This document shows, one piece after another, positions 1 through 29,913 of a stretch of 29,913 nt of DNA. The position numbers were made by a program, and so were the translations under genes. The stretch comes from a virus. Lineage: Duplodnaviria; Heunggongvirae; Uroviricota; Caudoviricetes. The notes under the pieces are model-generated. The model was not told the origin of the DNA and made no database searches. It saw only the letters and a program-made list of their open reading frames with translations. How positions within the stretch are numbered: position 1 is the stretch's first letter; every line of letters starts with the position of its first letter. The DNA lies in IMG/VR virus record IMGVR_UViG_2724678986_000028; one strand, written 5' to 3'.

Positions 1-1002
1 TTACCCTCTATTGTCAAAAGGGTTCAATTCAACAGCAGCCTCTAAATGACCTGGAGCAAAATGCGCATAACGCATAGTCATTTTTATATCGCTATGCCCC
101 AGTATTTTTTGCAACACAAGAATATTTCCGCCCCGCATCATAAAATGACTGGCAAACGTGTGACGTAGCACATGAGTTAATTGCCCATCAGGAAGCTCGA
201 TCTTCGCTCTCTTAATTGCAGCGTCAAAAGCCTCATAACATGGTGAAAATAGCGCTCCTCGTTTTTGAGGAAGCATAGCCTGCAATTGAGGTGAAATCGG
301 TACAGTGCGGTTCTTCTTTCCTTTAGTTTTAACAAATGTGATTCGACCGGGCAGTACTTGAGATTGCTTTAATCCTTCAGCTTCACTCCACCGAGCACCA
401 GTCGCAAGCCCAATACGGACAACAACCCCCAAATCTTTATTCCGTGACTCATCACACGCAATCAGAAGGCGTTCAATCTCATCTACATACAGAAACGCCA
501 GTTCCTTTTCTTCCTCACGAAACTTGCGAATACCAGTCAGGGGGTTTTCACCAGACCACTCCCCAAGGCGCTTCAGTTCGGCAAAAACAGCATGTAGATA
601 TGACTGCTCGCGATTAACGGTTGCTTCACTAAGTTTTTTCTTCCCCTTGGGATTCCATTCTCCTGATAGCCTTCTTTCCCGATAAGTAGCAAACATATTT
701 TTGTCAAACTGAGAAGCAAATGGATCCCCCAGCCTGGAACAAATCGCCTCAAGTTTGACTTTGCGCTCTGCACCAGAGGACAAGGTTTTACCGTACATCT
801 CAAACCAACGAGCAATCAACTCAGAAAGACGAGGACCAGAACCATCTTGAAACTCGTCTCCAACTCTACTATTCATTAAACGGCGCTCATAAGAGAGCGC
901 CTCACTTTTTGTCGCAAACTGTTTACGAATGCGTTTTCCCGATGCCCCGTAGGGATAACATTCGCAAAGCCATTTACCTGATGGAATCTTACGAACCGAC
1001 AT
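1..1002 (-). CDS. int: P2-family tyrosine integrase
   Basis: Complete 333-aa ORF (stop at 1-3). C-terminal catalytic region shows HxxR (VLRHTFASH) and the terminal Tyr context (KMTMRYAHF). Lies at the prophage edge, co-directional with the repressor as in P2. Confidence 0.9.
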   Translation of the reverse strand: MSVRKIPSGKWLCECYPYGASGKRIRKQFATKSEALSYERRLMNSRVGDEFQDGSGPRLSELIARWFEMYGKTLSSGAERKVKLEAICSRLGDPFASQFDKNMFATYRERRLSGEWNPKGKKKLSEATVNREQSYLHAVFAELKRLGEWSGENPLTGIRKFREEEKELAFLYVDEIERLLIACDESRNKDLGVVVRIGLATGARWSEAEGLKQSQVLPGRITFVKTKGKKNRTVPISPQLQAMLPQKRGALFSPCYEAFDAAIKRAKIELPDGQLTHVLRHTFASHFMMRGGNILVLQKILGHSDIKMTMRYAHFAPGHLEAAVELNPFDNRG

Positions 1003-1007
1003 TTTAG

Positions 1008-1355
1008 TTACTTATCACATAAATCAAATGCAGCCTTAGTGACATCCCCCAGACTCTTTTTTAACCCTGGGGCGGCATCATTATCTAGCCAAAATGGATT
1101 ATTGTTATCTAACGGTAACGCACCAAATGTTTTACCTTTTATTCGAGCTAAACCTGTAAGCGCATATAACTTATTATCGTCAAAATTCATCACATAAGGA
1201 TTACCATCAAGACACTGTAATTGAACCTCATCAGTATTAAATGGCCATACCCCATTGAAACTCTCACGTTCAATAGTTTTAAAAGGCATTGCGACGGCGG
1301 AAAAAGAAAACATAGATAAAAAAGTAACTAATAGTTGAACCTTTTTTACTTTCAT
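1008..1355 (-). CDS. Small secreted protein, unknown function (cargo)
   Basis: 115 aa with an N-terminal signal-peptide-like segment (MKVKKVQLLVTFLSMFSFSAVA) and two Cys in the mature part. AT-richer than the phage backbone. Only 5 nt from the int start. Family unassigned; a DUF2511/YebY-like fold is a guess only. Confidence 0.6.
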   Translation of the reverse strand: MKVKKVQLLVTFLSMFSFSAVAMPFKTIERESFNGVWPFNTDEVQLQCLDGNPYVMNFDDNKLYALTGLARIKGKTFGALPLDNNNPFWLDNDAAPGLKKSLGDVTKAAFDLCDK

Positions 1356-1384
1356 ATCATTACCTCAATTTAGCTCAAGTAAGA

Positions 1385-2035
1385 TTACAAATTAAAAAAC
1401 ACCCTAGAAATGGCACCGCCTACCAAAACCCCTACGCAGATAAAGAATATTATTTCTTTTGGATAAAGTCGGATTAATTCTGAAGCACGAAGTCGAACTT
1501 CTGGTAAGGCCGAACTCTCTGTGTGACTTGATGCCGATTGTTGCTCTAACCACGACAATGCAGACTGTAACTGAGAACGAGTAAGATCGTTTAAACGTCC
1601 TGTACCGAAATTGATATGGCAATACCGCAGAAGTTTTTGTCGAAGTCCACAGTCTTCACTGTTACGTAGTAATAAACTTACAAGAGTCTTACAGGCATCA
1701 TGATCTTTACATCGCTCAAGCATTGCATGCAGAAAACTCTCCGCTGTTTTATATTGATTTACTGTCATATCATCAATACCAGCTACACCAATCTCCGCAT
1801 GTACTTTTTGCCAAATAATAAACGCTTCAGTATTGCTAGCTTCTGCAATAGCAGCAACCAAGCTATTTAGCTCCTTACGCTGAGCCTTAAGCAAAGGGCG
1901 ATCGTCATCATCATTATTCGAAGGGATTGCGATATTGACGGTATGAGAACCATCATATCGCTCTATCTGAATATTCTTTTCGTGAAAATCACGCCCAGCA
2001 ACGCGATTGTTTGAACCGTTTGAGTTGACGGCCAT
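1385..2035 (-). CDS. Tail-anchored membrane protein, unknown function (cargo)
   Basis: 216 aa with a single C-terminal hydrophobic helix (EIIFFICVGVLVGGAISRVFF). GGGAGG RBS 4 nt before the ATG; start lies 15 nt after the repressor stop. The N-terminus carries a motif also found at the repressor C-terminus. Confidence 0.6.
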   Translation of the reverse strand: MAVNSNGSNNRVAGRDFHEKNIQIERYDGSHTVNIAIPSNNDDDDRPLLKAQRKELNSLVAAIAEASNTEAFIIWQKVHAEIGVAGIDDMTVNQYKTAESFLHAMLERCKDHDACKTLVSLLLRNSEDCGLRQKLLRYCHINFGTGRLNDLTRSQLQSALSWLEQQSASSHTESSALPEVRLRASELIRLYPKEIIFFICVGVLVGGAISRVFFNL

Positions 2036-2050
2036 GTCACCTCCCTACTA

Positions 2051-2455
2051 TCACCTACCCTTAGTTTCGTTATAGTCACGACCAGCGATACGGTTATTAC
2101 CACCAGAAATATTTAACTCACGTCCTGATGGCTGAGTTTCCTTTTCACTGATCGCACCTTTTAAAGCCCCGATCACCGCGTTTTTCACATCTAACGAAGC
2201 TGCTCGAAAGCGAGTAATCAACTCCTGCTCATCATCGTTATAAGTTTCAGGTGAGTGAATTCCCAACACAACATACTGAACATCAAGGCCAAAACGAGAC
2301 AGCGCTGCCAAATACGCAGCATCAGGAAAGCTATCTCCTTTCTCATATCTAAGCTGAGTTAGCTTTTTGACTCCACCAATGTCGCTCATGGCAACTTGAC
2401 TAAGTCCCAATCTTTCCCTTTCCTCACGCAACCGCTGACCAATATCATTTTTCAT
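2051..2455 (-). CDS. Immunity repressor, XRE-type HTH (P2 C / 186 CI position)
   Basis: 134 aa; N-terminal HTH (LGLSQVAMSDIGGVKKLTQLRYEKG). Divergent from the early operon and first gene of the leftward repressor-int operon. Confidence 0.75.
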   Translation of the reverse strand: MKNDIGQRLREERERLGLSQVAMSDIGGVKKLTQLRYEKGDSFPDAAYLAALSRFGLDVQYVVLGIHSPETYNDDEQELITRFRAASLDVKNAVIGALKGAISEKETQPSGRELNISGGNNRIAGRDYNETKGR

Positions 2456-2530
2456 ACAAAAACCTTGACAGGTATCTTTTTTGATACCAAAATGATTTCA
2501 CGAGCTATTAGATGATCACAATATACCACT
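2456..2530. promoter_or_regulatory. Divergent lysis-lysogeny switch region with candidate early promoter and operator dyad
   Basis: TTGACA at 2465-2470; a perfect inverted repeat GGTATC(2471-2476)/GATACC(2483-2488) fills the spacer; weak -10-like CAAAAT at 2488-2493. Sits between the divergent repressor and early-operon starts. Confidence 0.4.
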
Positions 2531-2737
2531 ATGAAACAAGTTCTTCACGATACCAGATCACGCATTCCGCGTAACACCGCCACAGGTCCAAGACTGGCAC
2601 TTCGGCTGTCCCTCGAGGAGCGAGCCGTCATTGATGAAATGGCAGCTAAAGAACAACGCTCATCCTCTAACATGGCGCGCATGATCTTCCTTCGCGGCCT
2701 AGAGCTAACCCAGAAAGAACAAAACAAATCTTCCTGA
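2531..2737 (+). CDS. Small ribbon-helix-helix-like regulator, first early gene
   Basis: 68 aa; beta-strand-plus-helix pattern RLALRLSLEERAVIDEMAAKEQ typical of RHH/CopG-type DNA binders. No clear SD, so the start is uncertain. Confidence 0.5.
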   Translation: MKQVLHDTRSRIPRNTATGPRLALRLSLEERAVIDEMAAKEQRSSSNMARMIFLRGLELTQKEQNKSS

Positions 2738-2753
2738 TCAGGAGGCTAGTGGG

Positions 2754-2957
2754 ATGTCAGGTATAACCATCAATATCAATGTGAATGCCCCCTATGTATC
2801 CCTGCAGAAATATGCAGAGATAACAGGTATCCCTCTTAATACATGCAAAAAGATGTTGGCTGACGGTCGAATTATTATCCGCCCCAAACGCGCCAAAATG
2901 GAAAAGCCTGAAGTAAACCTTGTGGCGATGTTAAAAGACGCTTTGGCTAACAGCTAA
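2754..2957 (+). CDS. Cox/Apl-like small HTH protein (excisionase/early repressor candidate)
   Basis: 67 aa; GGAGG RBS 9 nt upstream. The segment PYVSLQKYAEITGIPLNTCKKMLADGRIII resembles the Cox/Xis-type DNA-binding region as I recall it. Confidence 0.5.
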   Translation: MSGITININVNAPYVSLQKYAEITGIPLNTCKKMLADGRIIIRPKRAKMEKPEVNLVAMLKDALANS

Positions 2958-2978
2958 AACAATGAACAGAGCATCATC

Positions 2979-3329
2979 ATGAAAAAAAACACTAATAATC
3001 CATACTCCAAATTTCGTAATGGCGTAGAACGCCATGTACACCACGTCGCTACCAGTGCATCACGTAGTAACAGCCGCTATAACCTGAACGAGACGCACGC
3101 AACACCAGATGGGCACGCTGTAAAACAAATCGGCGAACACACCTGGCTGATTGAGAAAGCTGGAATCGTGGTTCACAGATGCCCACACAATCCGTTTACC
3201 GGAAACCGCATTTTTGCATTAAGCAGCGGCGATAATCAGTTCGGGCAGGATTTCACATTGTACGAAGCACTACGCACAGTCGATCGTCTGCTTCGCGGGC
3301 AAAGTTTTATTAAACAGGCTGCTTTATAA
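2979..3329 (+). CDS. Early-operon hypothetical protein
   Basis: 116-aa ORF co-directional in the early operon; no recognisable motif. Confidence 0.5.
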   Translation: MKKNTNNPYSKFRNGVERHVHHVATSASRSNSRYNLNETHATPDGHAVKQIGEHTWLIEKAGIVVHRCPHNPFTGNRIFALSSGDNQFGQDFTLYEALRTVDRLLRGQSFIKQAAL

Positions 3330-3339
3330 CAGGTGCTTT

Positions 3340-3618
3340 ATGACTAAAGACCATGCACAAGGTGTATTTATCCGCTTTATTGATTTTCGCGGTGAACTGT
3401 TATTACGCGCATCAGCTATTGACGGAGTAGTTCCATCTGAAAAAAACGCAGCTACCTACGTTTATCTGAACGGTACACGCCTGACTGTAGAGCTTCCGTA
3501 CCAGATCATTCGCGAAATAATTAGCGAAGCCGAAAAATCTCGTCAGGTTAATGGCGATGAACCCTATATCGAGATTATCTGCATGGATTCAGAAGCTGAA
3601 ATTCAGAAAGCAGATTAA
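3340..3618 (+). CDS. Early-operon hypothetical protein
   Basis: 92-aa ORF, tightly packed in the early operon; no recognisable motif. Confidence 0.5.
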   Translation: MTKDHAQGVFIRFIDFRGELLLRASAIDGVVPSEKNAATYVYLNGTRLTVELPYQIIREIISEAEKSRQVNGDEPYIEIICMDSEAEIQKAD

Positions 3619-3629
3619 AGGGTGTTGCG

Positions 3630-3872
3630 ATGGATAAAGAATATAAAACTCTCATCAACAAAGCACTTGAGCGTTTTTATTTTCGTTTAAGCGCATCCGG
3701 CGCTCATTCAGAACGTGCAGCCCGTGACTCATTGACCAGGGCTATCCGGAGTCTGTATGACGTAGCTTTTTACGCTGACGATCTGGATGCACTTAATGAA
3801 CTTTCTGAGCTTATCTGCGCCGCAGAATGCGGGGAGCATATTGAGCCGTACAAACTGGGAAATATCGCATGA
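3630..3872 (+). CDS. Early-operon hypothetical protein
   Basis: 80-aa ORF, tightly packed in the early operon. Confidence 0.5.
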   Translation: MDKEYKTLINKALERFYFRLSASGAHSERAARDSLTRAIRSLYDVAFYADDLDALNELSELICAAECGEHIEPYKLGNIA

Positions 3873-3982
3873 GTATATTTATATCCTGGATTGTTCTTAT
3901 TATTTCGGTGGTTTGTGCAATTGGTATTATGCGAATTATTAATTCAGTAAAAAAGATTGAACGCTTTTTCACTGGCGAATAA
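3869..3982 (+). CDS. Candidate 37-aa single-pass membrane peptide
   Basis: Not in the ORF track (too short). ATG at 3869 overlaps the preceding stop as ATGA. Translation MSIFISWIVLIISVVCAIGIMRIINSVKKIERFFTGE has a hydrophobic core and a basic C-terminus. Confidence 0.35.
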   Translation: MSIFISWIVLIISVVCAIGIMRIINSVKKIERFFTGE

Positions 3983-4068
3983 CCGCATAAATAAAACCCC
4001 AGCTTAAATAAAAAAATGTGAACACAATCTGCATTCGCAGAGGTATTCACACACACCAAGGAGGCGTA

Positions 4069-4272
4069 ATGGCAATTAAGCATTTTCCTGTCGTTCGTTT
4101 CACCTCCAGAGGACGTGAATACGAAGTCGACGAACGTCTGATTACCACAATCGACAAACACCGCTCAGAAAAGGATGCACACCACATCTATCTCACTGAC
4201 GGCACTTACTTTTGCGCCACTAATGTGGCGCGGGTGAATCTTATCCGACAGGTACAGGATCCACGCAAATGA
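4069..4272 (+). CDS. Early-operon hypothetical protein
   Basis: AAGGAGG at 4058-4064, 4 nt before ATG 4069. The track ORF from 4018 is likely an N-terminal over-extension. 67 aa. Confidence 0.5.
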   Translation: MAIKHFPVVRFTSRGREYEVDERLITTIDKHRSEKDAHHIYLTDGTYFCATNVARVNLIRQVQDPRK

Positions 4273-4487
4273 GTAGGAGAAGAATCACTCGCAGACATCA
4301 CCGAACACACCTGAGTTCCTCAGCAACGCTAAAGGCACTTATTCAAAGCGAGATCGGTGATTTCTTCGCGGGAGTTGGCTCACCAGGCGAACCAGAAACA
4401 CCAGAAGCGATGCAGCGTGAGCTCATGATACGCATAGATAACACTTTTGATTTCTTCTACAGCATGCACGGAATTAAACAGAAATGA
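4269..4487 (+). CDS. Early-operon hypothetical protein (Arg-rich N-terminus)
   Basis: 72-aa ORF; ATGA overlap with the upstream gene. Confidence 0.4.
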   Translation: MSRRRITRRHHRTHLSSSATLKALIQSEIGDFFAGVGSPGEPETPEAMQRELMIRIDNTFDFFYSMHGIKQK

Positions 4488-4595
4488 ACCTCAAGCCAGC
4501 AATAACTACTCGTAGAACGTCAATTCCTGTAACCGACCGCTTCTGAGTTTTTTGGCAGGAAGCCTTCGCACATCTGTAGTAAAGAGAATTGCAGC

Positions 4596-4985
4596 ATGAT
4601 TGACGCTCATGACTTCACAAGATGGGTGCGCACACAGGACACCCGTCTGGCTCCCATTCTTCGGGGATTATTTGATCTCTACATTCGTGGTCGTGACAAC
4701 AGAGCACGCACCACAAAACCGGAGAATGTGGATACCCTTTATTTCACAGTAGACGACTGCTACCGCGTGGACTTCACACCACACGGACTGGCGTTGCACT
4801 GCCTGACACCGCACGGCGAATCACTGCTGGCGTATTACGACTCCCCGGCCTCCGTATTTGCGGCAATGCTGGCGCATCGCACTGCTGGCGGGTGTGTCTC
4901 GCTGAGTGAATACACCGCTGAATTTAACCGCCTTTCCACCATCTTCTTGCAGGAGTGGCAGCGCGTGACGGGATACCAGCCATGA
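4596..4985 (+). CDS. Hypothetical protein immediately upstream of the replication gene
   Basis: 129-aa ORF; its stop overlaps the gpA start as ATGA. Confidence 0.5.
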   Translation: MIDAHDFTRWVRTQDTRLAPILRGLFDLYIRGRDNRARTTKPENVDTLYFTVDDCYRVDFTPHGLALHCLTPHGESLLAYYDSPASVFAAMLAHRTAGGCVSLSEYTAEFNRLSTIFLQEWQRVTGYQP

Positions 4986-7822
4986 GTGCGTTTGCATGGA
5001 GCTGGAATGAACCACGGCCAGCCATTGATCCGGCCAGATTTACGGAGCGCAGGCAGGAAACTGAAACCGACCTGCAACGCGCCATCCGTTACTACCTTGA
5101 GGCAAACAAAAGGGCACAGGAAGAACAGGAAGCGAAGGAGGAAGCCTTTTTCGCACAATCCACCGTGGGTAAAAAACTCATGGCATCCCTTGAGGAAGCC
5201 GGACAGCGTGAAAAGCTGGCACAAAGCATCATCAGCAAGCGTCAGGCAACAGAACAAGACCCGGTGGCCCGTGCTTTTGCCACACTGAAGGTGCTTCCCG
5301 TTTATCTGCGTGAACCTCTGAGCCGCCACCTCTCTTTTCTGCGCAAGAAGCAGGAAGCCGATCGTCAGAAAGGCAAAAAGAGCTGGCAGGCTGAACGCTA
5401 CGCGCGCGGAACCCTGCGCAAAATATTCGAACGTCTGGACCGCACCGACAGCCGCTGGCTGACACCGGGCTATCGCTCCCTTGCCGGACGCGAACGCCTG
5501 GACGATTTGCTTTACCTGCCGCAGCTCAACAAACACCAGATACAGACGCTGGCCACCATGACGGCGGCGATGTTCAGTGGCACTTTTGAAAAACTCTGCG
5601 ATGGCTTTGGCGCGACCGATGGCGAGCTGACCATGGATGTAACGCTGAAGGCGTATCAGATGCTGGCCCGCATGGCGTTACACCTGCACGCTATGCCTCC
5701 ACATTATGACGCTCTGACAACAGACAAAGACCGGAGGAATGAACCGGACACGGAGCTGCTGCCGGGCGCAATCCTTCGCCTGACCTGTGCGGAATGGTGG
5801 AAACGCAAACTGTGGCTGTTACGTTGCGAGTGGAGAGAAGAACAACTCCGCGCCGCCTGTCTGGTTTCCAGAAAAACATCACCCTATCTGAGCCAGGACG
5901 CGTTAAGCGAGTTTCGCGCACAGCGCGAGAAAACACGCGATTTCCTGAAAAGTTTCATGCTGGAAAACGAAGACGGGTTCACGATTGATCTCGAGACAGT
6001 GTATTACGCGGGAGTAAGTAACCCGATTCACCGTAAGGCAGAAATGATGGCCACCATGAAGGGGCTGGAACTTCTGGCCGAAGCCCGTGGCGACAGAGCG
6101 GTGTTTCTGACTGTCACCTGCCCGTCAAAATACCACGCCACAACAGAGAACGGTCATCCGAATCCCAAATGGAACGGGGCCACCATGCGCGACTCCAGCG
6201 ATTACCTGGTTAACACGTTTTTTGCGGCGGTCCGCAAGAAACTGAACCGCGACGGCCTGCGCTGGTATGGCATCCGCACGGTGGAGCCTCACCATGACGG
6301 CACCGTGCACTGGCATATGATGGTCTTTGCTCATCCGGAAGAAATCGACACCATTGTGTCCCACACCCGCGATATTGCCATTCAGGAAGACCGCCACGAG
6401 CTGGGCAATGATATTACTCCGCGCTTTAAGGTGGAGTATGTCGACGGCTCAAAAGGCACGCCAACCAGCTACATCGCCACCTACATCGGAAAGAACCTGG
6501 ACAGCCGCGCCGTGGATGGCATCGACCCGAAAACGGGCAAGCCACGCGTTGACCACGAAACCGGAAAATCAATGGCCGAGAGCGTGGAACGCGCCATCGG
6601 CTGGGCACGCCTTCACCGGGTCCGCCAGTTCCAGTTCTTTGGCATCCCCTCCCGTCAGGTATGGCGTGAACTCCGCCGCCTTGCCAGCCAGATGGCACGC
6701 AACCCGGAAGGCCCACAACGGCTGAAGGATGATGCAATGGATGCGGTACTCGCTGCCGCTGATGCCGGGTGTTTTGCCACCTACATTGAGAAACAGGGCG
6801 GCGTACTTGTTCCACGCAAAGACTACCTGATTCGCACCGCCTACGACCTCGCAGATGAGCTGAACGATTACGGCGAACAGAGCGTACAGATTTACGGGAT
6901 CTGGTCACCACTCATCGGGGAATCCTCCCGTGTGTGCACGCACCCGGATAACTGGAAGCTGGTAAGACGTAAACCGGAAGCGGAAGACAGCACCCGCGAA
7001 AATGGTTTTGACCTTCAGGGCGGCCCTGCCGCCCCTTGGACTCGTGGCAATAACTGTCCCCGTGTACAGGAAACGGACAACAACGGGACAGAACAGCCGG
7101 AAGAAAGGCCAGCACCGTGGCCGCAGCTTCCTGACGGCGTTGACGTGAATGAATGGATGCGCTCACTGAAACGGCACGAACGCCGGGCGCTGATGCGTTC
7201 GCTGCGTGACAAACAGGCAAAAAACAGCAGTGATGAAATGCAGAACTGGACACAGAGCCGCAAACAGCCACGGCCTTTGCCTGATAACCACGAGTTACTC
7301 GCTAAAGAATGGCGGGAGTCTGCTGAATCTCTCGGCCTGCATATCGGTGAACAGCAGATGCAGCACCTGTTACGGGGCGGCAGTCTGTACGTTGACGGCA
7401 GCATCATTGCACCGCAGGGATTTGAAATTGTACGCAAACCAGATACCCGCCCGGACAGCCGAATCACGCAACTCTGGCAGCGCCTGAGCCGTAATCACGG
7501 CGTAAGCAGCACGGAGATCCGCCATAACCCGGTCGCCAGCTATCTGGAACAGCTGGGGGCATCAGACCCCGAAGCCGCCGCACACCTGGCATCCACACTT
7601 CAGCAGGACCAGAACACCATGAAAACCCCCGTTACCGTGCTTTCTGACATGCTGCGCGCCATCCGTGACGCAGTGCACGCACAGAGAATCAGTGAAACCA
7701 CTGAACGCGCCCACCGCAAAGCAGACCTGCTGCGGGGTAGCCTGACCAGTGGAAACAAAAAACAGACAGAAACGGGACTCACAAATCCCGTAAATGAGCA
7801 AAAAACGTGCCGCGATATATGA
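4982..7822 (+). CDS. A: Rolling-circle replication initiator, P2 gpA family (HUH endonuclease)
   Basis: About 946 aa. HUH motif VHWHMMVF and paired-tyrosine motif SYIATYIGKN are visible. First ATG at 4982; the GTG at 4955 in the track has no usable SD. Confidence 0.85.
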   Translation: MSAFAWSWNEPRPAIDPARFTERRQETETDLQRAIRYYLEANKRAQEEQEAKEEAFFAQSTVGKKLMASLEEAGQREKLAQSIISKRQATEQDPVARAFATLKVLPVYLREPLSRHLSFLRKKQEADRQKGKKSWQAERYARGTLRKIFERLDRTDSRWLTPGYRSLAGRERLDDLLYLPQLNKHQIQTLATMTAAMFSGTFEKLCDGFGATDGELTMDVTLKAYQMLARMALHLHAMPPHYDALTTDKDRRNEPDTELLPGAILRLTCAEWWKRKLWLLRCEWREEQLRAACLVSRKTSPYLSQDALSEFRAQREKTRDFLKSFMLENEDGFTIDLETVYYAGVSNPIHRKAEMMATMKGLELLAEARGDRAVFLTVTCPSKYHATTENGHPNPKWNGATMRDSSDYLVNTFFAAVRKKLNRDGLRWYGIRTVEPHHDGTVHWHMMVFAHPEEIDTIVSHTRDIAIQEDRHELGNDITPRFKVEYVDGSKGTPTSYIATYIGKNLDSRAVDGIDPKTGKPRVDHETGKSMAESVERAIGWARLHRVRQFQFFGIPSRQVWRELRRLASQMARNPEGPQRLKDDAMDAVLAAADAGCFATYIEKQGGVLVPRKDYLIRTAYDLADELNDYGEQSVQIYGIWSPLIGESSRVCTHPDNWKLVRRKPEAEDSTRENGFDLQGGPAAPWTRGNNCPRVQETDNNGTEQPEERPAPWPQLPDGVDVNEWMRSLKRHERRALMRSLRDKQAKNSSDEMQNWTQSRKQPRPLPDNHELLAKEWRESAESLGLHIGEQQMQHLLRGGSLYVDGSIIAPQGFEIVRKPDTRPDSRITQLWQRLSRNHGVSSTEIRHNPVASYLEQLGASDPEAAAHLASTLQQDQNTMKTPVTVLSDMLRAIRDAVHAQRISETTERAHRKADLLRGSLTSGNKKQTETGLTNPVNEQKTCRDI

Positions 7823-7868
7823 AGCGCGCACAAAACAGGCAAAAGCGGGATTTAAAAATCCTGTAACC
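7760..7868. repeat. Imperfect direct repeat (two ~36-bp copies, each with an internal dyad) spanning the A 3' end and the parM leader
   Basis: Copy 1 at 7760-7795 (AAACAGACAGAAACGGGACTCACAAATCCCGTAAAT) and copy 2 at 7833-7868 (AAACAGGCAAAAGCGGGATTTAAAAATCCTGTAACC), about 27/36 identical. Each contains a CGGGA...TCCCG-type dyad. Confidence 0.5.
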
Positions 7869-7898
7869 GATTAATTAATCAACACAAGGAAAAGCGAC

Positions 7899-8858
7899 AT
7901 GAAAATTTGTATCGACGACGGCTCCACCAACATCAAGCTGGCGTGGACTGAGAACGGCGAACGCCGCAACGCCATCAGCCCGAACAGCTTCAAGTCGGAA
8001 TGGTCTGCGCCGTTCGGTGGCACGCAGCCCGCGAACTACATGCTTGATGGCGTGCGCTATGGTTTTGATCCGGTCAGCGATCGCTTTGTCCAGACGACCG
8101 ACACGCAATACCAGTACAGCGATGTGAATATAATTGCCATTCATCACGCGCTGGTCAAATCAGGCATCACACCACAGGAAGTGGATGTGGTTGTCACCCT
8201 GCCACTGAGCGAGTATTTCGATACAAACGCACAGCCGGACATGGCCAACATCAACCGCAAAAAAGCGAACGTCATGCGCCCGGTGGAGTACCAGAACGGC
8301 GAAGCATTCACTATCCGTAACGTACGGGTTATGCCTGAATCCATTCCGGCTGGCTTTAAGGCACTGGCTGACATGAGTCCGTTTGAATCCCTGCTGATTG
8401 TGGATTTGGGCGGAACCACTCTGGATGTGGCAAAGGTTCAGGGGCAACTGGCAGGTATCAGCCAGGTGTTTTGCGATCCACACGTGGGCGTTTCTCTGAT
8501 GGCCGATGCCGTACTGTCGGTGATGGCCACTAACGGTATGCGCACCAGTCACCACATCGCCAATACCATTATCGAACATCGCCATGATGAAGCCTGGCTG
8601 CGCCAGCACATCCACAATGACGCGCATTACGCCAGCCTGATGGCGGTTATTCGTGAAAAGGAAGAAACACTGAAACAACGCGTGATCCGCGCGCTGGCGG
8701 GTTTTTCGGGTTACGGGCGGGTGATGGTTGTCGGTGGAGGGGCGGAGATTGTGGCACCCGCTATCCGCGAAGCCTGCGGAGTTAATGCGACTTTCATCGC
8801 GGACGGGGTGCCACAGTTTGCTCTGGTTAATGGGCTGTACGCAATGGACAAGGAGTAA
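7899..8858 (+). CDS. parM: ParM/StbA-like actin-fold partition ATPase
   Basis: 319 aa. Actin-fold motifs IDDGSTNIKL (phosphate 1), IVDLGGTTLDV (phosphate 2) and VVGGGAE (adenosine). Collinear over its full length with plasmid R1 ParM as recalled. RBS AAGGA upstream. Confidence 0.85.
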   Translation: MKICIDDGSTNIKLAWTENGERRNAISPNSFKSEWSAPFGGTQPANYMLDGVRYGFDPVSDRFVQTTDTQYQYSDVNIIAIHHALVKSGITPQEVDVVVTLPLSEYFDTNAQPDMANINRKKANVMRPVEYQNGEAFTIRNVRVMPESIPAGFKALADMSPFESLLIVDLGGTTLDVAKVQGQLAGISQVFCDPHVGVSLMADAVLSVMATNGMRTSHHIANTIIEHRHDEAWLRQHIHNDAHYASLMAVIREKEETLKQRVIRALAGFSGYGRVMVVGGGAEIVAPAIREACGVNATFIADGVPQFALVNGLYAMDKE

Positions 8859-8862
8859 ACCA

Positions 8863-9174
8863 ATGACGACTCCAACCAGACGGATAAGTTTCTATCTGAA
8901 GCCCACCGCCGTCAAGAACGAAGGAGAAGCATGCGCCTGGCTGGACAGCCTTACACCAGAAGCCCGCAAAAGCGGCCAACGCGTGGCTTTTCTGGCCGGG
9001 CTGGCACTTCTGAAAATGAATCCGGCAGAGGCTTATCGACTGGCTGCATGGGCTGGTGATGAAGCGTTATCAGTGACACAAACCAGGACAGAACGCCCCG
9101 CATCACAGCCAGTATCAACCGCACAGATAACCAGTCAGATGGCCGGAAATATCCGGGCGTTATTTCCTGAATAA
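8863..9174 (+). CDS. parR: ParR/StbB-like centromere-binding adaptor
   Basis: 103 aa from ATG 8863, with AAGGAG 7 nt upstream (the track ORF from 8728 is over-extended). N-terminal RRISFYLKP...RVAFLAGLALL resembles the ParR RHH region; C-terminal NIRALFPE resembles the R1 ParR tail as recalled. Confidence 0.6.
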   Translation: MTTPTRRISFYLKPTAVKNEGEACAWLDSLTPEARKSGQRVAFLAGLALLKMNPAEAYRLAAWAGDEALSVTQTRTERPASQPVSTAQITSQMAGNIRALFPE

Positions 9175-9182
9175 CACAACAT

Positions 9183-9200
9183 CAGGGCGAGTTCGCCCTG
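9183..9200. repeat. Stem-loop CAGGGCGA-gt-TCGCCCTG
   Basis: Perfect 8-nt inverted arms, 9 nt after the parR stop; no T tract follows. Confidence 0.5.
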
Positions 9201-9237
9201 CTCTCCACCTCAGAACATAAACAAGGAGAACGACTTA

Positions 9238-9828
9238 ATGAGCGAAATCAACTATCAGGCATTACGTGAACGTTATTCACCTGTGCCAGTACCGAAATGC
9301 CCTATTTGCGGCGAGGAAATGTCAATTCAGCGAATATCTGGAGCACAGGTTGTTTATGCCTGCTCCGGTTATGGTGATGATGGAGATTTCAAAATTGGCC
9401 GAACTCTTGCCGACGAACATTATGAAAAATCACGCGTAACAGTGTTGGATGTCGGGGATCCTGAAGTATTGGCGCTACTTGATTGGCTGGAAACCAAAGA
9501 CAACCGAATCGCTGAACTGGAAAAAATCGCCACTGACTATGCACTTAAATTCCAGAAAGCACAGGACGCATTAAAGTATGCCGCTTTGCTGCATAGCAGG
9601 ACGGCGCAACAAACAAATAATTTTGCAGTATCGCTTCCGGACATAAGCGAATATTTCATTAATGACGTATTTCAGCCCTTGCGATACGAGCGGGATGTTG
9701 AAAGAGCCATCATAAAGGCTGGCGGAAAAGCATTGTGGCAGGAGAAACACGAGGACAGAACGCATCAGTCCTGCGATGTAAATCGTGGATGGTTTAGCCC
9801 ACTGACGACAGATAAAAATAACACCTGA
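9238..9828 (+). CDS. Hypothetical protein, Cys-containing N-terminus and central coiled-coil-like segment
   Basis: 196 aa; AAGGAG 9 nt upstream; N-terminal CPICGEEM...YACSGYG. The 3' half is AT-richer. No family assigned. Confidence 0.5.
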   Translation: MSEINYQALRERYSPVPVPKCPICGEEMSIQRISGAQVVYACSGYGDDGDFKIGRTLADEHYEKSRVTVLDVGDPEVLALLDWLETKDNRIAELEKIATDYALKFQKAQDALKYAALLHSRTAQQTNNFAVSLPDISEYFINDVFQPLRYERDVERAIIKAGGKALWQEKHEDRTHQSCDVNRGWFSPLTTDKNNT

Positions 9829-9840
9829 TCCCCCTCAAAC

Positions 9841-9866
9841 CAGGGCGATAATCGCGCATCGCCCTG
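9841..9866. repeat. Stem-loop CAGGGCGA-N10-TCGCCCTG, same arms as 9183-9200
   Basis: Identical 8-nt arms to the element upstream of the 196-aa gene; sits 12 nt after its stop. Confidence 0.5.
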
Positions 9867-9867
9867 C

Positions 9868-9901
9868 TGCACAATAGTGCACAAGTTTGCACAATTTTTT
9901 T
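9868..9901. repeat. Three TGCACAA iterons at exact 10-bp phasing followed by a T7 tract
   Basis: TGCACAA at 9868, 9878 and 9888, then TTTTTTT at 9895-9901; lies in the noncoding region upstream of the portal end. Confidence 0.5.
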
Positions 9902-10268
9902 GAACGACTTTTTACCCTTCCGGCCCGCATGGCGGCTGGATCCGTCAAGGATCCGTGCGTGCACAAAAAAACGCGCTTTTTCTGCGCGCAGGTGACGGGG
10001 GAACAGCCCGCGTTTCAGGGGGTAAATAGCATCCCCTGAACGATGTCGCAGCGACACAACAGAATGGCTGTATTTCTCACGCTGAGCGTGAAGAATACGT
10101 GAGGGATTCTGATTTGATGGGGTGAAAGGTAAGGCCGTCAAAATCGCACTGAGGCGGCGAGAACATGCAGTCAACGCGGTGGGATTGCGTAAGAGTCTGA
10201 CCGTCGATGGTGGCGATAAACTGGAAGGCGTCGTGAAATTATCTGACTGATACAGGAGCTGGAGAGTC

Positions 10269-10291
10269 GGGGCATAAATTTTTTATGCCCC
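10269..10291. repeat. Palindrome GGGGCATAAAtttTTTATGCCCC downstream of the portal gene stop
   Basis: Perfect 10-bp arms, 28 nt downstream of the Q stop on the minus strand. No flanking U tract, so terminator status is uncertain. Confidence 0.4.
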
Positions 10292-10318
10292 GGCGAAGCA
10301 GCAGACAAGCGAAGCGCG

Positions 10319-11365
10319 TCAGGATGTGGGCTGGGTGTCTAACAGTGCGTAAGGGTTAAAGCGGATCACCTCTTCGCCAAGCCAGTCATTGATGTGCTTC
10401 ATGGCCTCCATGACGGGCATCAGCTCGTTAATTGCGTAAACCCGCGCGGCCTTCTCCACATCACCAAACGCACTTTTTTCACCCGGCATCGCCCCCATCA
10501 GTTGCGGCGGAACGCGGTGCGCAGCCAGCACATCATCACGGGATGCCGCCTTAACATTCATGAACTCATCCTTTGCGGTGATCTGCTGGAACGGCAAAAT
10601 TTGCACCCCCTCTTTGCCCCCGTTGGGCGCATGAATGAGCACGTTTTTAAACGCACCACCACCACGCGCACCCTGTAGCGTTTCTTTCAGGGAGTCCATG
10701 CTTTCGCGGTTTACCTGCGCTGCACCGATGTAGATGATGCACCCGGCGTGGGATCCGTTGTCGTAATACAGTTTTCTGAACATGTCCGCCGAATGAGACA
10801 GGCTGGCCGAGAGTAATGCGCCGAGATATTCCGGCATGCCGTAGATTTCCTGGTTAATGTCCGGATTCATCAGGTGGCACACTTTGCCTGGGCGAAACTG
10901 AAACGCATCCTTGCCATCCTGCACATACCACCATGATTCAAGATCGCTTCCGCGTCGCATGTATTTCGCCAGGGCGTGCCGTAATTTAAGCGGTTCGCCG
11001 AGCATATTGCTTCGAAGCTCAAGGAATGCGTTACCGAACACAAACCAGTCCAGCGCCAGCGCCGAGAAATCCTGCCGGGAAAGCAGCGGGTGCGGGATGT
11101 AGCAACCGAGCAATACATTGCGCTTAAAGTAAAGCGCAGACTGATGCCAGGACGTTTGCCGGGCGGCTCTTGCCAGACCGTACCAGTCCACCGGGGTTTC
11201 ATACCACCGCCCGTTATCAGCACAGTACATATTGTCCAGCAGGTCATGCCCGGTCAGGCGATAAGGACCATCAAATGTGAATGCACTGAGCGATGATTCT
11301 TTCCTGAGCGCATCAGCGAGATCAATGCGTGAACTCATGCGCACTTTTTTATTTTTTCTGCTCAT
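10319..11365 (-). CDS. Q: Portal protein, P2 gpQ family
   Basis: 348 aa; position (after cos, before terminase), size and 1-nt stop/start overlap with gpP match the P2 Q-P arrangement. Confidence 0.85.
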   Translation of the reverse strand: MSRKNKKVRMSSRIDLADALRKESSLSAFTFDGPYRLTGHDLLDNMYCADNGRWYETPVDWYGLARAARQTSWHQSALYFKRNVLLGCYIPHPLLSRQDFSALALDWFVFGNAFLELRSNMLGEPLKLRHALAKYMRRGSDLESWWYVQDGKDAFQFRPGKVCHLMNPDINQEIYGMPEYLGALLSASLSHSADMFRKLYYDNGSHAGCIIYIGAAQVNRESMDSLKETLQGARGGGAFKNVLIHAPNGGKEGVQILPFQQITAKDEFMNVKAASRDDVLAAHRVPPQLMGAMPGEKSAFGDVEKAARVYAINELMPVMEAMKHINDWLGEEVIRFNPYALLDTQPTS

Positions 11366-13116
11366 CAGAACTCCATAACCGTGAAACGCTCGTTTTCTCC
11401 TTCGCCGCCAATCGGTTCGTTAATGACAGCAAGCATGGTTGCCCACGCAAGGTCGCCGTGGCTGATCCCCCTCGCGCGGTCCGTTTCGTAAGTGATAAAG
11501 CCGCCCGGTGTTTTCACCTTACGCACGGCGTTAAAGGCCGCGACCAGCTCGCGTTCGGCGCGATCGTATTCCCACCGCCCGGCACGCATTATTTGCAGCA
11601 TTTTCAGTACCAGCGACCGTTTTGATGACAGCGTGAAGGTGTACGGAATAGCAGCAGGGAAAAACCGTTTCACTATCTGATAAACAGCCTCCCCGTTCCC
11701 GCCCGTCACATCAATGCCGATGTGTTCCACGTTGTAGCGATACGTGAACTCTTCAATGACTCTGGCCTGTTCTTCAAACTCCAGCCCCTGAACGCGTCGC
11801 GTCTCCACCGTTCGAAAACGGCCACCAGGAACAGCCGGAGGAACCACCACGGACACAGCGCCGCTGTCGCCGTTGCCACTACTGCCGTTTGCGTCATACC
11901 CAATCCATACCGGACGATTCCCCATCGGGCGGGGAGCAAAAGGTTTCCAGTCTTTCCAGTCGTCGTATCCGTCAACACCGCAGCCAATCAGGATATTCAG
12001 GTTAAATGCCGATTCCCCTTCGCGGACAAACTCACACATATAGAGATTGAGGAACTCGTCTTCGGTGTTTTCATCACGAATTTCGTCGATATCGGTGTGT
12101 TTCCAGCCGTGATTGACCACATCTTCCAGCGTGACAATTTGCCGCCACGTCCGGTCAGGGCAGATAAGCCCGTTATGCAGCGTTTTCCAGTCCACAGAAA
12201 AACGCTGGCGTTTATGCGTGGCCTTTTTCTCGTTCCAGCGGTCGCCGTTCCAGTAGGCGTATGCCTCGTGCGTTTCGGTGGATGGCGTGGAGAAGTAGGT
12301 GCGCCGCAGTCCGCTGAGGGTTGCCATAGCGCCAGCCACCTTGCGCAGTTCAGCAAAGCGACTGACCCAGAAAAATTCATCAAAATAAAAATTGCCCGTA
12401 TAGGACTGTGCCGACGCAGCAGAAGTGCCGAGAAAATGCAGCTCTGCGCCGTTGGAGAGGATGATTTTATCGCCCCCTTTCAGCTCCACATCAACTTCAG
12501 CCGCGGCCTTCTGAATAATGCTTTTAAACTGGAACGCCTGACGACGCGACGCAGACAAAAAAATCTGGTTACGCTGGTAAGGTTGCGCCACATCGTCACG
12601 CAGCGCCATCAGCAGAGCTTCCTGTGCAAAATACCAGGTCGCCCCAATCTGTCGGGATTTCAGGATCATCCTGTTACGTATCCCGGCTTCCCTGCAAAGG
12701 GTCAGGGAGTCAAACCAGCCCCGCTGATGCCACTCCAGCCTGCTGATGATTTTTTCCCGCAGTGCGGCAATCTGTTCCGGCGTGAAATGATTTTTGAGTT
12801 TTTTCGCCCGGCCTTTCTTTCCTGTGACCGTCGCATCCGGCTGGCCATCATGCAGTTTTTTAAGCTGCCGGGTCAGCAGGTCTATTTCCTTAAAGTCACC
12901 GCCTGTTTTATTCTGTTTTTCAGTAAGCTGGATGAGGCGCGCATCGATGGACTGCGTGACACGCTGCACGGGTGGCGTTTCATCCCACTGGTCGCGTTTT
13001 TTCCACGCATAAATCGTGTTCGGGTTTATTCCCATCAGACGTGATATTTCTGCGGGCGGATAACCCTGCCAGTAAAGTTGCCGCGCACGCTGGCGCACAA
13101 AAGCGTCCTGAATCAT
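11365..13116 (-). CDS. P: Terminase ATPase (large) subunit, P2 gpP family
   Basis: 583 aa, divergent from the O-N-M-L capsid operon as in P2. Confidence 0.85.
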   Translation of the reverse strand: MIQDAFVRQRARQLYWQGYPPAEISRLMGINPNTIYAWKKRDQWDETPPVQRVTQSIDARLIQLTEKQNKTGGDFKEIDLLTRQLKKLHDGQPDATVTGKKGRAKKLKNHFTPEQIAALREKIISRLEWHQRGWFDSLTLCREAGIRNRMILKSRQIGATWYFAQEALLMALRDDVAQPYQRNQIFLSASRRQAFQFKSIIQKAAAEVDVELKGGDKIILSNGAELHFLGTSAASAQSYTGNFYFDEFFWVSRFAELRKVAGAMATLSGLRRTYFSTPSTETHEAYAYWNGDRWNEKKATHKRQRFSVDWKTLHNGLICPDRTWRQIVTLEDVVNHGWKHTDIDEIRDENTEDEFLNLYMCEFVREGESAFNLNILIGCGVDGYDDWKDWKPFAPRPMGNRPVWIGYDANGSSGNGDSGAVSVVVPPAVPGGRFRTVETRRVQGLEFEEQARVIEEFTYRYNVEHIGIDVTGGNGEAVYQIVKRFFPAAIPYTFTLSSKRSLVLKMLQIMRAGRWEYDRAERELVAAFNAVRKVKTPGGFITYETDRARGISHGDLAWATMLAVINEPIGGEGENERFTVMEF

Positions 13117-13270
13117 TGCTCCCCCTGAGTAATTACAGGAAGATTACCCGCGCGCGAAACTGTTCTCCTTAACCCCCTGTTCTGGCCGTTTTCTTACAAC
13201 AAAATCCCTTTGTATCAGCCTGTTACGCTTTGCCATCATGACTGAAGAACCAGTCAGAGGGGCAAAAACT

Positions 13271-14107
13271 ATGGCTAATGAAAAAAAGACATCCCGCAAA
13301 AAGTTTCGCGTGGCTGTCTCCGGATCAACTGTTGATGGCCGTGAAATCAGTCCGGTGCATCTGCGTGAAGCCGCCGAGAACTTCAACCCGGATGTTTACG
13401 CTGCCCGCGTGAACGTTGAGCACTATCTCTCGCCATGCCCGTCAAGCGAATTTTCCGCAATGGGCGATGTCACCGCGCTGAGTACGGAAGATATTACGGA
13501 AGGCCCGCTGGCCGGACGTACTGCGCTGTATGCAGAAATCGAACCGACCGAGCGCATGAAGCAGCTTGTCGCTGACGGCAAGAAAATCTATTCCAGTATC
13601 GAACTGCACCCGCAGTTCTCCGTTAACGGGCGTGCCTATCTGGTCGGGCTGGCGATGACCGACACCCCGGCAAGCCTGGGCACTGAGCGCCTGAAATTCA
13701 CGGCACAGCAGCGTCAGGCGGTGATGACGTTCAACAGTATCCAGGGTGAAGCACCGCTTATCTCCGAAGCCATCGAGTCTGAAATCATCGAAATGGCAGA
13801 ACAACGCCAGGAAGAAGGCACCCAGTGGTTTAACCGCGTAATGGGGATTATTGGTCGTGGCCGCAAAGCGGATGACGCCAGTTTCTCCCGTATTCAGGAA
13901 GCGGTGGAAGGCGTTGCAACATCACAGGCCGACATTATCGACCGTTTTAATGTGCTGGAAACCCGCCATCAGCAGGACCGCCAGAAAATCACGTCACTGA
14001 CCACAGAGCTGACAGCACTGAAGGAAAAACTGCGCACGCAGGACGGCGATCCGCAGAACCGCTTCACCGCAACGGGCGCAGCCTCCGACCAGCTGGCTGA
14101 CTTCTGA
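13271..14107 (+). CDS. O: Capsid scaffolding protein, P2 gpO family
   Basis: Start at ATG 13271 (MANEKKTSRKKFRVAVSG...), with GAGGGG upstream; this N-terminus matches gpO as recalled. The ATG at 13238 in the track lacks an RBS. Confidence 0.8.
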   Translation: MANEKKTSRKKFRVAVSGSTVDGREISPVHLREAAENFNPDVYAARVNVEHYLSPCPSSEFSAMGDVTALSTEDITEGPLAGRTALYAEIEPTERMKQLVADGKKIYSSIELHPQFSVNGRAYLVGLAMTDTPASLGTERLKFTAQQRQAVMTFNSIQGEAPLISEAIESEIIEMAEQRQEEGTQWFNRVMGIIGRGRKADDASFSRIQEAVEGVATSQADIIDRFNVLETRHQQDRQKITSLTTELTALKEKLRTQDGDPQNRFTATGAASDQLADF

Positions 14108-14130
14108 TAAGACAAAGGAGCAAATTTTTT

Positions 14131-15183
14131 ATGAATCTGGTGATGTCAGATATTACCCGCAACAAGCTGGGTTGCTATATGGCGCAGCAGGCGTCGCTTA
14201 ACAATATCCCGGTATCTGCACTGGTATCGCGATTTACCGTGGAACCCGCGGTGCAGCAGCGTTTTGAAAACGCCTCAAAGGAAAGTACCGAATTTACGAA
14301 AAGAATTAACGTGATCGGCGTGACCGACCAGAAAGGCGAAAAAATCCTCCTGGACACCACCGGGCCAATTGCGCGCACGAATAGCAGTTATGACGGCATC
14401 AAACGCCGTAACCCGAATAACGTGATCGATATGAAGTCTCGTCAGTACCAGTGCGAACAGGTGAACTACGATACCTTTATTTCGTACCCACAGCTTGATA
14501 CCTGGGCGGCCCACAGCGATTTTCAGTCCCGTATCAGTACACAGATCGCCCGGCAGGTAGCGCTTGATCGCATCATGATTGGCTTTAACGGCACATCCCA
14601 CGCCTACGAGTCTGATTTTCACACCAACAAGCTGCTTCAGGACGTTAACGTGGGCTGGCTGGAGCACATCAGAACCGATGCCAGCGAGCGCGTAATGAAT
14701 GACGTGACGCTGACCTCCCGCAACATGGACAACACTGTGGCGCACGCGGGTAAGTATGCGAATGCCGATGCTCTGGTACAGGATGCGCGCTCATCCCTGC
14801 TGGATGAATGGCACAAGGAAGCTGACGACCTCGTGGTGATTATGGGGCGCAACCTGTTTAACTCGCTGCGTCTGCCCGTGCTGAACAGCATCAGCGGCCA
14901 GAATCCCAATGCGGAATTACTTGCCGGGCAGCTCATCCTGTCATCGCGCACCATTGGCGGGCTGGGCGTGTTCCTTGCGCCGTTCTTCCCGGATGCAACG
15001 ATGCTTATCACCTCGTTCAACAACCTGTCGATTTACTGGCAGAAAGGTTCAATGCGTCGTCTGATGAAAGACGAGCCGGAATACAACCGCATCGCCACCT
15101 ACCAGTCCATCAATGACGCTTATGTCGTTGAAGACTATGGCAAGTGCGCGATGGTCACTGGCCTGAAGTTCGCCGACAGCTAA
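14131..15183 (+). CDS. N: Major capsid protein, P2 gpN family
   Basis: 350 aa; AAGGAG upstream; blocks FTVEP..., INV..V.D.KGEKI and IGFNG... match gpN as recalled. Confidence 0.85.
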   Translation: MNLVMSDITRNKLGCYMAQQASLNNIPVSALVSRFTVEPAVQQRFENASKESTEFTKRINVIGVTDQKGEKILLDTTGPIARTNSSYDGIKRRNPNNVIDMKSRQYQCEQVNYDTFISYPQLDTWAAHSDFQSRISTQIARQVALDRIMIGFNGTSHAYESDFHTNKLLQDVNVGWLEHIRTDASERVMNDVTLTSRNMDNTVAHAGKYANADALVQDARSSLLDEWHKEADDLVVIMGRNLFNSLRLPVLNSISGQNPNAELLAGQLILSSRTIGGLGVFLAPFFPDATMLITSFNNLSIYWQKGSMRRLMKDEPEYNRIATYQSINDAYVVEDYGKCAMVTGLKFADS

Positions 15184-15228
15184 TCAACTCACGGCGGGCA
15201 TCATGCCCGCCTGTAACGGAGAGAAAAA

Positions 15229-16029
15229 ATGATTACTCCTGCACAACAACACTGGCAGAACGTGATGGCACAGCGCGCAGGCCGGGCGAATGAAGGTGTG
15301 GACCACGCCGCGTGTACCGCGCATGAAGAAGTGCTGTATCGTCTGCGTCTGGCACAGGCCAGGCTAAAGGCCATACAGGCCAGAAGCGCGAAAGCCGCCA
15401 TCAAAAAAGAGTTGTTGCCGGACTTTTCCGGCTGGATTGAGGGAACGCTGGAGGCTGACGGCGGGCAACAGGACGAAGTAATTGCCACGCTGATGGTGTG
15501 GGCGATTGACTGCGGCGATCTTCCGCTGGCGCTGCGTATTGGTGCATATGTGGTCCGTCACAACCTCATCATGCCGGATAACTTTGGCCGTACTGCTGCC
15601 ACGGTACTGACCGAAGAAATCTGCAACCCGGTACTGACGCAGGCTGGGACGGATGCCGACGCGGATTTATCCGCCTTTATCGAACCACTGGACACACTTT
15701 GGGAAATTGTCGCCAACCAGGACATTCCGGACGAAGTGCGCGCCAAATTATGCAAGGCGTGTGCCTTTGCCCGTCGTGGCCTGACCGATGCAGACAACAT
15801 GGCCTCATCACTGAAGCTGCTGCGCGAAGCGATGCACCTGAACCCGAACGCAGGTGTGAAACGCGAGATTGCAACCCTTTCCCGCGCCCTGAAAAAAGCC
15901 GATTCCGCAGCCGAACCAGAAGACGCCAGCGCACAGCAGGCGCAGGACGAAAGCAGCAAAAATAAAAAGACAACGCGGAAGCCTGCAACACGAAAAACCA
16001 CCGCGACGCAGAAGGCAAAGCGCGGTTAA
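15229..16029 (+). CDS. M: Terminase endonuclease (small) subunit, P2 gpM family
   Basis: 266 aa; N-terminus MITPAQQHW and ELLPDFSGW resemble gpM; basic C-terminal tail; GGAGAG RBS. Confidence 0.8.
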   Translation: MITPAQQHWQNVMAQRAGRANEGVDHAACTAHEEVLYRLRLAQARLKAIQARSAKAAIKKELLPDFSGWIEGTLEADGGQQDEVIATLMVWAIDCGDLPLALRIGAYVVRHNLIMPDNFGRTAATVLTEEICNPVLTQAGTDADADLSAFIEPLDTLWEIVANQDIPDEVRAKLCKACAFARRGLTDADNMASSLKLLREAMHLNPNAGVKREIATLSRALKKADSAAEPEDASAQQAQDESSKNKKTTRKPATRKTTATQKAKRG

Positions 16030-16130
16030 CGACTGACCCCGTCAGCGGGCGGCGTGCGCGGTGTTCCGGTTTGACTCCGTGACCGTTTACACCGCGCACC
16101 CACCGCCCGATTTTTTCAGGAGTGAACCCC

Positions 16131-16625
16131 ATGAGTATGGTTGCCAGAACTAACCCCGGCCCCGCAGAGGACGACATCACCGATACCGATGATGGCGACA
16201 CTCGCATTTCAGCGGGTGCATTCTGGCCGGATATTGTGCTGCGTGAGCTGCGTCTGGCGGTACGACTGCCGGGCCGCGTGACCACCTCCCGCCTGCTGCA
16301 TACCGCCACCGGGGCCATAGCACACGTTACCCGCGAGCTGGAAGCATGGCAGCAGGAACAACAGGCGGCTGGCTATCAGACGCTGGCCGATGTTCCGGCC
16401 CCTGTAATTAACGGAGAAAGCGTCAATCTCTGGCACTGGCGCAATGCTGTTTATACCGCCACACGCGCCCTGATTCTGGAGCGTTACCGCGATGCGGACA
16501 CAACGGACAAGGGCGACCGCCGGGCGGACGCACTGGATATACAGACATCGGATTTGTGGCGCGATGTGAGCTGGGCCATCTCTGACATTCTGGGACGACC
16601 GCGAATGTTTGCGGAGCTGTGCTGA
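16131..16625 (+). CDS. L: Head completion/stabilisation protein, P2 gpL family
   Basis: Start chosen at ATG 16131 (AGGAG 7 nt upstream); the track GTG at 16122 overlaps the RBS. LADVPA, ERYR and LWRD..WA blocks resemble gpL. Confidence 0.75.
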   Translation: MSMVARTNPGPAEDDITDTDDGDTRISAGAFWPDIVLRELRLAVRLPGRVTTSRLLHTATGAIAHVTRELEAWQQEQQAAGYQTLADVPAPVINGESVNLWHWRNAVYTATRALILERYRDADTTDKGDRRADALDIQTSDLWRDVSWAISDILGRPRMFAELC

Positions 16626-16825
16626 TGAAAGTGAAGGCACTGGAAGGCGACACCGTGGATTCGCTCTGTTTCCGGTACTACGGCACGACACGGGGCGTCA
16701 CCGAAAAGGTGCTGGATGCCAACCCCGGACTCTGTCAGCAGGTATTTCTGGACGCCGGGCAGGAAGTGGAGATGCCGGAGCCGGAGAAGAAGAAACGAGA
16801 AATGATTCAGTTGTGGGGGGAGTAG
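16625..16825 (+). CDS. X: Tail protein X (LysM-like), P2 gpX family
   Basis: 66 aa; ATG overlaps the L stop by 1 nt; LEGDTVDSLCFRYYG...ANPGL matches gpX as recalled. Confidence 0.7.
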   Translation: MKVKALEGDTVDSLCFRYYGTTRGVTEKVLDANPGLCQQVFLDAGQEVEMPEPEKKKREMIQLWGE

Positions 16826-16827
16826 CA

Positions 16828-17151
16828 GTGAGCACCATTCAAACAGGGATCACAGAGCAGGTTATTGCGTGGCTCTTTGACCACCTGCCAACGGTGTATG
16901 CAGTAGGCGCGGCTGTCAGCATTTCCGCGCTGATGAGTCTTTATGACGGACGAACACTGGTTCAGACCGTAACGGGATCGCTGGCGTGCGGCGTTCTTGC
17001 CATGGCCGTGGCCGGGTCGCTGCGCTTCTTCGGGATCCCTGAGGATGCAGTGACGTTTTTTGGTGCCTCAATCGGTTTTATGGGCGCAGAGAAAGCACGC
17101 GACAAGGTTATTGCAATATTTGATCGCAGGGTGAAGGAGAGGAACGAATGA
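16828..17151 (+). CDS. Holin
   Basis: 107 aa from GTG 16828 (GGGGGGAG RBS 5 nt upstream); two to three hydrophobic segments and a charged C-terminus; directly precedes the endolysin. Confidence 0.65.
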   Translation: MSTIQTGITEQVIAWLFDHLPTVYAVGAAVSISALMSLYDGRTLVQTVTGSLACGVLAMAVAGSLRFFGIPEDAVTFFGASIGFMGAEKARDKVIAIFDRRVKERNE

Positions 17152-17540
17152 GCAACACATTTAAATTCAGCAGCCGAAGCGAAAAGAATTTGCAGGGTGT
17201 AAATCCTGATCTGGTGAAAGTGACCCGACGGGCGCTGGAAATCTCGGAAGTGGATTTTGGTATCACCGAAGGATTGCGCAGTCGTTATCGTCAGAAGCAG
17301 CTCGTGACCACAGGCAAGAGCCAGACCATGAACAGTCGCCATCTCACAGGGCATGCCGTGGATGTTGTGGCTTATGTTGGCAGCCAGGTGTCATGGGAAT
17401 GGCCGCTGTACGAAAAAATCGCAGCAGCATTCAGACAGGCCAGCCGGGAACTGAATATTCCGGTGGAATGGGGCGGCGACTGGAAGACCCTGAAAGACGG
17501 ACCGCATTTTCAGTTACCACACGGAGCCTATCCGGCATGA
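17148..17540 (+). CDS. Endolysin, peptidase M15-type (L-Ala-D-Glu endopeptidase-like)
   Basis: 130 aa; zinc-ligand pattern HLTGHAVD (H-x6-D) plus a distal His (DGPHFQ) and WGGDW; AGGAGAGG RBS; ATGA overlap with the holin. Confidence 0.75.
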   Translation: MSNTFKFSSRSEKNLQGVNPDLVKVTRRALEISEVDFGITEGLRSRYRQKQLVTTGKSQTMNSRHLTGHAVDVVAYVGSQVSWEWPLYEKIAAAFRQASRELNIPVEWGGDWKTLKDGPHFQLPHGAYPA

Positions 17541-17944
17541 AGCTCTGGCCCACGCTTGGCGTCGCTTTCCTTCTGATTGCCGCATGGGGAACATCCATGC
17601 GTCTGTCGTGGTCGCTGGGCCGGGAGAACGCCAGAAACGAAGCGCAGGCCAGCACCCTGAAAAGTACCGTCGACACACTGAATATCATCAGCGCCGGGGT
17701 ACAGGATATGCAGCAGGTGCTGGCTCAACTCCGCGCGGACAATCAGCAACGCAATCAGGACGGAGAGGTAAGACGTGAACAGCTACGCAACGATATTGCA
17801 AAAGATGAATGCGCCCACGCTTTGCCTGACGCTCGTTTTACTGACAGGTTGCGCAGGCACGCAGAACGCGCCACGGCCAGCGCCGTCAGTCCGGCTTATA
17901 CCGCAGACGCTGACCATGCCGGTAACGCCTCCCCCCTTCCCTGA
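17537..17944 (+). CDS. i-spanin (LysB/Rz-like)
   Basis: 135 aa from ATG 17537 (overlaps the endolysin stop); N-terminal TM segment LWPTLGVAFLLIAAWG followed by a coiled-coil-like region. Confidence 0.65.
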   Translation: MKLWPTLGVAFLLIAAWGTSMRLSWSLGRENARNEAQASTLKSTVDTLNIISAGVQDMQQVLAQLRADNQQRNQDGEVRREQLRNDIAKDECAHALPDARFTDRLRRHAERATASAVSPAYTADADHAGNASPLP

Positions 17945-18086
17945 CCAACCCACATGGGGAAACCTCGGAATATGGGGCGACCGCCTTCTGGATGCACTGG
18001 AAACCTGTAACGCGGATAAACGGGCCATTGCTGAACTGGATAAGAGAATAGCCGAACTGACACACCAGACGGGAGTAACACAATGA
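17805..18086 (+). CDS. o-spanin lipoprotein (LysC/Rz1-like), overlapped architecture
   Basis: Starts in the +1 frame inside the i-spanin and extends beyond it; lipobox LLTGC; Pro-rich mature part. An alternative GTG start at 17775 has a GGAGAGG RBS. Confidence 0.6.
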   Translation: MNAPTLCLTLVLLTGCAGTQNAPRPAPSVRLIPQTLTMPVTPPPFPDQPTWGNLGIWGDRLLDALETCNADKRAIAELDKRIAELTHQTGVTQ

Positions 18087-19802
18087 CCAGTAAGAACTTT
18101 GCACTGATTACAGCCATGACACAGGCTGAACTGACTCAAAAGGTGAATGAACATCTTGCGAAAGGGTGGCATCTTCAGGGGGAGACGCGGGTTGCCTACG
18201 AACCCGGCACCCCGTGGTATCTAATGCAGGCAATGGTGGCCGATGGCACTACAGACATCTCACCTGATTCCCCCCAGCACGGCAGCGTGCCGGAGTGGTA
18301 TTACGTGGTGGTACTTGCTGGTCAATCCAATGCCATGTCATATGGTGAGGGAATGCCGCTGCCGGATTCTTACGATGCGCCCCACCCACGCATTAAGCAA
18401 CTGGCCCGTCGCAACACAGTGACTCCCGGTGGTAAAGCATGCGCATTTAACGACATCATTCCGGCAGATCACTGCCTGCATGATGTTCAGGATATGAGCG
18501 CACTGAATCACCCGAATGCAGACCTGAGCAAAGGGCAGTATGGCTGTGTCGGACAGGGCTTGCATATTGCCAAACGCCTGTTGCCTTACATTCCACAGAA
18601 TGCCGGGATTTTACTGGTTCCATGCTGTCGTGGTGGTTCGGCATTCACCCAGGGCGCGGAGGGGACATTCAGCGAGTCCACAGGAGCCAGTCAGGATTCG
18701 GCTCGCTGGGGTGTGGGTAAACCTTTATATCAGGACCTGATTTTGCGCACGAAGGCCGCATTGCAGAAAAACCCAAAAAACATGCTGCTGGCCGTATGCT
18801 GGATGCAGGGCGAATTTGACATGAGCGCCGCTACGTACTCACAGCAACCTCCGCTGTTTGCGGCCATGCTGAAACAGTTTCGTGCGGACATTACCGAGTT
18901 TAACACGCAGTGTCATGGAGGCAGAGCGGCAAGTGTGCCATGGATTTGTGGTGACACGACGTATTACTGGAAAAACACCTACGGCACGCAGTACGACACC
19001 ATTTACGGGGCGTACAAAAACAGGGAGAGCGACAACGTTTTCTTTGTGCCATTCCTGACCGATGGTAGTGGCAACAATACCTCCACCAACGCACCAACGG
19101 AAGATCCGGATGCTGCAAGTGAGGGATATTACGGTTCGGCATCCCGAACGAACAAAAACTGGGTATCATCAAATCGCCAGACGCATTTCAGTTCATGGGC
19201 GCGCNNNNNNNNNNNNNNNNNNNNNNNNNNNNNNNNNNNNNNNNNNNNNNNNNNNNNNNNNNNNNNNNNNNNNNNNNNNNNNNNNNNNNNNNNNNNNNNN
19301 NNNNNNNNNNNNNNNNNNNNNNNNNNNNNNNNNNNNNNNNNNNNNNNNNNNNNNNNNNNNNNNNNNNNNNNNNNNNNNNNNNNNNNNNNNNNNNNNACTG
19401 ACCAACAATCAGTTCGGTCTGGGAATTTATCTGTATACCGATGTAGCGTTACCTGACGTCGTGGCGATGACCGGGACTGGTAACCCGTTCCTGATGTCGT
19501 TCTTCACCCAGACCACAGACGGCAAACTGAATCTGATGCATCACAAGAAAGCAGGAAACACAAAGTTGGGCGAGTTCGGGAATTACAGTAACGACTGGCA
19601 GACGCTGGAGCTGGTGTTCACCGCCGGCAGTGCCACGGTTACTCCGAAACTGAATGGAGTGGCTGGCCCGGCATTCCAGGTCATAAAAGACAGTCTGACA
19701 CTGGGGCTGAATGCACTGACGCTGACGGATATTACCAAAAATGCAACGTATGGCGTTGAGATAGAAAGTCTGGTGCTGGAAATAAATAGTCCTGCAGCGT
19801 AA
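18083..19802 (+). CDS. DUF1737 + SASA/SGNH-type carbohydrate esterase (NanS-p-like), interrupted by an assembly gap
   Basis: ATG 18083 overlaps the o-spanin stop (ATGA). N-terminal MTSKNFALITAMTQAELTQKVNEHLAKGWHLQGE (DUF1737-like) is followed by VVVLAGQSNAMSYGEG (the GQSNM-type serine motif of sialate O-acetylesterase-family hydrolases). The 5' part runs 18083-19204 and the 3' part 19397-19802 in another frame, because the N run has arbitrary length. Confidence 0.6.
19205..19396. other. Assembly gap (192 N)
   Basis: Uninterrupted run of n; the true length and sequence are unknown. Confidence 0.95.
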
Positions 19803-19825
19803 GGAAGAACAGGAGAGCAAAACAG

Positions 19826-20293
19826 ATGCTTAAGACAAACAGCCTCCGGAAGGGCATGATTCATGGGTGTCGCTGGTGTCAGGCCAACCCGGAAAAATTC
19901 ACCATTTTCGTGGAGAGCGGCAACATTGAAACGACCGGAGAAACGCCCTCGTTTGTTTACCGCTATCAGATGGTGATGTTTGTCATGGATTACGCCGGGG
20001 AGCTGGACGACCTCACGCTGCCGCTACTGGCGTGGTTATCCGAAAATCAGCCGCAATTGTTGCTTAATCCGGAGCGTAATCAGGACATCAAATTCTCCGC
20101 CGTTATCAATGACGATGACAGCGCCGATCTCCTGTTTACGCTCCCTCTGCGGGAACGCGTTCGCATCACGCGCAGCAGTCAGGGGGCACCGCAGGCAGAA
20201 CACCTGCAGGAGCCAAAACCCCGTCTGCCATCTTCCGAAGGCGACTGGTCGCATGTATTCCAGGATGTGACGTGGGGTGAAAGCGATGGATAA
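19826..20293 (+). CDS. R: Tail completion protein, P2 gpR family
   Basis: 155 aa; MLK..SLR, IFV..G.I, LPLLAWL.ENQP blocks match gpR as recalled; AGGAG RBS. Confidence 0.8.
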   Translation: MLKTNSLRKGMIHGCRWCQANPEKFTIFVESGNIETTGETPSFVYRYQMVMFVMDYAGELDDLTLPLLAWLSENQPQLLLNPERNQDIKFSAVINDDDSADLLFTLPLRERVRITRSSQGAPQAEHLQEPKPRLPSSEGDWSHVFQDVTWGESDG

Positions 20294-20921
20294 GGCATTC
20301 ACCCGCGTGGATGAAACCTTTGAGGCTATCCGCGACAGCCTGAATCAGCAGGCCATCAATAACATCGCCAGAAAGCTGGCACAGGATTTATGCCGCGCCC
20401 AGCAGGCGCGTATCCGGTCACAGAAAGCGCCGGACGGGACCGCGTGGACACCACGCAGACGCCGCGTAACCCGGATACAGGAGCGCATTCGCTTTATCTG
20501 GAATAACGAAGCACGCACGCTGAAAAACTGGCATCACGACACGGGGAAATACGGGCGAACCATTACCGGGTGGGATGAGGATAAAAACAATATCCGCACG
20601 TTTTACCGGGATGACATCGACCGCTTTCTGGAAATACGCACCCGGCGCATCAACCAGGACAGCACAAAGCGCGTCCCCATGTTCGTAAAACTGCGCACCG
20701 CCCGCTACCTGAAAGCCCGTGCAGATGCTTCCGGTGTGACGGTGGGTTACAGCGGCGTGGCCGCACGTATTGCCCGCGTTCATCAGTTCGGTGAGCGCGA
20801 TCAGGTTGCGCCGGGCATTTTCACCGATTACCCGGTACGTGAGCTGTTGGGCATCAGTCAGGCAGATGAACGCCTGATTTATAACACGGTGCTGGGCCGG
20901 ATTGCGGAGGCTGTACGGTGA
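20286..20921 (+). CDS. S: Tail completion / virion morphogenesis protein, P2 gpS family
   Basis: 211 aa from ATG 20286 (an alternative GTG lies at 20277); overlaps R by 8 nt; sits in the gpS position before V. Confidence 0.7.
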   Translation: MDKAFTRVDETFEAIRDSLNQQAINNIARKLAQDLCRAQQARIRSQKAPDGTAWTPRRRRVTRIQERIRFIWNNEARTLKNWHHDTGKYGRTITGWDEDKNNIRTFYRDDIDRFLEIRTRRINQDSTKRVPMFVKLRTARYLKARADASGVTVGYSGVAARIARVHQFGERDQVAPGIFTDYPVRELLGISQADERLIYNTVLGRIAEAVR

Positions 20922-21499
20922 GCGCAGAACTCATGCGACTGCTGAGCAACATCATCCGCACTGGGATCATCTCTGAAGTTGATGAGAAGTCCTGGTGCGT
21001 GCGCGTTCGCAGCGGCGAACTGGAAACAGGCTGGTTGCGCTGGAACACCACGCGCGCGGGAGCCTTCAATGTGTGGCTGCCGCCATCACCCGGCGAACAG
21101 GTGGTAATTGCCTGCATTGGCGGCAACCCGGAAACCGCCATGATAATTGGCAGCCTGTGGAGTGATGCCAATCCGGCCCCCGGCAAAAGCCTGAAAGAAA
21201 TCGTGGTCAGCGCGCCGGATGGCGCGGTGTTCCGCTACGACGCGGACGCAGGCGCACTGAGCGCCAGCGGCATGAAAACGGCCACCCTGCAGGCATCCGT
21301 CAGTGTGACACTGGACACGCCCGTCGTGGAATGCACAGACCTTCTGAGAACGGCGACGCTTGACGTCACAAAAGGGGGAAAGATGAGCGGCAATATCACG
21401 CACAGCGGCGGCAATTTCACCTCAAACGGCATCACAGTGCATACGCATAAACACGGTGGCGTTAAAGGTGGCAGCGATTCGACAGGAGGCCCGCAGTGA
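20918..21499 (+). CDS. V: Baseplate spike, P2 gpV family
   Basis: GTG 20918 overlaps the S stop; IRTGII, W..RAG, GEQV, HTGG.F.SNG..HTHKH blocks match gpV as recalled. Confidence 0.8.
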   Translation: MSAELMRLLSNIIRTGIISEVDEKSWCVRVRSGELETGWLRWNTTRAGAFNVWLPPSPGEQVVIACIGGNPETAMIIGSLWSDANPAPGKSLKEIVVSAPDGAVFRYDADAGALSASGMKTATLQASVSVTLDTPVVECTDLLRTATLDVTKGGKMSGNITHSGGNFTSNGITVHTHKHGGVKGGSDSTGGPQ

Positions 21500-21846
21500 C
21501 AACCCGCTACACAGGAATGAACCCGGACGGAACGGGAAACCTGAACGATATGGAGCATCTGAAACAGTCAGTCAGGGACATCCTGACCACCCCGCTGGCA
21601 AGCCGGGTTATGCGACGGGAATATGGCAGCCTTGTGCCCGATTTAATTGACGAACCCATGAATAACACCACTCGTCTGCAATGCATGAGTGCTGCCGTGA
21701 TTGCGCTGACACGATGGGAACCCCGCATTGCCCTGGACGCCATCGACGTTGTCTGGAAGGCAGGAGGCCGCGCCGGGGTGACGCTGTCGGGCACTGTCAT
21801 GCAGACCATGCAGAATGTTGAATTAACCATCACGCTGAGGGAGTAA
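21496..21846 (+). CDS. W: Baseplate wedge protein, P2 gpW family
   Basis: GTG start overlapping the V stop; N-terminus MTTRYTGMN vs P2 MTARYLGMN; SRVMRREYGSL block. Confidence 0.8.
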   Translation: MTTRYTGMNPDGTGNLNDMEHLKQSVRDILTTPLASRVMRREYGSLVPDLIDEPMNNTTRLQCMSAAVIALTRWEPRIALDAIDVVWKAGGRAGVTLSGTVMQTMQNVELTITLRE

Positions 21847-21849
21847 ATC

Positions 21850-22746
21850 ATGCCTGCCGTTGACCTTTCCCAGTTACCGGAACCCGCCATCATCGCGGAG
21901 CCTGACTTTGAGGCAATTCTGGCTGACACAAAGGCCATGATGATTGCGTCCTATCCTGCCGAACAGCGTGAAGCCGTCTCCGCCGCGCTGGAGCTGGAAT
22001 CGGAACCCCTGAACGTTATCGCCCAGACAACAGCGTTTCGTGAAATGCTGTTACGCCAGCGGGTCAATGAGGGGGCACGCGCCTGCATGTTAAGCCACAG
22101 CGCCGGGACAGACCTGGACAACCTCGCGGGCAATATGAACACAAAGCGCCTGACCATCACTCCGGCAACGGATACCACCGACGCAGTGATGGAAAGTGAC
22201 ACCTCGCTGAGACTGCGGGCGCAGCGGGCGTACGATGGCCTGAGTGTTGCTGGCCCGTCAGGTGCATACGAGTATTTTGCCCGCAGCGCCAGCGGTCTGG
22301 TGCGTGATGCGCGGGCTATCAGTCCGTCTCCGGCAAATGTGACGGTTTCCATCCTGTCCACTGAAGGCGACGGCACAGCAACGGAGGCGTTGCTTAATAC
22401 CGTTCGCGCCGTTCTGAATGCAGAGGATACCCGCCCGGTGGCCGACCGCCTGACGGTACAGAGCGCCAGAATCGTGACATGGCGGCTGAATGCAAAACTG
22501 TACTTTTACCCCGGCCCGGAATCCGAACCTATTCTGGCGGCGGCTGAATCGTCGTTCAGGAAGTGGCTGGCTGAGCAGGGGCTTATCGGTCAGGACGTGG
22601 CGTTGTCCGCCATTGCTGCCGCACTGCATGTGCACGGTGTGCAACGCGTGGAGATAATCGAACCCACACAGAATATGGCCATCAGCGACATACAGGCGGC
22701 GCGCTGTGAGTCGTTCACCATCAGCGAAGGTGGGCGCAATGAGTAA
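21850..22746 (+). CDS. J: Baseplate protein, P2 gpJ family
   Basis: 298 aa; position and size match gpJ. Confidence 0.85.
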   Translation: MPAVDLSQLPEPAIIAEPDFEAILADTKAMMIASYPAEQREAVSAALELESEPLNVIAQTTAFREMLLRQRVNEGARACMLSHSAGTDLDNLAGNMNTKRLTITPATDTTDAVMESDTSLRLRAQRAYDGLSVAGPSGAYEYFARSASGLVRDARAISPSPANVTVSILSTEGDGTATEALLNTVRAVLNAEDTRPVADRLTVQSARIVTWRLNAKLYFYPGPESEPILAAAESSFRKWLAEQGLIGQDVALSAIAAALHVHGVQRVEIIEPTQNMAISDIQAARCESFTISEGGRNE

Positions 22747-23269
22747 TTCACTGTTACCACCATCAGCCAGCAGTTTCATGCGTTGTGCCGAAGCTGTCGG
22801 AACGCGCATTACAGACATCCCGGTAGACCTCAACACGCTGTGGTCGCCGGACACCTGCCCGGTGCACCTGCTGCCTTATCTCGCCTGGGCATTTTCCGTT
22901 GACCGCTGGGATCGCAACTGGCCGGAAGAGACAAAACGACAGGTGATTCGTGATGCATGGCTGATACACCGACACAAAGGGACCATCAGCGCACTGCGCA
23001 GGGCCATTGAGCCGCTGGGATACCTCATTCGCGTGTCTGAGTGGTGGGAGTTCGGCGGAGAACCGGGAACATTTACCGTTGAAGTCGGCACACTGGACAG
23101 TGGCGTGACGGAGGAAATGTATCTGGAAATGGAGCGGTTGATTGCTGATGCCCGTCCGGTCAGCCGCCACATGACAGGGCTGAATATCATTCAGGAAATT
23201 CCGGGGGATATTTTTGCAGCGGCGGCAACTCATGACGGTGAAGTTATTACCATTTATCCGGACGATTAA
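22739..23269 (+). CDS. I: Baseplate protein, P2 gpI family
   Basis: 176 aa from ATG 22739 (overlaps J by 8 nt); [21 protein letters not shown] and [12 protein letters not shown] blocks match gpI as recalled. Confidence 0.8.
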
Positions 23270-23271
23270 GC

Positions 23272-25404
23272 ATGAGTACCACAACACGAAAATTTAAAAC
23301 CGTTATCACCGATACAGGTGCCAAAAAATTAGCTCAGGCAGCCGCGCCAGATGGTAAGCCTGTCCGCCTGACTCATATGGCCGTGGGCGACGGTGGCGGC
23401 GCGTTGCCCACACCAGACAGTAAGCAGACCCGTCTGGTGCATGAGGTGTGGCGACACACTGTTAATCGCGTCATCCTGGACGCAACACATCAGAACCGCA
23501 TTATTGCGGAGCTGGTTATTCCTCCAGAAACGGGCGGATTCTGGATCCGGGAAATTGGTGTGTTTGATGAGCACGGCGATTTAATCGCGGTGGGCAATAC
23601 TGCCGAAAGTTACAAGCCAGCCGTTGCCGAAGGGTCCGGACGTGCACAAACATTTCGCACCATTCTGACCGTATCCAGCACTGCCACTGTGGCGCTTACC
23701 GTGGATAACACCATGGTGATGGCCACAGTGGATTACGTGGATAACAAACTGAAAGAGCATGAACAGTCACGATGTCACCCGGATGCCTCGCTGACCGCAA
23801 AAGGCTTTGTTCAACTCAGTAGCGCCACTAACAGCGATTCTGAAACGCTGGCTGCAACGCCGAAAGCGGTTAAGGTCGCGTATGATCTTGCTAACGGAAA
23901 ATATACAGCGCAGGATGCCACAACAGCGCGAAAAGGCCTTGTCCAGCTTAGTAGTGCAACCAACAGTACATCTGAAACGCTGGCGGCAACATCAAATGCA
24001 GTAAAAGCTGCCTATGACAATGCTGAAAAACGTCTGCAGAAAGCTAAGAATGGTGAGGATATCTCTGATAAAGACACCTTTACGAAAAATATCGGTGCCT
24101 GCCGTGCATATAGTGCAGAGCTGAATATTGGTGGAGATAGTGAAGCATGGACAACTGCGCAGTTGATTTTTTGGCTAGAGAGTCAGGGGGCATTTAACCA
24201 TCCTTACTGGATGTGCAAAGGCTCATGGGCTTATGCAAATAATAAGGTCATTACAGATACAGGTTGCGGAAGTATTTGTCTTGCAGGTGCTGTTGTGGAA
24301 GTTATTGGCACCCGCGGCGCAATGACCATACGCATTACCACACCGAGTACATCCAGCGGTGAAGGCATCCCTAATGCTCAATTTACTTATATTAATCATG
24401 GTGATGCTTATGCTCCTGGCTGGCGAAGGGACTATAACTCCAGGAATAAGCCAACAGCATCAGAGATCGGGGCGTTACCGTCAGATGGGACAGCAGTATC
24501 GTCAGTTAATCTGGCTTCAAAAGGTCGGCTGACCGCCCTGACAGATAATATGCAGGGGGCCACAGGTCTGGAGTTATACGAGGCGTATAACAACGGATAT
24601 CCAACAACGTATGGAAATATCATTCACCTGAAAGGGATGACAGCCGTTGGCGAAGGCGAATTACTCATCGGCTGGAGTGGTATAAGCGGTGCTCATGCTC
24701 CGGCATTTATTCGTTCACGACGGGATACGACCGACGCAAACTGGTCGCCGTGGGCGCAGCTTTACACCTCGGCTCATCCTCCTGAAGAGTTTTATCCAGT
24801 CGGTGCACCGATTCCGTGGCCATCAGATACCGTTCCGTCTGGTTATGCCCTGATGCAGGGGCAGACTTTTGACAAATCTGCATACCCGAAACTTGCAGTC
24901 GCTTATCCGTCAGGCGTTATTCCTGATATGCGTGGCTGGACGATTAAGGGCAAGCCCGGCAGTGGTCGTGCCGTATTGTCTCAGGAACAGGACGGCATTA
25001 AATCGCACACCCACAGCGCCAGCGCATCCAGTACGGATTTGGGGACGAAAACCACATCGTCGTTTGATTACGGTACTAAAACGACCAGTTCATTTGATTA
25101 CGGCACAAAAACTACGAATAGCGCTGGAAATCATTCACACAATATACCTGTTGGTCACACTGGCGCGGGGAATGGTGTATCAGCCGGTTATAACGCTGCG
25201 TTAGGTACTGGTACCACGTCGAGCGCAGGCGAGCATGCTCACAATGTATATATCGGTGCCCATAACCACACTATCGGCATTGGTGCTCATGCCCATTCTG
25301 TCATTATTGGTCCCCACGGACACACCATCACCGTTAACGCTACGGGTAACGAAGAAAACACCGTAAAAAACATCGCATTTAACTATATTGTGAGGCTTGC
25401 ATAA
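23272..25404 (+). CDS. H: Tail fibre protein, P2 gpH-like N-terminus with a mosaic C-terminal receptor-binding region
   Basis: 710 aa; conserved N-terminal about 150 aa; two phage-fibre repeats ([25 protein letters not shown]); [10 protein letters not shown] tandem repeats; His-rich HxH run ([31 protein letters not shown]). Confidence 0.85.
25042..25122 (+). repeat. Tandem 30-nt (10-aa [10 protein letters not shown]) repeats inside the tail fibre gene
   Basis: Units at 25042-25071 and 25072-25101, with a partial third unit; copies differ at synonymous positions. Confidence 0.6.
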
Positions 25405-25982
25405 TGACATTCAGAATGAGTGAACACTCACGGACCATAAAAATTTATAATCTACTGACCGGAACCAATGAGTTTATTGGTGAAGGTGATGCATACATTC
25501 CACCTCATACAGGTCTGCCTGCAAACAGTACCGATATTGCCCCGCCAGATATTCCGGCTGGCTTCGTGGCCGTTTTCAACAGTGATGAGGCATCGTGGCA
25601 TCTCGTTGAAGACCATCGGGGTAAAACGGTTTATGACGTGGCATCAGGGGACTCGTTATTTATTTCTGAACTCGGTCCATTACCGGAAAATGTTACCTGG
25701 TTGTCGCCGTATGGAGAGTATCAGAAGTGGAACGGCACATCCTGGGTGAAAGATGCAGAAGCAGAAAAACTGTTTCGGATAAGGGAGGCGGAAGAAACAA
25801 AAAACAGCCTGATGCAGGTAGCCAGCGAGCATATTGCGCCACTTCAGGATGCCGTAGATTTGGATATTGCAACGGAGGAAGAGGCATCGTTACTGGCTGC
25901 ATGGAAGACATACCGGGTATTGTTGAATCGTGTTAATACAGCGGTAGCAGCGGATGTTGAGTGGCCAGTCGCCCCACAATAA
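25404..25982 (+). CDS. Tail fibre assembly chaperone (gpG/Tfa family)
   Basis: 192 aa; ATGA overlap with H; C-terminal [22 protein letters not shown]...WP is typical of Tfa-family chaperones. Confidence 0.8.
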
Positions 25983-26018
25983 AGAGAAAAAGCCATCGAT
26001 TGAAATATAGATGGCTTT
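25983..26018 (-). terminator. Intrinsic terminator-like hairpin at the convergent junction, oriented for the minus-strand gene
   Basis: Perfect 9-bp stem AAAGCCATC(25989-25997)/GATGGCTTT(26010-26018) with a 12-nt loop; on the minus strand it is followed by a T-rich tract (plus-strand A-run 25981-25988). Sits between the Tfa stop and the acetyltransferase stop. Confidence 0.5.
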
Positions 26019-26025
26019 ATGTACT

Positions 26026-26598
26026 CTATTTATACAATACAACACCGCTCTTTTTAGTTATATATGTGCAGTTCGATGGTATATCTTTATTTATAAAAGA
26101 CATTGCACCTATTTTTACATTATCCCCAATTTTACGTGATAATCCAATGATGCAACAATTAGCTCCGATATCAACGTTACTACCAATTTTTACTCTTGAA
26201 CCAGGCATGTCACCATCTATCTGTCCAATGGTAGTATTCTGTCGTAACACCAGATTTTCACCAGCATCAACAGCAAAATGAACAACAATTCCAGCATGAT
26301 GGGGAATTGTTAACCCTTTTCCAATATTTGCGCCCAATCCAATTTCACAACCAAATTTGTTAATTATTTTACTGTTTAACTTTTTGGCTGCTTTCTTATG
26401 TAATTTATTACCATTAATATACATTTCGTTAGCCAACCGCCACCAGAAAAGGAAATTCCGGTTACGCTGTTTTTTCTCTCTTAAAAGCCTCCAGATATCC
26501 ATACGTTTCCGCCGAATTACTTCATATTTCCAGAAGTTTTTTAAATTAGTAGAGTCCCCAAATAAAACAAAGTGAATTGCCATTAAGTAAGACAGCAC
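26026..26598 (-). CDS. Hexapeptide-repeat (left-handed beta-helix) acetyltransferase, serine-acetyltransferase-like; candidate polysaccharide O-acetyltransferase (cargo)
   Basis: Start chosen at GTG 26598 (AAGGAG 7 nt upstream); an alternative ATG lies at 26583 and the track start at 26631. Hexapeptide repeats VKIGSNVDIGANCCIIGLSRKIGDNVKIGAMSFI and a SAT-like GLTIPHHAGIVV block. The region is strongly AT-rich compared with the backbone. Confidence 0.7.
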   Translation of the reverse strand: MLSYLMAIHFVLFGDSTNLKNFWKYEVIRRKRMDIWRLLREKKQRNRNFLFWWRLANEMYINGNKLHKKAAKKLNSKIINKFGCEIGLGANIGKGLTIPHHAGIVVHFAVDAGENLVLRQNTTIGQIDGDMPGSRVKIGSNVDIGANCCIIGLSRKIGDNVKIGAMSFINKDIPSNCTYITKKSGVVLYK

Positions 26599-26754
26599 GA
26601 TAATCTCCTTAATTATTATTTCAGACCACACATATTATAAGGTTAAGAGATTATAAAATCCTGTTGTTTGTTATTCAAAAACAATTTTCTGAGAAGGACA
26701 TACAACAGCAAGTCGCCAGTCACCTTCATCAGGAAATTGGCGACATACGTTAAA

Positions 26755-27243
26755 TCAGAGCAGCCCCTTAACTGAGCTGGTCGCGCTATTAAGGGATGAT
26801 GTCACCTTATCTTTGAAGCCGGACAACATATCGCTGAACGATGAGGATTGCAGGCGCTCCCGCAAATCCTCATCACAGCGTTCAAGAGTCAGTGAAAATT
26901 CTATCTTTTTCGCCTTACCGTAGCGATCAAACTCGGAGCGGGTCGTATTCGTTTCGGTCAGGACATACATGCCGTAAATCTGCCCGACGCCATCAATCAG
27001 AGGCCAGGGCCGTCCTGTATACGCCTGCGTGGTCAGCAGAGACAGCGACACTTCGCCACCTGTAATTTCAGGATAAAGCACACCAGAAAGAACGATGCGA
27101 TCATCACCTGCACCGATATACTGCCAGCTTGCTGAACGGTTAACGCGTTCATTTTTCACATGCCGCCAGCTTTTGTTTTGCTGTAACTGCTGATGCGGCA
27201 GCGTGCGCAGCTCAAAAACAAACATGCCATAGATCATCATCAT
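26755..27243 (-). CDS. U: Tail protein, P2 gpU-like
   Basis: Start taken at the third Met (MMMIYGMFVFEL), which has a GAGGAG RBS at correct spacing. Lies immediately downstream of the tape measure gene on the same strand, as T-U in P2. Family call is from recalled resemblance. Confidence 0.55.
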   Translation of the reverse strand: MMMIYGMFVFELRTLPHQQLQQNKSWRHVKNERVNRSASWQYIGAGDDRIVLSGVLYPEITGGEVSLSLLTTQAYTGRPWPLIDGVGQIYGMYVLTETNTTRSEFDRYGKAKKIEFSLTLERCDEDLRERLQSSSFSDMLSGFKDKVTSSLNSATSSVKGLL

Positions 27244-27255
27244 GGCCATGACTCC

Positions 27256-29913
27256 TCAATCTTTATCGTAAAAACTGCCACGCCCGGCACGGGCGCGCCG
27301 TTCCATTTCTGCCCTGACCATTTCACCGACCAGTTTCGCCAGTTCGCGGGGATTCTGCGTAACAACGTTATGCAGATGAACATGAATTTCACCGCCAAAT
27401 CTGGAGACAGCAGGCTCCCGATTACGGGAAGCTGCAGGAACTGATGCCACTGGCGATCGTATGGCCTCCGCCACCGGGCGGGAGCTGGCCGCAACAACAG
27501 GGACCAGCGCCGGAGGCAGCGGAGCCGGGACTACGGGTGTGATATTAATTGCGGGGGCAGGCTTACTGACCTGCGCAATCTTCCGCTCCTGCCACTCCCC
27601 ACGAACAGCAAGTGCGCGGGGCAGGTTCTTAAAGACAATATCGCCAGGGCCAATGCGTTTTTTCGTCTCATCAACCAGCTTACCTGTGTTATCAGCAATT
27701 TTGCTGAGTCTGCGTAGCGTCCCGGTATTGCTGTCTGTGAGCGGTTTGTTGTCTTTGGGTTTATCACCTCCGGTGCCATTGCCATTTTCCACAGGCTTCG
27801 GCGGATTGATTTTCGCCAGGTCCCCCTGAAGTAAGGCAACCTTATCCTGAAGAATGGCCGCACGCTGTGCGTCTTCGATTTTCTTGCGCGCCCTTTCCGC
27901 TTCATCCGGAAGGACGCCAAGTTTTTCAAGTATCCACGCCAGCGTATCCAGTAGCATTTTTGCAGGTGTCAGAACAAGTTGTAACGCACCGCCAAGAACG
28001 TTACCGAATATCTCGCCAGCACTGGTACATTTATCCAGCGTTTCCTTGCTGGACTCCATCGGTGACAGCAGCGATTTAAACCAGTTAAACACCTGGCTGA
28101 TCCCGCTTCCGATTGCGTCAAAAACAGGGCCAAACCGTTCAAAGGTTTCACGCAACGGGTTCAGCCTTTCCATAATCCCGCTGAACACCCCGGCAAAAAA
28201 TGCCCTGATGGGATCCCAGTATTTCCAGATAAGGACGGCAGCTCCGGCAAGCGCAGCCACGATAAGACCAACCGGACTGAACAGCGCCCCGATAGCGCCT
28301 CCCAGTAAAGAAACGGAACCCGTCACCATTCCCCATAGTGCTGGCAGGACCCTGACAGCATTCATTGATCCGGTCAGGAGAGAAAAACCAAGACGCAGTT
28401 TTGCCAGCGGACCAGCAAGCACACCAATAGCCAGCGACAACGAGCCAACCGTTGCAGTCATTGCCAGCAACGCACCGCCTGCTATCAGTAGCTGGCGCGT
28501 CAGTGCCGGATGGGCCTGCGCCAGCGCCGTCACCCTTGATACCACCCGCGTGAGCCACTGCGTGACAGAACGCAGCGGACCGTCAATCAGATCTGCAATG
28601 CGGATGCGCAACCCTTCCCATGCACTGCCGAGTGATTTCAGATCGCCGTCAAGGTTGTTGGCCATAACCTTTGCTGTGCGTTCAGCCTCACCGCGCGCGC
28701 CTTCAAGTTCTTTTCTCAGTTTGGGTAAGGAACCGTCACCCACTGCATCAACGAGCGCCATAAACGATGTGAAAGCCTCTTCTCCGGCAATGTCCTTAAA
28801 GAACGATACCCGGTCAACTTCCCCGTATTTGCGGGTGGCTTTATAAAGGTCGGCCAGCACATCCTCCATCGGGCGCATTTTACCCCCGGCATCCGAGACG
28901 GACACGCCCAGCTCTTTCAGAGCTTCTGCCGCCGCCTTTGGCGGTGATGCCAGACGAGCCAGGCTGGCACGCATTGCCGTCCCGGCATCACTCCCTCTGA
29001 TGCCCATATTCGCCAGCACACCAGCCATCGCTGCGGCCTGCTCCAGCGATATTCCCAGCTTACCCGCCACCGGACCTGCATATTTCATGGTTTCGCCCAG
29101 TGCGCGAAGGTCAGTGTTGGTACGGGTAAACGCTGCGGTGAGTGTGTCACCGACCCGGTCCATCTGGTCAGCAGAAAGGCCGAACTGCGTCAGGATATTT
29201 GAGCCAATATCTGCCGTCTCGCCGAGATCCATACCGCCAGCCGTTGCCATGCTCAGCACTCCGGGAAGCGCAGCCTGAATGGCCTGCGGTGTGAAGCCTG
29301 CCATTGCAAGAAATGCCTGCCCACTGGCGGCATCGCCTGCGGTGAACTGCGTTTCAGAGCCAAGTTTTAACGCCTGCTCACGCAGCGCCTTAAACTGCGG
29401 GCTGTTCTGGTCGATTCGCGTCAGCGCCTGAACGCGGGACATCTCTTTGCCGAACCCGATCGCGGGCTGCAAAAAACGCCCGGCAGCATAGCCGCCCGCC
29501 GCTGCCGCACCAATTGCCAGCGCACCACCTGTTTTCAGTTTTCCCGCGGTTTCCTGCGCGCGCGAATACCACTCACGCGCCCGCGTTACACGCGCAAGCG
29601 CCTGCCGTTCGCGTTCAAGCTGGTTGTTGTACTGTTCGGTGCGTCTGATGGCCTGCTGGATGGTGTTATCGCTGCCTGTCAGGGAAATGCCGTGGCGTTT
29701 CAGCTCTCCGCCAAGCTCCCGCATTTTCTGAATTTCCCGTGTGCGCGATTCATTCAGGCGTTCAAGCCGGGTGCTTAACTGCTGCATCAGCTTTTGTTGT
29801 TTTTCGCTGAGCACTGTACCCGTGCGTTGTAACTGATTAAGGGCGTTAAGCTGGCGTCGTGCTTTCACGATACCCGCATCCGCTTTACTGACAGCGTCGC
29901 GGGCGCGCTCAAA
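27256..29913 (-). CDS. T: Tail tape measure protein (gpT-like), 5' end beyond the window
   Basis: Reading frame is open to the window edge (the track start at 29868 is an internal GTG). Long helical, Ala/Gly-rich protein with hydrophobic central segments typical of tape measure proteins. Confidence 0.75.
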   Translation of the reverse strand, partial: FERARDAVSKADAGIVKARRQLNALNQLQRTGTVLSEKQQKLMQQLSTRLERLNESRTREIQKMRELGGELKRHGISLTGSDNTIQQAIRRTEQYNNQLERERQALARVTRAREWYSRAQETAGKLKTGGALAIGAAAAGGYAAGRFLQPAIGFGKEMSRVQALTRIDQNSPQFKALREQALKLGSETQFTAGDAASGQAFLAMAGFTPQAIQAALPGVLSMATAGGMDLGETADIGSNILTQFGLSADQMDRVGDTLTAAFTRTNTDLRALGETMKYAGPVAGKLGISLEQAAAMAGVLANMGIRGSDAGTAMRASLARLASPPKAAAEALKELGVSVSDAGGKMRPMEDVLADLYKATRKYGEVDRVSFFKDIAGEEAFTSFMALVDAVGDGSLPKLRKELEGARGEAERTAKVMANNLDGDLKSLGSAWEGLRIRIADLIDGPLRSVTQWLTRVVSRVTALAQAHPALTRQLLIAGGALLAMTATVGSLSLAIGVLAGPLAKLRLGFSLLTGSMNAVRVLPALWGMVTGSVSLLGGAIGALFSPVGLIVAALAGAAVLIWKYWDPIRAFFAGVFSGIMERLNPLRETFERFGPVFDAIGSGISQVFNWFKSLLSPMESSKETLDKCTSAGEIFGNVLGGALQLVLTPAKMLLDTLAWILEKLGVLPDEAERARKKIEDAQRAAILQDKVALLQGDLAKINPPKPVENGNGTGGDKPKDNKPLTDSNTGTLRRLSKIADNTGKLVDETKKRIGPGDIVFKNLPRALAVRGEWQERKIAQVSKPAPAINITPVVPAPLPPALVPVVAASSRPVAEAIRSPVASVPAASRNREPAVSRFGGEIHVHLHNVVTQNPRELAKLVGEMVRAEMERRARAGRGSFYDKD

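Follow-up and report, generated by a model that had tools for sequence, protein, structure and literature searches.

The mini-gene and its prophage setting

The window, that is, the entire 29,913-nucleotide stretch of viral DNA under analysis, carries on its plus strand a mini-gene at 3869..3982 (ATG at 3869-3871, stop codon TAA at 3980-3982), the 37-amino-acid (aa) product of which, MSIFISWIVLIISVVCAIGIMRIINSVKKIERFFTGE, is predicted to be a single-helix membrane peptide. The gene is supported by its open reading frame (ORF), by existing annotation, by conservation of the frame and by dN/dS. Upstream, at 3630..3872 on the same strand, lies a gene for an 80-aa protein of the DUF4754 family (Pfam PF15946, E = 7.5e-54). 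The ATG of the mini-gene overlaps the TGA of the DUF4754 gene in an ATGA start/stop element (3869..3872, plus strand), suggestive of translational coupling. An ATGA-coupled mini-ORF of 37 aa at this place was the core of the original prediction, and both its coordinates and its overlap with the DUF4754 stop codon were confirmed. A purine run within the final codons of the DUF4754 gene, TGGGAAAT (3856..3863, plus strand), resembles a weak Shine-Dalgarno (SD) element, judging by its duplex energy with the 16S rRNA tail. Finally, a 5-bp, G+C-rich hairpin, TCTGC-ATTC-GCAGA (4028..4041), follows 46 nt 3′ of the mini-gene stop codon and was recognized by pairing and covariation.

Across 1.3 kb around the mini-gene, the sequence matches the E. 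coli E2865 chromosome (NZ_AP018808.1) at 100% identity and Xuanwuvirus phages (Peduoviridae, P2 family) such as P88 at 86-92%, indicating by homology that the window represents a prophage of the P88 type (Xuanwuvirus, P2 family). In the annotated record, the minus strand encodes an integrase, two small cargo genes and a helix-turn-helix repressor. The plus-strand operon, in turn, starts with a Cox-like gene, DUF4761, a PHROG-3800 protein, DUF4754 and a 114-nt "hypothetical protein", and continues beyond the mini-gene with several small genes, replication endonuclease A and ParM, after which P2-type head, lysis and tail genes follow. As a side observation, an Arc-like plus-strand ORF (2531..2737) and a minus-strand ORF called by RefSeq both showed an omega of 0.16, with little diversity.

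The sole sigma-70-like site found between 2300 and 5200, TTGACA-17-CAAAAT at 2465..2493 on the plus strand, is likely the early promoter. It separates the divergent repressor gene (2051..2455, minus strand) from the first early ORF and points away from the repressor, placing the mini-gene about 1.4 kb downstream. This layout is like that of P2 (Pe-cox-orf78-B-terminator-...-A) and of 186 (pR-apl-cII-fil-dhr-tR1-...-A), with the promoter-like site positioned as Pe and pR, respectively. On this homology of architecture, which extends up to A, the "early operon" of the original prediction appears to be a fair description.

Coding evidence, annotation and distribution

The G+C content of the mini-ORF is 0.30, as compared with 0.52 for the whole window, so whether it represents a gene or a chance ORF needed testing. 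T-rich DNA yields hydrophobic codons, and an ORF arising by chance in an A+T-rich spacer, with its annotation a gene-caller artefact, would be in line with this composition, with the weak SD element in the window and with a very short product without a family match. We gathered 144 loci from viral contigs and from phage, plasmid and genome records, using the neighbouring DUF4754 gene as anchor and leaving the mini-ORF itself out of the search. An intact frame of 37 or 41 codons was present in 135 of the 144. Five loci encode a 45-aa variant, caused by loss of one T from the T5 run at 3965-3969, three encode a 30-aa variant resulting from an extra A in the A6 run at 3949-3954, and the record of phage 503458 is degraded, with several indels in both the mini-gene and the DUF4754 gene. 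Together, the truncated 30-aa and the tail-frameshifted 45-aa variants make up about 6% of loci, which suggests that the tail is partly dispensable or the gene non-essential. Among 68 distinct haplotypes, the mini-ORF frame is open in 66, while each other frame is interrupted by stops in 50-68 of them. On the question attached to the original prediction, whether the frame is broken in relatives, the answer is thus that it is kept.

Substitution patterns were evaluated by the Nei-Gojobori method over codons 1-32, giving a dN/dS of 0.18 in the mini-ORF frame versus 1.50 and 0.93 in the other two forward frames. When variable alignment columns were exchanged between positions with an identical consensus base, the synonymous fraction, 0.395 in the real alignment, dropped to 0.20 +/- 0.04 (p ~2e-4), and stop-containing variants numbered 5.2 per shuffle on average, compared with a single observed one, which stems from the A-run frameshift and from no substitution. 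Synonymous codon variety is considerable, with all four Gly codons used at G19, four Ala codons at A17 and four Ser codons at S13. Comparing the deepest lineages (dS ~0.9, dN 0.15-0.22) resulted in omega values of 0.17-0.23. A 116-aa antisense ORF (3811..4161, minus strand) was also considered and rejected: it is interrupted in 50 of the 68 haplotypes, and its omega of 0.33 corresponds to the usual shadow of the sense frame.

Taken as comparative evidence, these results indicate that the mini-ORF is a protein-coding gene under purifying selection, and we consider it very likely to be a real, translated one. A chance ORF, in turn, is hardly credible, as it is contradicted by all conservation tests and by peptides that are 54-68% identical beside partner genes only 26-41% identical. 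Two supplementary small-ORF data sets, one from a Ribo-seq study of small genes in Sakai (PMC5597208) and one from "The Cryptic Bacterial Microproteome" (PMC11188072), lack the peptide; this silence is expected, because the early operon is repressed or because the gene had already been annotated.

The elements surrounding the start codon are similarly well kept. ATGA is present in 142 of the 144 loci, the exceptions being one GTGA and one degraded record, and the 4-nt overlap is found in the divergent loci L148, L149 and L152, too. All lineages have a purine-rich SD-like element 7-13 nt ahead of the ATG, despite differences in the DUF4754 residues encoded there. Its duplex energy is -4.2 kcal/mol in the window, a value reached or surpassed at 18% of window positions, and ranges from -5.5 to -8.3 kcal/mol in the other lineages, compared with a background of 7% of window positions at -6 or below. 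The mini-ORF lies in the -1 frame relative to the DUF4754 gene, and we evaluated a programmed -1 frameshift at G GGA AAT (3857-3863) that would generate a DUF4754-peptide fusion. This candidate was dismissed, as the heptamer is unconserved: GGGAAAT occurs in only 23 of the 144 loci, most of which carry GGGGAAT. DUF4754 proteins of 103-128 aa, which might be taken for natural fusions to the peptide, are actually frameshifted reads through other frames and originate mostly from raw-read assemblies.

At the other end of the gene, the stem of the downstream hairpin is paired in 98.7% of cells across 46 distinct sequences, with a variable loop and with compensatory CG to UA changes in two of its five pairs, and it is retained even in the most divergent lineages. 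Homology among relatives stops 10-15 nt beyond the hairpin, where at least three alternative downstream genes start; by this comparison, the hairpin closes the conserved module. No U-run follows it on the plus strand, whereas on the minus strand a conserved U-rich tract was found and flagged as terminator-like. Early-operon terminators are located at the equivalent position in 186 and P2. A conserved, covarying hairpin after the ORF, placed where these phages have terminators and just ahead of a module boundary, would suit a case in which translation itself mattered, i.e. in which the mini-ORF were a coupling or trailer ORF that covers the transcript 3′ end or modulates the hairpin and the next gene. 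However, selection is seen at the amino-acid level (omega is ~0.2, replacements are conservative, and invariant residues are specified by more than one synonymous codon), the hydrophobic character of the product is kept in every lineage, and a distance of 46 nt would keep a terminating ribosome from reaching the hairpin. We therefore consider a purely translational role very improbable.

The window itself carries no annotation, but two statements of the original prediction, that the ORF is unannotated and that gene callers miss it, did not hold up for public records. RefSeq lists WP_000021647.1 (hypothetical protein) at the exact position of the mini-ORF in the identical genome, as well as a homologue in O157:H7 (WP_000021655.1, 'hypothetical protein'), and phage P88 annotates its homologue, 92% identical to our peptide, as gp07 "membrane protein" (YP_009113050.1). 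These entries have the same length, ATGA overlap with the DUF4754 gene and operon position as the peptide and show no structural difference from it; they are annotations alone, without experimental work. The NCBI pipeline calls the ORF in the identical genome and in all sampled E. coli genomes, where a "hypothetical protein" is annotated under the match in 12 out of 12 cases, and the ORF is omitted from some GenBank records, such as CP061233 and NC_049344.

The 114-nt sequence is present in 1344 of 5426 complete E. coli genomes (~25%) at 72-100% identity, with O157:H7 and EPEC strains among the carriers. A word-indexed search of 5.8 billion proteins returned 57 relatives (78-100% identity), all named from Escherichia, and a full HMM search across 1.84 billion cluster representatives gave only 17 matches, all belonging to the peptide family; they comprise fragments as well as members of four or five sub-lineages, 37 or 41 aa in length. 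Those of the matched clusters that were looked up all came from E. coli, and tblastn added one Citrobacter phage and one Salmonella plasmid. As far as these searches reach, the family is confined to Escherichia and close relatives. Its pattern, M-[SN]-[IV]-[FL]-x-S-W ... A-[IV]-G ... [RK]-I-I ... K-x-I-E-x-x-F, is found in our peptide. Searches with the peptide yielded only a sub-threshold match to YiaAB in Pfam (E = 0.1) and one below cut-off in NCBIfam (E = 0.067), no match to the PHROGs or PADLOC models, and no sequence match in a PDB profile search. Literature searches found no paper that mentions the accessions, the peptide family or its sequence, DUF4754, or CP-933T in a P2-like context, and the papers found to mention Xuanwuvirus appeared to deal with unrelated subjects.

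The peptide and its DUF4754 partner

Codons 3-24 (3875..3940, plus strand) encode IFISWIVLIISVVCAIGIMRII, a predicted transmembrane helix as judged by hydropathy, by an AlphaFold2 (AF2) model and by invariant alignment columns. The best 19-residue stretch, residues 3-21, has a mean Kyte-Doolittle value of 2.84 and a summed Hessa energy of -3.4 kcal/mol, and the mini-ORF thereby ranks first in hydrophobicity among 105 ATG-started ORFs of 30-60 aa across the window (runner-up 2.27). AF2, run with an 18-sequence alignment, modelled the peptide as one continuous helix from residue 2 to 34 with a mean pLDDT of 88. Both hydropathy rank and model agree with the single transmembrane helix of the original prediction.

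The remaining codons, 25-37 (3941..3979, plus strand), encode the charged tail NSVKKIERFFTGE, which is supported by invariant columns and which we place on the cytoplasmic side. It comprises three K/R and two E residues, resulting in a net charge of +1, or +2 if R22 is counted. The tail had been described as basic, which is correct in sign but only mildly so in degree; the 41-aa relatives are more clearly basic at their C-terminus (KRRK, ERRK, KRHK or KHHK). Following the positive-inside rule, which is well established, the N-terminus would be periplasmic and the tail cytoplasmic. Together, these features make a single-pass inner-membrane protein likely.

Conservation of the peptide reaches past the membrane segment into the tail. 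Residues S6, W7, L10, A17, G19, I23, I24, K28, I30, E31 and F34 are invariant across lineages, position 22 is R or K in all of them, and the 41-aa lineages keep the tail motif K-x-I-E-x-[FL]-F-T-G-[DE]. Along the peptide, conservation peaks at 105 degrees per residue, near the value for an alpha-helix or heptad, with p ~0.013 if the test is limited to 95-105 degrees and p ~0.15 if all periods are allowed, so that a single conserved helix face is suggestive only. The conserved residues in both membrane segment and tail make contact with a partner likelier than a role as bulk membrane disruptor or passive anchor.

The DUF4754 protein is predicted by AF2 to form a three-helix bundle (pLDDT 88.6), for which a Foldseek search of the PDB gave only non-specific helical matches (E > 1) and a PADLOC search only a spurious match (E = 0.018). 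Its dN/dS is 0.058, versus 0.18 for the mini-ORF. At every phage, plasmid, viral-contig and genome locus examined, an 80-aa gene lies directly upstream of the peptide gene, and in some lineages its product is too diverged for Pfam to call DUF4754. At five divergent loci, identity to the window is 79, 39, 26, 38 and 44% for the 80-aa protein and 76, 68, 57, 54 and 81% for the peptide, in the same order, indicating by alignment that the peptide is better conserved than its partner. The gene 5′ of DUF4754 is replaced in one locus (L117) and missing in another (L148), and the DUF4754-peptide pair is intact in both. At locus L146, an ordinary peptide (81% identical) accompanies a DUF4754 of recombinant origin (44%), which shows that strict co-variation of the two is absent. 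Whether the peptide acts together with DUF4754 is, in our estimate, an even call, and only their linkage points to a contact between them.

The same pairing would also be consistent with a membrane-damaging toxin in the style of type I/V toxins or holins, in which the peptide oligomerizes and depolarizes the inner membrane, and DUF4754 serves as antidote or modulator. Fst, Ldr and Hok-type toxins are generally small, with an N-terminal hydrophobic helix and a charged tail, and the peptide fits this build in size, helix, tail and G+C content (0.30). Hok/Gef, Ldr, Fst and TisB share with it the short hydrophobic helix and charged tail, and in the type V system GhoS/GhoT a small-protein gene precedes a membrane-peptide gene, as for DUF4754 and the peptide. 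Moreover, strict pairing with a small upstream protein and the ATGA overlap resemble a toxin-antitoxin operon, with the antidote first and a 4-nt overlap, and self-association could run through A17 and G19, which are both small and invariant.

Type I/V toxins, however, are stand-alone modules, whereas the peptide gene is embedded in a repressed lytic operon, and neither a profile match nor an antisense-RNA promoter accompanies it. Models for Hok and further type I toxin families are part of Pfam, but no Pfam, NCBIfam or PADLOC model passed its cut-off in searches extended to E = 1. A consensus scan of 2300-5200, which weak promoters could escape, found no promoter-like site of the mini-gene's own or on the opposite strand. 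The phage also has its own holin, encoded with endolysin, LysB and LysC in the late region near 16.8-18.1 kb of the window, while the mini-gene belongs to the early operon. Furthermore, the conserved, putatively cytoplasmic tail motif suggests specific recognition beyond pore formation. On balance, we regard a toxin as unlikely.

Possible roles in early lytic growth

Our preferred reading, to which we assign about equal chances of being right or wrong as a whole, is that the mini-gene is a real gene of a P88-like prophage, translationally coupled to its neighbour, and that its membrane-spanning product contacts a partner as an accessory factor in early lytic growth. We infer topology, expression timing, partner binding and host interference of the peptide along the following lines. 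The mini-gene would be part of the early lytic transcript, and its translation would depend chiefly on coupling to the gene for the 80-aa DUF4754 protein, by means of the ATGA overlap and the weak internal SD-like element, so that the peptide would be made in a fixed ratio with DUF4754, early in lytic growth. A two-residue N-terminus would face the periplasm, and the helix (residues ~3-24) would span the membrane and continue as a short charged tail in the cytoplasm. The peptide may then work by side-on helix contact with a partner, be it DUF4754, a host inner-membrane protein, or both. DUF4754 and the peptide would thereby constitute a two-part accessory cassette acting on a host envelope-associated process during early lytic growth.

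Timing also bears on a different role for the peptide, namely as a superinfection-exclusion or immunity factor that resides in the inner membrane and bars the DNA of incoming phages from entering, in the manner of T4 Imm. A small, predicted inner-membrane protein of a temperate phage that is very common in E. coli prophages would suit such a role. Early-expressed exclusion proteins are known from T4, where Imm acts during lytic growth. The mini-gene, however, lies downstream of a promoter that the prophage repressor should shut off, and with the early lytic operon repressed, the peptide should be silent in lysogens, so that an exclusion role would fit poorly. Likelier lysogenic-conversion genes adjoin the repressor on the other strand (1008..2035), and PADLOC returned no match for the peptide. 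We thus consider exclusion improbable, more so than a toxin.

Returning to a partner-contacting accessory factor, the operon position offers a hint at possible targets. In 186, the place equivalent to that of DUF4754 and the peptide is occupied by fil, a cell-division inhibitor, and dhr, a host replication inhibitor. Both fil/dhr of 186 and orf78/B of P2 are located between the lysis-lysogeny switch genes and the first terminator or hairpin, upstream of A, and so is the peptide gene. Fil (75 aa), Dhr (66 aa) and Orf78 (56 aa) differ from the peptide in being longer and in not being N-terminal transmembrane peptides. An hhalign comparison of the peptide with 186 Fil gave a probability of 0.3% over five aligned columns, and a literature search on 186 fil/dhr found nothing. 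The original prediction named a cell-division inhibitor, a membrane-targeting inhibitor and an exclusion factor as candidate roles. Solely the position equivalent to 186 fil/dhr speaks for a division inhibitor, and by this analogy a host-interference role of the division- or envelope-inhibitor type is a tentative possibility that we deem rather doubtful.

Known small membrane proteins illustrate how such a peptide could operate. Caulobacter SidA (29 aa) and gp56 of Bacillus phage SPO1 are tiny bitopic proteins that bind late divisome membrane proteins. Their type of mechanism, which is of the sort put forward in the original prediction, would be allowed by the possible conserved helix face of our peptide; the hosts differ, and homology is not expected. 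Similarly, AcrZ, MgrB, MgtS and CydX of E. coli are 30-50 aa in length and make helix-helix contact with a larger membrane protein through their one transmembrane helix. These proteins are chromosomal and have their own regulation, whereas the peptide is phage-borne, co-translated with a predicted soluble partner and without a family model.

A more specific and more speculative version, which we rate as fairly unlikely, is an undescribed two-component early-lytic module of P2-family prophages. Here, the peptide would be a specificity helix embedded in the membrane that binds a host inner-membrane machine, with the predicted three-helix DUF4754 protein as the soluble component that is delivered to this machine or controls it. 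Candidates for the machine would include late divisome proteins and membrane proteases, among them FtsH.

The early genes of phages are a good place to look for inhibitors that act specifically on host machinery, and small membrane proteins are under-studied. The peptide is one of the cleaner candidates at this intersection, considering its purifying selection, its two-gene cassette and its presence in ~25% of complete E. coli genomes. Should its gene prove a dispensable accessory, a well-supported correction would still stand, namely that the ORF is real and already annotated. If its target were the divisome, a membrane protease or a transporter, the peptide would be a useful probe, and two "domain of unknown function" entries would gain a function. 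If, finally, the two-component module were true, it would represent a new mechanism of phage host takeover, carried by about a quarter of E. coli genomes.

Length variants and a slippery heptamer at the mini-ORF

Two homopolymer runs within the mini-ORF, the 37-aa membrane peptide gene at 3869-3982 (+), are the source of recurrent length variants. Among the 144 related loci compared, three carried A7 in place of the A6 run at 3949-3954, resulting in a truncated 30-aa peptide, and five carried T4 in place of the T5 run at 3965-3969, which yields a 45-aa peptide with the new tail ...FSLVNNSTNKTPD. The 45-aa variant is also represented by many NCBI protein entries. Both length variants may be either loss-of-function alleles or changes that the gene tolerates. 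Immediately upstream, a canonical -1 slippery heptamer, G GGA AAT in the DUF4754 frame, is located at 3857-3863, 6 nt before the mini-ORF ATG, and the mini-ORF lies in the -1 frame relative to DUF4754. The heptamer was present in only 23 of the 144 relatives, with GGGGAAT in most; the G GGA AAT form has probably arisen by chance as a synonymous variant.

The 3' boundary of the module and two unusual relatives

A conserved, G+C-rich hairpin of 5 bp at 4028-4041, 46 nt past the mini-ORF, delimits the conserved module on its right-hand side. Its stem showed compensatory CG to UA changes at two pairs, and its loop was variable. No U-run follows the hairpin on the plus strand; on the minus strand, a conserved U-rich tract does. 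An outer helix around it (arms 4017-4022 and 4046-4051) was 78.5% paired and is poorly supported.

Two of the related loci stood out. The first, L086, comes from the predicted prophage record of phage 503458 (NC_049341.1, 125-470) and has multiple small indels spread over roughly 350 nt, in the DUF4754 gene as well as in the mini-ORF; these indels represent either joint decay of the gene pair or a low-quality assembly. The second, L003, is an E. coli prophage module on a 226-kb contig (NZ_JBQPOM010000071.1) deposited as 'Vagococcus sp. WN89Y', a label that refers to a Gram-positive genus. Identity was 98% for the DUF4754 protein and 91% for the DNA. Contamination or mislabelling of the assembly is the most likely origin of this module.

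Annotation of neighbouring early-operon ORFs

The first ORF past the early promoter (2531-2737, +) encodes a 68-aa ribbon-helix-helix protein with a full-length match to PHROG 3431, 'Arc-like repressor' (E = 1e-28). Within this stretch, RefSeq instead calls a 45-aa hypothetical protein on the minus strand (2545-2682). The strand of that call is probably wrong; a selection test on only 8 haplotypes did not separate the two frames, with an omega of 0.16 for each.

Further downstream, RefSeq flags two plus-strand ORFs as pseudogenes with a missing N-terminus. For the DUF4761 ORF (2979-3329), the flag looks over-cautious, because an ATG is present and the Pfam match spans positions 1-105 of 105. 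The 72-aa ORF (4269-4487) matched PHROG 4144 at positions 34-97 only. The stretch between this ORF and the preceding gene lacks the MarR and Ead genes of the P88 and O157 relatives, an absence consistent with a deletion.

Cargo and partition genes

Two cargo genes (1008-2035, -) are located between the repressor and integrase genes and are oriented in the direction of lysogenic transcription. One product is 216 aa long, has a hydrophobic segment at its C-terminal end and is annotated as 'membrane protein'; the other is a DUF2511 protein whose N-terminus resembles a signal peptide. PADLOC returned no match for either product. Compared with the mini-ORF, these genes are the likelier candidates for functions expressed in the lysogen.

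Directly after replication gene A, this P2-family prophage has genes for ParM and a partition/stability protein (7899-9174, +), and a relative has been deposited as an E. coli 'plasmid' of 34.5 kb (NZ_CP148288.1). Together, gene content and deposit hint that some P88-like phages can persist as phage-plasmids.

Follow-up and report, generated by a model that had tools for sequence, protein, structure and literature searches.

The window analysed here, a stretch of 29,913 nucleotides, holds an intact plasmid-style ParM/ParR cassette, directly after the replication gene of a P2-type (P88-like) E. coli prophage that is integrated in the chromosome. The cassette is already known: RefSeq gives names to both parM and parR, and Rousset et al. 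(2022, Cell Host Microbe; PMC9122126) reported that about one in four P2-like prophages of E. coli has StbA plus Plasmid_stab_B between gpA and gpQ. Their putative partitioning system is the same cassette, and the partition/plasmid-maintenance idea itself is already published. They gave it one sentence, as hotspot content for which plasmid maintenance was suggested, whereas we find it fixed in a lineage, present in other genera, under purifying selection and almost never plasmid-borne; these four observations are what the present analysis adds. A functional test of the P88-like ParM/ParR cassette was not found in our literature search. In our judgement the cassette is probably a functional type II (ParMRC-type) segregation and positioning module that acts on the phage DNA while this is transiently circular, after infection or after induction. 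The analysis itself shows that the proteins are homologous to known partition proteins and keep their motifs, that the genes are constrained by selection and the repeats conserved, and that the cassette is fixed in its lineage and sits in the chromosome; we infer DNA binding at the palindromes, the timing of expression and a benefit to the phage.

The cassette and its two proteins

The genes of the region, with the three segments of parR, are as follows; the start of gene A is taken from the RefSeq annotation of an identical chromosomal copy.

4982-7822, + strand: gene A, P2-type rolling-circle replication endonuclease (PF05840 at 8.9e-130)
7899-8858, + strand: parM, actin-fold ATPase (Pfam StbA_N and ParM C-terminal domain)
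8863-9174, + strand: parR, whole ORF, ParR/StbB adaptor of 103 aa (PF10784 Plasmid_stab_B at 3.1e-23)
8863-9057, + strand: parR codons 1-65, N-terminal DNA-binding domain, predicted ribbon-helix-helix (PF10784; pN/pS 0.18)
9058-9138, + strand: parR codons 66-92, hypervariable linker, predicted disordered (alignments; pN/pS 0.78)
9139-9174, + strand: parR codons 93-103 and stop, conserved C-terminal tail AGNIRALFPE (pN/pS 0.05)
9238-9828, + strand: Ead/Ea22-like gene with an N-terminal zinc-ribbon-like CxxC pair (PF13935 at 1.1e-31)
10319-11365, - strand: portal gene (gpQ homologue), far edge of the A-Q interval (annotated relatives)

The 319-aa product of parM contains the three motifs on which the earlier note had based its identification (IDDGSTNIKL, IVDLGGTTLDV and VVGGGAE) and matches two Pfam domains, StbA_N (3.7e-82) and ParM C-terminal (1.3e-68). 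Its residues 2-316 match R1 ParM (1mwk) at 1.2e-92 in a phmmer search of the PDB, and BLASTP gives 46% identity with R1-type ParM over 318 aa, in effect the full length, with identical phosphate-1, phosphate-2 and adenosine motifs. The dN/dS of parM is ~0.06 among alleles and 0.065 against Hafnia, and the cassette is under strong purifying selection.

The adaptor belongs to the same Pfam family, PF10784, as R1 ParR/StbB (which scores 2.6e-30), with a homologous N-terminal domain, 31% identical across the N-terminal 67 aa, and a C-terminal tail; it differs from R1 ParR in being shorter, without the internal 'NILRSLFPKE'-type segment. The predicted strand RRISFYLKP is invariant among aligned alleles, and a profile of 16 ParR alleles matched pB171 ParR (2JD3) at E=0.011. 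The ribbon-helix-helix fold rests on these sequence profiles because the AF2 model is of low confidence (pLDDT 56, falling below 50 at residues 65-85); the model predicts a helix at residues 87-100. The tail aligns with the R1 ParR tail KKNAMKLIN, its Asn being invariant in 9/9 ParRs (phages, an ICE, D6 and R1), and the motif xxN[AI]xxLFP is common to the ParRs of this phage group, R1, D6 and the ICE. By analogy with R1 we presume the tail to be the ParM-binding helix, a role that we take from the R1 ParM-ParR peptide structure 4A62. Identity among ParR alleles ranges from 97% down to 52%; the DNA-binding domain and the tail are constrained and the linker is nearly neutral, a pattern that fits a three-part adaptor architecture. 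No relative of this ParR on true plasmids was detectable by BLAST.

With significant Pfam matches of both ORFs to the ParM and ParR families, the type II cassette identity proposed in the earlier note was right, down to the ParR-like N-terminus and tail, and its interpretation as a whole is partly supported. Its placement of the cassette in the A-to-cos slot of a P2-type prophage also holds, with gpA on one side and, by annotated relatives, the P2-type portal and terminase genes downstream. By synteny with P2, cos should lie somewhere within 9830-10318; a search did not locate the site itself.

Fixation in one phage lineage

The gpA-to-gpQ interval is the tin/old hotspot and is rich in anti-phage systems (Rousset et al. 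2022; PMC9122126), and the earlier note had taken the cassette for accessory cargo of that hotspot. The distribution contradicts this. The C-terminal ~240 aa of gene A (nt ~7088-7822) occur only in the P88-like lineage, other P2-like phages matching nt 5785-7087 only, and the cassette adjoins gene A in 14/14 P88-like (Xuanwuvirus) phage records with this A-gene type. Among E. coli chromosomal copies, 1442 parM places stand against 1533 places of the A extension (~94%), and our own count, to set beside the quarter given by Rousset et al., is 1302-1371 of 5426 complete E. coli genomes. Diverged copies (54-62% ParM identity) lie in the same slot of P2-like prophages of Hafnia, Plesiomonas, Serratia and Enterobacter, and in an NJ tree 6/6 sampled members of the ParM sub-clade, from five genera, are found between gpA and the portal gene of P2-like prophages. 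One clade of P2-like phages has the cassette as a constant element of its replication module, not as variable hotspot cargo. What does vary at the A-Q hotspot of this phage is the cargo downstream of parR, here the Ead/Ea22-like gene: unrelated genes take its position in P88, 705R2 and 520873, and a query including it was matched at ≥80% coverage in only 234/1368 genomes.

Candidate centromere and expression signals

The order repeats, parM, parR is that of R1/R100 ParMRC (StbA/StbB), and the 139-bp upstream segment (7760-7898) that the earlier note had chosen holds both palindromes of a candidate centromere. The sites concerned are listed with the putative expression signals.

7756-7793, no strand assigned: candidate parC repeat 1, palindrome CGGGACTCACAAATCCCG at 7773-7790 (38-nt direct repeat family)
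7829-7866, no strand assigned: candidate parC repeat 2, palindrome CGGGATTTAAAAATCCTG at 7846-7863 (38-nt direct repeat family)
7880-7905, no strand assigned: third, partial copy of the repeat's A-rich left flank, CAACACAAGGAAAAGCG (repeat search, family D1, 73% identity; weak evidence)
2465-2493, + strand: best sigma-70-like site on this strand, TTGACA-17-CAAAAT (consensus scan)
9877-9901, + strand: putative terminator-like hairpin followed by a long T run, GTGCACAAGTTTGCAC AATTTTTTT (consensus scan)

The two conserved palindromic repeats make a plausible candidate centromere. They lie 73 bp apart just upstream of parM, the first within the final codons of gene A, and nowhere else in the 29.9 kb does their pattern recur (0/100 shuffles reached the observed count). 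Sequence and spacing are kept in Hafnia (73 bp) and Plesiomonas (72 bp), even where the A reading frame differs; since the Hafnia A ORF ends inside the palindrome, the palindrome is conserved at the DNA level. The third, partial copy overlaps the ribosome-binding site and start codon of parM, and the Serratia and Enterobacter versions have different repeat layouts upstream of parM. The centromere of R1 is built differently, from two blocks of five 11-bp direct iterons around the promoter, against two palindromes of 16-18 bp here; with four half-sites in place of ten iterons, the palindromes could be mere operators or the site of another protein.

The sigma-70-like site adjoins the CI-like repressor gene (repressor and cox-like gene positions from annotated relatives) and is probably the early rightward promoter reading cox...A-parM-parR. 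The cassette is co-oriented and contiguous with gene A. The consensus scan gave no sigma-70-like promoter between A and parM, another difference from R1/R100. Nor did it give, ahead of 9877, any + strand hairpin of terminator type with a long T run, so that the hairpin listed is the first of its kind after the cassette. The parMR genes seem to close the early (lytic/replication) operon as its distal members. Since promoter and terminator come solely from consensus scans, the genes may be expressed in the lysogen too.

Proposed segregation of a transient circle and its alternatives

The published suggestion, shared as one alternative by the earlier note, is that the cassette keeps P88-like phages as low-copy plasmid prophages over many generations instead of integrated (Rousset et al. 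2022; PMC9122126). We consider this unlikely. In complete E. coli genomes, parM occupies 1440 chromosomal places and 2 on plasmids, the A extension 1531 and 2, and a 12-kb phage query 1785 and 2, so stable plasmid life is improbable. The integrase is kept in all copies, the lineage member PhiSM integrates at pdxB, and the only annotated replication function is the rolling-circle initiator gpA, with no plasmid-type replicon. The idea draws some support from a Plesiomonas relative on a phage-sized 32-kb contig ending just past int, and from the single phage-sized circular 'plasmid' record found (NZ_CP148288.1 in PLSDB; 34,461 bp, a complete P88-like genome); however, an identical phage is integrated in the sister isolate H160, and spontaneous excision of an inducible prophage can yield such a circular assembly. 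It is also favoured by D6, the only other phage with a tblastn-detectable ParM homologue among 50,697 records, which is a plasmid prophage. This P1-like phage-plasmid has a ParM homologue (StbA) of 47.5% identity by tblastn and a PF10784 ParR (StbB), and the similarity of its StbA to that of P88 was already remarked by its annotators. D6 differs in being a true 91-kb plasmid prophage with TCTCA-type iterons as upstream repeats, and the NJ tree places its StbA outside the clade of P2-like ParMs.

A role in conflict, either partition incompatibility with resident ParMRC plasmids or related phages, or exclusion and defence like that of the hotspot neighbours, is suggested by the location of the cassette and by the diversity of ParR alleles, and seems to us quite improbable. 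PADLOC returned no match for ParM, ParR or the Ead-like gene, the cassette is core to its lineage, unlike swapped defence cargo, and the main texts of two large P2-hotspot defence studies mention neither a defence role nor a test of one; the exclusion idea of the earlier note thus finds no support. Specificity diversification is not seen in ParR, as the diversity is confined to the near-neutral linker, with no variation in the DNA-reading strand or the tail, and cross-reaction with IncF plasmids looks unlikely because this ParR has no BLAST-detectable true-plasmid relatives and the candidate site is unlike the R1 iterons. We give very little weight to a regulatory remnant, in which ParR would mainly be a repressor at the palindromes, for instance tuning the end of the early operon, and ParM would be dispensable or an unrelated ATPase. 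R1 ParR is indeed an autorepressor as well as an adaptor, and just two palindromes are more operator-like than a long centromere. Against it, ParM is the more constrained gene of the pair, the scan found no promoter-like site between the palindromes, and the strongest constraint within ParR falls on the presumed ParM-binding tail, which would be senseless without a ParM-ParR interaction.

The earlier note had reasoned that an integrating element needs no segrosome, a premise contradicted by two known systems. The srpMRC system of SXT/R391 ICEs stabilises the excised element, with less loss of the transient circle, and is expressed together with excision and replication functions (Carraro et al. 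2015; PMC4489591). Like the present cassette it is a ParMRC-type system on a normally chromosomal element, and a ParMR of this ParM family next to conjugation genes on a Dickeya chromosome repeats the theme; srpMRC differs in belonging to an ICE and in having a demonstrated function, whereas the phage cassette is known from sequence. In the ICE system, the relationship of SrpM to R1 ParM is only distant, and no domain can be recognised in SrpR (PMC4489591). In the Corynebacterium glutamicum prophage CGP3, AlpAC/alpS links circular phage DNA to filaments of an actin-like protein; the AlpAC genes are induced early, and the phage DNA replicates efficiently only with them (Donovan et al. 2015; PMC4446434). 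Here too an integrated prophage carries an actin-like filament protein and a DNA-binding adaptor, which binds sites upstream of the operon; the actin-like family and host phylum are different, and the likeness described here is one of organisation.

On its best reading, as a segregation module for transient phage DNA, the cassette resembles srpMRC of SXT/R391 or AlpAC of CGP3, and it departs from R1/R100 in its setting on an integrating phage (chromosomal in 1440/1442 places). ParM of the R1 system forms filaments. In the phage, ParR dimers would sit on the two palindromic repeats that closely precede parM, the conserved ParR tail would capture the ends of ATP-ParM filaments, and filament growth would push circular genome copies apart. 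The substrate is most likely a transient extrachromosomal circle, because the prophage is hardly ever found outside the chromosome and parMR seem to be distal early-operon genes. P2 replicates as monomeric circles, which are the packaging substrate; such a circle would be present after infection before integration, and after excision during gpA replication. A lytic burst or an integration event may be over too soon for segregation to make a difference. The pay-off would be a copy in both daughter cells, or the spreading of replicating and packaging templates through the cell, and the phage would gain in stability of lysogenisation and/or replication yield rather than in long-term plasmid maintenance.

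ParM and ParR of the cassette

The earlier note read two adjacent reading frames as a type II ParM/ParR cassette. Both frames are present as called, the motifs it quoted are found in the 319-aa product, and matches of the two proteins in Pfam, the PDB and BLASTP bear out the identification. At the level of sequence the observation is confirmed, well past chance.

7899-8858, strand +: parM, 319 aa (Pfam, phmmer, BLASTP)
8863-9174, strand +: parR, 103 aa, PF10784 Plasmid_stab_B at 3.1e-23 (Pfam)

The profile search proposed in that note was run against Pfam and assigned the ParM product to PF06406 StbA_N (3.7e-82) and the PF21523 ParM C-terminal domain (1.3e-68), and ParR to PF10784. In a phmmer search of all PDB chains, residues 2-316 of the product match R1 ParM (1mwk and others) at 1.2e-92. 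The BLASTP alignment to R1-type ParM, for which the sequence from a plasmid locus was used, gives 46% identity across 318 aa and conserves DDGSTNIKL, MPESIPAG, DLGGTTLD and GGGAE. The phosphate-1, phosphate-2 and adenosine motifs (DDGSTN, DLGGTT and GGGAE) are identical to those of R1, as in an actin-fold ATPase. NCBIfam returned no equivalog-level match for either ParM or ParR. The ParM coding sequence is under strong constraint, with a dN/dS of ~0.06 among eight alleles and of 0.065 against the Hafnia form at a pS of 0.42.

The small adaptor directly downstream of parM is recognizable as ParR by its sequence, and PF10784 also holds R1 ParR, to which it is 31% identical over the first 67 residues. 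The R1 ParR query was checked and is 100% identical to the gene adjoining parM in a plasmid collection, where >1000 records match it at ≥99% identity. The window ParR alone has no phmmer match in the PDB; a profile of 16 ParR alleles gives a marginal match to pB171 ParR (2JD3, E = 0.011, residues 8-71). The AlphaFold2 monomer, built on a shallow alignment, has a pLDDT of 56.

Three regimes of constraint are seen along ParR. The N-terminal domain, a predicted ribbon-helix-helix, has a pN/pS of 0.18 and an invariant strand, RRISFYLKP; the linker (codons 66-92), which is modelled as disordered, has a pN/pS of 0.78 and contains indels; and the last 11 residues, with a pN/pS of 0.05, are the most constrained part of the protein. 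This tail, (K/G)NI(R/Q)xLFP(E/D), aligns with KKNAMKLIN of R1 ParR, which we take to be the ParM-binding helix (4A62 structure), and its Asn is invariant in the alignment of ParRs from phages, ICE, D6 and R1. Such a pattern is what a functioning adaptor between DNA and filament should show. The P88-type ParRs (101-106 aa) are without an internal conserved segment, "IRHLISSVLPE" or "NILRSLFPKE", that is present in the longer ParRs of R1, D6, Serratia, Enterobacter, Plesiomonas and the ICE, and have the hypervariable linker (9058-9138 in the window) in its place. An incompatibility-driven change of specificity behind the allelic diversity of ParR (52-97% identity) was considered and rejected, because it is the linker that varies and not the DNA-reading strand, which is invariant, and because the same upstream DNA is found in phages whose ParR is 51% identical.

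The cassette is real and correctly identified, and it is ordinary insofar as it has been annotated and remarked upon before. In hundreds of genomes RefSeq/PGAP labels the products "plasmid segregation protein ParM" and "plasmid partitioning/stability family protein"; each is represented by a PHROGs family, and the D6 annotators had already remarked on the similarity to P88 StbA. Rousset et al. 2022 (PMC9122126) examined 18,150 gpA-gpQ loci, and their tables include StbA + Plasmid_stab_B arrangements; the PhiSM paper lists the gene as fitness cargo only. Given the RefSeq naming and Rousset et al. 2022, both the observation of the cassette and the phage-plasmid idea were already published. We found no functional test of the cassette in the P88 paper, a functional defence selection, a 2026 P2-hotspot study or general literature searches.

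Genomic setting and candidate centromere

Nucleotide similarity and gene order identify the window as a P2-type prophage of the P88-like kind (genus Xuanwuvirus, family Peduoviridae). Over the cassette region it shares 99.5% identity with Xuanwuvirus P884B11 and 94-97% with P88, PhiR44_2 and Citrobacter phage PhiSM, and the gene order int-CI-cox...A / Q-P-O-N-M was confirmed on annotated copies. An identical copy lies beside yecA in the chromosome of E. coli 2013C-4538, where integrase, repressor, early genes, A, parM, parR and an Ead/Ea22-like gene are followed by portal, terminase and capsid. The cassette was said to occupy the A-to-cos accessory slot of P2-type phages, and this position is right, since the tin/old hotspot of P2 is the interval that runs from gpA to the portal gene. 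The P2 cos query sequence is absent from the window with up to 3 mismatches allowed, so that the placing of cos depends on synteny.

The C-terminal ~240 residues of gpA (7088-7822) are matched by no Pfam family and are confined to the P88-like lineage; in other P2-like phages the alignment to gene A covers nt 5785-7087 only. This extension directly adjoins the par cassette, its final codons overlapping the first candidate parC repeat, and the Hafnia extension shows a DNA identity of only 52-72% and a different end.

In all sampled lineages parMR follows A in the same orientation. Consensus scans of the + strand gave the following sites:

2465-2493, strand +: promoter-like site, the sole strong one on this strand, beside the repressor gene
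9877, strand +: terminator-like hairpin with a long T run, the first on this strand, after the Ead gene

To the extent that consensus scans can tell, this suggests that parMR are distal early genes, made while the genome is a replicating circle. A further hairpin at 10268-10292, with perfect 11-nt arms (CGGGGCATAAA-TTT-TTTATGCCCCG), lies ~27 bp from the portal gene at its stop-codon end (10319) and is probably the terminator closing the leftward late operon. Elsewhere in the window, a large ORF (18083-19456) between the lysis and tail-completion genes is overlapped by another (19062-19802); its counterpart in a related chromosomal copy is annotated by PGAP as a "DUF6645 domain-containing protein" of 625 aa, and the gene appears split into two overlapping frames in the window ORF list, which may reflect a frameshift or a third cargo site.

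A candidate centromere is found directly upstream of parM:

7756-7793 and 7829-7866: candidate parC, two 38-nt repeats, 79% identical, 73 bp apart

Each repeat contains a palindrome, CGGGACTCACAAATCCCG in repeat 1 and CGGGATTTAAAAATCCTG in repeat 2. The palindrome pattern is unique to these two sites in 29.9 kb, and the observed count was reached in 0 of 100 shuffles. Repeat 1 overlaps the final codons of gene A. In the Hafnia form the tail of the A protein differs, with its stop inside the palindrome, yet the palindrome DNA and the 73-bp spacing are kept, and so the constraint acts on the DNA. Plesiomonas carries a pair of GCGGGACAAC...ACCC repeats at a spacing of 72 bp, and Serratia and Enterobacter have inverted repeats of 14-20 nt, separated by 26-28 nt and built on (C/T)GGGAAC. 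Whereas parC of R1 consists of two blocks of five 11-bp iterons (ten in all), the window has two palindromic repeats as candidate ParR sites. A consensus scan found no sigma-70-like promoter between A and parM, nor one separating the two palindromes, which leaves an R1-like promoter embedded in parC unsupported.

Distribution across phages and bacterial genomes

The 14 records of the phage collection with this A-gene type are exactly the 14 that have ParM, and all four ICTV species of Xuanwuvirus are among them. Across 5426 complete E. coli genomes the A extension is found at 1533 places and parM at 1442, so that ~94% of chromosomal copies carry the cassette; about one in every four E. coli genomes has it, O157:H7, O104:H4, O26 and ST131 strains among them. 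The earlier framing of the cassette as interchangeable hotspot cargo is not supported by these counts. It is the DNA after parR that varies: the window has an Ead/Ea22-like gene there, and P88, 705R2 and 520873 have unrelated genes. The Ead/Ea22-like protein (9238-9828; PF13935, 1.1e-31) has an N-terminal CxxC...C zinc-ribbon-like segment, is the true variable cargo of the parR-to-cos interval and has no PADLOC match. About 6% of the E. coli A-extension copies are without a parM match. In phage 503458 (NC_049341.1) the match to parM is broken into four pieces, with two "partition protein" CDSs annotated, and the gene is thus disrupted in at least one member of the lineage.

Scanning genome contigs with ParM returned three near-identical loci only; diverged relatives were reached by a search for homologous proteins and then through the contigs encoding them. 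In a search of 5.8 billion proteins ParM identity shows a gap, from ≥91% down to 62%. A closer Hafnia form (94% identity) occupies the same gpA-to-portal slot, and the next sampled relatives, from Hafnia (62%), Plesiomonas (62%), Serratia (58%) and Enterobacter (54%), also lie in the gpA-to-portal slot of P2-like prophages. An unbootstrapped NJ tree groups the P2-like ParMs apart from those of R1, D6, a plasmid copy and an ICE-borne Dickeya copy. The shared slot and this grouping of diverged ParMs across genera indicate that the association of A and parM is old and has been maintained.

The places with parM are 1440 chromosomal versus 2 plasmid in the same 5426 genomes, which is not the distribution of a resident of low-copy plasmids, and a 12.4-kb phage query gave 1785 chromosomal versus 2 plasmid places. 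A query that included the Ead/Ea22-like gene returned 43 "plasmid" places; these were rejected as copies of this parM or of gene A on plasmids, because only 2 are found when parM alone or the A extension is the query. PLSDB holds one 34,461-bp circular record labelled plasmid, NZ_CP148288.1, which is a complete P88-like phage with integrase. This record (1-34461), from the cat E. coli isolate Z1323PEC0009, carries int, hok/gef, com/dam, parMR and all structural genes, and a phage 100% identical to it is integrated in the chromosome of the human isolate Z1323HEC0067, which belongs to the same study series; the record may represent a genuine episome or excised DNA that was assembled. The Plesiomonas shigelloides contig WEKF01000002.1 (32,167 bp; assembly GCA_009183595.1), which holds a P2-like phage with ParMR, is about phage-sized and ends ~140 nt past the integrase gene, and could likewise be an episomal or excised form.

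Proposed role in the phage cycle

A life of P88-like phages as plasmid prophages, which the earlier note had offered as one reading of the cassette, is unlikely, as the chromosomal counts oppose it. Phage-plasmids are marked by extrachromosomal upkeep and a plasmid-type replication or copy-control module, usually with no integrase, and this is not what the P88-like phages show: in the annotation of the relatives the gpA rolling-circle initiator is the sole replication gene, and all have a tyrosine integrase. Together with the integration of PhiSM at pdxB in K-12 (PhiSM paper) and the chromosomal versus plasmid counts, gpA as the only annotated replication gene makes stable plasmid maintenance at best rare.

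A role in conflict or defence, proposed earlier in the form of exclusion, we regard as very unlikely, because the cassette gives 0 PADLOC matches, is core to its lineage instead of variable in presence (all 14 phages and nearly all chromosomal copies) and shows no diversification of ParR specificity. That ParR acts purely as a regulator has the lowest probability that we assign, and it is opposed by the constraint on both ParM and the tail of ParR. The best-supported explanation, and in our judgment probably the correct one, is that the cassette forms a functional ParMRC segrosome for the phage genome in its transient circular state. Its substrate would be the circle present after infection and before integration, and again after excision during gpA-driven replication. 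We consider it plausible, at slightly under even chances, that a P2-like clade spanning Escherichia, Citrobacter, Hafnia, Plesiomonas, Serratia and Enterobacter has kept an actin-like cytoskeleton in its replication module and uses it in the phage cycle. It may serve to share out unintegrated genomes between daughter cells, either in a carrier state or while lysis or lysogeny is being decided, or to space the presumably monomeric replication circles that P2-type phages package.

Known systems of integrating elements work in the way proposed here for the P88-like cassette. The srpMRC system of SXT/R391 ICEs is co-expressed with excision functions and lowers loss of the excised form (PMC4489591), and AlpAC of prophage CGP3 joins circular phage DNA to actin-like filaments and is required for efficient replication (PMC4446434). 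A ParM/ParR pair of the same families as in the window, its ParM 49% identical, was also seen in a 4.2-Mb Dickeya chromosome (CM001975.1; 6001-7373 of the extracted locus L020) adjoining TraG_N/TraU conjugation genes and an integrase; judged by these neighbors the locus resembles an ICE that carries a type II partition system, comparable to SXT/R391.

For the mining of defence systems, these results refine how the P2 gpA-gpQ "hotspot" is parsed, StbA/StbB being conserved backbone of one lineage and not swappable cargo. The interest of the cassette is that an actin-like segregation module, strongly conserved, is tied firmly to the replication gene of a phage that integrates. If the proposed role is true, an integrating tailed phage of Gram-negative bacteria would for the first time be shown to use a ParMRC system, and one carried by roughly one in four E. 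coli genomes. If the system is active on the transient circle, the principle known from SXT/R391 and CGP3, that active partition is needed in brief episomal phases, would extend to a very common coliphage family that is easy to manipulate, as P88 and PhiSM plate on K-12.

Follow-up and report, generated by a model that had tools for sequence, protein, structure and literature searches.

Two phased palindromes upstream of parM as the probable ParR site of a P88-like prophage parMR cassette

Two 38-bp repeats, one within the end of the replication gene A and the other in the leader of parM, are likely to be the ParR operator and centromere (the parC equivalent) of an R1-type parMR cassette carried by a prophage. 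The DNA analysed (IMG/VR record IMGVR_UViG_2724678986_000028, 29,913 nucleotides, hereafter the window) is an integrating E. coli prophage of the P88-like type (Xuanwuvirus, P2-like), in which R1-type parM and parR genes sit directly after gene A (Table 1). The core of the element consists of two 16-bp palindromes of the form GGGAYW-N4-WRTCCC with their centres 73 bp apart, probably a different architecture within the known kind of parC. From the repeats and their conservation we infer ParR binding and its stoichiometry, repression and segregation activity.

Results

The paired repeats and their dyads

An earlier note on this DNA had described two imperfect direct copies (7760-7795 and 7833-7868) with 27 of 36 bases identical, and the same figure was obtained when the comparison was recomputed. 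The best ungapped register was 7756-7793 against 7829-7866, in which 30 of 38 bases are identical (79%) at a start-to-start spacing of 73 bp. This pairing is not due to chance: in dinucleotide-preserving shuffles of positions 7650-7949 (n=500) the best 38-mer self-match had a mean of 21.0 (sd 1.15) and a maximum of 26, while 30 was reached in 0/500. The note's placement of copy 1 within the end of gene A and copy 2 in the parM leader agrees with the gene A stop at 7820-7822 and the parM ATG at 7899, the 76-nt gap between which holds copy 2.

The CGGGA...TCCCG-type dyad that had been ascribed to each copy was found in both, with a spacer of 8 nt rather than 7 and a mismatched arm in copy 2. Dyad 1 is an exact CGGGA-N8-TCCCG (7773-7790) with half-site centres 10 bp apart and extended arms ACGGGA/TCCCGT (7772-7791), and dyad 2 is CGGGA-N8-TCCTG (7846-7863), with one arm mismatch in the window's copy. 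Core to core, the two palindromes span 89 bp and offer four inverted half-sites in all. Matches to GGGA-N8-TCCY in the 30-kb window were confined to positions 649, 7774 and 7847. Over the ribosome-binding site of parM there is also a weaker third match (7880-7905, 73% of 26 nt); it was not counted as a repeat, since it lacks a dyad and is not retained in relatives. No other repeat arrays were found in or beside the parMR cassette; in place of a tandem array of direct iterons of about 10-20 bp, none of which was seen near the cassette, there are two separated inverted units.

Table 1. Features of the gene A-parMR region of the window (positions are those of the whole stretch)
Feature	Position	Strand	Details
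Gene A, P2-type replication endonuclease	4955-7822	+	Phage_GPA 8.9e-130; 3' end overlaps repeat 1
Repeat copy 1	7756-7793 (38 bp)	.	A-rich left flank, then dyad 1; within last gene A codons
Dyad 1 core GGGACTCACAAATCCC	7774-7789	.	GGGAYW-N4-WRTCCC
Spacer between repeats	7794-7828	+	Gene A stop 7820-7822; GC-rich imperfect dyad at about 7807-7831; weak promoter-like pair
Repeat copy 2	7829-7866 (38 bp)	.	Gene A-parM intergenic leader
Dyad 2 core GGGATTTAAAAATCCT	7847-7862	.	Begins 52 nt upstream of parM ATG
Conserved leader	7874-7891	+	ATTAATCAA at 7874-7882 with -10-like ATTAAT; Shine-Dalgarno AAGGAA 7886-7891
parM, actin-like segregation ATPase (319 aa)	7899-8858	+	StbA_N 3.7e-82; ParM C-terminal domain 1.3e-68
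parR, putative ribbon-helix-helix adaptor (103 aa)	8863-9174	+	PF10784 3.1e-23
GC-rich hairpin CAGGGCGAGTTCGCCCTG	9183-9200	.	Right after parR stop; called on minus strand only in terminator scan

The parMR cassette

Gene A, the true start of which is probably a few codons downstream of 4955, is context for the paired repeats and not a functional part of the element. The genes downstream are, as judged by their homologues, genuine R1-type parM and parR. ParM matched R1 ParM structures in the PDB at E = 1.2e-92 and is 46-52% identical to plasmid ParM proteins; at 0.006 for codon positions 1-2 against 0.065 for position 3, its diversity indicates strong purifying selection, and between P88 and the window the protein is 99.7% identical, compared to 96.7% for the 1.8 kb of DNA around it. 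The parR gene begins 4 nt past parM, with a ribosome-binding site (AAGGAG) at 8850-8855, and the hairpin that follows it is the probable end of the cassette transcript. ParR has the N-terminal strand TRRISFYLKP, and residues 6-14 are invariant in 17 variants. Its C-terminal tail, NIRALFPE, is of a conserved form (NAxxLFP) which can be aligned to the C terminus of R1 ParR, and residues N96 and L100 of the tail are invariant in an alignment with phage relatives, R100 StbB included. The ribbon-helix-helix fold stays putative, as the AlphaFold monomer model reached a pLDDT of only 53.8, and ParR had no match in the PDB at E up to 1.

A consensus scan of the + strand gave no convincing sigma-70 promoter between or beside the repeats. 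A candidate in the spacer (ATGAGC 7794-7799/TATATG 7816-7821) scored 1.5 compared to 11.9 for R100, and a weak -35-like TTTAAA (7851-7856) lies in the centre of dyad 2. PWM scoring placed a weak candidate consistently in the window, P88 and the Hafnia phages L186 and L084, with its -35 inside dyad 2 and its -10 at -23 to -28 (scores 1.5-8.0, compared to 10-12 in R100 and pOXA-48). The dyads are probably transcribed, since the terminator scan found no + strand terminator parting gene A from parM. The leader element ATTAATCAA also precedes parM in L084 and in the Plesiomonas phage L087.

Of 5426 complete E. coli genomes, 1308 (about a quarter) carry the phage, O157:H7 and ST131 strains among them. 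One complete assembly lists the whole phage as a 34.5-kb circular 'plasmid'.

Conservation and variation of the dyad pair

The earlier note had named conservation of the repeat alongside the cassette as a check, and this was borne out, the dyads being kept with the ParR type in P88, two Hafnia lineages and Plesiomonas. In the window, L146 and P88 the dyads are 73 bp apart and lie 52 nt before the parM ATG. A GGG-N10-CCC pair was found 73 bp apart and 55 nt before the ATG in L084, 72 bp apart and 59 nt before it in L087, and, in the Hafnia MAG L186, a pair with a perfect GGGATTCATGAATCCC lies 73 bp apart and 51 nt before the ATG; across the dyad lineages the spacing is 72-74 bp and the distance to the ATG 51-59 nt. 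A position-matched GGG-N10-CCC corresponding to dyad 1 is present in L084, L087, L186, L146, L184 and P88, and in the five relatives scanned (L084, L087, L186, L184 and P88) the pair is the sole one of its kind 60-90 bp apart within 5-14 kb. ParM of L084 and L087 is only 62% identical to that of the window. The inter-dyad gap is 56-57 bp in every lineage, and its sequence can barely be aligned to L084 and L087 (z ~2). The left flank of copy 2, AACAGGCAAAAGCGGGA, is nearly identical in a Serratia phage, L088 (AACAGGCAAAAACGGGA).

L084 carries a 167-aa ORF between gene A and parM, and since its dyad pair still lies immediately 5' of parM despite this insertion, the placement indicates that the element travels with parM, independently of gene A. 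In an open scan of IMG/VR the paired-dyad pattern had parM next downstream in 118 of 119 loci, all of them P88-like, so that this association represents linkage in one lineage only.

Neither the GGG nor the CCC triplet varied among 43 distinct versions of the dyad, and the central 4 nt were the most variable part of the dyad (pi 0.19, compared to 0.065 at parM third codon positions), a pattern which fits a protein site. At position 7862, C is the base in 100 of 123 P88-like haplotypes and T in the other 23; dyad 2 thus reads TCCC at 7859-7862 in 100/123, and the TCCT of the window is a common polymorphism. Counting against a ParR site, the non-coding region in the P88 lineage changes at roughly the synonymous rate. 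Its GGG/CCC triplets were not significantly less diverse (pi 0.041 compared to 0.065, P = 0.27), and a P value of 0.03 was obtained only once polymorphic site 7862 had been removed post hoc.

Co-variation with the ParR strand

In every lineage with the dyad pair (window/P88, both Hafnia and Plesiomonas) the strand of ParR reads TRR[IV]SFYLKP. A sister clade of Serratia- and Enterobacter-type phages has the strand NRKISFYLKP and, in place of the dyad pair, inverted arms ATAGAAAAAT/ATTTTTCTAT; the site is built of inverted ATTTTTCT-type motifs, the iteron type of plasmids sharing the strand NRK[IC]SFY. Plasmid pOXA-48 combines this iteron motif, TATTTTTCT, with the strand NRKCSFYIYP, and an IncF plasmid (L179) has a pOXA-48-type strand and similar T-rich upstream repeats. 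In each of R100, D6 and the Kosakonia, Cronobacter and Erwinia plasmids a different strand accompanies different iterons, RRTIAFK being paired with AAACCC (R100) and RRKIxFY with TCTCTTATTT. The half-site AAWCCC resembles the R100/R1 iteron AAACCC, and the Hafnia sequence GGAAACCCAAAAAC nearly matches AAAACCCAAAAAC of R100. Across these comparisons the sequence of the site co-varies with the predicted DNA-reading strand of ParR. The split of motifs between ParR types is not clean, because the inverted repeat of the sister clade still has GGGAAC...GTTCCC at its outer ends.

Comparison with known systems

The parC of R1 and R100 (the stb locus) resembles the window site in lying directly upstream of parM; that of R1 also has two blocks and a gap (39 bp, compared to 57 bp in the window), and that of R100 has A-rich DNA with AA dinucleotides phased at 10.5-11 bp (p ~0.015 in the window and L186, 0.002 in R100). 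R100 StbB is 25% identical to the ParR of the window and has a similar C-terminal tail. In R1, parC is operator and centromere in one and extends over 159 bp as 2 x 5 direct iterons of 11 bp, each bound by one ParR dimer (PMC2241845), whereas the window has two isolated 16-bp palindromes. The gap of R100 holds a strong promoter (TTGACT/TAAACT, score 11.9), whereas the window has weak candidates only, and R1 and R100 are low-copy plasmid replicons while the window is an integrating P2-like phage.

The cassettes of the sister clade occupy the same slot, between gene A and the portal gene, and share the left flank GCAAAAACGGGA. Their presumed parC, like those of pOXA-48 (IncL) and the IncF plasmid, is a symmetric (inverted) site with a motif matching the ParR strand type; the sister clade has one long inverted repeat with 19-20-nt arms 26-30 nt apart, unlike the two short palindromes of the window.

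In pSK41, pB171 and pCW3, parC consists of short repeats upstream of parM which are bound by a ribbon-helix-helix ParR dimer or dimer of dimers; these are direct repeats, of 20 bp in pSK41, two of 10 bp in pB171 and four of 17 bp in pCW3 (PMC9426499). In size these units (10-20 bp) compare well with the dyad of the window (16-20 bp), and no sequence similarity was detectable between its ParR and those of pSK41 and pCW3, with no PDB match at E up to 1. In the C. glutamicum prophage CGP3, AlpC and AlpA are an actin-like filament protein and a DNA-binding adaptor whose sites (alpS, 24 short TTAAnnG repeats) lie upstream of the operon, and AlpAC is required for efficient phage DNA replication upon induction (PMC4446434). 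CGP3, which differs in host phylum and phage type and is likened by description only, provides a precedent for the role of a centromere-like site in an integrating phage.

Discussion

The view in the earlier note that the paired repeats are the likeliest cognate ParR site is supported by their conservation, their linkage to parM and the absence of other arrays. Ribbon-helix-helix operators of the P22 Arc/Mnt type have inverted half-sites about one turn apart that are bound by a dimer of dimers, and the window dyad is like them in general terms; Arc and Mnt are pure repressors without a filament-binding tail, unlike ParR. On the arrangement proposed here, each 6-bp half-site would take one ParR ribbon-helix-helix dimer, giving a dimer of dimers on each palindrome, and with the centres 73 bp (about seven turns) apart both complexes would lie on the same face of the helix. 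By bending or wrapping the 57 bp between them they may cooperate, in the way that R1 ParR acts on its two blocks of iterons. The exposed C-terminal tails (NIRALFPE) would then capture the ends of ParM filaments, by which copies of the phage DNA would be moved. Such a complex would also occupy the sole transcription path into parM, whether read-through from gene A or a weak promoter with its -35 within dyad 2, and parMR might in this way be autoregulated too.

According to a 2022 paper (PMC9426499), every ParR characterised by then binds direct repeats, so the palindromes would be a departure from known ParR sites; the 38-bp units are direct repeats of each other but lie 73 bp apart. Also counting against the ParR-site reading are the lack of a good sigma-70 promoter flanked or overlapped by the repeats and the number of half-sites, four compared to the 10 iterons of R1 (PMC2241845), which may be too few for a filament-capturing ring. 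It had been suggested earlier that the centromere, being shorter than the R1 array, might be minimal or located elsewhere; no other array lies near, and the site is made of palindromes rather than shortened R1 iterons. A search of the searchable literature for the paired-dyad site returned nothing.

The palindromes could instead be operators of another DNA-binding protein (C, Cox, Ogr, the derepression protein, gpA or a host factor), which would govern how transcription of the early operon reads through into parMR. Helix-turn-helix dimers, too, typically bind 16-bp palindromes with half-sites 10 bp apart, copy 1 falls within gene A where the early operon ends, and ParR is itself named as the binder by inference. 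We consider this unlikely, as the pair keeps its distance to parM even with a gene inserted past gene A, the paired motif occurs nowhere else in the 30-kb window, where a general phage regulator should have more targets, and the motif type shifts together with the ParR strand across clades; the dyads are also presumably unlike P2 Cox boxes or TGT-N12-ACA Ogr sites (P2/186). There is a small chance that the dyads act not as protein sites but as RNA hairpins of a gene A-parM transcript, in processing, stability or parM translation. With no + strand terminator after gene A they are probably transcribed, the + strand of 7740-7910 forms hairpins at both dyads when folded (-36.3 kcal/mol, z = -3.0), and the deviations in dyad 2 of the window (G7845 and T7862) could still form G-U pairs on that strand. 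What is kept, however, is base identity rather than the ability to pair: the GGG/CCC triplets alone are invariant while the varying pairs are often broken (6-8 of 43 variants), and 90.7% of cells pair owing to invariant sequence, with two-sided changes in only 4 cells. Possible stems fall to 3-4 bp in L084 and L087, dyad 1 of L186 is a loop-less 16-bp palindrome in which full hairpin pairing is impossible and which would be ideal for a dimeric protein, and no Rfam family was matched at E up to 1.

It is improbable to a greater degree that copy 2 is a leftover duplication of the 3' end of gene A or part of a real 26-codon gene (7794-7874). In the small ORF copy 2 has the codon register that copy 1 has in gene A (KKQTETGLTNPVNE vs TKQAKAGFKNPVTD), and the copies are 79% identical as DNA, yet only 6/14 as peptide. 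Of 67 haplotypes 66 keep this ORF open, as does the diverged L186, and a natural 73-bp deletion (L172) joins it to gene A in frame, but no ribosome-binding site lies ahead of 7794 and in L084 and L087 the dyad pair falls in other frames or lacks an ORF. The ratio of synonymous to non-synonymous changes was 13:31 in frame, compared to 9:38 and 10:36 in the other frames, and the differences to L186 are spread 8/8/7 over the three codon positions, giving no coding signature. Scarcely credible, finally, is that each repeat is a minus-strand intrinsic terminator or that the region is the phage replication origin. The scan does call a terminator on the minus strand (7791-7772, tail TTCTGTCTGT), the A-rich left flank of both repeats serving as its T-run; that form is limited to the P88 lineage, the T-run is missing in L087 and L084 though the dyads are kept, and no minus-strand gene has its end here. 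The P2 origin does lie in the 3' part of gene A, but its nick site is 427 nt upstream of the gene A stop, and the homologue in the window, which has CAATAACTGT in common with it at the corresponding codon, is located at about 7025-7055, some 740 bp before the dyads are reached. The P2 20-mer itself has no match in the window with up to 3 mismatches allowed, and in L084 another gene parts the dyads from gene A.

With the repeats read as a ParR site, the part that the cassette plays in the phage may be considered. Of the 1456 places at which the phage occurs in the complete E. coli genomes, 1454 are chromosomal, which leaves no evident use for a centromere, and the searchable literature yielded nothing on what a parMR cassette does during the phage life cycle. 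It is possible, if doubtful, that a complete actin-type machine with a minimal palindrome-pair centromere moves or separates excised, replicating phage circles after induction, as has been proposed for AlpAC of CGP3, or supports an unrecognised plasmid-like carrier state, instead of partitioning a plasmid. ParMRC is the textbook minimal DNA-segregation machine, and an R1-family relative with two phased palindromes would show how few ParR dimers suffice to cap a ParM filament. The ParMRC centromeres described so far are direct repeats (PMC9426499); if the present reading is true, ParR on inverted half-sites would give the R1 family a new way of recognising its centromeres, and the palindrome pair would also show a switch in recognition from direct to inverted sites. 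A defined cis site would in addition provide a handle by which the role of parMR in the phage could be made testable.

The parMR cassette and its genomic setting

The window (29.9 kb) was assigned to the P88 group of P2-like temperate phages (Peduoviridae, Xuanwuvirus) and also carries portal, terminase and tail genes; its 7400-9300 region shares 99.7% identity with Xuanwuvirus P884B11 and 96.7% with phage P88. The positions of the features discussed are listed in the table below. The predicted ParM protein has 46-52% identity to plasmid ParMs and matched solved structures of R1 ParM at 1.2e-92. The ParR protein is 25% identical to StbB of R100, with a C-terminal tail that aligns with the end of R1 ParR; its sequence had no match in the PDB, and its AlphaFold2 monomer model had a mean pLDDT of 53.8, which is too low to use. 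A defence-system reading was rejected, as ParM, ParR and Ead/Ea22 had no PADLOC match. The GenBank records of P88 annotate parM and parR without a repeat or centromere feature, and the searchable literature yielded nothing on the repeat site of this phage.

Features of the window, in nucleotide positions
Feature	Position	Strand	Description
Integrase	1-1002	minus	
Gene A	4955-7822		P2-type replication gene; stop codon 7820-7822
Probable phage ori	~7025-7055		Inside gene A
Repeat copy 1	7756-7793		
Dyad 1	7773-7790		CGGGA-N8-TCCCG
Small ORF	7794-7874		26 codons (MSKKRAAIYEARTKQAKAGFKNPVTD)
Repeat copy 2	7829-7866		
Dyad 2	7846-7863		CGGGA-N8-TCCTG
parM	7899-8858		Directly after gene A; Pfam StbA_N (3.7e-82), ParM C-terminal domain (1.3e-68)
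parR	8863-9174		Directly after parM; PF10784 (3.1e-23)
Variable cargo region	9175-10318		Ead/Ea22
Tandem repeat	9868-9895		2.8 copies of TGCACAATAG

The cassette was present in 1308 of 5426 complete E. coli genomes, in up to 3 copies per genome, giving 1456 places of which 1454 were chromosomal and 2 on plasmid records. One circular plasmid record of 34,461 bp (NZ_CP148288.1, L188) is a whole P88-like phage with integrase, cox, gene A, parMR and structural genes. Diversity (pi) in parM was 0.006 at codon positions 1-2 compared to 0.065 at position 3, and this strong constraint on ParM indicates that the cassette is in use. Among E. coli prophages ParM identity was 91-100%, while that of ParR ranged from 97% down to 52% because the linker (approximately residues 64-95) is hypervariable; the conserved parts of ParR are most of residues 1-63 and the end of the C-terminal tail, NIRALFPE, of which N96, I97, F101 and P102 are invariant.

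The product of gene A is approximately 940-955 amino acids long, compared to 761 in P2. Only residues 194-518 of the window protein fall within the Phage_GPA domain, and the alignment to P2 gpA stops at residue 759, leaving a C-terminal extension of approximately 200 amino acids which ends in repeat copy 1. On the other side of the conserved parMR lies a region of variable cargo (at the same place in loci L084, L088, L090, L092 and L183), where other phages carry HicAB, a KAP NTPase, DUF3800 or a pair of HTH and M78 peptidase genes. The small tandem repeat between the Ead/Ea22 gene and the portal gene lies where cos is expected in a P2-like genome.

Geometry and variation of the repeat pair

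Two imperfect direct copies, at 7760-7795 and 7833-7868, had been claimed in the earlier note to match at 27 of 36 positions, and this count was exact; the best register gave 30 of 38 matches at a distance of 73 bp, compared to a best match of 21.0 +/- 1.15 (maximum 26) in 500 dinucleotide shuffles of the surrounding 300 bp. The observation of paired repeats with dyads upstream of parM was confirmed. Their placement also held, with copy 1 within the last codons of gene A and copy 2 in the 76-nt gap upstream of parM. The internal dyads are present in both copies, with a spacer of 8 nt rather than 7; a search using the CGGGA-N7-TCCCG geometry missed both sites. A match at 7071 (AAACGGACAACAACGGGA) lacks a dyad partner and was taken as chance rather than as an extra copy, as were three further one-mismatch dyad matches scattered in the window. 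A third repeat copy at 7880-7905, over the ribosome-binding site of parM, was not counted because it has no dyad and is lost in the diverged Hafnia MAG locus L186. Phasing of AA/A-tracts was significant in the window and L186, not in the Hafnia (L084) or Plesiomonas (L087) loci, and is therefore not a conserved property.

Variation was assessed in 67 distinct P88-like haplotypes over the 145 nt upstream of parM, and in a larger set of 123 which also covers 600 nt of parM. In the 67 haplotypes the GGGA and TCCC blocks were almost invariant, while the middle four bases of each dyad (TTTAAAAA or TTTCAGAA in dyad 2) were the most variable positions; the core was thus defined as a 16-bp palindrome, GGGAYW-N4-WRTCCC, whose two half-sites are centred 10 bp from each other. 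The TCCT of the window is a common allele (23 of 123 haplotypes). Diversity of the whole non-coding stretch was similar to that of third codon positions in parM (pi of 0.04-0.07 versus 0.065), and the GGG/CCC triplets were not significantly less diverse (P = 0.27; P = 0.03 only after post hoc removal of site 7862). Since non-coding diversity is close to synonymous, shallow conservation within the lineage does not by itself support function. In one natural variant (L172, IMGVR_UViG_2657245439_000011; upstream of parM at 1501), 73 bp between the repeats are cleanly deleted, which leaves one hybrid repeat with a single dyad and joins gene A, in frame, to the end of the small ORF; this may be a true recombinant or a collapsed assembly.

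Conservation in distant relatives

The decisive evidence is the comparison with distant relatives. Other P2-like prophages encode ParM homologues of 54-62% identity, in every case at the equivalent position flanked by gene A and the portal gene, and three lineages which are barely alignable to the window in non-coding DNA have the same dyad architecture.

Dyad pairs in three lineages distant from the window
Lineage	Dyad 1	Dyad 2	Spacing	Dyad 2 to ATG
Hafnia (L084)	GGGATTGAGGAAACCC	GGGTTCATTAAATCCC	73 bp	55 nt
Plesiomonas (L087)	GGGACAACAAAAACCC	GGGACAACACTAACCC	72 bp	59 nt
Hafnia MAG (L186)	GGGATTCATGAATCCC	GGGATTTGAAAATCCC	73 bp	51 nt

In each of L084, L087, L186, L184 and P88 this was the sole GGG-N10-CCC pair 60-90 bp apart in the 5-14 kb scanned. 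All lineages keep 56-57 bp between the dyads, with hardly any similarity in sequence (z of approximately 2 versus shuffles); the natural spacings of 72 and 74 bp arise by single-base slippage in an A-run. In L084 an ORF of 167 codons lies between gene A and parM and the dyad pair still adjoins parM, which argues that the element belongs to the par cassette and not to gene A. Across phages the dyads fall in different reading frames, or in none, which excludes coding constraint as their explanation.

An open scan of IMG/VR with a degenerate paired-dyad pattern returned at least 119 loci; among the 119 matches listed, parM starts 52 nt downstream in 118, all P88-like, and one was chance-like. When genome and viral collections were scanned with ParM for further diverged lineages, nearly all matches were relatives of at least 98% identity; in IMG/VR, queries with ParM of Hafnia and Plesiomonas added nothing new, and a word-indexed protein search with the Plesiomonas ParR found only itself. 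One contig labelled Vagococcus sp., a Gram-positive genus (L002, NZ_JBQPOM010000071.1), encodes a ParM 98% identical to the E. coli phage protein and is probably contamination or a mislabelled assembly.

Association of repeat type with the ParR strand

The N-terminal DNA-reading strand of ParR is TRR[IV]SFYLKP in every lineage carrying the palindrome pair, and residues 6-14 were invariant in 17 E. coli ParR variants with diverged linkers and an overall identity of 54-58%. In a sister clade (Serratia-/Enterobacter-type P2-like phages) the strand is NRKISFYLKP and the palindrome pair is absent; in its place is a single long inverted repeat (arms ...GGGAACGAAATAGAAAAAT and ATTTTTCTATTTC...), whose arm motif ATTTTTCT is the iteron of pOXA-48 (ParR strand NRKCSFYIYP). 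Similar T-rich repeats lie upstream of parM in an IncF plasmid (L179) with a pOXA-48-type ParR strand. R100 combines the strand RRTIAFKLNP with AAACCC-type 11-bp iterons, plasmids of Kosakonia, Cronobacter and Erwinia combine RRKIxFYLNP with TCTCTTATTT-type iterons, and the phage-plasmid D6 has TCTCAA-type repeats. These pairings indicate that, across the family, the ParR strand and the type of repeat preceding parM vary in concert. The earlier note would have counted loss of the repeat where the cassette is kept as a refutation; the cassette is kept without the repeat only where the DNA-reading strand of ParR has also changed.

No plasmid with a TRR-type ParR was found: tblastn of the window ParR against PLSDB returned prophage-derived records only, and a profile search of 1.84 billion representative proteins recovered this strand only in P88, Hafnia and Plesiomonas phage proteins. 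The plasmids with the nearest ParRs differ in both strand and iterons. The phage half-site AAWCCC resembles the R100 iteron (Hafnia GGAAACCCAAAAAC, R100 AAAACCCAAAAAC).

The sister-clade inverted repeat consists of 19-20-nt arms around a small GC hairpin upstream of parM (L088, L175, L090, L093/L096, L095 and L176). Two Serratia phages differ in this hairpin by a compensatory change (GCCGCCAGCGGC versus GCCACCAGTGGC), and a second hairpin, GCCGTTTAAACGGC, follows it.

Alternative explanations and transcription

As an alternative, the dyads could act as RNA hairpins, and the + strand does fold better than shuffles (z = -3.0). However, it is base identity and not pairing that is conserved: across 43 distinct dyad variants 90.7% of cells pair, but both partners have changed in only four cells, and pairing is lost at the variable pairs in 6-8 of the 43. 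Furthermore, the stems are only 3-4 bp in L084 and L087, one L186 dyad has no loop at all, and there was no match in Rfam. The dyads may otherwise be bound by a DNA-binding protein different from ParR, but such a protein must explain why the motif occurs nowhere else in the phage and why it tracks the ParR type.

A replication origin at the dyads was rejected, as the nick site of P2 lies 427 nt before the gene A stop and its window homologue lies inside gene A. There, CCTGCCGCCCCTTGGACTCGTGGCAA followed by TAACTGT is found at the gpA codon matching the P2 nick site (ATCGCCGCGCCTCGGAGTCCTGTCAATAACTGT); this is the probable phage ori. Minus-strand terminators were rejected because the T-run is confined to the P88 lineage. 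The small ORF fills the gap between gene A and parM; 66 of the 67 P88-like haplotypes keep it open, as does L186, and repeat copy 2 has the same codon register in this ORF as copy 1 has in gene A. The ORF was rejected as a gene since it has no coding signature (synonymous to non-synonymous counts of 13:31 in frame versus 9:38 and 10:36 in the two alternative frames; 8/8/7 differences among the three codon positions); no ribosome-binding site was found for it.

No strong promoter was detected with a simple sigma-70 matrix, the best scores in P88-type phages being 1.5-8.0 compared to 11.9 for R100 and 10.1 for pOXA-48. Weak candidates recur at one place, with the -35 in the centre of dyad 2 and the -10 (ATTAAT/TATATT) 23-28 nt before the ATG. 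No + strand terminator was found between gene A and parM, and after induction transcription of the early operon may simply continue into parMR.

A candidate centromere in an integrating phage

The best-supported reading, which we consider likely, is that the repeat pair is a parC-like centromere/operator of parMR. ParR would bind each palindrome as a dimer of dimers, and the two complexes, seven helical turns apart, could cooperate across the gap. In R1 each of ten 11-bp iterons binds one ParR dimer, and the DNA takes the shape of a U, folded by the two iteron blocks (PMC2241845); the four half-sites of the window are few in comparison with these ten iterons. All ParR proteins characterised by 2022 have been stated to bind direct repeats (PMC9426499). 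The nearest functional precedent is the Corynebacterium prophage CGP3, where the actin-like AlpC and its adaptor AlpA bind repeats that precede their operon and are needed to replicate phage DNA efficiently after induction (PMC4446434). The pair described here would represent a new architecture for an element of a known kind, in which phased palindromes replace direct iteron arrays in an integrating phage.

Follow-up and report, generated by a model that had tools for sequence, protein, structure and literature searches.

An Ead/Ea22-like accessory gene in the hypervariable cargo slot of a P2-family E. coli prophage, and two hairpins of common core that follow different neighbours

The window, by which we mean the whole 29,913-nt stretch of DNA analysed here, is a P2-family E. 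coli prophage of the P88-like genus Xuanwuvirus, with 99.4% identity to Xuanwuvirus P884B11 over positions 7800-9912. The order along the segment of interest is gpA, parM, parR, the open reading frame (ORF) at 9238-9828, a set of TGCACAA repeats, the cos region, a hairpin at the tQ position and the portal gene. The individual features, in positions of the window, are as follows:

4955-7822, plus strand: gpA, the first backbone gene in the local gene order.
7899-8858, plus strand: parM, actin-like segregation ATPase, backbone (Pfam StbA_N, E = 3.7e-82; ParM C-terminal domain, E = 1.3e-68; phrog_691, 'partition protein').
8863-9174, plus strand: parR, StbB-type partition adaptor (Pfam Plasmid_stab_B, E = 7.8e-23 on the enclosing ORF).
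9183-9200, no strand assigned: hairpin 1 (HP1), with arms CAGGGCGA (9183-9190) and TCGCCCTG (9193-9200) and spacer GT.
9223-9228, plus strand: Shine-Dalgarno sequence AAGGAG, 9 nt ahead of the ATG.
9238-9828, plus strand: Ead/Ea22-like family gene, 196 aa (PF13935, RefSeq name, homologues, alignment and AlphaFold model).
9841-9866, plus strand: hairpin 2 (HP2), with CAGGGCGA (9841-9848) and TCGCCCTG (9859-9866); loop AATCGCGC.
9868-9894, plus strand: three TGCACAA repeats with a 10-bp period, part of the backbone, kept in all relatives and forming the exact right border of the slot.
9877-9899, plus strand: weak, putative terminator-like site of the backbone, GTGCA-CAAGTT-TGCAC followed by AATTTTTTT; its local fold is no better than that of shuffled sequences.
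10268-10292, minus strand: perfect 11-bp hairpin past the portal gene, at the position of the P2 terminator tQ (P2 annotation).
10319-11365, minus strand: portal gene gpQ, backbone, which closes the slot (phrog_68, E = 4e-153; Pfam Phage_portal).

An earlier note on this DNA, made from the sequence alone, had placed the ORF in the slot where P2-like phages carry defence cargo, and synteny with P2 confirmed this placement for the segment between gpA and the portal gene, which varies among relatives. The gpA-gpQ segment of P2-like phages is a hotspot for anti-phage systems (PMC9122126; PMC13586616), and in P2 itself the slot is occupied by old and tin (P2 annotation). Our locus resembles the cargo of this hotspot (old/tin; Rousset et al. 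2022) in its syntenic position, its hypervariable content and its sharp borders. It differs from P2 in that, within the genus Xuanwuvirus, parMR lies between gpA and the slot, and further in that old-tin and several other cargos run leftward with a promoter of their own, whereas the ORF at 9238-9828 runs rightward and is promoterless. Mapping of cos by alignment to P2 yielded no usable similarity, and cos was placed by synteny only. A minus-strand ORF at 9794-10174 (126 aa, TTG start) had no family match and was treated as spurious.

Six annotated relatives share the backbone of the window up to 9169-9200 and carry other cargo thereafter, the parR stop codon being the leftmost point of divergence; the backbone resumes at 9864-9868 in five of the six and at 9822 in phage Chuche. 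The parR gene has an annotated counterpart of 312 nt at the corresponding place in P88 and other relatives. About 200 related loci were compared overall. The wider set drew on 80 IMG/VR loci that were found with the TGCACAA array as anchor, on 80 in which relatives of the protein are encoded, and on the contigs of four more distant homologues. The parR anchor was also held by 47 of the 80 anchored IMG/VR loci, giving about 33 cargo groups. In the window, the ORF at 9238-9828 is the sole cargo. Taken across these alignments, the slot is pieced together from small modules, each of which brings along a leader or a 3' stem-loop of its own; one example of a module-specific hairpin is GCGGGGC...GCCCCGC ahead of a module encoding 174 aa.

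The right border of the slot is sharp: cargo stops immediately ahead of the first TGCACAA in 80 of 80 anchored IMG/VR loci, and most cargos end at that border in a canonical GC stem with a T-run, at the position held here by HP2. The TGCACAA repeats are also present in a relative without parMR (L007).

As for the gene itself, which the earlier note had described as unknown, its product matched the Pfam family PF13935 (Ead_Ea22; IPR025153) over residues 2-140 at 110.7 bits (E = 1.1e-31), where the curated cut-off is 27, and its N-domain alone scored 59.9 bits for the same family. Identical copies bear the RefSeq name "ead/Ea22-like family protein", and a large protein database held 533 homologues. 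Among 5426 complete E. coli genomes, 129 had 80% or more of the segment 9100-9950. Judged by sequence, membership in the Ead/Ea22 family is solid, and the ORF is a real, conserved accessory gene. Many of the best-matching strains came from humans or cattle, and at least one was of type O26:H11.

Several features ascribed to the ORF from the letters alone were borne out. The strong ribosome-binding site is the AAGGAG at 9223-9228, 9 nt upstream of the ATG, and it belongs to a leader, GAACATAAACAAGGRG, which is common to the unrelated zf-ClpX-like first cargo gene of P88. The N-terminus does contain cysteines (C21, C24 and C42), and the coiled-coil-like middle corresponds to a helix at residues 75-123 in the AlphaFold model. 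The supposed AT-richer 3' half, by contrast, was not recovered: GC content lies between 0.43 and 0.49 across the entire ORF, and is lower in the whole of it than on the parR side (about 0.55).

The AlphaFold model (mean pLDDT 64) predicts a small beta-rich N-domain (about residues 1-72), the helix at 75-123 and then a small alpha/beta unit (130-167), with a disordered tail behind it. In the alignment of homologues, the N-terminal, coiled-coil and C-terminal parts swap independently, with at least four alternative N-terminal modules behind a conserved start, MSEINYQALRE, a conserved coiled coil, LLDELE...RIAELEKIATDYALKFQKAQDALKYA, and many alternative C-termini. Relative to the E. albertii orthologue, dN/dS for the whole gene was 0.51, with the coiled coil at 0.09 and the C-terminal part at 0.92, values which indicate that the gene is under moderate constraint. 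The N-module, with its CxxC...C pattern, is possibly a zinc ribbon; Pfam gave only sub-threshold matches to zinc ribbons, and NCBIfam likewise only sub-threshold zinc-ribbon noise. Searches with the C-terminal 72 residues alone against Pfam, and with the whole protein against PDB by sequence, returned no match. Foldseek, run with the AlphaFold model on viral and PDB libraries, gave none at E ≤ 0.001, its weak zinc-ribbon-like matches being non-significant. A PDB profile search brought up only PCNA, at a per-domain E of about 8; these matches were inflated by a chain that is a triple fusion, and were judged spurious.

Studied Ea22 proteins share with the protein encoded here a central coiled coil, a swappable C-terminal domain and an accessory gene positioned on the early strand. 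Stx-phage Ea22 variants have a modular build and an extra N-terminal domain that is absent from lambda Ea22 (PMC7093339; PMC10834534); the cysteine-bearing N-domain is common to the Stx-phage proteins (V1-V3; 933W, Phi24B and P27) and to ours, and is missing from that of lambda. In many matches, the segment holding this N-domain showed about 75% identity over roughly the first half of the protein. The start MSEINxQALRE is shared with lambda Ea22 at 10 of 11 residues, but past residue 11 there is no pairwise similarity between the two proteins. Moreover, the C-terminal domain resembles none of those described for Ea22. The lambda and Stx-phage proteins end in R/K-G-E (PMC7093339), and homologues of lambdoid type in our alignment end in GIRIKGE, whereas the protein from the window ends in ...PLTTDKNNT. 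The genomic setting differs as well, lambdoid ea22 lying in the exo-xis region under pL and the ORF at 9238-9828 lying between parR and the cos/portal region of a P2-family prophage. A tetrameric, pro-lysogenic Ea22 has been described for the lambda and Stx-phage proteins only (PMC7093339, PMC10834534), and transfer of the pro-lysogenic function to our protein is weak, because its pairwise resemblance to lambda Ea22 ends after residue 11. It is a modular coiled-coil protein and, by analogy with the studied Ea22 proteins, presumably oligomeric as they are.

Two hairpins with the same arms do stand on either side of the ORF, HP1 at 8 nt from the parR stop and HP2 at 12 nt from the stop of the ORF. 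Since a loop of 2 nt is sterically impossible, HP1 is to be read as a 7-bp stem, CAGGGCG/CGCCCTG, with a 4-nt loop, AGUU (AGTT in DNA), and its predicted fold has -13 kcal/mol (z -3.5). The true arms of HP2 are 9 bp long, CAGGGCGAT/ATCGCCCTG, around a loop of 8 nt, and the 51-nt stretch that contains it folds at -19.2 kcal/mol (z -4.1). The CTGCT reported to follow both hairpins is indeed found at both copies, as part of an identical 10-mer, TCGCCCTGCT; however, it consists of the last three bases of the arm plus CT, and the CT varies in relatives. Where 1.06 copies of the 8-mer would be expected, the window has 5, a count reached in 0 of 100 shuffles; and when the window was simulated with a first-order Markov model, only 1 run of 400 gave any two perfect 8-bp hairpins with a common arm. 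The pairing of hairpins with identical arms is thus beyond chance. HP1 and HP2 are the sole two hairpin copies in the phage, and an Rfam search at the hairpins gave no match, only STnc320 at chance level (E = 2.7).

To which neighbour each hairpin belongs can be read from the junctions. HP1 was present in 30 of 53 distinct junctions downstream of parR: in 12 cases it preceded an Ea22-like gene, in 15 an unrelated zf-ClpX-like gene and in 3 other cargos, so that at least five cargo types (Ea22-like, zf-ClpX-like and three others) stand behind it. Its core, CAGGGCG/CGCCCTG, is invariant, with seven different loops (AGTT, GGTT, CATC, TATC, AACT, TATT and GAAAC), and its 3' arm forms a conserved island between the diverged loop and a diverged spacer. 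The remaining 23 of the 53 junctions diverge at the parR stop, most of them with an unrelated hairpin there. On the evidence of these junction sequences, HP1 belongs to parR and not to the cargo. A plasmid origin of parR and HP1 was rejected: the seven plasmid matches were P2-like prophages or phage genomes filed as plasmids.

HP2 keeps different company. Among 114 distinct right junctions, HP2 (at least 8 pairs) was found in 28 of the 28 encoding the RYERDVERAIIKAGG C-terminal module and in 0 of the 86 without the module. It follows the gene when this stands alone, and equally when it stands behind zf-C4_ClpX, 174-aa or methyltransferase-like modules. Both gene and HP2 also occur in the E. 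albertii phage without parMR (L007), which together with two further loci (L008 and L015) carries them without HP1. In phage Chuche the gene is gone, about 45 nt of its 3' end are kept, and the HP2 remnant is decayed and no longer folds. By this co-occurrence, HP2 flanks the Ea22 C-terminal module on its 3' side and lies within the variable segment.

These linkages bear directly on the notion of a discrete cassette that is gained or lost precisely between the hairpins, which does not agree with the loci compared: HP1 stays with parR before at least five cargo types, and HP2 moves with the C-terminal module only. The two hairpins have different owners and are therefore not two ends of one cassette. 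A mobile cassette with the hairpins as its recombination ends, exchanged in an attC-like or hairpin-mediated manner, would account for arms that are identical and non-random, for breaks of homology with P88 and PhiR44_2 at 9200 and 9868, the outer ends of the hairpins, for two near-empty slots (L142 and L169) with a deletion endpoint within HP1, and for an inverted HP1 loop in L125 (AACT against AGTT). We nevertheless regard this as highly improbable. HP1 precedes at least five unrelated types of cargo and is missing from 23 of 53 junctions, and HP2 is restricted to the Ea22 C-terminal module; together with HP2, the gene is also present where HP1 is lacking and behind other modules, even in a phage without parMR (L007, L008 and L015). 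Against other relatives the left break falls at the parR stop and not at the hairpin, and the right border of the slot is the first TGCACAA at 9868, again not a hairpin. Finally, the hairpins measure 18-26 nt and have perfect stems, unlike attC sites, and the prophage integrase is the sole recombinase in the window.

A further suggestion had been that of a shared regulatory hairpin. One form of it would be a common sequence-specific site for one factor that regulates or marks the segment, be it ParR, the Ea22-like protein with its possible zinc ribbon or a host RNA-binding protein. It keeps a small probability, as the 7-bp core is invariant over all HP1 and HP2 variants with the loops free to vary, even though these sequences are too closely related to tell selection from recent ancestry. 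The conserved island formed by the 3' arm of HP1 also speaks for it, as does the lack of visible parC-like iterons in the 76 nt upstream of parM; a type II partition locus (parMRC) has, besides the ParM and ParR that are clear here, a centromere of such repeated ParR-binding sites. It is weakened by the 23 of 53 parR junctions that do without HP1, most of them with an unrelated substitute hairpin, and by the retention of HP2 in the phage without parMR (L007); a fixed double-stranded operator is hard to square with loops of 3-8 nt, and the phage has two copies only. We therefore consider a common recognition site quite unlikely.

That both sites have the same 7-bp core is unexpected if any hairpin suffices. 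The 23 alternative junctions suggest that any hairpin would serve, and on that view sequence-specific selection is unlikely; our guess is that the common core, CAGGGCG/CGCCCTG, stems from common descent by way of recombination within the hotspot.

The hairpins most likely serve as punctuation of transcripts, as far as can be told from their sequence and placement. In common with intrinsic terminators and 3'-UTR stem-loops, they are short, GC-rich, perfect stems directly past stop codons, but they differ from intrinsic terminators in that HP1 and HP2 have no U-tract on the strand of the gene that each follows. They may also be comparable to stabilising stem-loops such as REP elements. Neither was called as a terminator on the plus strand, on which no U-tract is present. 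HP1 is terminator-like on the minus strand only, with 7 pairs and the tail ATGTTGTGTT; the HP1 of P88 scores more strongly as terminator-like on that strand, with a 10-bp stem and the tail TTGTGTTATT, and in L125 a minus-strand cargo gene of 198 aa ends about 35 nt from HP1. Among the single-base variants of the stems, two give G-U pairs on the plus strand and two on the minus strand, so that they favour neither strand; compensatory double changes were absent from the hairpin core.

On the minus strand, HP1 would thus act to stop leftward transcripts of cargo genes that run antisense into parR-parM-gpA. On the plus strand, where it has no U-tract, rightward transcription would pass through, and HP1 may stabilise the 3' end of the parMR mRNA. 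HP2 would be a 3'-UTR stem-loop whose most likely role is to mark the 3' end of the message or to shield it, just ahead of the backbone T-run at 9877-9899 and of cos.

No plus-strand promoter-like sites were found in 7700-10400, and the gene shares 4 nt with the cistron ahead of it in relatives. Because it is preceded by a good ribosome-binding site, lacks a promoter of its own and is oriented like gpA-parM-parR, the ORF is most likely the last cistron of a rightward early transcript of these genes; this co-transcription, like the terminator or stabiliser roles of the hairpins, we infer from the arrangement of the sequence. Co-cargo of the gene in relatives comprises a DNA-methyltransferase-like gene and a zf-C4_ClpX gene, both of them typical early accessory genes. 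In P2, the defence cargo old-tin is directed leftward and has its own mapped promoter beside cos (P2 annotation). Accordingly, the protein may be pictured as a factor in development or host interaction whose action falls early in infection or induction, as with Ea22 of lambda and of Stx phages.

With a probability of about 0.6, we favour the reading that the locus holds an Ea22 accessory gene in a hypervariable slot, with the hairpins as punctuation of two different neighbours. A competing reading sees in the ORF a new anti-phage defence made up of one gene, or a counter-defence, that is expressed from the prophage and insulated by the hairpins. The ORF lies within the gpA-gpQ hotspot, which has yielded many validated systems (PMC9122126); 19% of P2-like prophages have unknown genes only in the hotspot, and 6 of 8 randomly chosen unknown loci of the P4 hotspot protected against phages (PMC13586616). 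Rapid swapping of the N- and C-terminal modules, together with a dN/dS of 0.92 in the C-terminal part, is what an arms race would produce, and a DNA-methyltransferase-like gene is paired with the ORF in relatives. Against this, PADLOC gave no match at E ≤ 0.1 for the ORF, ParM or ParR, and Pfam, NCBIfam, PDB and Foldseek searches revealed no enzymatic or effector domain. The gene is promoterless and in the orientation of the early operon, unlike old-tin of P2, and studied members of the family shift the balance between lysis and lysogeny and do not act in exclusion (PMC7093339). An early accessory role is thus inferred over a prophage-expressed defence because of the missing promoter, the cistron overlap and the contrast with old-tin, and we regard a prophage-expressed defence gene as unlikely, and less likely than an early developmental or host-interaction factor. 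A combination of the two themes, in which the core hairpins are joints of the hotspot (preferred exchange endpoints or sites for a phage factor) and deliver the Ea22-like protein as an anti-phage or counter-defence effector, we hold to be rather improbable.

The preferred reading, of an Ea22 accessory gene with two separately owned hairpins, has value that is mainly corrective: an apparent orphan turns out to belong to the Ead/Ea22 family, and an apparent cassette with matching ends dissolves across about 200 loci. The Ea22 family, known from the lambdoid exo-xis region and from the lysis-lysogeny balance of Stx phages, is also a common cargo of the P2 hotspot, and this hotspot is made up of small modules with their own leader or 3' hairpin and has a very sharp right border at the phased TGCACAA array. 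Neither the occurrence of Ea22 as hotspot cargo nor the modularity of the hotspot opens a long-standing question. In a literature search, no paper was found that mentions these hairpins or ties Ea22-like genes to the P2 hotspot; the family and the hotspot were already known and the flanking stem-loops are ordinary, and the novel part is the C-terminal variant.

Small hints of recombination at the stems were also seen, namely the deletion endpoint inside HP1 in L142 and L169 and the inverted loop in L125.

The right edge of the variable slot, which in the window carries a single Ead/Ea22-like gene (9238-9828, +), is set exactly by TGCACAA repeats, and these are kept in all relatives compared, among them one without parMR. 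Four of the eight TGCACAA copies in the whole window fall within the two stretches listed first below, followed by the other elements of the flanks and of related loci:

9868-9894, window: three TGCACAA copies with an exact 10-bp period
9960-9966, window: fourth TGCACAA copy, 70 nt beyond the three phased repeats
10268-10292, window: perfect 11-bp hairpin, CGGGGCATAAA ttt TTTATGCCCCG, immediately after the portal gene stop
4091-4615 in L013 and L014, 3728-4252 in L003: additional 174-aa gene, phrog_5091 (unknown function)
2440-2470 in L007, 1960-1985 in L008, 2455-2480 in L015: leader hairpin GCGGGGC...GCCCCGC of the 174/169-aa cargo module

Phage P2 carries comparable TGCAT repeats to the left of its cos, to which the TGCACAA repeats are likened, and the latter could be a packaging array or a protein-binding array. 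P2 also has an annotated terminator, tQ, at the position matching the hairpin that follows the portal gene. In the three loci with the phrog_5091 gene, it is flanked by the TGCACAA/cos region on one side and the portal gene on the other; this interval forms a second small insertion slot, empty in the window.

The 174/169-aa module was always accompanied by its own hairpin-bearing leader in L007, L008 and L015. In L008 this leader is fused directly to the parR stop (CCTGAATGACGAATTT), a joint that hints at modules being reshuffled through short stretches of homology close to stop codons. At the junction downstream of parR in another relative, L125, the counterpart of the window hairpin at 9183-9200 has a 10-bp, P88-type stem and the loop AACT, the reverse complement of AGTT in the window; it looks as if this hairpin was flipped, or brought in with a leftward cargo gene. 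The protein alignment further showed that the ORF stop codon has been lost in some genomes (homologues P0013 and P0021), the reading frame continuing across the downstream hairpin and the TGCACAA repeats (...CSPSNQGDNRASPFCTIVHKFAQFF).

The window, an integrating P2-like prophage, has a complete parM-parR pair (7899-9174) on board. Over the 76 nt preceding parM, no iteron-type centromere could be seen; the sole repeat there is the inverted repeat GGATTT-AA-AAATCC. One related locus, L219 (NZ_CP148288.1), is a circular record of 34,461 bp deposited as an E. coli plasmid, with a P2-like backbone like that of the window; the stretch examined encodes a replication endonuclease, parM, parR and terminase. 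This record may represent the same phage type maintained as a circular episome.

Elsewhere in the window, 192 N (masked or unknown bases) occupy 19205-19396, within the structural gene region. A full-length match to Rfam RF02111 (IS009; 25747-25945, +; 192 bits versus a gathering score of 117) is located at the tail-fibre end of the prophage.

What the first reader, a model, noticed from the sequence alone, without database searches (positions are those of the whole stretch)
9829..10318. Noncoding cos-type region with helically phased iterons and several hairpins
About 490 bp without a convincing ORF lies between the accessory genes and the portal gene, where P2 has cos. It contains three TGCACAA iterons at exactly 10-bp spacing (9868-9894) followed by T7, a G-rich 19-mer GGTGACGGGGGAACAGCCC (9991-10009) that loosely resembles the P2/186 cohesive-end sequence as I recall it, a hairpin CAGGGG-N11-CCCCTG (10016-10038) and a 10-bp-arm palindrome (10269-10291). 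The iterons are good candidates for terminase recognition (cosB-like) sites. The exact cohesive-end position cannot be fixed from sequence alone.
Basis: partly seen in the sequence, partly recalled or inferred. Interest (0 to 1): 0.45.

Follow-up and report, generated by a model that had tools for sequence, protein, structure and literature searches.

The report
Packaging (cos) site of P2-like prophage
This non-coding stretch is very probably the DNA-packaging (cos) site of a common P2-like prophage of E. coli, built on the same plan as the classic P2/186/P4 site, so it is an ordinary feature that had simply not been annotated for this phage lineage.

Summary
The window is an E. coli chromosome carrying a P88-like (Xuanwuvirus) P2-family prophage. 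Portal, large terminase, scaffold, capsid and small terminase genes lie in P2 order beside the region.

Measured from the candidate 19-mer (9991-10009), TGCAC repeats sit at -123, -113, -103 and -31. In P2, P4, 186, PSP3 and phiRSA1, whose ends are annotated or reported, TGCAT repeats sit at about -123, -111, -101 and -29.

Conservation among about 1,170 E. coli genomes begins exactly at the first repeat (9868). Satellite elements without portal or terminase share only the repeats and the 19-mer with the window (95-97% identity against about 31% background).

- The 13/19 match to the P2 end is not above chance on its own.
- The 10016-10038 hairpin is not conserved.
- The 10268-10292 palindrome sits where P2 and 186 have the terminator after the portal gene.

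Exact ends (within about 2 nt) and binding of the repeats by small terminase remain inferences. This is a new member of a known kind, of modest interest.

The parts
9841..9866 (+). Hairpin CAGGGCGAT-N8-ATCGCCCTG that closes the variable accessory ('hotspot') module after the ead/Ea22-like gene (9238-9828). It lies outside the conserved cos block.
   Evidence: -9.8 kcal/mol, z = -3.4. Positions 9860-9867 differ in 62-80% of 50 distinct relatives, whereas 9868 onward is nearly invariant. In other relatives the cargo ends in a GC stem plus T-run just before the first repeat.
9868..9894 (+). Three phased repeats R1-R3, TGCACAA at 9868, 9878 and 9888 (-123, -113, -103 from the 19-mer). Candidate recognition array for small terminase.
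   Evidence: 0 of 100 shuffles. The TGCAC cores are invariant in 50 distinct relatives. Offsets are kept in 94 distinct IMG/VR flanks and match the TGCAT repeats of P2, P4, 186, PSP3 and phiRSA1. Identity to a satellite is 97% here against a 31% background.
9895..9901 (+). T7 tract directly after R3. It may produce an intrinsic bend.
   Evidence: Invariant in 50 relatives. Not present in P2 or 186, so it is specific to this lineage.
9902..9959 (+). Spacer with GC-rich dyads (CCGCC..GGCGG type; GGATCC-N5-GGATCC at 9938-9954). The length is kept but the sequence drifts between lineages.
   Evidence: folding not above shuffles, z = -1.0. Identity to the satellite is only 53%. Other lineages and P4 carry GGCGCGGTCTGAG at the same offset.
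9960..9971 (+). Proximal repeat R4, TGCACAA (-31), running into an A7 tract. Counterpart of TGCATTAAAA in the P2/P4 55-bp core.
   Evidence: TGCA[CT] starts at -31 in 83 of 94 distinct flanks.
9972..9988 (.). GC dyad CGCGC-N7-GCGCG directly beside the cut site. Counterpart of CCGCCC..GGGCGG in P2. With the A/T run it reads as a terminator-like site on the minus strand.
   Evidence: (minus-strand terminator-like match 9989..9971).
9991..10009 (+). Candidate cohesive-end 19-mer GGTGACGGGGGAACAGCCC (cosN). Predicted nicks lie between 9990/9991 on the top strand and 10009/10010 on the bottom strand, within about 2 nt.
   Evidence: At the position homologous to the P2/186 ends. Identical in the distant phage phiT5282H while the flanks diverge. 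The same 19-mer occurs in 82 of 120 IMG/VR hits. Intermediates lead to the P2 sequence. Two assemblies recorded as phage genomes have private deletions here. A satellite contig ends at nucleotide 16 of it.
10010..10040 (+). Right flank: GCG, then a G-run (10018-10022), and the hairpin TTCAGGGG-N11-CCCCTGAA.
   Evidence: Position 10033 differs in 78% of relatives with no compensating change. Other lineages keep 'CGC..GGGG' but no hairpin. Identity to the satellite is only 39%.
10041..10265 (.). Conserved stretch of unknown role between cos and the terminator. It includes an inverted repeat at 10070-10098 and the RefSeq-annotated 42-aa ORF at 10122-10250.
   Evidence: No Rfam family reaches threshold.
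10266..10294 (-). 13-bp-stem palindrome just downstream of the portal stop codon. Counterpart by position of the P2 tQ / 186 tW terminator of the terminase-portal operon. It has no T-run.
   Evidence: (-12.9 kcal/mol, z = -6.2). Not listed by the terminator scan because no T-run follows it.
10319..11365 (-). Portal gene (gpQ homologue).
   Evidence: 47% identity to P2 Q, E = 1e-113. Annotated as phage portal protein.
11365..13116 (-). Large terminase gene (gpP homologue), the enzyme expected to cut at cosN.
   Evidence: 44% identity to P2 P, E = 3e-166.
15229..16029 (+). Small terminase gene (gpM homologue), the proposed reader of the repeats.
   Evidence: 37% identity to P2 M, E = 8e-44. phrog_74 terminase small subunit, E = 1.7e-80.

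Best explanation
Positions 9868 to about 10040 are the cos (cohesive end) packaging site of a P88-like P2-family prophage.

**Shown**
- The block is laid out exactly as in P2, 186 and P4. Three repeats with a TGCA core, one helical turn apart, lie about 100-123 bp before the cut. They are followed by a spacer of fixed length, a fourth repeat with an A-run at about -30, a GC dyad touching the cut site, and a G-rich 19-mer.
- It is the only sequence that phages of this group share with portal-less, terminase-less satellites.

**Inferred**
- The small terminase gpM (15229-16029) binds the phased repeats on one face of the helix.
- The DNA, helped by the T7 and A7 tracts, bends so that the large terminase gpP (11365-13116) is placed over the 19-mer.
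- gpP makes two nicks 19 nt apart (9990/9991 on the top strand, 10009/10010 on the bottom strand). This gives 5'-protruding GGTGACGGGGGAACAGCCC ends, and the genome is then packaged.

The 10266-10294 palindrome is a separate element, the likely terminator of the terminase-portal operon.
For: **Gene context**
- The portal, terminase, scaffold, capsid and small terminase genes are in P2 order.
- The accessory 'hotspot' lies on the other side, as described for P2-like phages (PMC9122126).

**Architecture**
- TGCAN offsets are -123/-113/-103/-31 here.
- They are -123/-111/-101/-29 in P2 and -124/-111/-101/-29 in P4 and 186.
- They are -120/-111/-101/-29 in PSP3 and -129/-110/-100/-29 in phiRSA1.
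- These are nearly the only TGCAN in each 150-nt flank.

**Conservation**
- The offsets and the 19-mer are kept across 94 distinct flanks while the spacer drifts.
- phiT5282H, about 74% identical over the aligned part, keeps the identical 19-mer.

**Boundary**
- In most of 1,167 E. coli genomes, homology starts at 9867/9868.
- Variability falls from about 0.7 to about 0 at that point.

**Satellites**
- Elements with Ogr/Delta, a P4-alpha-like primase and integrases, but no portal or terminase, carry the block.
- Against the window they are 97% identical in R1-R3 and 95% in the 19-mer, with about 31% background.

**Physical ends (circumstantial)**
- Two assemblies recorded as phage genomes (Chuche, P88_4B11) have 7-nt and 5-nt deletions in or at the 19-mer. 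Neither deletion is found in any complete E. coli genome that carries the block.
- A 12.7-kb satellite contig with a perfect 507-nt terminal repeat ends at nucleotide 16 of the 19-mer.

**Viability**
- The inducible phage P88 (PMC5285337) is 100% identical over 9950-10030.
Against: - No virion end has been mapped for this lineage. The held papers on P88 do not mention cos.
- The 19-mer's similarity to P2 is at chance level.
- An alternative alignment shifts the left cut by 2 nt.
- Binding of the repeats by gpM has not been tested here. I found no paper in the held library that tests it for P2.
- Global TerL and TerS identity does not track 19-mer type. The prophage in E. coli 23CRST028 has a P2-type 19-mer but a gpP 67% identical to the window's and only 46% to P2's.
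- Klebsiella lineages have degenerate distal repeats.
- One IMG/VR variant (L102) lacks the 82 bp between R2 and R4. Either the distal repeats are dispensable or that copy is defective.
Confidence: 0.85

Rival explanations
1. The region is cos, but the cuts are not at 9990/9991 and 10009/10010. For example, the left nick could lie 2 nt further left (9988/9989), or the overhang could have another length.
For: MAFFT aligns the 'CGGGG' of the P2 end with 9996-10000, which places P2 position 1 at 9989. Related cos cores differ in length (a 20-nt block between GCGCGCA and GCGCGC in L019; phiCTX is annotated with a 21-nt end). The satellite contig stops at nucleotide 16, not 19.
Against: A gapped alignment through the intermediates keeps both boundaries (GG[CT]GA at the start, AGC[AC]C at the end) and a length of 19. 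The flank GCGCGCA lies directly before the GG in both the window and L019.
Confidence: 0.2
2. The repeats, A/T runs and dyads are mainly transcription signals. They would be terminators or insulators that stop the accessory or early transcripts (plus strand) and the late portal-terminase transcript (minus strand) from crossing, rather than terminase recognition sites.
For: The simple scan calls a terminator-like site on the plus strand at 9877-9892 plus T7, and on the minus strand at 9989-9971 plus T-run. In P2 the old-tin mRNA start lies close to the repeats.
Against: The R2/R3 hairpin folds no better than shuffles (z = -0.19). The T-run is absent in P2 and 186 although the repeats are kept. 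The repeats keep their distance from the cut whatever the orientation or identity of the neighbouring cargo. They are kept in satellites with different neighbouring genes. Cargo modules bring their own terminator just before R1.
Confidence: 0.08
3. The TGCACAA array is a centromere or iteron site for the ParB-like partition protein encoded upstream (7899-8858), or for replication, and is unrelated to packaging.
For: A partition-protein homologue (phrog_691, E = 7e-90) lies 1 kb upstream. Phased iterons are typical of partition and replication sites. TGCACAA arrays with 10-bp phase occur in many unrelated bacteria.
Against: Homology with relatives begins at R1, and the upstream genes, including the partition gene, are replaced by other cargo in most relatives. 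The same offsets occur in P2, 186, P4 and phiRSA1. Satellites keep the array.
Confidence: 0.03

Closest known systems
cos sites of coliphages P2 and 186 and satellite P4 (19-nt 5' cohesive ends; 55-bp core shared by P2 and P4, Ziermann & Calendar 1990 as cited in PMC9594776 and PMC5694545)
   Same: Position next to the portal gene, with the variable accessory locus on the other side. A G-rich 19-mer beginning GG[CT]GA. A GC dyad touching the cut. A proximal TGCAY plus A-run at about -30. Three TGCAY repeats at about -123, -112 and -102. Sharing with satellites.
   Different: The repeat is TGCAC(A/G)A rather than TGCAT, with exact 10-bp spacing rather than 12 + 10. The 19-mer differs at 6 of 19 positions, and the 55-bp core is only 28/55 identical, so BLAST does not detect it. 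T7 and A7 tracts are added. There are about 310 bp rather than 168 bp between the 19-mer and the portal stop codon.
[quoted passage not shown]
   Same: A P2-family cos flanked by annotated short repeats. The proximal element GCAGAAAGTGCAGAAAAAGAGG closely resembles the TGCACAAAGTGCACAAAAAGAGG of the E. coli 23CRST028 prophage that carries window-type repeats.
   Different: The repeat is TGCAG-type and the offsets are not the same (-110, -29). No exact match to the IHF consensus was found in the window region.
Phage lambda cos (cosN nick site plus cosB with R repeats bound by the small terminase gpNu1 and an IHF-induced bend; from general knowledge)
   Same: The same logic: a nick site flanked on one side by an array of short repeats at fixed distance, with intrinsic or protein-induced bending. 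It is read by a small terminase that positions the large terminase.
   Different: There is no sequence or protein homology to lambda cos or Nu1, and the overhang is 19 nt rather than 12 nt. From memory, P2 packages from circular monomers rather than concatemers. Here the repeats lie on the side away from the terminase genes.

Membership tests
P2-family (Peduoviridae) cos site | Lies between the variable accessory locus and the portal gene, with portal and large terminase on one strand and scaffold, capsid and small terminase on the other. | tested here: met
   ORF map. Identity to P2 Q/P/O/N/M is 47/44/37/41/37%. PHROG terminase small subunit. Layout of the P2 and 186 records.
P2-family (Peduoviridae) cos site | G-rich 19-nt sequence of the GG[CT]G[AT][GC]G.GGGG type at the cut site. 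| tested here: inconclusive
   GGTGACGGGGGAACAGCCC fits the pattern, and intermediates link it to P2 (the phiRSA1 end GGTGAGGCGGGG... is given in PMC5694545). However, 13/19 identity to P2 is at chance level within the window.
P2-family (Peduoviridae) cos site | 55-bp core conserved between P2, P4 and relatives. | tested here: inconclusive
   Only 28/55 positions are identical without gaps, the same as unrelated sites in the window. The parts of the core are all present in the same order and at the same offsets (TGCAY, A-run, GC dyad, 19-mer).
P2-family (Peduoviridae) cos site | TGCAN repeats at about -123, -112, -102 and -30 from the cut. This feature was derived here from P2, P4, 186, PSP3 and phiRSA1. 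I do not know whether it has been described before. | tested here: met
   kept in 94 distinct relatives.
P2-family (Peduoviridae) cos site | The same site is carried by satellites that depend on the helper's terminase. | tested here: met
   Satellite-type elements without portal or terminase carry the block.
P2-family (Peduoviridae) cos site | Virion DNA has 5'-protruding cohesive ends produced at this site. | not testable with these tools
   There are only circumstantial hints: private deletions in two assemblies recorded as phage genomes and a contig that ends inside the 19-mer.
Lambda-type cos (cosN plus cosB with an IHF site) | IHF consensus site between the repeats and the nick site. | tested here: not met
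   No exact WATCAR-N4-TTR match in 9829-10318 on either strand.
Rho-independent terminator (for the 10266-10294 palindrome) | GC-rich stem-loop followed by a T-run on the transcribed strand. | tested here: not met
   There is a strong stem but no T-run on either strand, and the scan does not list it. Its position matches P2 tQ and 186 tW, so a terminator role is inferred from position only.

The most novel reading that the evidence does not exclude
The phased TGCAN repeats are the small-terminase recognition array of the whole P2 family and of its satellites. The repeat variant together with the 19-mer variant (P2 type: TGCAT with GGCGAGG...; P88 type: TGCACAA with GGTGACG...; phiCTX type: TGCAG) would then define packaging-compatibility groups. 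These groups would decide which satellites can exploit which helper prophages in a given E. coli strain.
Probability: 0.4. Interest if true: 0.5.

Novelty: new member of a known kind. Interest (0 to 1): 0.3.

Why it matters
- It places the packaging site of a prophage family present in about one fifth of complete E. coli genomes, where none of the records retrieved here annotates it.
- It gives a simple rule for finding cos in P2-like prophages and their satellites: TGCAN at about -123, -112, -102 and -30, then a GC dyad, then a G-rich 19-mer.
- It marks the exact edge of the defence-gene 'hotspot' next to cos.
- It suggests testable helper-satellite specificity groups.
- It does not change the current understanding of how these phages package DNA.

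Tried and rejected
- **Direct similarity to P2 cos.** The P2 and 186 19-mers, the 55-bp core and a 205-bp P2 junction were scanned against the window. Nothing exceeded chance, so the case rests on architecture and intermediates.
- **Rfam.** There was only a sub-threshold gyrA hit over the palindrome. I ignored it.
- **Records that begin or end at the 19-mer.** None was found in the phage collection. LR595891 starts at about 9913, which appears arbitrary.
- **Co-variation of 19-mer type with large terminase and of repeat type with small terminase.** With five phages there was no clean signal. The natural chimera L019 shows that the two parts assort independently.
- **Literature.** The P88 papers do not mention cos. 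No held paper covers gpM binding sites. Christie & Calendar 2016 is not held. The minimal cos length from Ziermann & Calendar 1990 could not be read, so I did not use my recollection of it.
- **Packaging direction.** It could not be settled (one search was not followed further).
- **IHF site.** None was found.
- **Genome-wide scan for the repeat pattern.** Most hits were unrelated TGCACAA arrays in other phyla. Only the Enterobacterales hits were informative.

Full report
**What the window is.** The queried stretch (9500-10450) is 100% identical to the chromosome of E. coli 2013C-4538 (NZ_CP027582.1). The finding sits inside a P2-family prophage.
- Portal is at 10319-11365 (minus strand) and large terminase at 11365-13116 (minus strand).
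- Scaffold is at 13238-14107, major capsid at 14131-15183 and small terminase at 15229-16029 (all plus strand).
- These five proteins are 47, 44, 37, 41 and 37% identical to P2 Q, P, O, N and M.
- The closest phages are P88-like (genus Xuanwuvirus), at 93-98% DNA identity.
- On the left of the region lie accessory genes: a ParB-like partition protein (7899-8858) and an ead/Ea22-like protein (9238-9828). This locus is described as the cos-adjacent hotspot of P2-like phages (PMC9122126).

**The observation.**
- All the reported elements are present.
- The three TGCACAA copies at exact 10-bp spacing do not occur in 100 shuffles, even with three mismatches allowed.
- The palindrome near the portal gene has 11 perfect nucleotides per arm and folds into a 13-bp stem.
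- The 19-mer matches the P2 end at 13 of 19 positions. Five sites in the window do as well or better, and blastn sees no similarity to a 205-bp P2 cos junction.

**Comparison with mapped cos sites.** The P2 and 186 records start at their annotated cohesive ends. I joined the ends of P2, P4 and 186 and aligned them on the first base of the 19-mer. The last bases of the PSP3 and phiRSA1 records were treated the same way. The positions of TGCAN in the 150 nt before the 19-mer are as follows.

| Element | Positions of TGCAN |
|---|---|
| Window | -123, -113, -103, -31 |
| P2 | -123, -111, -101, -29 |
| P4 | -124, -111, -101, -29 |
| 186 | -124, -111, -101, -29 |
| PSP3 | -120, -111, -101, -29 |
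| phiRSA1 (a Ralstonia phage whose ends were reported experimentally, PMC5694545) | -129, -110, -100, -29 |

- These are nearly the only TGCAN in each flank. The extras are listed, for example TGCAA at -35 in P4, 186 and PSP3.
- In every case the proximal copy is followed by an A-run and then a GC dyad that touches the cut: TGCATTAAAACCGCCCCG..CGGGCG in P2 and TGCACAAAAAAACGCGC..GCGCGCA here.
- The window therefore has the P2 plan with a different repeat word and a different 19-mer.
- The phiCTX record annotates 'R' repeats and an IHF site around its cos. Repeats next to a P2-family cos have therefore been noticed before in at least one phage.

**Natural intermediates.**
- A different P2-like prophage, in E. 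coli 23CRST028, combines window-type repeats with a P2-type core. The repeats are TGCACAA x3 at 10-bp spacing, and the core is GCGCGCA|GGCGAGGCGGGGGAGCAAGC|GCGCGC.
- Prophages of Trabulsiella carry GGCGACGGGGGGACAGCGC and GGCGCCGGGGGGACAGCGC behind the same repeats, and an Arsenophonus contig carries a further GGCGCGG-type core.
- These link the P2 and window 19-mers step by step. They support the boundaries 9991-10009, although one automatic alignment shifts the left boundary by 2 nt.

**Conservation.**
- The block occurs in 1,167 of 5,426 complete E. coli genomes. In most rows of an even sample of these hits, homology begins at query base 368/369, which is 9867/9868, the first base of R1.
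- In 50 distinct E. coli-type copies the fraction differing from the window drops from 0.62-0.80 at 9860-9867 to 0-0.02 at 9868-9872. The TGCAC cores, T7, A7 and the 19-mer region are invariant (this set was selected on the 19-mer, so only the other elements are independent).
- Enterobacter phage phiT5282H is about 74% identical over the aligned part. It keeps the repeats and an identical 19-mer and then diverges completely.
- Among 120 IMG/VR hits to a 16-mer spanning the left cut, 82 carry the identical 19-mer and 22 a Klebsiella variant (GGTGACGGGGGGCAAGCCC).
- Over 94 distinct flanks, TGCA[CT] starts pile up at -123 (56), -113 (62), -103 (68) and -31 (83), while the spacer changes.
- A genome-wide scan that used only the repeat pattern found Enterobacterales prophages (Pantoea, Mixta, Enterobacter, Citrobacter, Erwinia, Symbiopectobacterium). 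Each has a GG[TC]G.. core 121-123 bp downstream.

**Satellites as a natural deletion analysis.**
- Four loci have the block but no portal gene downstream. They encode an Ogr/Delta zinc finger, a P2-family capsid protein homologue and a P4-type integrase. One also encodes part of a P4-alpha-like primase.
- One of them is a complete 12,207-bp unit on contig QAKE01000006.1, which has a perfect 507-nt terminal repeat.
- Ungapped identity of this satellite to the window is shown below.

| Region relative to the 19-mer | Identity to the window |
|---|---|
| Upstream background | 0.31 |
| R1-R3 | 0.97 |
| Spacer | 0.53 |
| -33 to 0 | 0.76 |
| 19-mer | 0.95 |
| First 28 nt after the 19-mer | 0.39 |
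| Further downstream | about 0.33 |

- P2 and P4 are reported to share only their cos site (PMC9122126, PMC9594776). The same relationship here marks the repeats and the 19-mer as what the helper's terminase needs.

**Hints about physical ends.**
- Two assemblies recorded as phage genomes differ from all others by deletions in or at the 19-mer. Chuche lacks 7 nt inside it, and P88_4B11 lacks 5 nt at its right edge.
- Neither variant occurs in any complete E. coli genome. The best matches are 93% identical or less and 5-7 nt longer, in 789 and 731 genomes respectively. Mis-joined ends at a physical terminus would explain this.
- The satellite contig ends at nucleotide 16 of the 19-mer, followed by AGATGTGTA, which I recall as the start of the Tn5 mosaic-end adapter. 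An arbitrary contig end would fall in the 19-mer about 0.2% of the time.
- These points are suggestive, not proof.

**Other elements in the interval.**
- The hairpin at 10014-10040 folds well here. However, 78% of relatives carry a change at 10033 without compensation, and other lineages have no hairpin there, only 'CGC..GGGG'.
- The palindrome at 10266-10294 lies just after the portal stop codon, where P2 and 186 have terminators tQ and tW. It lacks a T-run.
- The 42-aa ORF at 10122-10250 is annotated in RefSeq and intact in 45 of 50 relatives. Its variable sites show no third-position excess (12/12/9).
- The hairpin at 9841-9866 belongs to the variable cargo.

**Mechanism.**
- Shown: the homology of plan with mapped cos sites, the conservation, and the sharing with satellites.
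- Inferred:
  - gpM binds the phased repeats.
  - The A/T tracts bend the DNA.
  - gpP nicks 19 nt apart, giving 5' overhangs.
- Not resolved: the exact cut positions (within about 2 nt), the direction of packaging, and whether R1-R3 are essential. One IMG/VR copy, L102, has lost the 82 bp between R2 and R4.
- A five-phage comparison did not show large-terminase identity tracking the 19-mer type.

**Verdict.** The finding is a correct call of an ordinary feature: the cos site of a very common P2-like prophage lineage. It is unannotated in the records retrieved and too diverged from P2 for BLAST, but it is built on the same plan.

Noticed in passing
L228+L260 (contig QAKE01000006.1, 12,723 nt; binned as a 'Bacillota' MAG); also L209 (Apirhabdus apintestini CP138906.1), L178 (Ca. 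Erwinia dacicola), L061 (IMG/VR): These are P4-like satellite-type elements of about 12.2 kb that carry the P88-type cos block. They encode an Ogr/Delta zinc finger, a 240-aa protein with no family hit, their own P2-family major capsid protein homologue (PF05125, E = 7e-82), two integrase-like genes and a P4-alpha-like primase, but no portal or terminase. A satellite with its own P2-type capsid gene is unusual for P4-like elements as far as I know.
   Followed up: partly
L228 oriented end (contig QAKE01000006.1, position 1): The contig ends at nucleotide 16 of the 19-mer, followed by AGATGTGTA (the start of the Tn5 mosaic-end adapter, from memory). The orientation of the adapter remnant does not fit a simple read-through, and I could not explain it.
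   Followed up: partly
L007 (phage Chuche, PP925824) and L003 (P88_4B11, LR595891), aligned to window 9991-10011: These two assemblies, recorded as phage genomes, have 7-nt and 5-nt deletions in or at the 19-mer. Neither deletion is seen in any of the roughly 730-790 complete E. coli genomes that carry the block. They are probably mis-joins at the physical ends.
   Followed up: partly
L102 (IMGVR_UViG_2648501669_000002): This copy has the same cargo end as the window, but R2 is fused to the proximal repeat, which deletes the 82 bp in between (R3, T7, spacer). It also has one change in the 19-mer (…CAGTCC). It is either a defective prophage or evidence that the distal repeats are dispensable.
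   Followed up: no
Window about 10255-10318; e.g. ON470599 (vB_EcoM-569R5) and several E. coli genomes including an ST131 strain: In a subset of relatives the match to the region comes in two pieces, with about 0.6 kb of extra DNA (an annotated hypothetical gene) between cos and the portal gene. This is a second small insertion spot on the portal side of cos.
   Followed up: no
Window 10041-10265 (includes 10122-10250): About 220 bp between cos and the portal terminator are well conserved. RefSeq annotates a 42-aa ORF here (WP_000676505.1), but the ORF shows no codon-position bias, and the stretch contains an inverted repeat (10070-10098, z = -3.3). No role could be assigned.
   Followed up: partly
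There are many copies per Bryobacteraceae genome, and Akkermansia has conserved TGCACAAGAC arrays upstream of a conserved sequence. These are unrelated to P2-like cos and look like repeat or iteron families of their own.
   Followed up: no
Window 9931-9943, and -60 to -48 in P4, L026, L030 and the Klebsiella lineages: A further shared element, GGCGCGGTCTGAG (here GGCGGCTGGATCC), sits at the same offset in P4 and in several lineages of this group. This suggests that the spacer also holds a conserved contact.
   Followed up: no
Window 7899-8858 and 9238-9828: The cargo next to cos in this prophage is a ParB-like partition protein (phrog_691) and an ead/Ea22-like protein. Most relatives carry different genes at this place.
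   Followed up: partly
L198 (contig NZ_JBQPOM010000071.1, labelled Vagococcus sp. WN89Y): An E. coli-type cos block lies on a contig assigned to a Gram-positive genus. Contamination or mis-assignment of that assembly is likely.
   Followed up: no

Follow-up and report, generated by a model that had tools for sequence, protein, structure and literature searches.

The chromosomal sialate O-acetylesterase NanS of E. coli (YjhS; PDB 3PT5) is an exported enzyme which possesses neither a DUF1737 nor a lectin-like domain and is not phage-borne. It consists of a single catalytic domain and is encoded in the nanCMS operon (PMC10017367). According to this review its catalytic Ser and His have been established by mutagenesis, and the acidic member of the triad is undefined even for NanS. 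Discussion of the phage-borne enzymes, NanS-p, has hitherto centred almost exclusively on Stx and other lambdoid prophages, as whose cargo they are regarded. They include the proteins of phages 434 and H-19B and of the Stx1a phages ('yjhS' or SASA family carbohydrate esterase), and those of the Stx2a phages (z1466 of 933W; gp84, or vb_24B_21, of phi24B; PDB 6YP6). In the lambdoid and Stx phages nanS-p sits between Q or stx and the holin gene, upstream of the lysis cassette (PMC10462455). All of the prophage NanS-p proteins of EDL933 and O104:H4 that have been tested are active esterases on Neu5,9Ac2, and z1466 is induced along with the late genes (PMC8065619). A 2026 preprint (10.64898/2026.04.10.717836) assigns capsid binding to the DUF1737 domain of the phi24B protein: gp84 is abundant in the virion, residues 2-57 (DUF1737) form hexamers in the hexon pores, the anchor is a Tyr in the β2-β3 loop, and binding was seen only at the flat facet-centre hexons of the T=9 shell. 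Such capsid binding alters what 'released on lysis' may mean for NanS-p.

The stretch of DNA analysed here, referred to as the window, is 29,913 nucleotides long. On its + strand it carries a nanS-p-type sialate O-acetylesterase gene which begins with an ATG at 18083, ends with a TAA at 19802 and is interrupted by an assembly gap; its intact form has 625 codons. As a preliminary description had proposed, the product combines a DUF1737-like N-terminus with the GQSNAMSYGEG motif (aa 80-90) of the SASA/SGNH family, and both Pfam profiles match above their gathering cut-offs. The DUF1737 domain (PF08410; E=6e-7 to about 1e-6, 28.8-29.6 bits against a cut-off of 24) covers aa 4-53 (18092-18241) and is of a subtype specific to the P2-type gene. 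The SASA match extends over aa 75-271 (E=5e-12 to 2e-11). The whole NanS-like SGNH/SASA esterase domain is visible for aa 69-374 (18287-19204) and runs to about aa 388 within the gap; phmmer aligned it with 3PT5 across aa 69-388 at E=2.3e-124. Of the C-terminal domain, a lectin-like jelly-roll (Pfam DUF6645; E=2e-15), the window shows the last 134 residues (aa 492-625; 19398-19799), and aa 430-622 of the intact protein match 6YP6, deposited as 'NanS-p', at E=3.1e-31. All three NanS-p domains are thus present in one protein, which has no signal peptide. RefSeq labels this copy 'DUF6645 domain-containing protein', a name which obscures what it is.

The catalytic residues were assigned from the review cited above (PMC10017367) and by alignment to 3PT5. 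Ser82, in GQSN, occupies the position of the nucleophile (codon 18326-18328) and aligns with the GQSN serine of NanS. His368, in THFSS, aligns with the catalytic His of SSHFSS in NanS and is invariant across the four NanS-p sequences compared. It had earlier been thought that the gap would keep this His from view, but its codon (19184-19186) lies 6 codons 5' of the gap, and like Ser82 it is visible in the window. Both of these catalytic positions, Ser and His, are preserved. A foreign base composition was ruled out, the G+C content of the gene being 51-55% versus 52.5% for the whole window. The gene is a genuine, quite ordinary member of a known family.

The closest relatives are the phage 434-type proteins, with the same three-domain layout (616 residues, versus 625 here). 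Identity to the NanS-p of phage 434 and the Stx1a phages is 82% over the whole protein. Against lambdoid nanS-p, identity in the esterase and C-terminal parts ranges from 85 to 100%; for the esterase domain it is 85-88%. With the phage 434-type proteins the esterase domain shares 85% and the C-terminal domain 92% identity, and a 300-nt tract is 100% identical to that of phage 434. In contrast, the N-terminal DUF1737 domains share only 35% identity, and the β2-β3 loop of the P2-type domain is 4 residues longer. Both types of gene lie in a late operon beside lysis genes and specify a protein lacking a signal peptide, but the chassis is a P2-type myovirus here and a lambdoid phage in the other case. 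The Stx2a proteins belong to the same family and have the same domain order and a conserved esterase core; their overall identity is about 50%, and their C-terminal domain is far more diverged. One of them, phi24B gp84, has been shown to be bound to the virion of a T=9 podovirus (10.64898/2026.04.10.717836). With chromosomal NanS the catalytic domain shares approximately 65% identity over aa 69-388, including the GQSN Ser and the HFSS His.

The gene lies where it was originally placed, between the spanin genes and gpR. The o-spanin gene lysC (17805-18086, + strand; Rz1-like lipoprotein; Pfam LysC, E=5.5e-14; lipobox LLTGC) is embedded in, and reaches past, the i-spanin gene (17537-17944). In the closed relative RefSeq names it 'Rz1-like lysis system protein LysC'; its start was read by us from the sequence as the ATG at 17805, and the RefSeq start is 21 nt downstream. 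The TGA of lysC and the ATG of the esterase gene overlap in an ATGA, with a GGGAG 8 nt upstream of the start. The next gene of the late operon is the tail completion gene gpR (19826-20293, + strand; Pfam P2_Phage_GpR, E=1e-37). There are seven such 4-nt overlaps (ATGA/GTGA) in this late operon, that at the lysC/esterase junction included, which shows that the overlap is a sign of operon integration and not a peculiarity of the esterase gene. The preliminary description had likened this arrangement to lambdoid nanS-p genes lying downstream of the lysis genes. This needs correction, as the order is reversed: in lambdoids the gene precedes the holin gene and is flanked by sizeable spacers and terminators, while here it follows the spanins, overlapping lysC by 4 nt, and precedes gpR.

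We see no convincing dedicated promoter or terminator for the esterase gene. Between lysC and gpR one weak promoter-like site was detected where 2.9 are expected by chance, and no terminator-like site was found on the + strand of this interval. The P/O intergenic region contains no exact TGT-N12-ACA, the late-promoter motif of P2, and with two such sites in all the whole window falls short of the 7.4 expected by chance. An ogr/Delta-like gene is present in the closed prophage according to the RefSeq table. It is gene order, and only this, from which we infer late control of the esterase gene.

The element itself is evidently a P88-like E. coli prophage (Peduoviridae, Xuanwuvirus-type). P2-family capsid and GpR genes are present, and the RefSeq feature table of an identical prophage gives the P2 gene order, Q-P divergent from O-N-M-L-X-lysis-R-S-V-W-J-I-H-G. 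The flanks show 94-97% nucleotide identity to Xuanwuvirus P88, and the M15 endolysin, the DUF2570 i-spanin, lysC and gpR/gpS are common to the backbones of P88 (NC_026014), other Xuanwuvirus members and the window. In pairwise alignment with P88 the window is near-identical up to 18030 and from 19874 onwards, and diverged between these points. Within the variable cassette (18031-19873, + strand) lie the 3' end of lysC (18 codons), the whole esterase gene, 23 nt of spacer containing a separate AGGAG, and the 5' end of gpR (16 codons). It measures 1.84 kb in the window (2.0 kb when closed), whereas in P88 nothing lies between lysC and R, which overlap directly. The same direct succession, without an esterase gene, is found in 12 relatives of P88. 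P88 itself, which is free of the cassette, is inducible with mitomycin C (PMC5285337).

The junction is carried by 376 of 5426 complete E. coli genomes (about 7%). A further 633 genomes matched the first 41 nt of the query only, i.e. up to window position 18030, and these possess a P88-like lysC without the esterase junction. The gene is an optional cassette in P88-like Peduoviridae. Its carriers include ExPEC ST131, environmental strains and EHEC, and span many serotypes (O103, O111, O26, O55, O25b and others) with essentially one identical allele; a second allele, 86% identical, occupies the same genomic context. Among GTDB species representatives the full-length protein found only lambdoid-type copies in Escherichia sp. 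and E. albertii and nanS-like genes in Proteus and a Bacillota MAG, and the N-domain found no match. A functional pairing with the hexapeptide O-acetyltransferase gene at 26026-26631 was considered and rejected, since three esterase-bearing P88-like records lack the acetyltransferase; that its close homologs sit in unrelated phages also counts against the pairing.

A run of 192 N (19205-19396) interrupts the gene, as had been reported, and stands in place of 350 nt (aa 375-491), as alignment with E. coli RM8385 shows. The whole region could be aligned in 373 complete genomes, the best of which have 100% identical flanks, the 350-nt insert and one ORF of 1878 nt annotated as a single 625-aa CDS. 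The length of the gene, formerly held to be unverifiable, can thus be given as 625 codons. The gap conceals the last helix of the esterase domain, a Pro/Ser-rich linker and the first ca. 60 residues of the C-terminal domain. Approximately 300 nt of the missing tract are those identical to phage 434 nanS-p, the tract occurs in 6-9 copies per carrier genome, and a break inside the esterase gene is also seen in three P88-like phage records. The N run is an assembly break, provoked by near-identical copies which the genome carries at other sites, a multi-copy repeat which would have arisen by recombination with lambdoid paralogs. In the window as written the gene is not closed and 18083-19802 is not one ORF: the halves are out of frame [(19800-18083) mod 3 = 1], and if the run of 192 N had its true length, this copy of the gene would contain a frameshift.

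The 100% identical tract common to phage 434 and the uneven synonymous divergence (dS is 0.03 for linker 2 and 0.7 for the esterase domain) suggest that the esterase and C-terminal parts have repeatedly recombined with lambdoid nanS-p paralogs within the same genomes, while the DUF1737 module would be specific to the P2-type context. Between the two P2-type alleles dN/dS is 0.06 in the N-domain, 0.09 in the esterase and 0.24 in the C-terminal domain; the gene is under purifying selection, which is strong in DUF1737. The AF2 model of the N-domain (pLDDT 75) is a β-α-β-β fold whose top Foldseek matches are DUF1737 proteins, and an aromatic pair, W45 and Y46, is found where lambdoid sequences have the loop Tyr. 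Searches with this domain yielded little: a word-indexed protein search recovered fragments of the same protein only, a sequence search of the PDB gave only chance coiled-coil matches, and an exhaustive HMMER search returned no more than 10 clusters below an E of 1e-3, the majority being short, stand-alone DUF1737 proteins.

We consider it probable that the gene specifies a functional sialate O-acetylesterase of the NanS-p family and that, as an optional cassette, it forms part of the late operon (head, lysis, tail) of a P88-like prophage. The capture of this type of cargo by a P2-family late operon, suggested in the preliminary description, is supported by the profiles, the matches to 3PT5 and 6YP6, the 82% identity and the P88-like chassis. 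Its activity towards Neu5,9Ac2 and the acetylated glycans of mucin is putative, such activity being established for the lambdoid relatives (PMC8065619). The enzyme would be made only in lytic growth, from the late transcript which also encodes head, lysis and R/S proteins, and, lacking a signal peptide, would leave the cell upon lysis by the adjacent holin-endolysin-spanin system. Outside, it would remove O-acetyl groups from the 9-O-acetylated sialic acids of mucin, as its 82-88% identical lambdoid relatives do, and the Neu5Ac set free could then be used by those kin that survive. Before this, the protein may travel, wholly or in part, on the capsid through DUF1737.

Other explanations have to be set against this one. 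If the N run is taken literally the halves fall into different frames, as they would were they separate genes or a pseudogene decaying in this genome. Given the uninterrupted CDS of the closed genomes, a single PHROG profile (phrog_143) colinear over both halves (positions 1-374 and 497-631 of 634), dN/dS far below 1 in every domain, and a missing tract which is a multi-copy repeat at which other short-read records break as well, this is hardly credible. It is also very unlikely that we are dealing with a moron of the classical kind, which the lysogen would transcribe from a separate promoter and which would be of constitutive metabolic benefit. The one promoter-like site (18057-18084) which might speak for it has 9 matches among 12 positions, extends into the start codon and belongs to a count below chance; there are no terminators on either side, the start codon overlaps the lysC stop, and without a signal peptide the enzyme of an intact lysogen could not reach extracellular or periplasmic Neu5,9Ac2. 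The esterase might, alternatively, act on a bacterial surface glycan (O-antigen, capsule or other) rather than on host mucin, either as an aid to adsorption or as a receptor-destroying enzyme keeping progeny off debris. A review raises such a target for NanS-p (PMC8065619), and the gene adjoins tail completion genes. We nevertheless judge it improbable, for identity in the catalytic domain amounts to 65% with NanS and 85-88% with lambdoid NanS-p, every NanS-p tested from EDL933 and O104:H4 acts on Neu5,9Ac2 (PMC8065619), no tail-attachment domain was found, DUF1737 being the sole extra N-terminal module, and the presence of essentially one allele across many serotypes argues against a serotype-specific glycan.

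A mucin-directed esterase freed by lysis remains the preferred reading, and the alternative of greatest weight concerns its route. The protein might primarily decorate the capsid of the P2-type virion, with DUF1737 in the hexon centres, esterase and lectin displayed, possibly so as to adhere to mucus or to edit glycans while infection proceeds, and soluble release secondary. The virion-bound state of phi24B gp84 through its DUF1737, the same predicted β-α-β-β fold here, the W45/Y46 pair at the position of the lambdoid Tyr in a longer loop, the location among structural genes, and the strong conservation of the N-domain while the remainder of the gene swaps with lambdoid copies are all consistent with this. 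However, phi24B binding is limited to the flat hexons of a T=9 shell. The P2 capsid is T=7, and to our knowledge has no flat facet-centre hexons of this kind and no known decoration protein. The notion that DUF1737 subtypes track capsid type found no support in lambdoids: nearly the same subtype occurs in phage 434, whose head is of the lambda type (gpE/gpD), and in the 933W/phi24B-type Stx2 phages. There is also a passive explanation for a distinct N-domain, as gene conversion with lambdoid copies is unable to cross into a region without homology, and DUF1737-fold proteins occur in giant viruses, which as far as we know have no HK97-type capsids. Primary decoration is possible, though we lean against it, and the specific proposal that cassette-bearing P88-like phages display esterase and lectin on their capsid by means of a lineage-specific DUF1737 adaptor is rather doubtful. 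Were it true, no earlier decoration protein would be known from a head of the P2 family (T=7), and DUF1737 would be a portable capsid-docking handle, re-tunable to other shells, with an enzyme cargo swapped with lambdoid paralogs by recombination.

We found no paper describing NanS-p in a P2-type phage chassis. The cassette reveals no new mechanism. It accounts for the breaks of short-read assemblies of these prophages at the esterase gene, and it places the enzyme of the Stx and lambdoid prophages, as a common cassette, in a family of temperate phages unrelated to them. Studies which count the nanS-p alleles of a genome, or which assess knock-outs by growth on Neu5,9Ac2, should therefore take in the P2-type copy. 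The two groups of phages also constitute a natural experiment on DUF1737, in which one pool of esterases is combined with N-terminal modules of two widely differing kinds, each in a capsid context of its own.

The esterase gene opens with an ATG at position 18083 and closes with a stop codon at 19800-19802 on the + strand, between lysC, the o-spanin gene (+ strand; Pfam LysC, E=5.5e-14), and gpR, which starts at 19826 (+ strand; Pfam P2_Phage_GpR, E=1e-37). The ATG shares an ATGA overlap with the o-spanin TGA and is preceded, 8 nt upstream, by GGGAG. The first 374 codons contain GQSNAMSYGEG and match Pfam DUF1737 (aa 4-53) and SASA (aa 75-271) with scores exceeding the gathering cut-offs. The start, overlap, motif, DUF1737 domain, flanking genes and gap reported in the preliminary description are all real, and the SASA profile match which it named as a check was obtained. 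The interruption is a run of exactly 192 N (19205-19396). Two further details were not visible in that description: the part 3' of the N run matches Pfam DUF6645, and the stop codon lies in frame +1 relative to the start in window coordinates, so that ORF calling returns two ORFs (18083-19456 and 19062-19802).

A search with 2.5 kb around the gene as query gave matches to at least 80% of the query length in 373 complete Escherichia coli genomes; the best of these, with 100% identical flanks, include O103 strain RM8385, several isolates of bovine and human origin, and O111:H11 strains. On alignment the 192 N correspond to 350 nt in RM8385, which puts both halves in frame. The RefSeq annotation of RM8385 has a single 1878-nt CDS of 625 aa (WP_000202144.1, "DUF6645 domain-containing protein"). 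A check independent of this closed genome comes from PHROG family phrog_143 (634 positions), to which the first half aligns at 1-374 and the second at 497-631; the approximately 122 positions missing between them fit the 350 nt. The earlier concern that the two halves might belong to different genes is thus answered in the negative. The missing tract occurs in 6-9 copies per genome in strains carrying this prophage, it shares approximately 300 nt, at 100% identity, with nanS-p of phage 434, and three deposited P88-like phage records break off inside the esterase gene (aa 405, 405 and 488). These observations clearly point to a repeat-induced break of a short-read assembly with a misestimated gap size; nothing suggests a genuine lesion of the gene in the isolate from which the window derives.

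The intact protein has DUF1737, SASA and DUF6645 domains in Pfam. Residues 69-388 match NanS/YjhS (PDB 3PT5, E=2.3e-124, ca. 65% identity) and residues 430-622 the C-terminal domain of NanS-p (PDB 6YP6, E=3.1e-31). When 50,697 phage records were searched with tblastn, 353 matched, nearly all of them Stx-converting or other lambdoid phages; phage 434, H-19B and Stx1a phages form a group at 80-82% identity, and a large group of the 933W/Stx2a type lies at approximately 50%. The gap covers aa 375-491, that is, the last helix of the esterase domain, a Pro/Ser-rich linker and the first 60 or so residues of the lectin-like domain. The catalytic His, previously considered uncheckable because of the gap, is readable as His368 (19184-19186, + strand), aligned with the His of SSHFSS in NanS. 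Since Ser82, the serine of GQSN (18326-18328, + strand), also lies 5' of the N run, the catalytic centre is not hidden. By every criterion testable on sequence, this protein is a member of the NanS-p family.

The carrier proposed in the preliminary description, the late operon of a P2-family phage, holds good. The RefSeq features of the closed prophage follow the P2 gene order, beginning with integrase, repressor region and replication endonuclease, followed by portal and terminase divergent from the scaffold, a P2-family capsid protein, small terminase, head completion protein and X. The lysis block (holin, M15 endolysin, DUF2570 i-spanin, LysC) is followed by the esterase gene and then by R, S, baseplate, tail fibre, sheath/tube and ogr/Delta genes. 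The joined flanks of the esterase gene align unbroken, at 94-97% identity, to phage P88 (Peduoviridae, Xuanwuvirus) and 11 related records, in which, unlike the window, lysC runs straight into R. In a base-level alignment the variable segment spans approximately 18031-19873: lysC contributes its last 18 codons and R its first 16, and between them lie the esterase gene and a 23-nt spacer containing AGGAG. No compositional anomaly of the cassette was found.

Several other genes of this prophage deserve mention. The endolysin (17148-17540) is an M15 metallopeptidase, where P2 has the K-type lysozyme, and no lysA-like gene is present among the annotations of the closed relative. After the replication endonuclease lie a ParM actin-like segregation ATPase (7899-8858, + strand; Pfam StbA_N E=4e-82, ParM_N E=1e-68) and, beside it, a small "plasmid partitioning/stability" gene (ca. 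8864-9175, + strand), which hint that this integrated P2-type prophage could be maintained in a plasmid-like way or has captured a stability module. An Ead/Ea22-like protein (9238-9828, + strand; Pfam E=1e-31) is a lambdoid-type early gene in a P2-type backbone. At 1008-2035 (- strand) a DUF2511 protein and a 216-aa membrane protein are encoded between a repressor-like HTH gene (2051-2455) and the integrase; their location suggests that they are co-transcribed in the lysogen and so may serve as cargo for lysogenic conversion or exclusion. Lastly, a hexapeptide-repeat acyltransferase (26026-26631, - strand; RefSeq "serine O-acetyltransferase"), with 90% identical homologs in unrelated large myoviruses, occupies the moron slot that separates the tail-fibre assembly gene from the tail sheath operon. 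It is absent from all three esterase-bearing P88-like phage records and is therefore independent of the esterase.

The lysC-esterase junction is found at ca. 100% identity in 376 of 5426 complete E. coli genomes, among them EHEC (O103, O111, O26 and O55:H7), ST131 O25b:H4 and environmental isolates. In a further 633 the match to the junction query stops after its first 41 nt, at window position 18030; these genomes hence possess a P88-like lysC but lack the cassette. This N-domain is encoded at 26 IMG/VR loci, of which three (L030-L032, gene at 6001-7881) carry a second version, allele B, of 626 aa, 86% identical to the allele of the window (allele A) and in the same lysC-R context.

Comparison with phage 434 reveals a mosaic. 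Nucleotide identity is approximately 55% (unalignable) over codons 1-72, 72-92% in the esterase domain, 100% over approximately 300 nt of linker and early C-terminal domain, and 80-98% from there to the gene end. The identical tract (19470-19770 of locus L001, inside the window's gap), flanked by parts 72-93% identical, is the product of recent gene conversion between paralogues of different phage families. By the Nei-Gojobori method applied per domain, alleles A and B differ by dS 0.38 and dN 0.024 in the N-domain (dN/dS 0.06), about 1.0 and 0.09 in the esterase (0.09), and 0.22 and 0.05 in the C-terminal domain (0.24). These values indicate purifying selection on all domains, which implies a functional gene. 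Against phage 434 the N-domain has 35% protein identity with saturated dS, and linker 2 a dS of 0.03; in the esterase domain, alleles A and B are separated by a dS of about 1, as far apart as each is from phage 434. The esterase and lectin parts have thus been swapped repeatedly with the lambdoid paralogue pool, whereas the DUF1737 module is private to the P2-type context. Exhaustive HMMER searching of aa 1-72 against 1.84 billion representatives gave only 10 clusters at E<1e-3. The nearest cluster (55% identical) lies on a 1625-nt ENA metagenome contig, L006, with the order phage lysozyme, 144-aa ORF, DUF1737, apparent frameshift, SASA esterase; this looks like a second lineage with a NanS-p-like gene directly after lysis genes. 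The other matches are short stand-alone DUF1737 proteins. A separate scan of representative genomes with the N-domain gave no match outside Escherichia. A Foldseek search with the model of aa 1-72 also found DUF1737-fold proteins in the giant viruses Yasminevirus, Harvfovirus and Terrestrivirus, so the fold is not confined to HK97-capsid tailed phages.

Overlaps of 4 nt (ATGA or GTGA) join consecutive late genes at 16625, 17148, 17537, 18083, 20277, 20918 and 21496, the esterase-lysC junction being of the same type as those of six neighbouring late genes. A scan for promoters and terminators gave one weak promoter-like site, ending on the esterase start codon, against 2.9 expected by chance, and, from lysC to R, no terminator on the + strand. 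By analogy with P2 biology, transcription would be as part of the O-to-S late operon. Direct reading of the N-terminus indicates no signal peptide, so that the protein would leave the cell only at lysis; in the AF2 model residues 6-11 belong to the folded N-domain, as a predicted beta strand. Every prophage NanS-p of EDL933 and O104:H4 that has been tested is active on Neu5,9Ac2 and mucin O-glycans; these enzymes enable growth on Neu5,9Ac2, and z1466 is induced together with late genes (PMC8065619); P88 is induced by mitomycin C (PMC5285337). Given the operon wiring, the apparent lack of a signal peptide and the published activity and induction, the mechanism is most likely that of lambdoid NanS-p: the esterase would be produced late in phage growth, set free by lysis and de-O-acetylate sialic acids, unlocking Neu5Ac for kin cells.

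A different role is suggested by gp84 of phi24B, a NanS-p reported to be an abundant virion protein; its DUF1737 (residues 2-57) forms a hexamer in the pores of facet-centre hexons of the T=9 capsid, where a loop tyrosine anchors it, and the enzyme portion is cleaved off later (2026 preprint 10.64898/2026.04.10.717836). The N-domain of the P2-type esterase is likewise predicted to be beta-alpha-beta-beta (pLDDT 75), the top Foldseek matches of the model are DUF1737 proteins, W45-Y46 take the place of the lambdoid loop Tyr (the loop being 4 residues longer), and the strong conservation of the domain is compatible with docking on a P2-type capsid. However, in phi24B only flat hexons at facet centres are bound, and a T=7 shell has none of these. 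Moreover, phage 434, with its lambda-type gpE/gpD head, and Stx2 phages share nearly the same DUF1737 subtype, which therefore does not track capsid type among lambdoids, and a private N-domain can be explained passively as the endpoint of homology usable for gene conversion. We regard capsid decoration as rather unlikely, and retain release at lysis as the preferred reading.

The known NanS-p enzymes belong to lambdoid phages, in which nanS-p lies between Q/stx and holin (PMC10462455), whereas this one belongs to a Peduoviridae phage, follows the spanins and has a diverged DUF1737 subtype. Our search, which covered part of the primary NanS-p literature, turned up no account of nanS-p in a P2-type phage, nor do the papers found that mention DUF1737 contain one; the NanS-p diversity paper does not mention P2-like phages or myoviruses, and a 2026 survey of P2-like viruses mentions neither esterase nor sialic acid. 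An earlier mention in the primary papers is possible. Under generic names, hundreds of RefSeq genomes and three phage records already contain the gene. The main value of the finding is practical, in nanS-p allele counting, annotation and assembly, and the P2-type esterase provides a natural setting in which to test what DUF1737 does.

Follow-up and report, generated by a model that had tools for sequence, protein, structure and literature searches.

The gene in the gpH position of this prophage raises the question of where a fibre with a P2-type beginning obtained its receptor-binding end. The original prediction, made from the letters of the DNA, held that the gene joins a P2-type N-terminus to a T-even-like, histidine-rich distal tip through horizontal exchange, and that the tip sets host range. 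The window, that is, the whole stretch of 29,913 nucleotides that was analysed, was examined with these claims in mind. We conclude, with a probability of roughly 0.88, that the gene encodes the host-recognition fibre of a P88-like prophage, recombined from at least four modules and ending in a tip of the gp37/Stf type.

The fibre gene (23272..25404, + strand) is complete, an uninterrupted open reading frame of 710 codons for amino acids, and lies directly after gpI in the gene order V-W-J-I-H-G, with neighbours that give Pfam matches to P2 I (Tail_P2_I) and P2 J (Baseplate_J). The prophage itself is complete from integrase to ogr. Its backbone is 95-98% identical in nucleotide sequence to that of P88 (type Xuanwuvirus) on either side of the fibre end, with 23001-24024 matching P88 H at 95% and the DNA from 26749 onward matching P88 gpU at 98%. 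The element that carries the gene is P88-like (Xuanwuvirus, Peduoviridae) and resides as a prophage in non-O157 Shiga-toxin E. coli. Homologues number more than 3800 at E <= 1e-5. The identical 710-residue protein occurs in at least 1000 contigs of a public collection, and the tip variant is present in 214 of 5426 complete E. coli genomes, at 209 chromosomal and 64 plasmid places. A search of NCBIfam returned no family matching the fibre or its downstream chaperone, Tfa.

Residues 1-172 (23272..23787, + strand) make up a baseplate-attachment domain of the P2/P88 type (PF12571, residues 6-153, E 6.9e-54). In blastp searches against reference proteins, residues 7-254 are 72% identical to residues 4-251 of P2 gpH and 94% identical to P88 H, in agreement with the predicted P2-type N-terminus. 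The extent of this identity, together with the gpH position of the gene, is what one would see if the fibre were a canonical P2 gpH-type protein throughout, its histidine-rich end being a lineage-specific elaboration and not an import. An end-to-end alignment with P2 gpH, which the original prediction had named as the observation that could overturn it, stops at residue 254: P2 H residues 252-669, the entire receptor-binding part, give no blastp alignment beyond that point at E <= 1e-3, and the HxH motif is absent from P2 H. Moreover, the tip matches the T4 gp37 structure 2XGF at E 8e-78, and identities of 85-95% link the DNA to lambdoid and P1-like fibres, which leaves a P2 gpH-type fibre throughout with a negligible probability.

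Next to the N-terminal domain lie two PF03406 fibre repeats (residues 173-249; 23788..24018, + strand; Pfam twice, E 2.7e-39), found in frame just where they had been predicted, at 23788-23886 (residues 173-205) and 23920-24018 (residues 217-249). The two share 24 of 33 residues and 67 of 99 bases, and a repeat search recovers them as one family (94 nt at 73%). PF03406 repeats also occur in lambdoid Stf proteins, and a three-way alignment, in which the fibre gene is P88-like to about column 195 and like PhiR26_1 Stf from about column 221, places the crossover from P88-type to Stf-type DNA inside repeat 2, at ~23965-23995. The horizontal exchange that had been proposed is directly visible in the DNA. 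Positions 23809-25080 are 86% identical to the lambdoid PhiR26_1 Stf gene, 24047-24438 are 88% identical, in frame, to an alternate fibre segment of P88, Mu and JL22, and a 1.8-kb block at 24793-26590, spanning the tip, Tfa and an acetyltransferase gene, is 94.8% identical to Punavirus Ro157c2YLVW and 94.2% identical to JL22. The predicted compositional shift along the fibre gene and tfa is real but modest, G+C falling from ~0.55 in the late genes and 0.54 in fibre residues 1-172 to 0.49-0.50 in the remaining fibre and 0.48 in tfa.

The junction within the repeats also bears on whether the gene is intact. PGAP/RefSeq annotation of identical DNA (NZ_CP159877) gives a pseudogene fragment and a CDS of 284 amino acids, and in Citrobacter phage phiNP the corresponding tip is encoded as a stand-alone protein of 282 residues; both would suit a broken or split gene consisting of a dead N-terminal piece (to residue 238) and a separate 284-residue receptor-binding protein starting at M427. 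Against this, the reading frame is open across all 2133 nt, the 188 codons between the annotated pieces contain no stop (chance ~1e-4), ~24047-24438 within the gap aligns in frame, at 88% identity, with fibre segments that are functional in Mu and P88, and the full 710-residue protein is called in other genomes, across the same contigs counted above. The 'pseudogene' ends at residue 238, exactly on the recombination junction, as is expected if reference-protein-driven annotation fails on a mosaic. A split gene is quite improbable, and the RefSeq pseudogene call on this intact gene is misleading.

Beyond the repeats, residues 249-408 (24016..24495, + strand) form a shaft domain of the Mu S' (gp52) type, matching PDB 8ju3 at E 3.3e-95 overall and with an i-Evalue of 4.8e-81 for this stretch. 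Variable residues 12-168 of Mu S' are 79% identical to the fibre; the shaft part alone matches, and the receptor-binding C-terminal domain of Mu S' is absent. The shaft DNA has 88% identity to fibre segments that P88, Mu and JL22 carry as alternates on the minus strand, and the alternate fibre protein of P88 likewise matches residues 249-408. In P88 and Mu (S/S' gp49/gp52; 5YVQ/8JU3) the segment that holds the fibre end is invertible and is accompanied by an invertase, whereas here the Stf-type end is fixed and is followed by Tfa and the acetyltransferase. The possibility that the tip belongs to an actively inverting host-range switch of the Gin/Cin/Pin type, such as Mu, P1 and P88 possess, draws on the homology of residues 249-408 to the Mu G(-) fibre, on the invertible segment and invertase that P88, the closest prophage type, has at the same position, and on the adjacency of the JL22 tip to cin. 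However, a gix pattern, AAACCNNGGTTT, which detects the pair of sites in Mu as well as that in P88, has 0 matches across the window when up to 1 mismatch is allowed, and among the 26-mers of 23001-27000 the best gix match reaches 16 of 26 positions. Neither the invertase nor the alternate Tfa of P88 gave a tblastn match in the window, and the alternate fibre protein of P88 has its matches solely within the + strand fibre gene (24211-24471), with no opposite-strand copy. A fossil or active invertible segment is refuted for the fibre locus by this lack of gix-like site, invertase, alternate fibre and alternate Tfa, and the chance that the tip is being switched is vanishingly small.

The shaft is followed by a recurrent conserved fibre module (residues ~409-506; 24496..24789, + strand), which matches PHROG tail-fibre families 6722, 22609, 37852 and 3299 (E ~1e-43, the position differing by profile) and is nearly invariant across homologues. 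An AF2 model of residues 401-510 suggests a small beta domain, at a weak pLDDT of 59.5, and a Foldseek search of the PDB with this weak model returned nothing below E = 1.

Residues 507-710 are 66% identical to the sequence seen in the crystal structure of the gp37 tip of T4 (2XGF, 2xgf_A; E 8.3e-78) and 65% identical to lambda orf314. The match to 2XGF takes in the last 204 residues, or the last 29% of the protein, so that a T-even-like tip stands at that length and not over the distal two-thirds of the fibre. The fibre shares with T4 gp37 a collar-needle-head organisation and a chaperone gene (gp38 in T4) immediately downstream, but differs in that gp37 is a 1026-residue distal half-fibre and the tip here sits on a 710-residue P2-type fibre. 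In the same way, the label 'T-even-like' fits the fold family and not the donor: judged by sequence identity, the immediate relatives of the tip are the fibres of temperate phages (lambdoid Stf, 86%; P1-like, 95% nt). Had a T-even (T4-like) lytic phage been the direct donor of the tip, the 66% amino acid identity of the tip to gp37 and the register of the HxH motifs would be accounted for. Yet the DNA of the tip region is just 69-72% identical to T4, in two short stretches alone, where the corresponding figures are 84-89% for lambda, 86-88% for PhiR26_1 and 95% for P1-like phages, in blocks that extend over Tfa and the acetyltransferase as well; the identity of Tfa is 88% with its lambda counterpart and 29% with T4 gp38; and a 2.7-unit GTKTT array in the needle is present in lambda and phiNP and not in T4. 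Direct T-even origin was ruled out on DNA identity, and we hold it to be very improbable.

PhiR26_1 Stf is collinear with residues ~180-603 and 666-710 and with Tfa at 86-88% nucleotide identity. Similarity to lambdoid Stf stops at 25080, the boundary between copies 1 and 2 of the GTKTT unit, and the lambdoid head region is unlike that of the fibre between 25080 and 25267. The lambdoid Stf proteins (Ur-lambda, PhiR26_1, mEp460) are anchored by a siphovirus-tail-binding Stf collar in place of the P2/P88-type N-terminus found here, and lambda Stf has 8 HxH motifs and a needle and head 43 residues longer than those of the fibre. The fibres of JL22 and vB_EcoM-Ro157c2YLVW, which are 949-1006 residues long and have P1-type N-termini, are 96-97% identical to the fibre in amino acid sequence from residue 508, head included; in JL22 the neighbours of the shared block are the cin invertase gene and an alternative fibre/Tfa pair (S, U) in inverted orientation.

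The tip begins with a collar domain (residues 507-578; 24790..25005, + strand), where PF07484, with a cut-off of 24 bits, is matched at residues 511-558 with a score of 43.5, and which is 83% identical to T4 gp37 and ~100% conserved among homologues. A putative ascending needle strand follows (residues 579-623; 25006..25140, + strand), with HxH at residues 579 and 621, and a putative descending strand with the conserved C-terminus (25234..25404 including the stop codon, + strand) has HxH at residues 655, 664, 673 and 682; the C-terminus is 92% identical to T4 and again ~100% conserved among homologues. The HxH-rich run that had been likened to the gp37 tip spans residues 655-685 (25234-25326) and holds the last four motifs, with a period of 9 residues. 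Six HxH in the whole protein, compared with 0.85 expected, were reached in 1 of 20000 whole-protein shuffles and in 0 of 20000 for residues 560-710. The chemistry of HxH-bound iron and the seven Fe sites of gp37 have been described (PMC6116203, PMC6957217). In the alignment, the six motifs fall in register with T4 H883, H929, H966, H980, H989 and H998, six of these seven sites, the four of the run pairing with H966, H980, H989 and H998, which favours the likeness to T4. The T4 H915/H917 site is absent from the fibre, and an extra GTKTT unit stands in its place.

The tandem units at 25042-25122 (27 residues) comprise two full 10-residue units and a partial third. The codon differences between the full copies that had been predicted amount to 8 of 30 bases, all synonymous, and include a serine switch from TCG to AGT. 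Copy 1 equals that of lambda at 30 of 30 bases, whereas P1-like phages share copy 2, which has diverged in lambda and is missing from T4. A recent, gene-specific duplication was rejected on these grounds, both copies being identical in P1-like phages and a diverged copy 2 being found in lambda, phiNP and Chuche; from these sequence comparisons, the codon-divergent repeat is inherited.

Between the two strands lies a variable head of 31 residues (residues 624-654; 25141..25233, + strand), the predicted receptor-contact region. It is 29% identical to T4 residues 932-965, while its flanks are 83-92% identical, and no other stretch is conserved so little among homologues (45-50%). The head corresponds to the T4 specificity region (PMC9659904, PMC6957217), and the function-critical T4 residues N937, G938, G943 and S947 are altered or deleted in it. 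The proposal that the distal region sets host range is narrowed accordingly to specificity residing in this predicted head. Since the head is only 29% identical, the receptor of T4 cannot be assumed for the fibre. The fibre has the defining properties of the 'T4- and lambda-based RBP family' of Magaziner & Salmond 2022 (PMC9659904), which includes phiNP ORF6: a conserved last ~215 residues, a divergent specificity insert of 30-70 residues and an adjoining gp38/Tfa-like gene. The phiNP tip is 76% identical, likewise has 6 HxH and 2.7 GTKTT units, and is encoded with an acetyltransferase adjoining tfa, but ORF6 is a separate protein with a head sequence unrelated to that of the fibre, and its LPS GlcII receptor cannot be transferred to the fibre. 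By analogy with T4, Ur-lambda and phiNP, the receptor is probably OmpC and/or a sugar of the LPS core; the family and its receptors have been described (PMC9659904, PMC12617516).

Tfa, the tail-fibre assembly chaperone cognate to the tip (25404..25982, + strand; PF02413, E 1.2e-39), overlaps the stop codon of the fibre gene. Its N-terminal part resembles lambda Tfa and gp38 alone, and its C-terminal 66 residues alone resemble P2 G and Mu U, a division in agreement with a published model (PMC9608196) in which the N-domain is variable and binds the fibre and the C-domain is conserved and brings about trimerisation. The likeness of the locus to P2 gpH/gpG is confined to the N-terminal 250 residues (PF12571 and PF03406), the gene order and this C-terminal third of the chaperone.

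Downstream, on the opposite strand, is an A+T-rich moron encoding a hexapeptide acetyltransferase (26026..26598, - strand; G+C 0.34), which lies within the shared block at 24793-26590 and whose NCBIfam matches, to EpsC, CysE and WcaB, are all under the curated cut-offs. The convergent arrangement of fibre and Tfa facing an acetyltransferase, with a gp37/Stf-type tip, was found in five phages of three backgrounds: the Xuanwuvirus prophage studied here, JL22, Ro157c2YLVW, phiNP and 613R2. In a Salmonella Infantis prophage the acetyltransferase is farther downstream on the same strand, and Hafnia phage yong2 combines the convergent layout with a tip of an unrelated kind. Acetyltransferases from outside the shared block show identities of only 37-57%, so that a single block shared recently does not by itself account for the linkage. 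It could be that tip, Tfa and acetyltransferase are a co-moving functional triad, in which the enzyme acetylates the LPS or polysaccharide recognised by the fibre; we consider this unlikely. If true, the lysogen would be shielded from superinfection and progeny would not be lost on cell debris.

The modules suggest how a fibre recombined in this manner would work. By homology, the P2/P88-type N-terminus would dock the trimer to the baseplate; the two PF03406 repeats, which hold the crossover, as the DNA shows, would lead into the Mu S'-type shaft domain and the further conserved module, and these into the C-terminal collar-needle-head tip, a homologue of the tips of T4 gp37 and lambda Stf. If the crystal structure of gp37 is taken as a guide, three chains would ascend and then descend to form a needle of six strands, every one of the six HxH would contribute three histidine pairs to an octahedral Fe(II) site, and the 31-residue head at the turn would contact the receptor. 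We infer both trimerisation and iron binding from homology. An AF2 monomer model of residues 390-710 has a mean pLDDT of 34, a low value that is attributed to the tip being expected as an intertwined trimer. Tfa may nucleate folding of the trimer from the C-terminal end, and the block of tip, Tfa and acetyltransferase was probably exchanged recently with P1-like phage-plasmids.

Mosaicism of this kind is well documented and ordinary in phage fibres, the receptor-binding protein family is already published (PMC9659904), and no concept is altered by the finding. It offers a worked example, at base-pair resolution, of how a lambda/T4-type tip came into a P2-family prophage from O26/O103/O111 Shiga-toxin E. 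coli, with the crossover in a shared fibre repeat and with a block of tip, chaperone and moron that is also carried on P1-like phage-plasmids of the same pathotype. The junctions and domain boundaries provide candidate splice points at residues ~232-240 and ~507 and at the head flanks, ~600 and ~666, which may be usable for engineered fibres, pyocins and lambda-Stf delivery particles against non-O157 STEC.

The fibre gene (23272-25404, +; 710 aa) lies directly 3' of gpI and is followed directly by the gene for the tail-fibre assembly chaperone, Tfa (25404-25982, +). The original prediction described the fibre as a P2-type N-terminus joined by horizontal exchange to a T-even-like, His-rich distal tip with codon-divergent repeats, and all of the features it listed were found in the correct reading frame and at more than chance level. 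The pair of fibre repeats (aa 173-205 and aa 217-249) share 24 of 33 residues and 67 of 99 bases, and both match Pfam PF03406. The stretch at 25042-25122 consists of two full copies of a ten-residue GTKTT unit followed by GTKTTNS; 8 of 30 bases differ between the full copies, without any amino-acid change. The His-rich run (aa 655-685) carries four HxH motifs at 9-residue spacing, and two further motifs lie at aa 579 and aa 621, giving six in the fibre versus 0.85 expected, a number reached in 1 of 20000 shuffles of the whole protein and in 0 of 20000 shuffles of aa 560-710. G+C content is about 0.55 in the late genes and drops to 0.48-0.50 at the repeats and beyond.

Comparison with reference proteins resolved the fibre into successive modules. 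The P2/P88-type N-terminus (aa 7-254) aligns to residues 4-251 of P2 gpH at 72% and to P88 H at 94%. The fibre is not an end-to-end counterpart of P2 gpH, since the alignment stops at aa 254 and nothing beyond that residue aligns with gpH in this comparison. A Mu S'-type shaft (aa 249-408) matches the solved-structure sequence of Mu gp52 (S', the G(-) fibre; PDB 8JU3; E 3.3e-95) in its shaft part only, leaving the receptor-binding end of gp52 unmatched. The strongly conserved module that follows (aa ~409-506) is found again in several PHROG tail-fibre families, at a place that differs between them; neither Pfam nor PDB gave a match to it, and no fold neighbour was found for its weak AF2 model. 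The remainder (aa 507-710) is a gp37/Stf-type tip, containing a Pfam collar domain (aa 511-558) and matching the T4 gp37 tip (PDB 2XGF; E 8.3e-78) and lambda orf314, the C-terminal part of Stf (65%).

The predicted exchange is borne out at the DNA level, where comparing 23001-27300 with nine reference loci by local blastn produced a sharp mosaic of best matches. Positions 23001-24024 match P88 H (95% nt), 24047-24438 the minus-strand alternate fibre segments of P88, Mu and JL22 (88%), 23809-25080 and 25267-25966 the Stf and Tfa genes of lambdoid PhiR26_1 (86-88%), 24793-26590 the P1-like phages Ro157c2YLVW and JL22 (94-95%), and 26749 onward P88 gpU (98%); T4 aligned over only two short stretches, at 69-72%. 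In a three-way alignment the crossover from P88 to Stf sequence falls within the second PF03406 repeat, at ~23965-23995 (aa ~232-240), which argues that these repeats are the shared homology by which the distal fibre, of siphovirus type, is joined to a myovirus anchor. The P1-like block comprises the tip from aa 508, Tfa and a convergent acetyltransferase gene. At the corresponding place P88 carries a ~3-kb invertible segment with gix-like flanking sites and an invertase, whereas no gix-like site, invertase or alternate fibre/Tfa pair is present in the window; the P88-type invertible switch has been replaced here by a fixed Stf-type end.

In the identical DNA of NZ_CP159877.1 (strain 12867; 3363611-3365743, or 23273-25405 of its extracted locus), RefSeq/PGAP splits the intact 710-aa ORF into a pseudogene fragment labelled 'phage tail protein', which reaches aa 238, and a 284-aa CDS starting at M427. 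The pseudogene ends at the P88/Stf recombination junction, and elsewhere this protein is annotated with a length of 551 aa or 710 aa.

That the T4 gp37 and lambda Stf ends are homologous, and gp38 and Tfa likewise, has been known for a long time, and so has the mosaicism of P2, Mu and P1 fibres; these observations are reportedly those of Haggard-Ljungquist et al. in 1992, Sandmeier in 1994 and Hendrix and Duda in 1992. The exact 710-aa protein occurs on at least 1000 public contigs, P2-like phages of the same architecture (Chuche, STYP1, SEN1, P24A7b) are in GenBank, and tip homologues exceed 3800 at E <= 1e-5. The tip family has been formalised with >200 members, already including P2-like Salmonella phages such as SEN5 (PMC9659904), and the mirror-image chimera, a lambda Stf N-terminus with a P2 tip, has been engineered (PMC11338833). 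The window fibre is thus a further member of an already known kind.

Nor is the divergence of the GTKTT copies a peculiarity of this gene, as both are shared with other phages. Copy 1 is the same as the lambda and PhiR26_1 copies at 30 of 30 bases, and copy 2 is the same in P1-like phages at 29-30 of 30; copy 2 is diverged in lambda (GTKTTGSFDY), phiNP and Chuche and missing from T4 and PhiR26_1. This distribution indicates that the duplication is old and family-wide. The boundary between the copies, 25080, is the end of the conserved flank, where lambdoid Stf similarity stops; the codon divergence marks the edge of an exchangeable cassette encoding the head (aa 624-654), the predicted receptor-contact part at the turn of the needle.

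The T-even element of the prediction held for the tip, which matches T4 gp37, and not for the HxH motifs as a T-even hallmark. Seven irons in gp37 are each octahedrally coordinated by an HxH pair from three chains, and R-pyocin fibres and the P2 gpV spike use this chemistry too (PMC6957217, PMC6116203), making it a general trimeric-fibre device. The fibre motifs at aa 579, 621, 655, 664, 673 and 682 align with T4 H883, H929, H966, H980, H989 and H998, while an extra ten-residue unit stands in place of the H915 site; lambda has eight motifs and P2 gpH none. Identity to T4 is 83% in the collar, 71% in the ascending needle, 29% in the head, 57% in the descending needle and 92% at the C-terminus. 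Of the residues that the T4 tip needs to function, H929, H931, I933, G940, G942 and Y949 are kept, and N937, G938, G943 and S947 are changed or deleted. The receptors of characterised members of the family are OmpC (T4, Ur-lambda), OmpF (TuIa) or LPS core GlcII (phiNP) (PMC9659904, PMC12617516). On these alignments the tip scaffold is conserved relative to T4, but T4's receptor cannot be assumed for the window fibre.

By homology, the fibre would be a trimer fastened to the baseplate by its P2-type N-terminus, its C-terminal chains ascending and then descending a six-stranded needle that as many as six Fe(II) sites staple together, with the 31-residue head touching the receptor; binding would be relayed to the baseplate to trigger sheath contraction, as in the generic P2-/Mu-type tail model (PMC6116203). 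Tfa shares 88% identity with lambda Tfa and 29% with T4 gp38, and its resemblance to P2 G and Mu U is confined to the last 66 residues. This fits a published model with two domains, in which the N-domain binds the fibre and is variable and the C-domain trimerises and is conserved (PMC9608196).

Convergent with tfa lies the acetyltransferase gene (26026-26598, -; 34% G+C), encoding a CysE/WcaB/EpsC-like hexapeptide enzyme whose NCBIfam matches all fall under curated cut-offs. Its position, between G and FI, is the classic P2 'moron position 2' (PMC3573123). Hexapeptide acetyltransferases recur beside Tfa genes in several unrelated phages: homologues convergent with a Tfa gene occur in JL22, Ro157c2YLVW, phiNP, 613R2 and Hafnia yong2, with 91-97% identity in P1-like phages and 37-57% outside the shared block, and in a Salmonella Infantis prophage the enzyme is on the same strand, two genes 3' of the fibre. 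Homologues map to 6236-6712 (L010), 6231-6803 (L008), 1281-1835 (L011), 283-846 (L015), 4043-4588 (L013) and 4106-4582 (L012) of the compared phage loci. Most phages with this neighbour bear gp37/Stf-type tips, and the enzyme may be a receptor-masking lysogenic-conversion gene; the phiNP receptor-binding protein paper does not mention the acetyltransferase next to tfa (PMC9659904).

Within the window is a P2-family prophage, nearly complete, with phage P88 (type Xuanwuvirus, Peduoviridae) its closest named relative. In strain 12867 the element spans integrase to ogr and adjoins tRNA-Leu/Cys/Gly, pgsA and uvrC. Window and P88 have in common an unusual arrangement, with V-W-J-I-H-G and FI-FII-E-T-U on opposite strands, unlike P2, where these blocks are all transcribed in one direction. 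Because P88 is arranged likewise, the opposite-strand block of sheath, tube, E/E', tape-measure and gpU genes (26755-29868, -, and beyond; 26756-32331 in the 12867 locus, 14039-18762 in the P88 locus) is a genus trait rather than a local rearrangement. A DUF6645 protein gene (18083-19802, +; 17926-19803 in the 12867 locus, 625 aa) is inserted between the genes for lysis and the tail-completion gene R, within ~1.8 kb (18031-19867) mostly without counterpart in P88. In the window it forms two ORFs in different frames (18083-19456 and 19062-19802), 192 nt (19205-19396) standing in for 350 nt of strain 12867, a difference of 158 nt; no tandem repeat is present at the replacement site. P2 'moron position 1', between the replication and portal genes, is taken by ParM-like and partitioning/stability genes (7899-9174, +; the matching RefSeq record has the annotation "plasmid segregation protein ParM"), cargo that an integrated prophage does not usually carry.

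Many Shiga-toxin E. coli, O103, O111:H11 and O26-type strains among them, have chromosomes that match positions 20000-29913 at 100% identity, and at least 80% of this stretch is covered in 239 of 5426 complete genomes. The head variant (25072-25300, at least 96% nt), at up to three copies in some genomes, resides both chromosomally in P2-like prophages and on plasmids, presumably P1-like phage-plasmids (72-102 kb among the records listed). It is 96-97% identical to the tip head of Ro157c2YLVW and JL22 and 214 of the 5426 complete E. coli genomes have it, at 209 chromosomal and 64 plasmid places, the genomes listed being mostly O26, O111, O103 and related STEC. These results suggest that exchange between P2-like prophages and P1-like phage-plasmids is ongoing within one pathotype.

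Follow-up and report, generated by a model that had tools for sequence, protein, structure and literature searches.

The DNA analysed here, a viral record of 29,913 nucleotides that we refer to in its full length as the window, can with high confidence be assigned, as a prophage of E. coli, to the P88-like (Xuanwuvirus-type) branch of the Peduoviridae, in which the FI-U tail block is inverted branch-wide relative to P2, and in which gpD lies divergently beyond FI. Relative to P2, the FI-to-U block alone is inverted. This order is ordinary and already known, in the sense that a large P2-related group, already sequenced, is normally laid out in this way, and in the literature on P88, SEN4, PhiSM and the P2 hotspots we found no explicit description of the inversion. 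A preliminary description of the window had considered either a real inversion of the module, with cargo at its junction, or an assembly artefact; the former is right, and the inversion is fixed in the whole lineage.

In P2 (NC_001895), the genes G-(Z/fun)-FI-FII-E-T-U-D-ogr are indeed seen in this order on one strand, which was the premise of the comparison. In the window, both the Pfam matches and the strands agree with a minus-strand placement of the gpU-like and tape measure genes, which run towards the fibre genes H and G. The features around this junction are the following.

23272..25404, plus strand: tail fibre gene H (Pfam Phage_tail_fib, Phage_fiber_2, Collar).
25404..25982, plus strand: tail fibre assembly gene G/Tfa (Pfam Caudo_TAP, E 1.2e-39; RefSeq annotation in the complete genome L001).
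25989..26018, no strand: hairpin with a 9-bp stem, AAAGCCATC/GATGGCTTT, separating G from the acetyltransferase gene that converges on it.
26026..26598, minus strand: acetyltransferase gene, 190 aa (PHROG 2154; hexapeptide type).
26650..26678, minus strand: sigma-70-like promoter match, TTGAAT-17-TATAAT, 5' of the acetyltransferase gene (consensus scan, 10/12).
26712..26744, minus strand: hairpin followed by a U-rich stretch, directly past the gpU stop codon (fold).
26755..27249, minus strand: gpU, tail protein (Pfam Phage_P2_GpU, PF06995, E 5.5e-39, 133 bits, cut-off 27.5).
27256..29913 (ORF 27256-29868), minus strand: tape measure gene T (Pfam PhageMin_Tail, PF10145, E 3.2e-58, 197 bits, cut-off 33.2).

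G/Tfa is the final gene of the rightward tail operon, and gpU the final gene of the inverted FI-FII-E-E'-T-U operon. The tape measure gene starts about 150 nt past the window end, leaving its first 50 codons outside; residues 51-935 of the corresponding protein of L001, where the gene is annotated as 2808 nt, align to the window at 100%. A gpU homologue adjoining a tape measure gene is what is expected of a tail module of the P2 family (Peduoviridae), and the departure from the P2 operon order lies in U and T being opposite in strand to H-G, and in gpD being divergent from FI in identical prophages. The hairpin at 25989..26018 gives z-scores of -4.5 and -4.9 (both strands folded), with none of 200 shuffles folding equally well, and since it lies between an A-run and a T-run, it is likely to act as a bidirectional intrinsic terminator. 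The hairpin at 26712..26744 may terminate the leftward FI-U operon; we assign this hairpin to the cargo-specific DNA because the homology to P88 begins only at 26749.

One could ask whether the junction near 25983-26750 brings together two contigs of a single prophage in a false orientation to each other. The window does contain an N run (19205-19396, the sole one), as had been pointed out, and a related IMG/VR scaffold, L092, does carry a false gene order made by an N-joined junction. The N run of the window, however, is 6.6 kb away from the junction, inside another gene. Moreover, the segment 25000-29913 is found colinear, full-length and 100% identical in many independent complete E. coli chromosomes, with 496 genomes covering at least 80% of it, and the same order is repeated in 104 loci of many genera as well as in sequenced virion genomes. 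The suspected scaffolding artefact is thereby refuted, and we attach next to no probability to a misjoin. As for L092, where H and U appear on the same strand, we rejected this order as a scaffold join rather than biology, because a single N sits exactly at the junction.

The remainder of the module can be read from L001, whose sequence agrees with that of the window at 99.95-100% throughout the tail region common to both (window 19397-29913). Past the tape measure gene of L001 come four minus-strand genes (E', E, FII, FI), followed by gpD, which is on the plus strand, and by ogr, after which the prophage is flanked by the chromosomal genes tRNA-Leu/Cys/Gly-pgsA-uvrC. The gene order of the P88-like lineage is therefore present in the window as far as T, and in L001 for the rest. 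The expectation that the sheath, tube and D genes would lie past the window end on the minus strand was borne out for the sheath and the tube; gpD is on the plus strand and no longer closes the F operon, beginning 157 bp from FI and being transcribed divergently from it. Within the window, tblastn with the gpD of P2 and of a P88-type phage gave nothing at E≤1e-3, in agreement with the earlier reading, and FI and FII were equally absent when searched with P2 and P88-type queries at the same threshold. Given a window without gpD, and an acetyltransferase gene just downstream of gpU, it could be argued that gpD was lost and replaced by the acetyltransferase in a defective prophage, or that the minus-strand genes are the remnant of an adjacent second P2-like element. 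We find either option very improbable: identical prophages contain an intact 366-aa gpD gene 157 bp past FI, every tail gene is present once, and circular 35-37 kb phage genomes of the same order form plaques, P88 and PhiSM being inducible, plaque-forming phages (PMC5285337, PMC6456863). The acetyltransferase gene does lie between G and U, as initially proposed, but with gpD intact past FI it does not replace it.

A comparison with related prophages, which had been suggested, shows the same order in P88, in PhiSM and in the 104 loci mentioned above. These were found among 160 related loci, of which 38 have the P2 order and the remainder are cut contigs. With the classification restricted to loci complete enough to classify, every locus whose gpU is nearer to that of the window than to that of P2 (52-100% identity) is inverted, and these loci come from over 15 genera of enterobacteria. 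In all four protein trees (FI, D, U and FII), the inverted loci group as an exclusive clade, which takes in the named genera Xuanwuvirus, Reginaelenavirus and Senquatrovirus. The P2 order has the wider host range, and this, together with one of the four trees, all of which were midpoint-rooted, suggests that the P2 order is the ancestral one and the inverted order the derived one, although this is not proven. For genus assignment, the ICTV applies a rule of about 70% nucleotide similarity over the genome; blocks matching P88 at 87-96.5% identity span roughly 21 kb of the 29.9-kb window, a value near this threshold for a window that is itself only part of a genome.

Site-specific inversion of the tail block, either recent or reversible, for instance by a Cin/Pin-type invertase like the one beside the P88 gpU, would be a different explanation of the order. 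It draws on the fact that a DNA invertase is common in the G/U slot of P88-like phages (40 loci), and on the resemblance of the fibre gene in the window to a fixed 'other phase' of the invertible segment of P88: the N-terminal part of H is common to P88, and its middle (24070-24438) matches the alternative fibre segment of P88 by blastn. The substrate of the P88 invertase is, however, the fibre segment and not the tail block, and the prophage has no invertase homologue, L001 not being among the invertase matches. The FI-U block is also without flanking inverted repeats, a search for such traces of inversion having returned only short pairs at chance level, and all classifiable loci of the clade show one orientation despite a divergence of 50-100% between their proteins. 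We therefore judge such a mechanism very improbable, and return to an inversion that is fixed throughout the branch.

The G/U junction is a variable cargo slot, occupied by an invertase in 40 loci and by an acetyltransferase in 12, and it corresponds by position to the Z/fun slot of P2. In the window, the acetyltransferase gene has a GC content of about 38%, compared to 54-60% in the tail genes, and its GTG start is preceded by AAGGAG. Its product matches PHROG 2154 (E 1.4e-87), and judging from its sequence it belongs to the left-handed beta-helix (hexapeptide) acyltransferase superfamily, with matches to the EpsC, WcaB and NeuD models (E 4e-21 to 2e-7) and to serine, maltose and galactoside acetyltransferases in the PDB (E 1e-12 to 1e-5), the Pfam Hexapep match being under its cut-off (23.6 vs 27). 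The assignment to CysE itself fails. The best NCBIfam match, EpsC, reaches 75 bits (cut-off 150) and cysE 62 bits (cut-off 211), both below cut-off, with TIGR01172 at 61.7 bits (cut-off 210.65) and NF008349 at 36.8 (cut-off 397). The match to the serine acetyltransferases of the PDB at E 1e-12 covers their C-terminal domain only, residues 54-180 of 190 aligning to about 118-262 of the solved enzymes, and the N-terminal part is too short to hold the helical SATase domain of CysE (about 120-140 aa). The cargo product is thus best described as a predicted short left-handed beta-helix O-acetyltransferase, CysE/WcaB/EpsC-like. Since a comparison with PADLOC gave no match, we make no claim of a defence function.

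With its low GC, its own promoter-like site (the match at 26650..26678 being a putative promoter, by consensus only) and hairpins on either side, the acetyltransferase gene may be a moron. It has moved jointly with the fibre tip and the tfa gene. The tip of H is lambda Stf-like, with lambda stf/tfa matching at 89%, and both punavirus JL22 and phage Ro157c2YLVW have the same trio of fibre tip, tfa and acetyltransferase, at 94-96% identity.

At the other end of the inverted block, the 157-bp spacer between FI and gpD is predicted to constitute a bidirectional Ogr-dependent late promoter, pF/pD. Ogr/Delta-dependent late promoters of P2 are defined by a TGT-N12-ACA dyad with its centre some 55 bp upstream of the start of transcription. 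A strict search of L001 for this pattern produced no match in the FI-D spacer, and the site, TCT-N12-ACA, one mismatch from the published form, was recognised via comparison with the P-O spacer, GTTCT-N12-ACAAC being central in both. The spacer contains one such central Ogr-type activator site, of the form T[G/C]T-N12-ACAA, whose half-sites are conserved and separated by a variable spacer; diverged members have the canonical TGT-N12-ACA. About 47 bp to either side of the central site, -10-like elements are found on opposite strands, and an anchored profile over 21 diverse spacers displays a conserved A..AT at -45 to -49 and A...T at +44 to +48, a geometry in agreement with the P2 annotation (site 3057-3087, transcription starts 3016 and 3127). 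Given the one mismatch, and with the loose pattern showing no genome-wide enrichment (3 matches vs 7.4 expected), the case for a promoter rests on position and conservation. A third exact GTTCT-N12-ACAAC, inside the tape measure gene (27978-27999), was rejected as a promoter, being kept in only 18 of 50 close relatives.

The pP/pO pair of P2 has one activator site midway in a spacer of about 155-175 bp, with starts annotated about 55 bp to each side. The FI-D spacer is like it in length class, in its central site and in the symmetric -10-like elements, and unlike it in that the pair is predicted only and in having the half-site TCT instead of TGT. As the geometry is that of the shared pP/pO site, we infer that a single activator site would drive both pF and a new pD.

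Taken together, these observations give an arrangement in which the late genes V...H-G are read rightward, U-T-E'-E-FII-FI leftward and convergent with G, and gpD and ogr rightward. The inverted block comprises the five genes FI-FII-E/E'-T-U in the entire P88-like branch, with breakpoints at the G/FI cargo slot (the Z/fun position in P2) and at the U/D junction, and the former G/FI slot is now the convergent G/U junction with its variable cargo. We are evenly divided on the further proposal that the inversion put the old pF upstream region beside gpD, that the single dyad-symmetric Ogr site became a second bidirectional late promoter (pF/pD, pP/pO-like), and that the G/FI hotspot became a convergent, terminator-bounded slot through which receptor-binding cassettes, along with the cargo linked to them, are exchanged with P1-like and other phages, one instance of such cargo being the acetyltransferase with fibre tip and tfa. 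If true, the pF/pD reading would account for the viability and the branch-wide fixation of an inversion with exactly these breakpoints.

For annotation, the main lesson is one of caution: P2 synteny is not universal inside the P2 family. Because FI-U is inverted and gpD separate branch-wide, a departure from the P2 order in such prophages should not be read as misassembly or gene loss, and the branch, with its three or more named genera, extends to hundreds of E. coli genomes, among them O157, O26, O103 and O111 strains. Of minor biological interest are the predicted bidirectional Ogr-dependent pF/pD promoter, and the fibre-tip/tfa/acetyltransferase cassette common to P2-like prophages and P1-like phage-plasmids.

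Among the named phages, P88 (Xuanwuvirus P88, NC_026014) and Citrobacter phage PhiSM have V-W-J-I-H-G rightward, U-T-E'-E-FII-FI leftward, and gpD and ogr rightward, and share blocks including U-T with the window at 96-98% nucleotide identity (97.9% for the U-T region of PhiSM; the gpU of P88 is 98% identical). In P88, the G/U slot is filled by an invertible alternative fibre/tfa cassette and a Cin-type DNA invertase, whereas in the window a lambda Stf-like fibre tip, which is fixed, is found together with tfa and the acetyltransferase gene. The window further differs from P88 in its immunity region and in an insertion behind the lysis genes, a gene for a NanS-p-like esterase. An FI-U block inverted in the same way, with gpD divergent, is seen in Salmonella phage SEN4 (Senquatrovirus) and in Klebsiella phage 3LV2017 (Reginaelenavirus), but their gpU is just 53-62% identical, and their G/U slots carry a macro-domain gene within the fibre operon (SEN4) and an extra fibre gene (3LV2017). 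RE-2010, like P2, keeps the canonical order. P2 itself (Peduovirus P2) has the same late gene set (gpJ 55% and gpI 61% identical; gpU 46% over residues 1-127 by tblastn, 40% over the full-length alignment), a cargo slot after G, and late transcription dependent on Ogr-type sites; in P2, however, FI-FII-E-T-U-D form one rightward operon from pF in which U and D overlap, whereas the lineage of the window has FI-U in inverted orientation, and gpD by itself on the far side of FI, facing away from it. The Z/fun slot of P2, reported by Rousset et al. (2022) to be an anti-phage hotspot, is likewise a variable, low-GC cargo position directly after the fibre assembly gene G, the slot described here differing in being bounded by gpU rather than FI, and in holding cargo without a PADLOC match.

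The tail genes at the right end of the window, and the signals between them, are these:

23272-25404, plus strand: H
25404-25982, plus strand: G/Tfa
25989-26018: hairpin with a 9-bp stem between an A-run and a T-run, common to the acetyltransferase gene and the end of G
26026-26598, minus strand: hexapeptide acetyltransferase gene, 190 aa
26026, minus strand: acetyltransferase stop codon
26598, minus strand: GTG start of the acetyltransferase gene, preceded by AAGGAG
26678-26650, minus strand: sigma-70-like match TTGAAT-17-TATAAT
26744-26712, minus strand: hairpin with a U-rich tail
26755, minus strand: gpU stop codon
26755-27249, minus strand: gpU homologue (Pfam Phage_P2_GpU, E 5.5e-39)
27256 to window end, minus strand: tape measure gene, T (PhageMin_Tail, E 3.2e-58)

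The ORFs and Pfam matches bear out the preliminary description, which had placed U and the tape measure gene on the minus strand, convergent with H and G. The start given for T in the ORF list, 29868, is internal to the gene: the window contains residues 51-935 of the annotated protein, and the first 50 codons fall past the window end. The claim that the window holds no gpD also stands, as tblastn with gpD, FI and FII queries from P2 and from a prophage of the type of P88, the closest named phage, gave no match within it.

The arrangement had also been suspected of being a scaffolding or misjoin artefact. The sole N run of the window (19205-19396) is 6.6 kb from the G/U junction, and the stretch 25000-29913, which runs from the end of H through G and the acetyltransferase gene into U and T, occurs at full length and 100% identity in many complete E. 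coli chromosomes, among them those of commensals and of O26, O103 and O111 strains. In 496 complete genomes one colinear match accounts for at least 80% of this stretch, whose U-T part shares 96-98% identity with the sequenced phages P88, PhiSM (a Citrobacter phage with the same order), 503458, 520873 and P884B11. For the G/U junction, the artefact hypothesis is refuted by these matches. Both P88 and PhiSM form plaques and are inducible or spontaneously released (PMC5285337, PMC6456863), and the inverted arrangement therefore allows virions to be assembled.

We followed the order beyond the window in the E. coli SCU-105 locus (L001), the complete-genome context of a near-identical prophage, which has 99.95% identity to the shared tail region (window 19397-29913). 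There, T, E', E, FII and FI continue on the minus strand; then come a spacer of 157 bp, gpD in plus orientation, a cargo gene with a YecA/SEC-C motif, ogr and hok, and the chromosomal flank tRNA-Leu/Cys/Gly-pgsA-uvrC; P88 has the same gene order. The expectation that the sheath, tube and D genes would lie past the window end on the minus strand thus holds for sheath and tube, but not for gpD. In P2 (NC_001895) the order is H, G, Z/fun, FI, FII, E/E', T, U, D, ogr, on one strand except for Z/fun; compared with this, the FI-to-U block alone is inverted here, while the orientation of gpD and ogr is unchanged. The breakpoints are the G/FI cargo slot and the exact U/D junction, the point at which the U and D genes overlap in P2. 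The acetyltransferase, described as lying downstream of U where D was expected, does sit between G and U, but gpD is present in L001, beyond FI. The gap between gpD and ogr is another cargo slot of the P88-like lineage; in L001 (20989-22128) it encodes a 379-aa SEC-C-motif protein, named YecA family, whose weak PADLOC matches to E2/E1-E2 models are confined to a short N-terminal motif.

The spread of the inverted order was assessed in 160 loci with gpU relatives, 80 from bacterial genomes (one genome per species) and 80 from IMG/VR, in each of which J, I, H, G, FI, FII, T, U, D and ogr were placed by tblastn. The inverted order was found in 104 of the 160 and the P2 order in 38, the remaining loci being degraded elements or contigs cut too short, and the type of order follows lineage. 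Wherever gpU resembles the window's more than P2's (52-100% identity), all loci complete enough to classify are inverted; wherever it resembles P2's more, including in Pseudomonas, Stutzerimonas and Herbaspirillum, all have the P2 order. Inverted loci come from Escherichia, Salmonella, Serratia, Enterobacter, Kosakonia, Pantoea, Mixta, Izhakiella, Symbiopectobacterium, Edwardsiella, Providencia, Morganella, Photorhabdus, Xenorhabdus, Pectobacterium, Citrobacter, Hafnia and other genera; neighbour-joining trees, one each for FI, D, U and FII, place them in an exclusive clade. Three genera of named phages share the order, Xuanwuvirus (P88), Reginaelenavirus (Klebsiella 3LV2017) and Senquatrovirus (Salmonella SEN4), whereas Peduovirus P2 and Felsduovirus RE-2010 are canonical. 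A search for inverted repeats flanking the FI-U block found none. The 104 loci, the exclusive clade and the named phages bear out a genuine module inversion with cargo at the junction, one that is old and fixed and marks a branch of the family, and is not peculiar to this one prophage.

One apparent exception, L092 (IMGVR_UViG_2690316161_000021), seemed to carry J-I-H and then T (aa 244-935) and U on one strand. It was rejected, since a single N exactly at the odd junction (position 7913) indicates a scaffold join in the public contig and no real alternative arrangement. Separately, a 226-kb contig labelled Vagococcus sp. WN89Y (L005, NZ_JBQPOM010000071.1), and thus assigned to a Gram-positive genus, bears a P88-like prophage whose tail proteins share 96-98% identity with the E. 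coli ones; the assembly is likely contaminated or mislabelled.

The G/U junction is the positional counterpart of the P2 Z/fun slot, and its contents vary: a Cin-type invertase occupies it in 40 fetched loci (in P88 with an alternative fibre/tfa cassette) and the acetyltransferase in 12. With a GC content of about 0.38, against 0.54-0.60 in the tail genes, and the signals listed, the acetyltransferase locus is, as read from its sequence, built like an autonomous cargo gene (moron). The product is a short left-handed beta-helix protein of PHROG 2154, closest to the EpsC, CysE and WcaB models; it scores far under every curated cut-off, has no PADLOC match and does not have the extended N-terminal domain that true serine acetyltransferases carry. 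Its RefSeq label, 'serine O-acetyltransferase', is not to be read literally, and one could guess at a putative role in surface-sugar O-acetylation. Of 5426 complete E. coli genomes, 530 carry the gene, O157:H7 EDL933 and O104:H4 HUSEC2011 among them, and 66 copies are on plasmids of about 95-102 kb (e.g. NZ_CP038378.1 19024-19546). P1-like phage-plasmids carry the same gene. In the punavirus JL22 it lies within the tail-fibre/cin invertase region, adjoining a fibre tip and tfa that match those of the window (94% identity over 1.6 kb), and fibre tip, tfa and acetyltransferase therefore travel together, as a single cassette, between unrelated types of phage. The position of the gene in JL22 (L167 6027-6503), between two alternative fibre/tfa sets and next to cin, means that it might be turned round if that segment inverts.

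The F operon of P2 ends with gpD; separated from that operon here, gpD would need its own promoter. The FI-D spacer (L001 19332-19488) has GTTCT-N12-ACAAC at its centre (19409-19430), and the same half-sites are central in the P-O spacer of the window (13179-13200). Among 89 distinct FI-D spacers the half-sites are conserved and the 12-nt spacer is variable. The element in more diverged genera is the canonical TGT-N12-ACA, the form described for the Ogr/Delta activator site in the P2/P4 literature; in this phage the site has TCT in place of TGT. In an ungapped alignment of 21 diverse FI-D spacers anchored on the central site, positions -49, -48 and -45, and +44 and +48, are also conserved and match, on opposite strands, A2, A5, T6 and A2, T6 of -10 hexamers, from which transcription starts are predicted about 55 bp either side of the site. 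The geometry is like that annotated for the divergent late promoters pP/pO of P2 (shared site 3057-3087, starts 3016 and 3127), and we therefore propose one central Ogr site for a putative divergent promoter pair, pF and pD. Such a site would drive pF leftward (FI to U) and pD rightward.

The P-O spacer itself (window 13117-13270) mirrors the P2 pP/pO layout, with TCT-N12-ACAA at 13181-13199 and -10-like hexamers at 13141-13146 (bottom strand TAATCT) and 13234-13239 (CATCAT). Neither R nor V has a comparable site upstream, and in P88 S overlaps V, so that O through G may form one long operon in this lineage. A loose form of the site pattern was not enriched across the window as a whole. A third exact GTTCT-N12-ACAAC, where about 0.05 matches are expected by chance, lies inside the tape measure gene (window 27978-27999, minus strand); it is probably a coincidence and not a promoter site, because it persists in only 18 of 50 close relatives and codes for VLGGALQ.

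Further cargo lies elsewhere in the prophage. Between the lysis genes and R, a low-GC gene (window 18083-19826; 625 aa in L001) encodes a NanS-p-like sialate O-acetylesterase with DUF1737, SASA and DUF6645; it is interrupted by the N run, whose 192 N replace 350 bp of the complete genome and thus do not give the true gap length. The prophage cargo therefore includes both an O-acetylesterase and an O-acetyltransferase. Within H, 24070-24438 is a 90% match, in opposite record orientation, to the alternative (inverted) P88 fibre segment (gp42 and upstream DNA); H looks like that invertible segment of P88 fixed in its 'other phase' and fused to a lambda Stf-like tip, and this prophage has no invertase gene. 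As in P88, the replication gene is followed by an actin-like segregation gene of the ParM type (window 7899-8858; StbA_N and ParM C-terminal domain, E 1e-82), a hint that the element is at some stage maintained like a plasmid. Three low-GC genes on the minus strand (window 1008-2455) separate the integrase from the early operon and encode a DUF2511 protein, a 216-aa protein without a Pfam match and an HTH protein of 134 aa. The immunity region of P88 is different, and the prophage is thus probably heteroimmune to P88.

Explicit discussion of the inversion was not found in the searched literature, and a recent paper describes P2-like phages as extremely conserved in core-gene organisation (PMC13586616). 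The inverted arrangement is plainly on record in public annotations. The earlier observation was thus correct, of a layout already known and typical of its lineage, and only the predicted bidirectional pF/pD promoter and the fibre-tip/tfa/acetyltransferase cassette are modestly new. The tail genes are ordinary P2-family members, and their order is that of the P88-like phages, which have been in GenBank/RefSeq for years and are placed in named genera.
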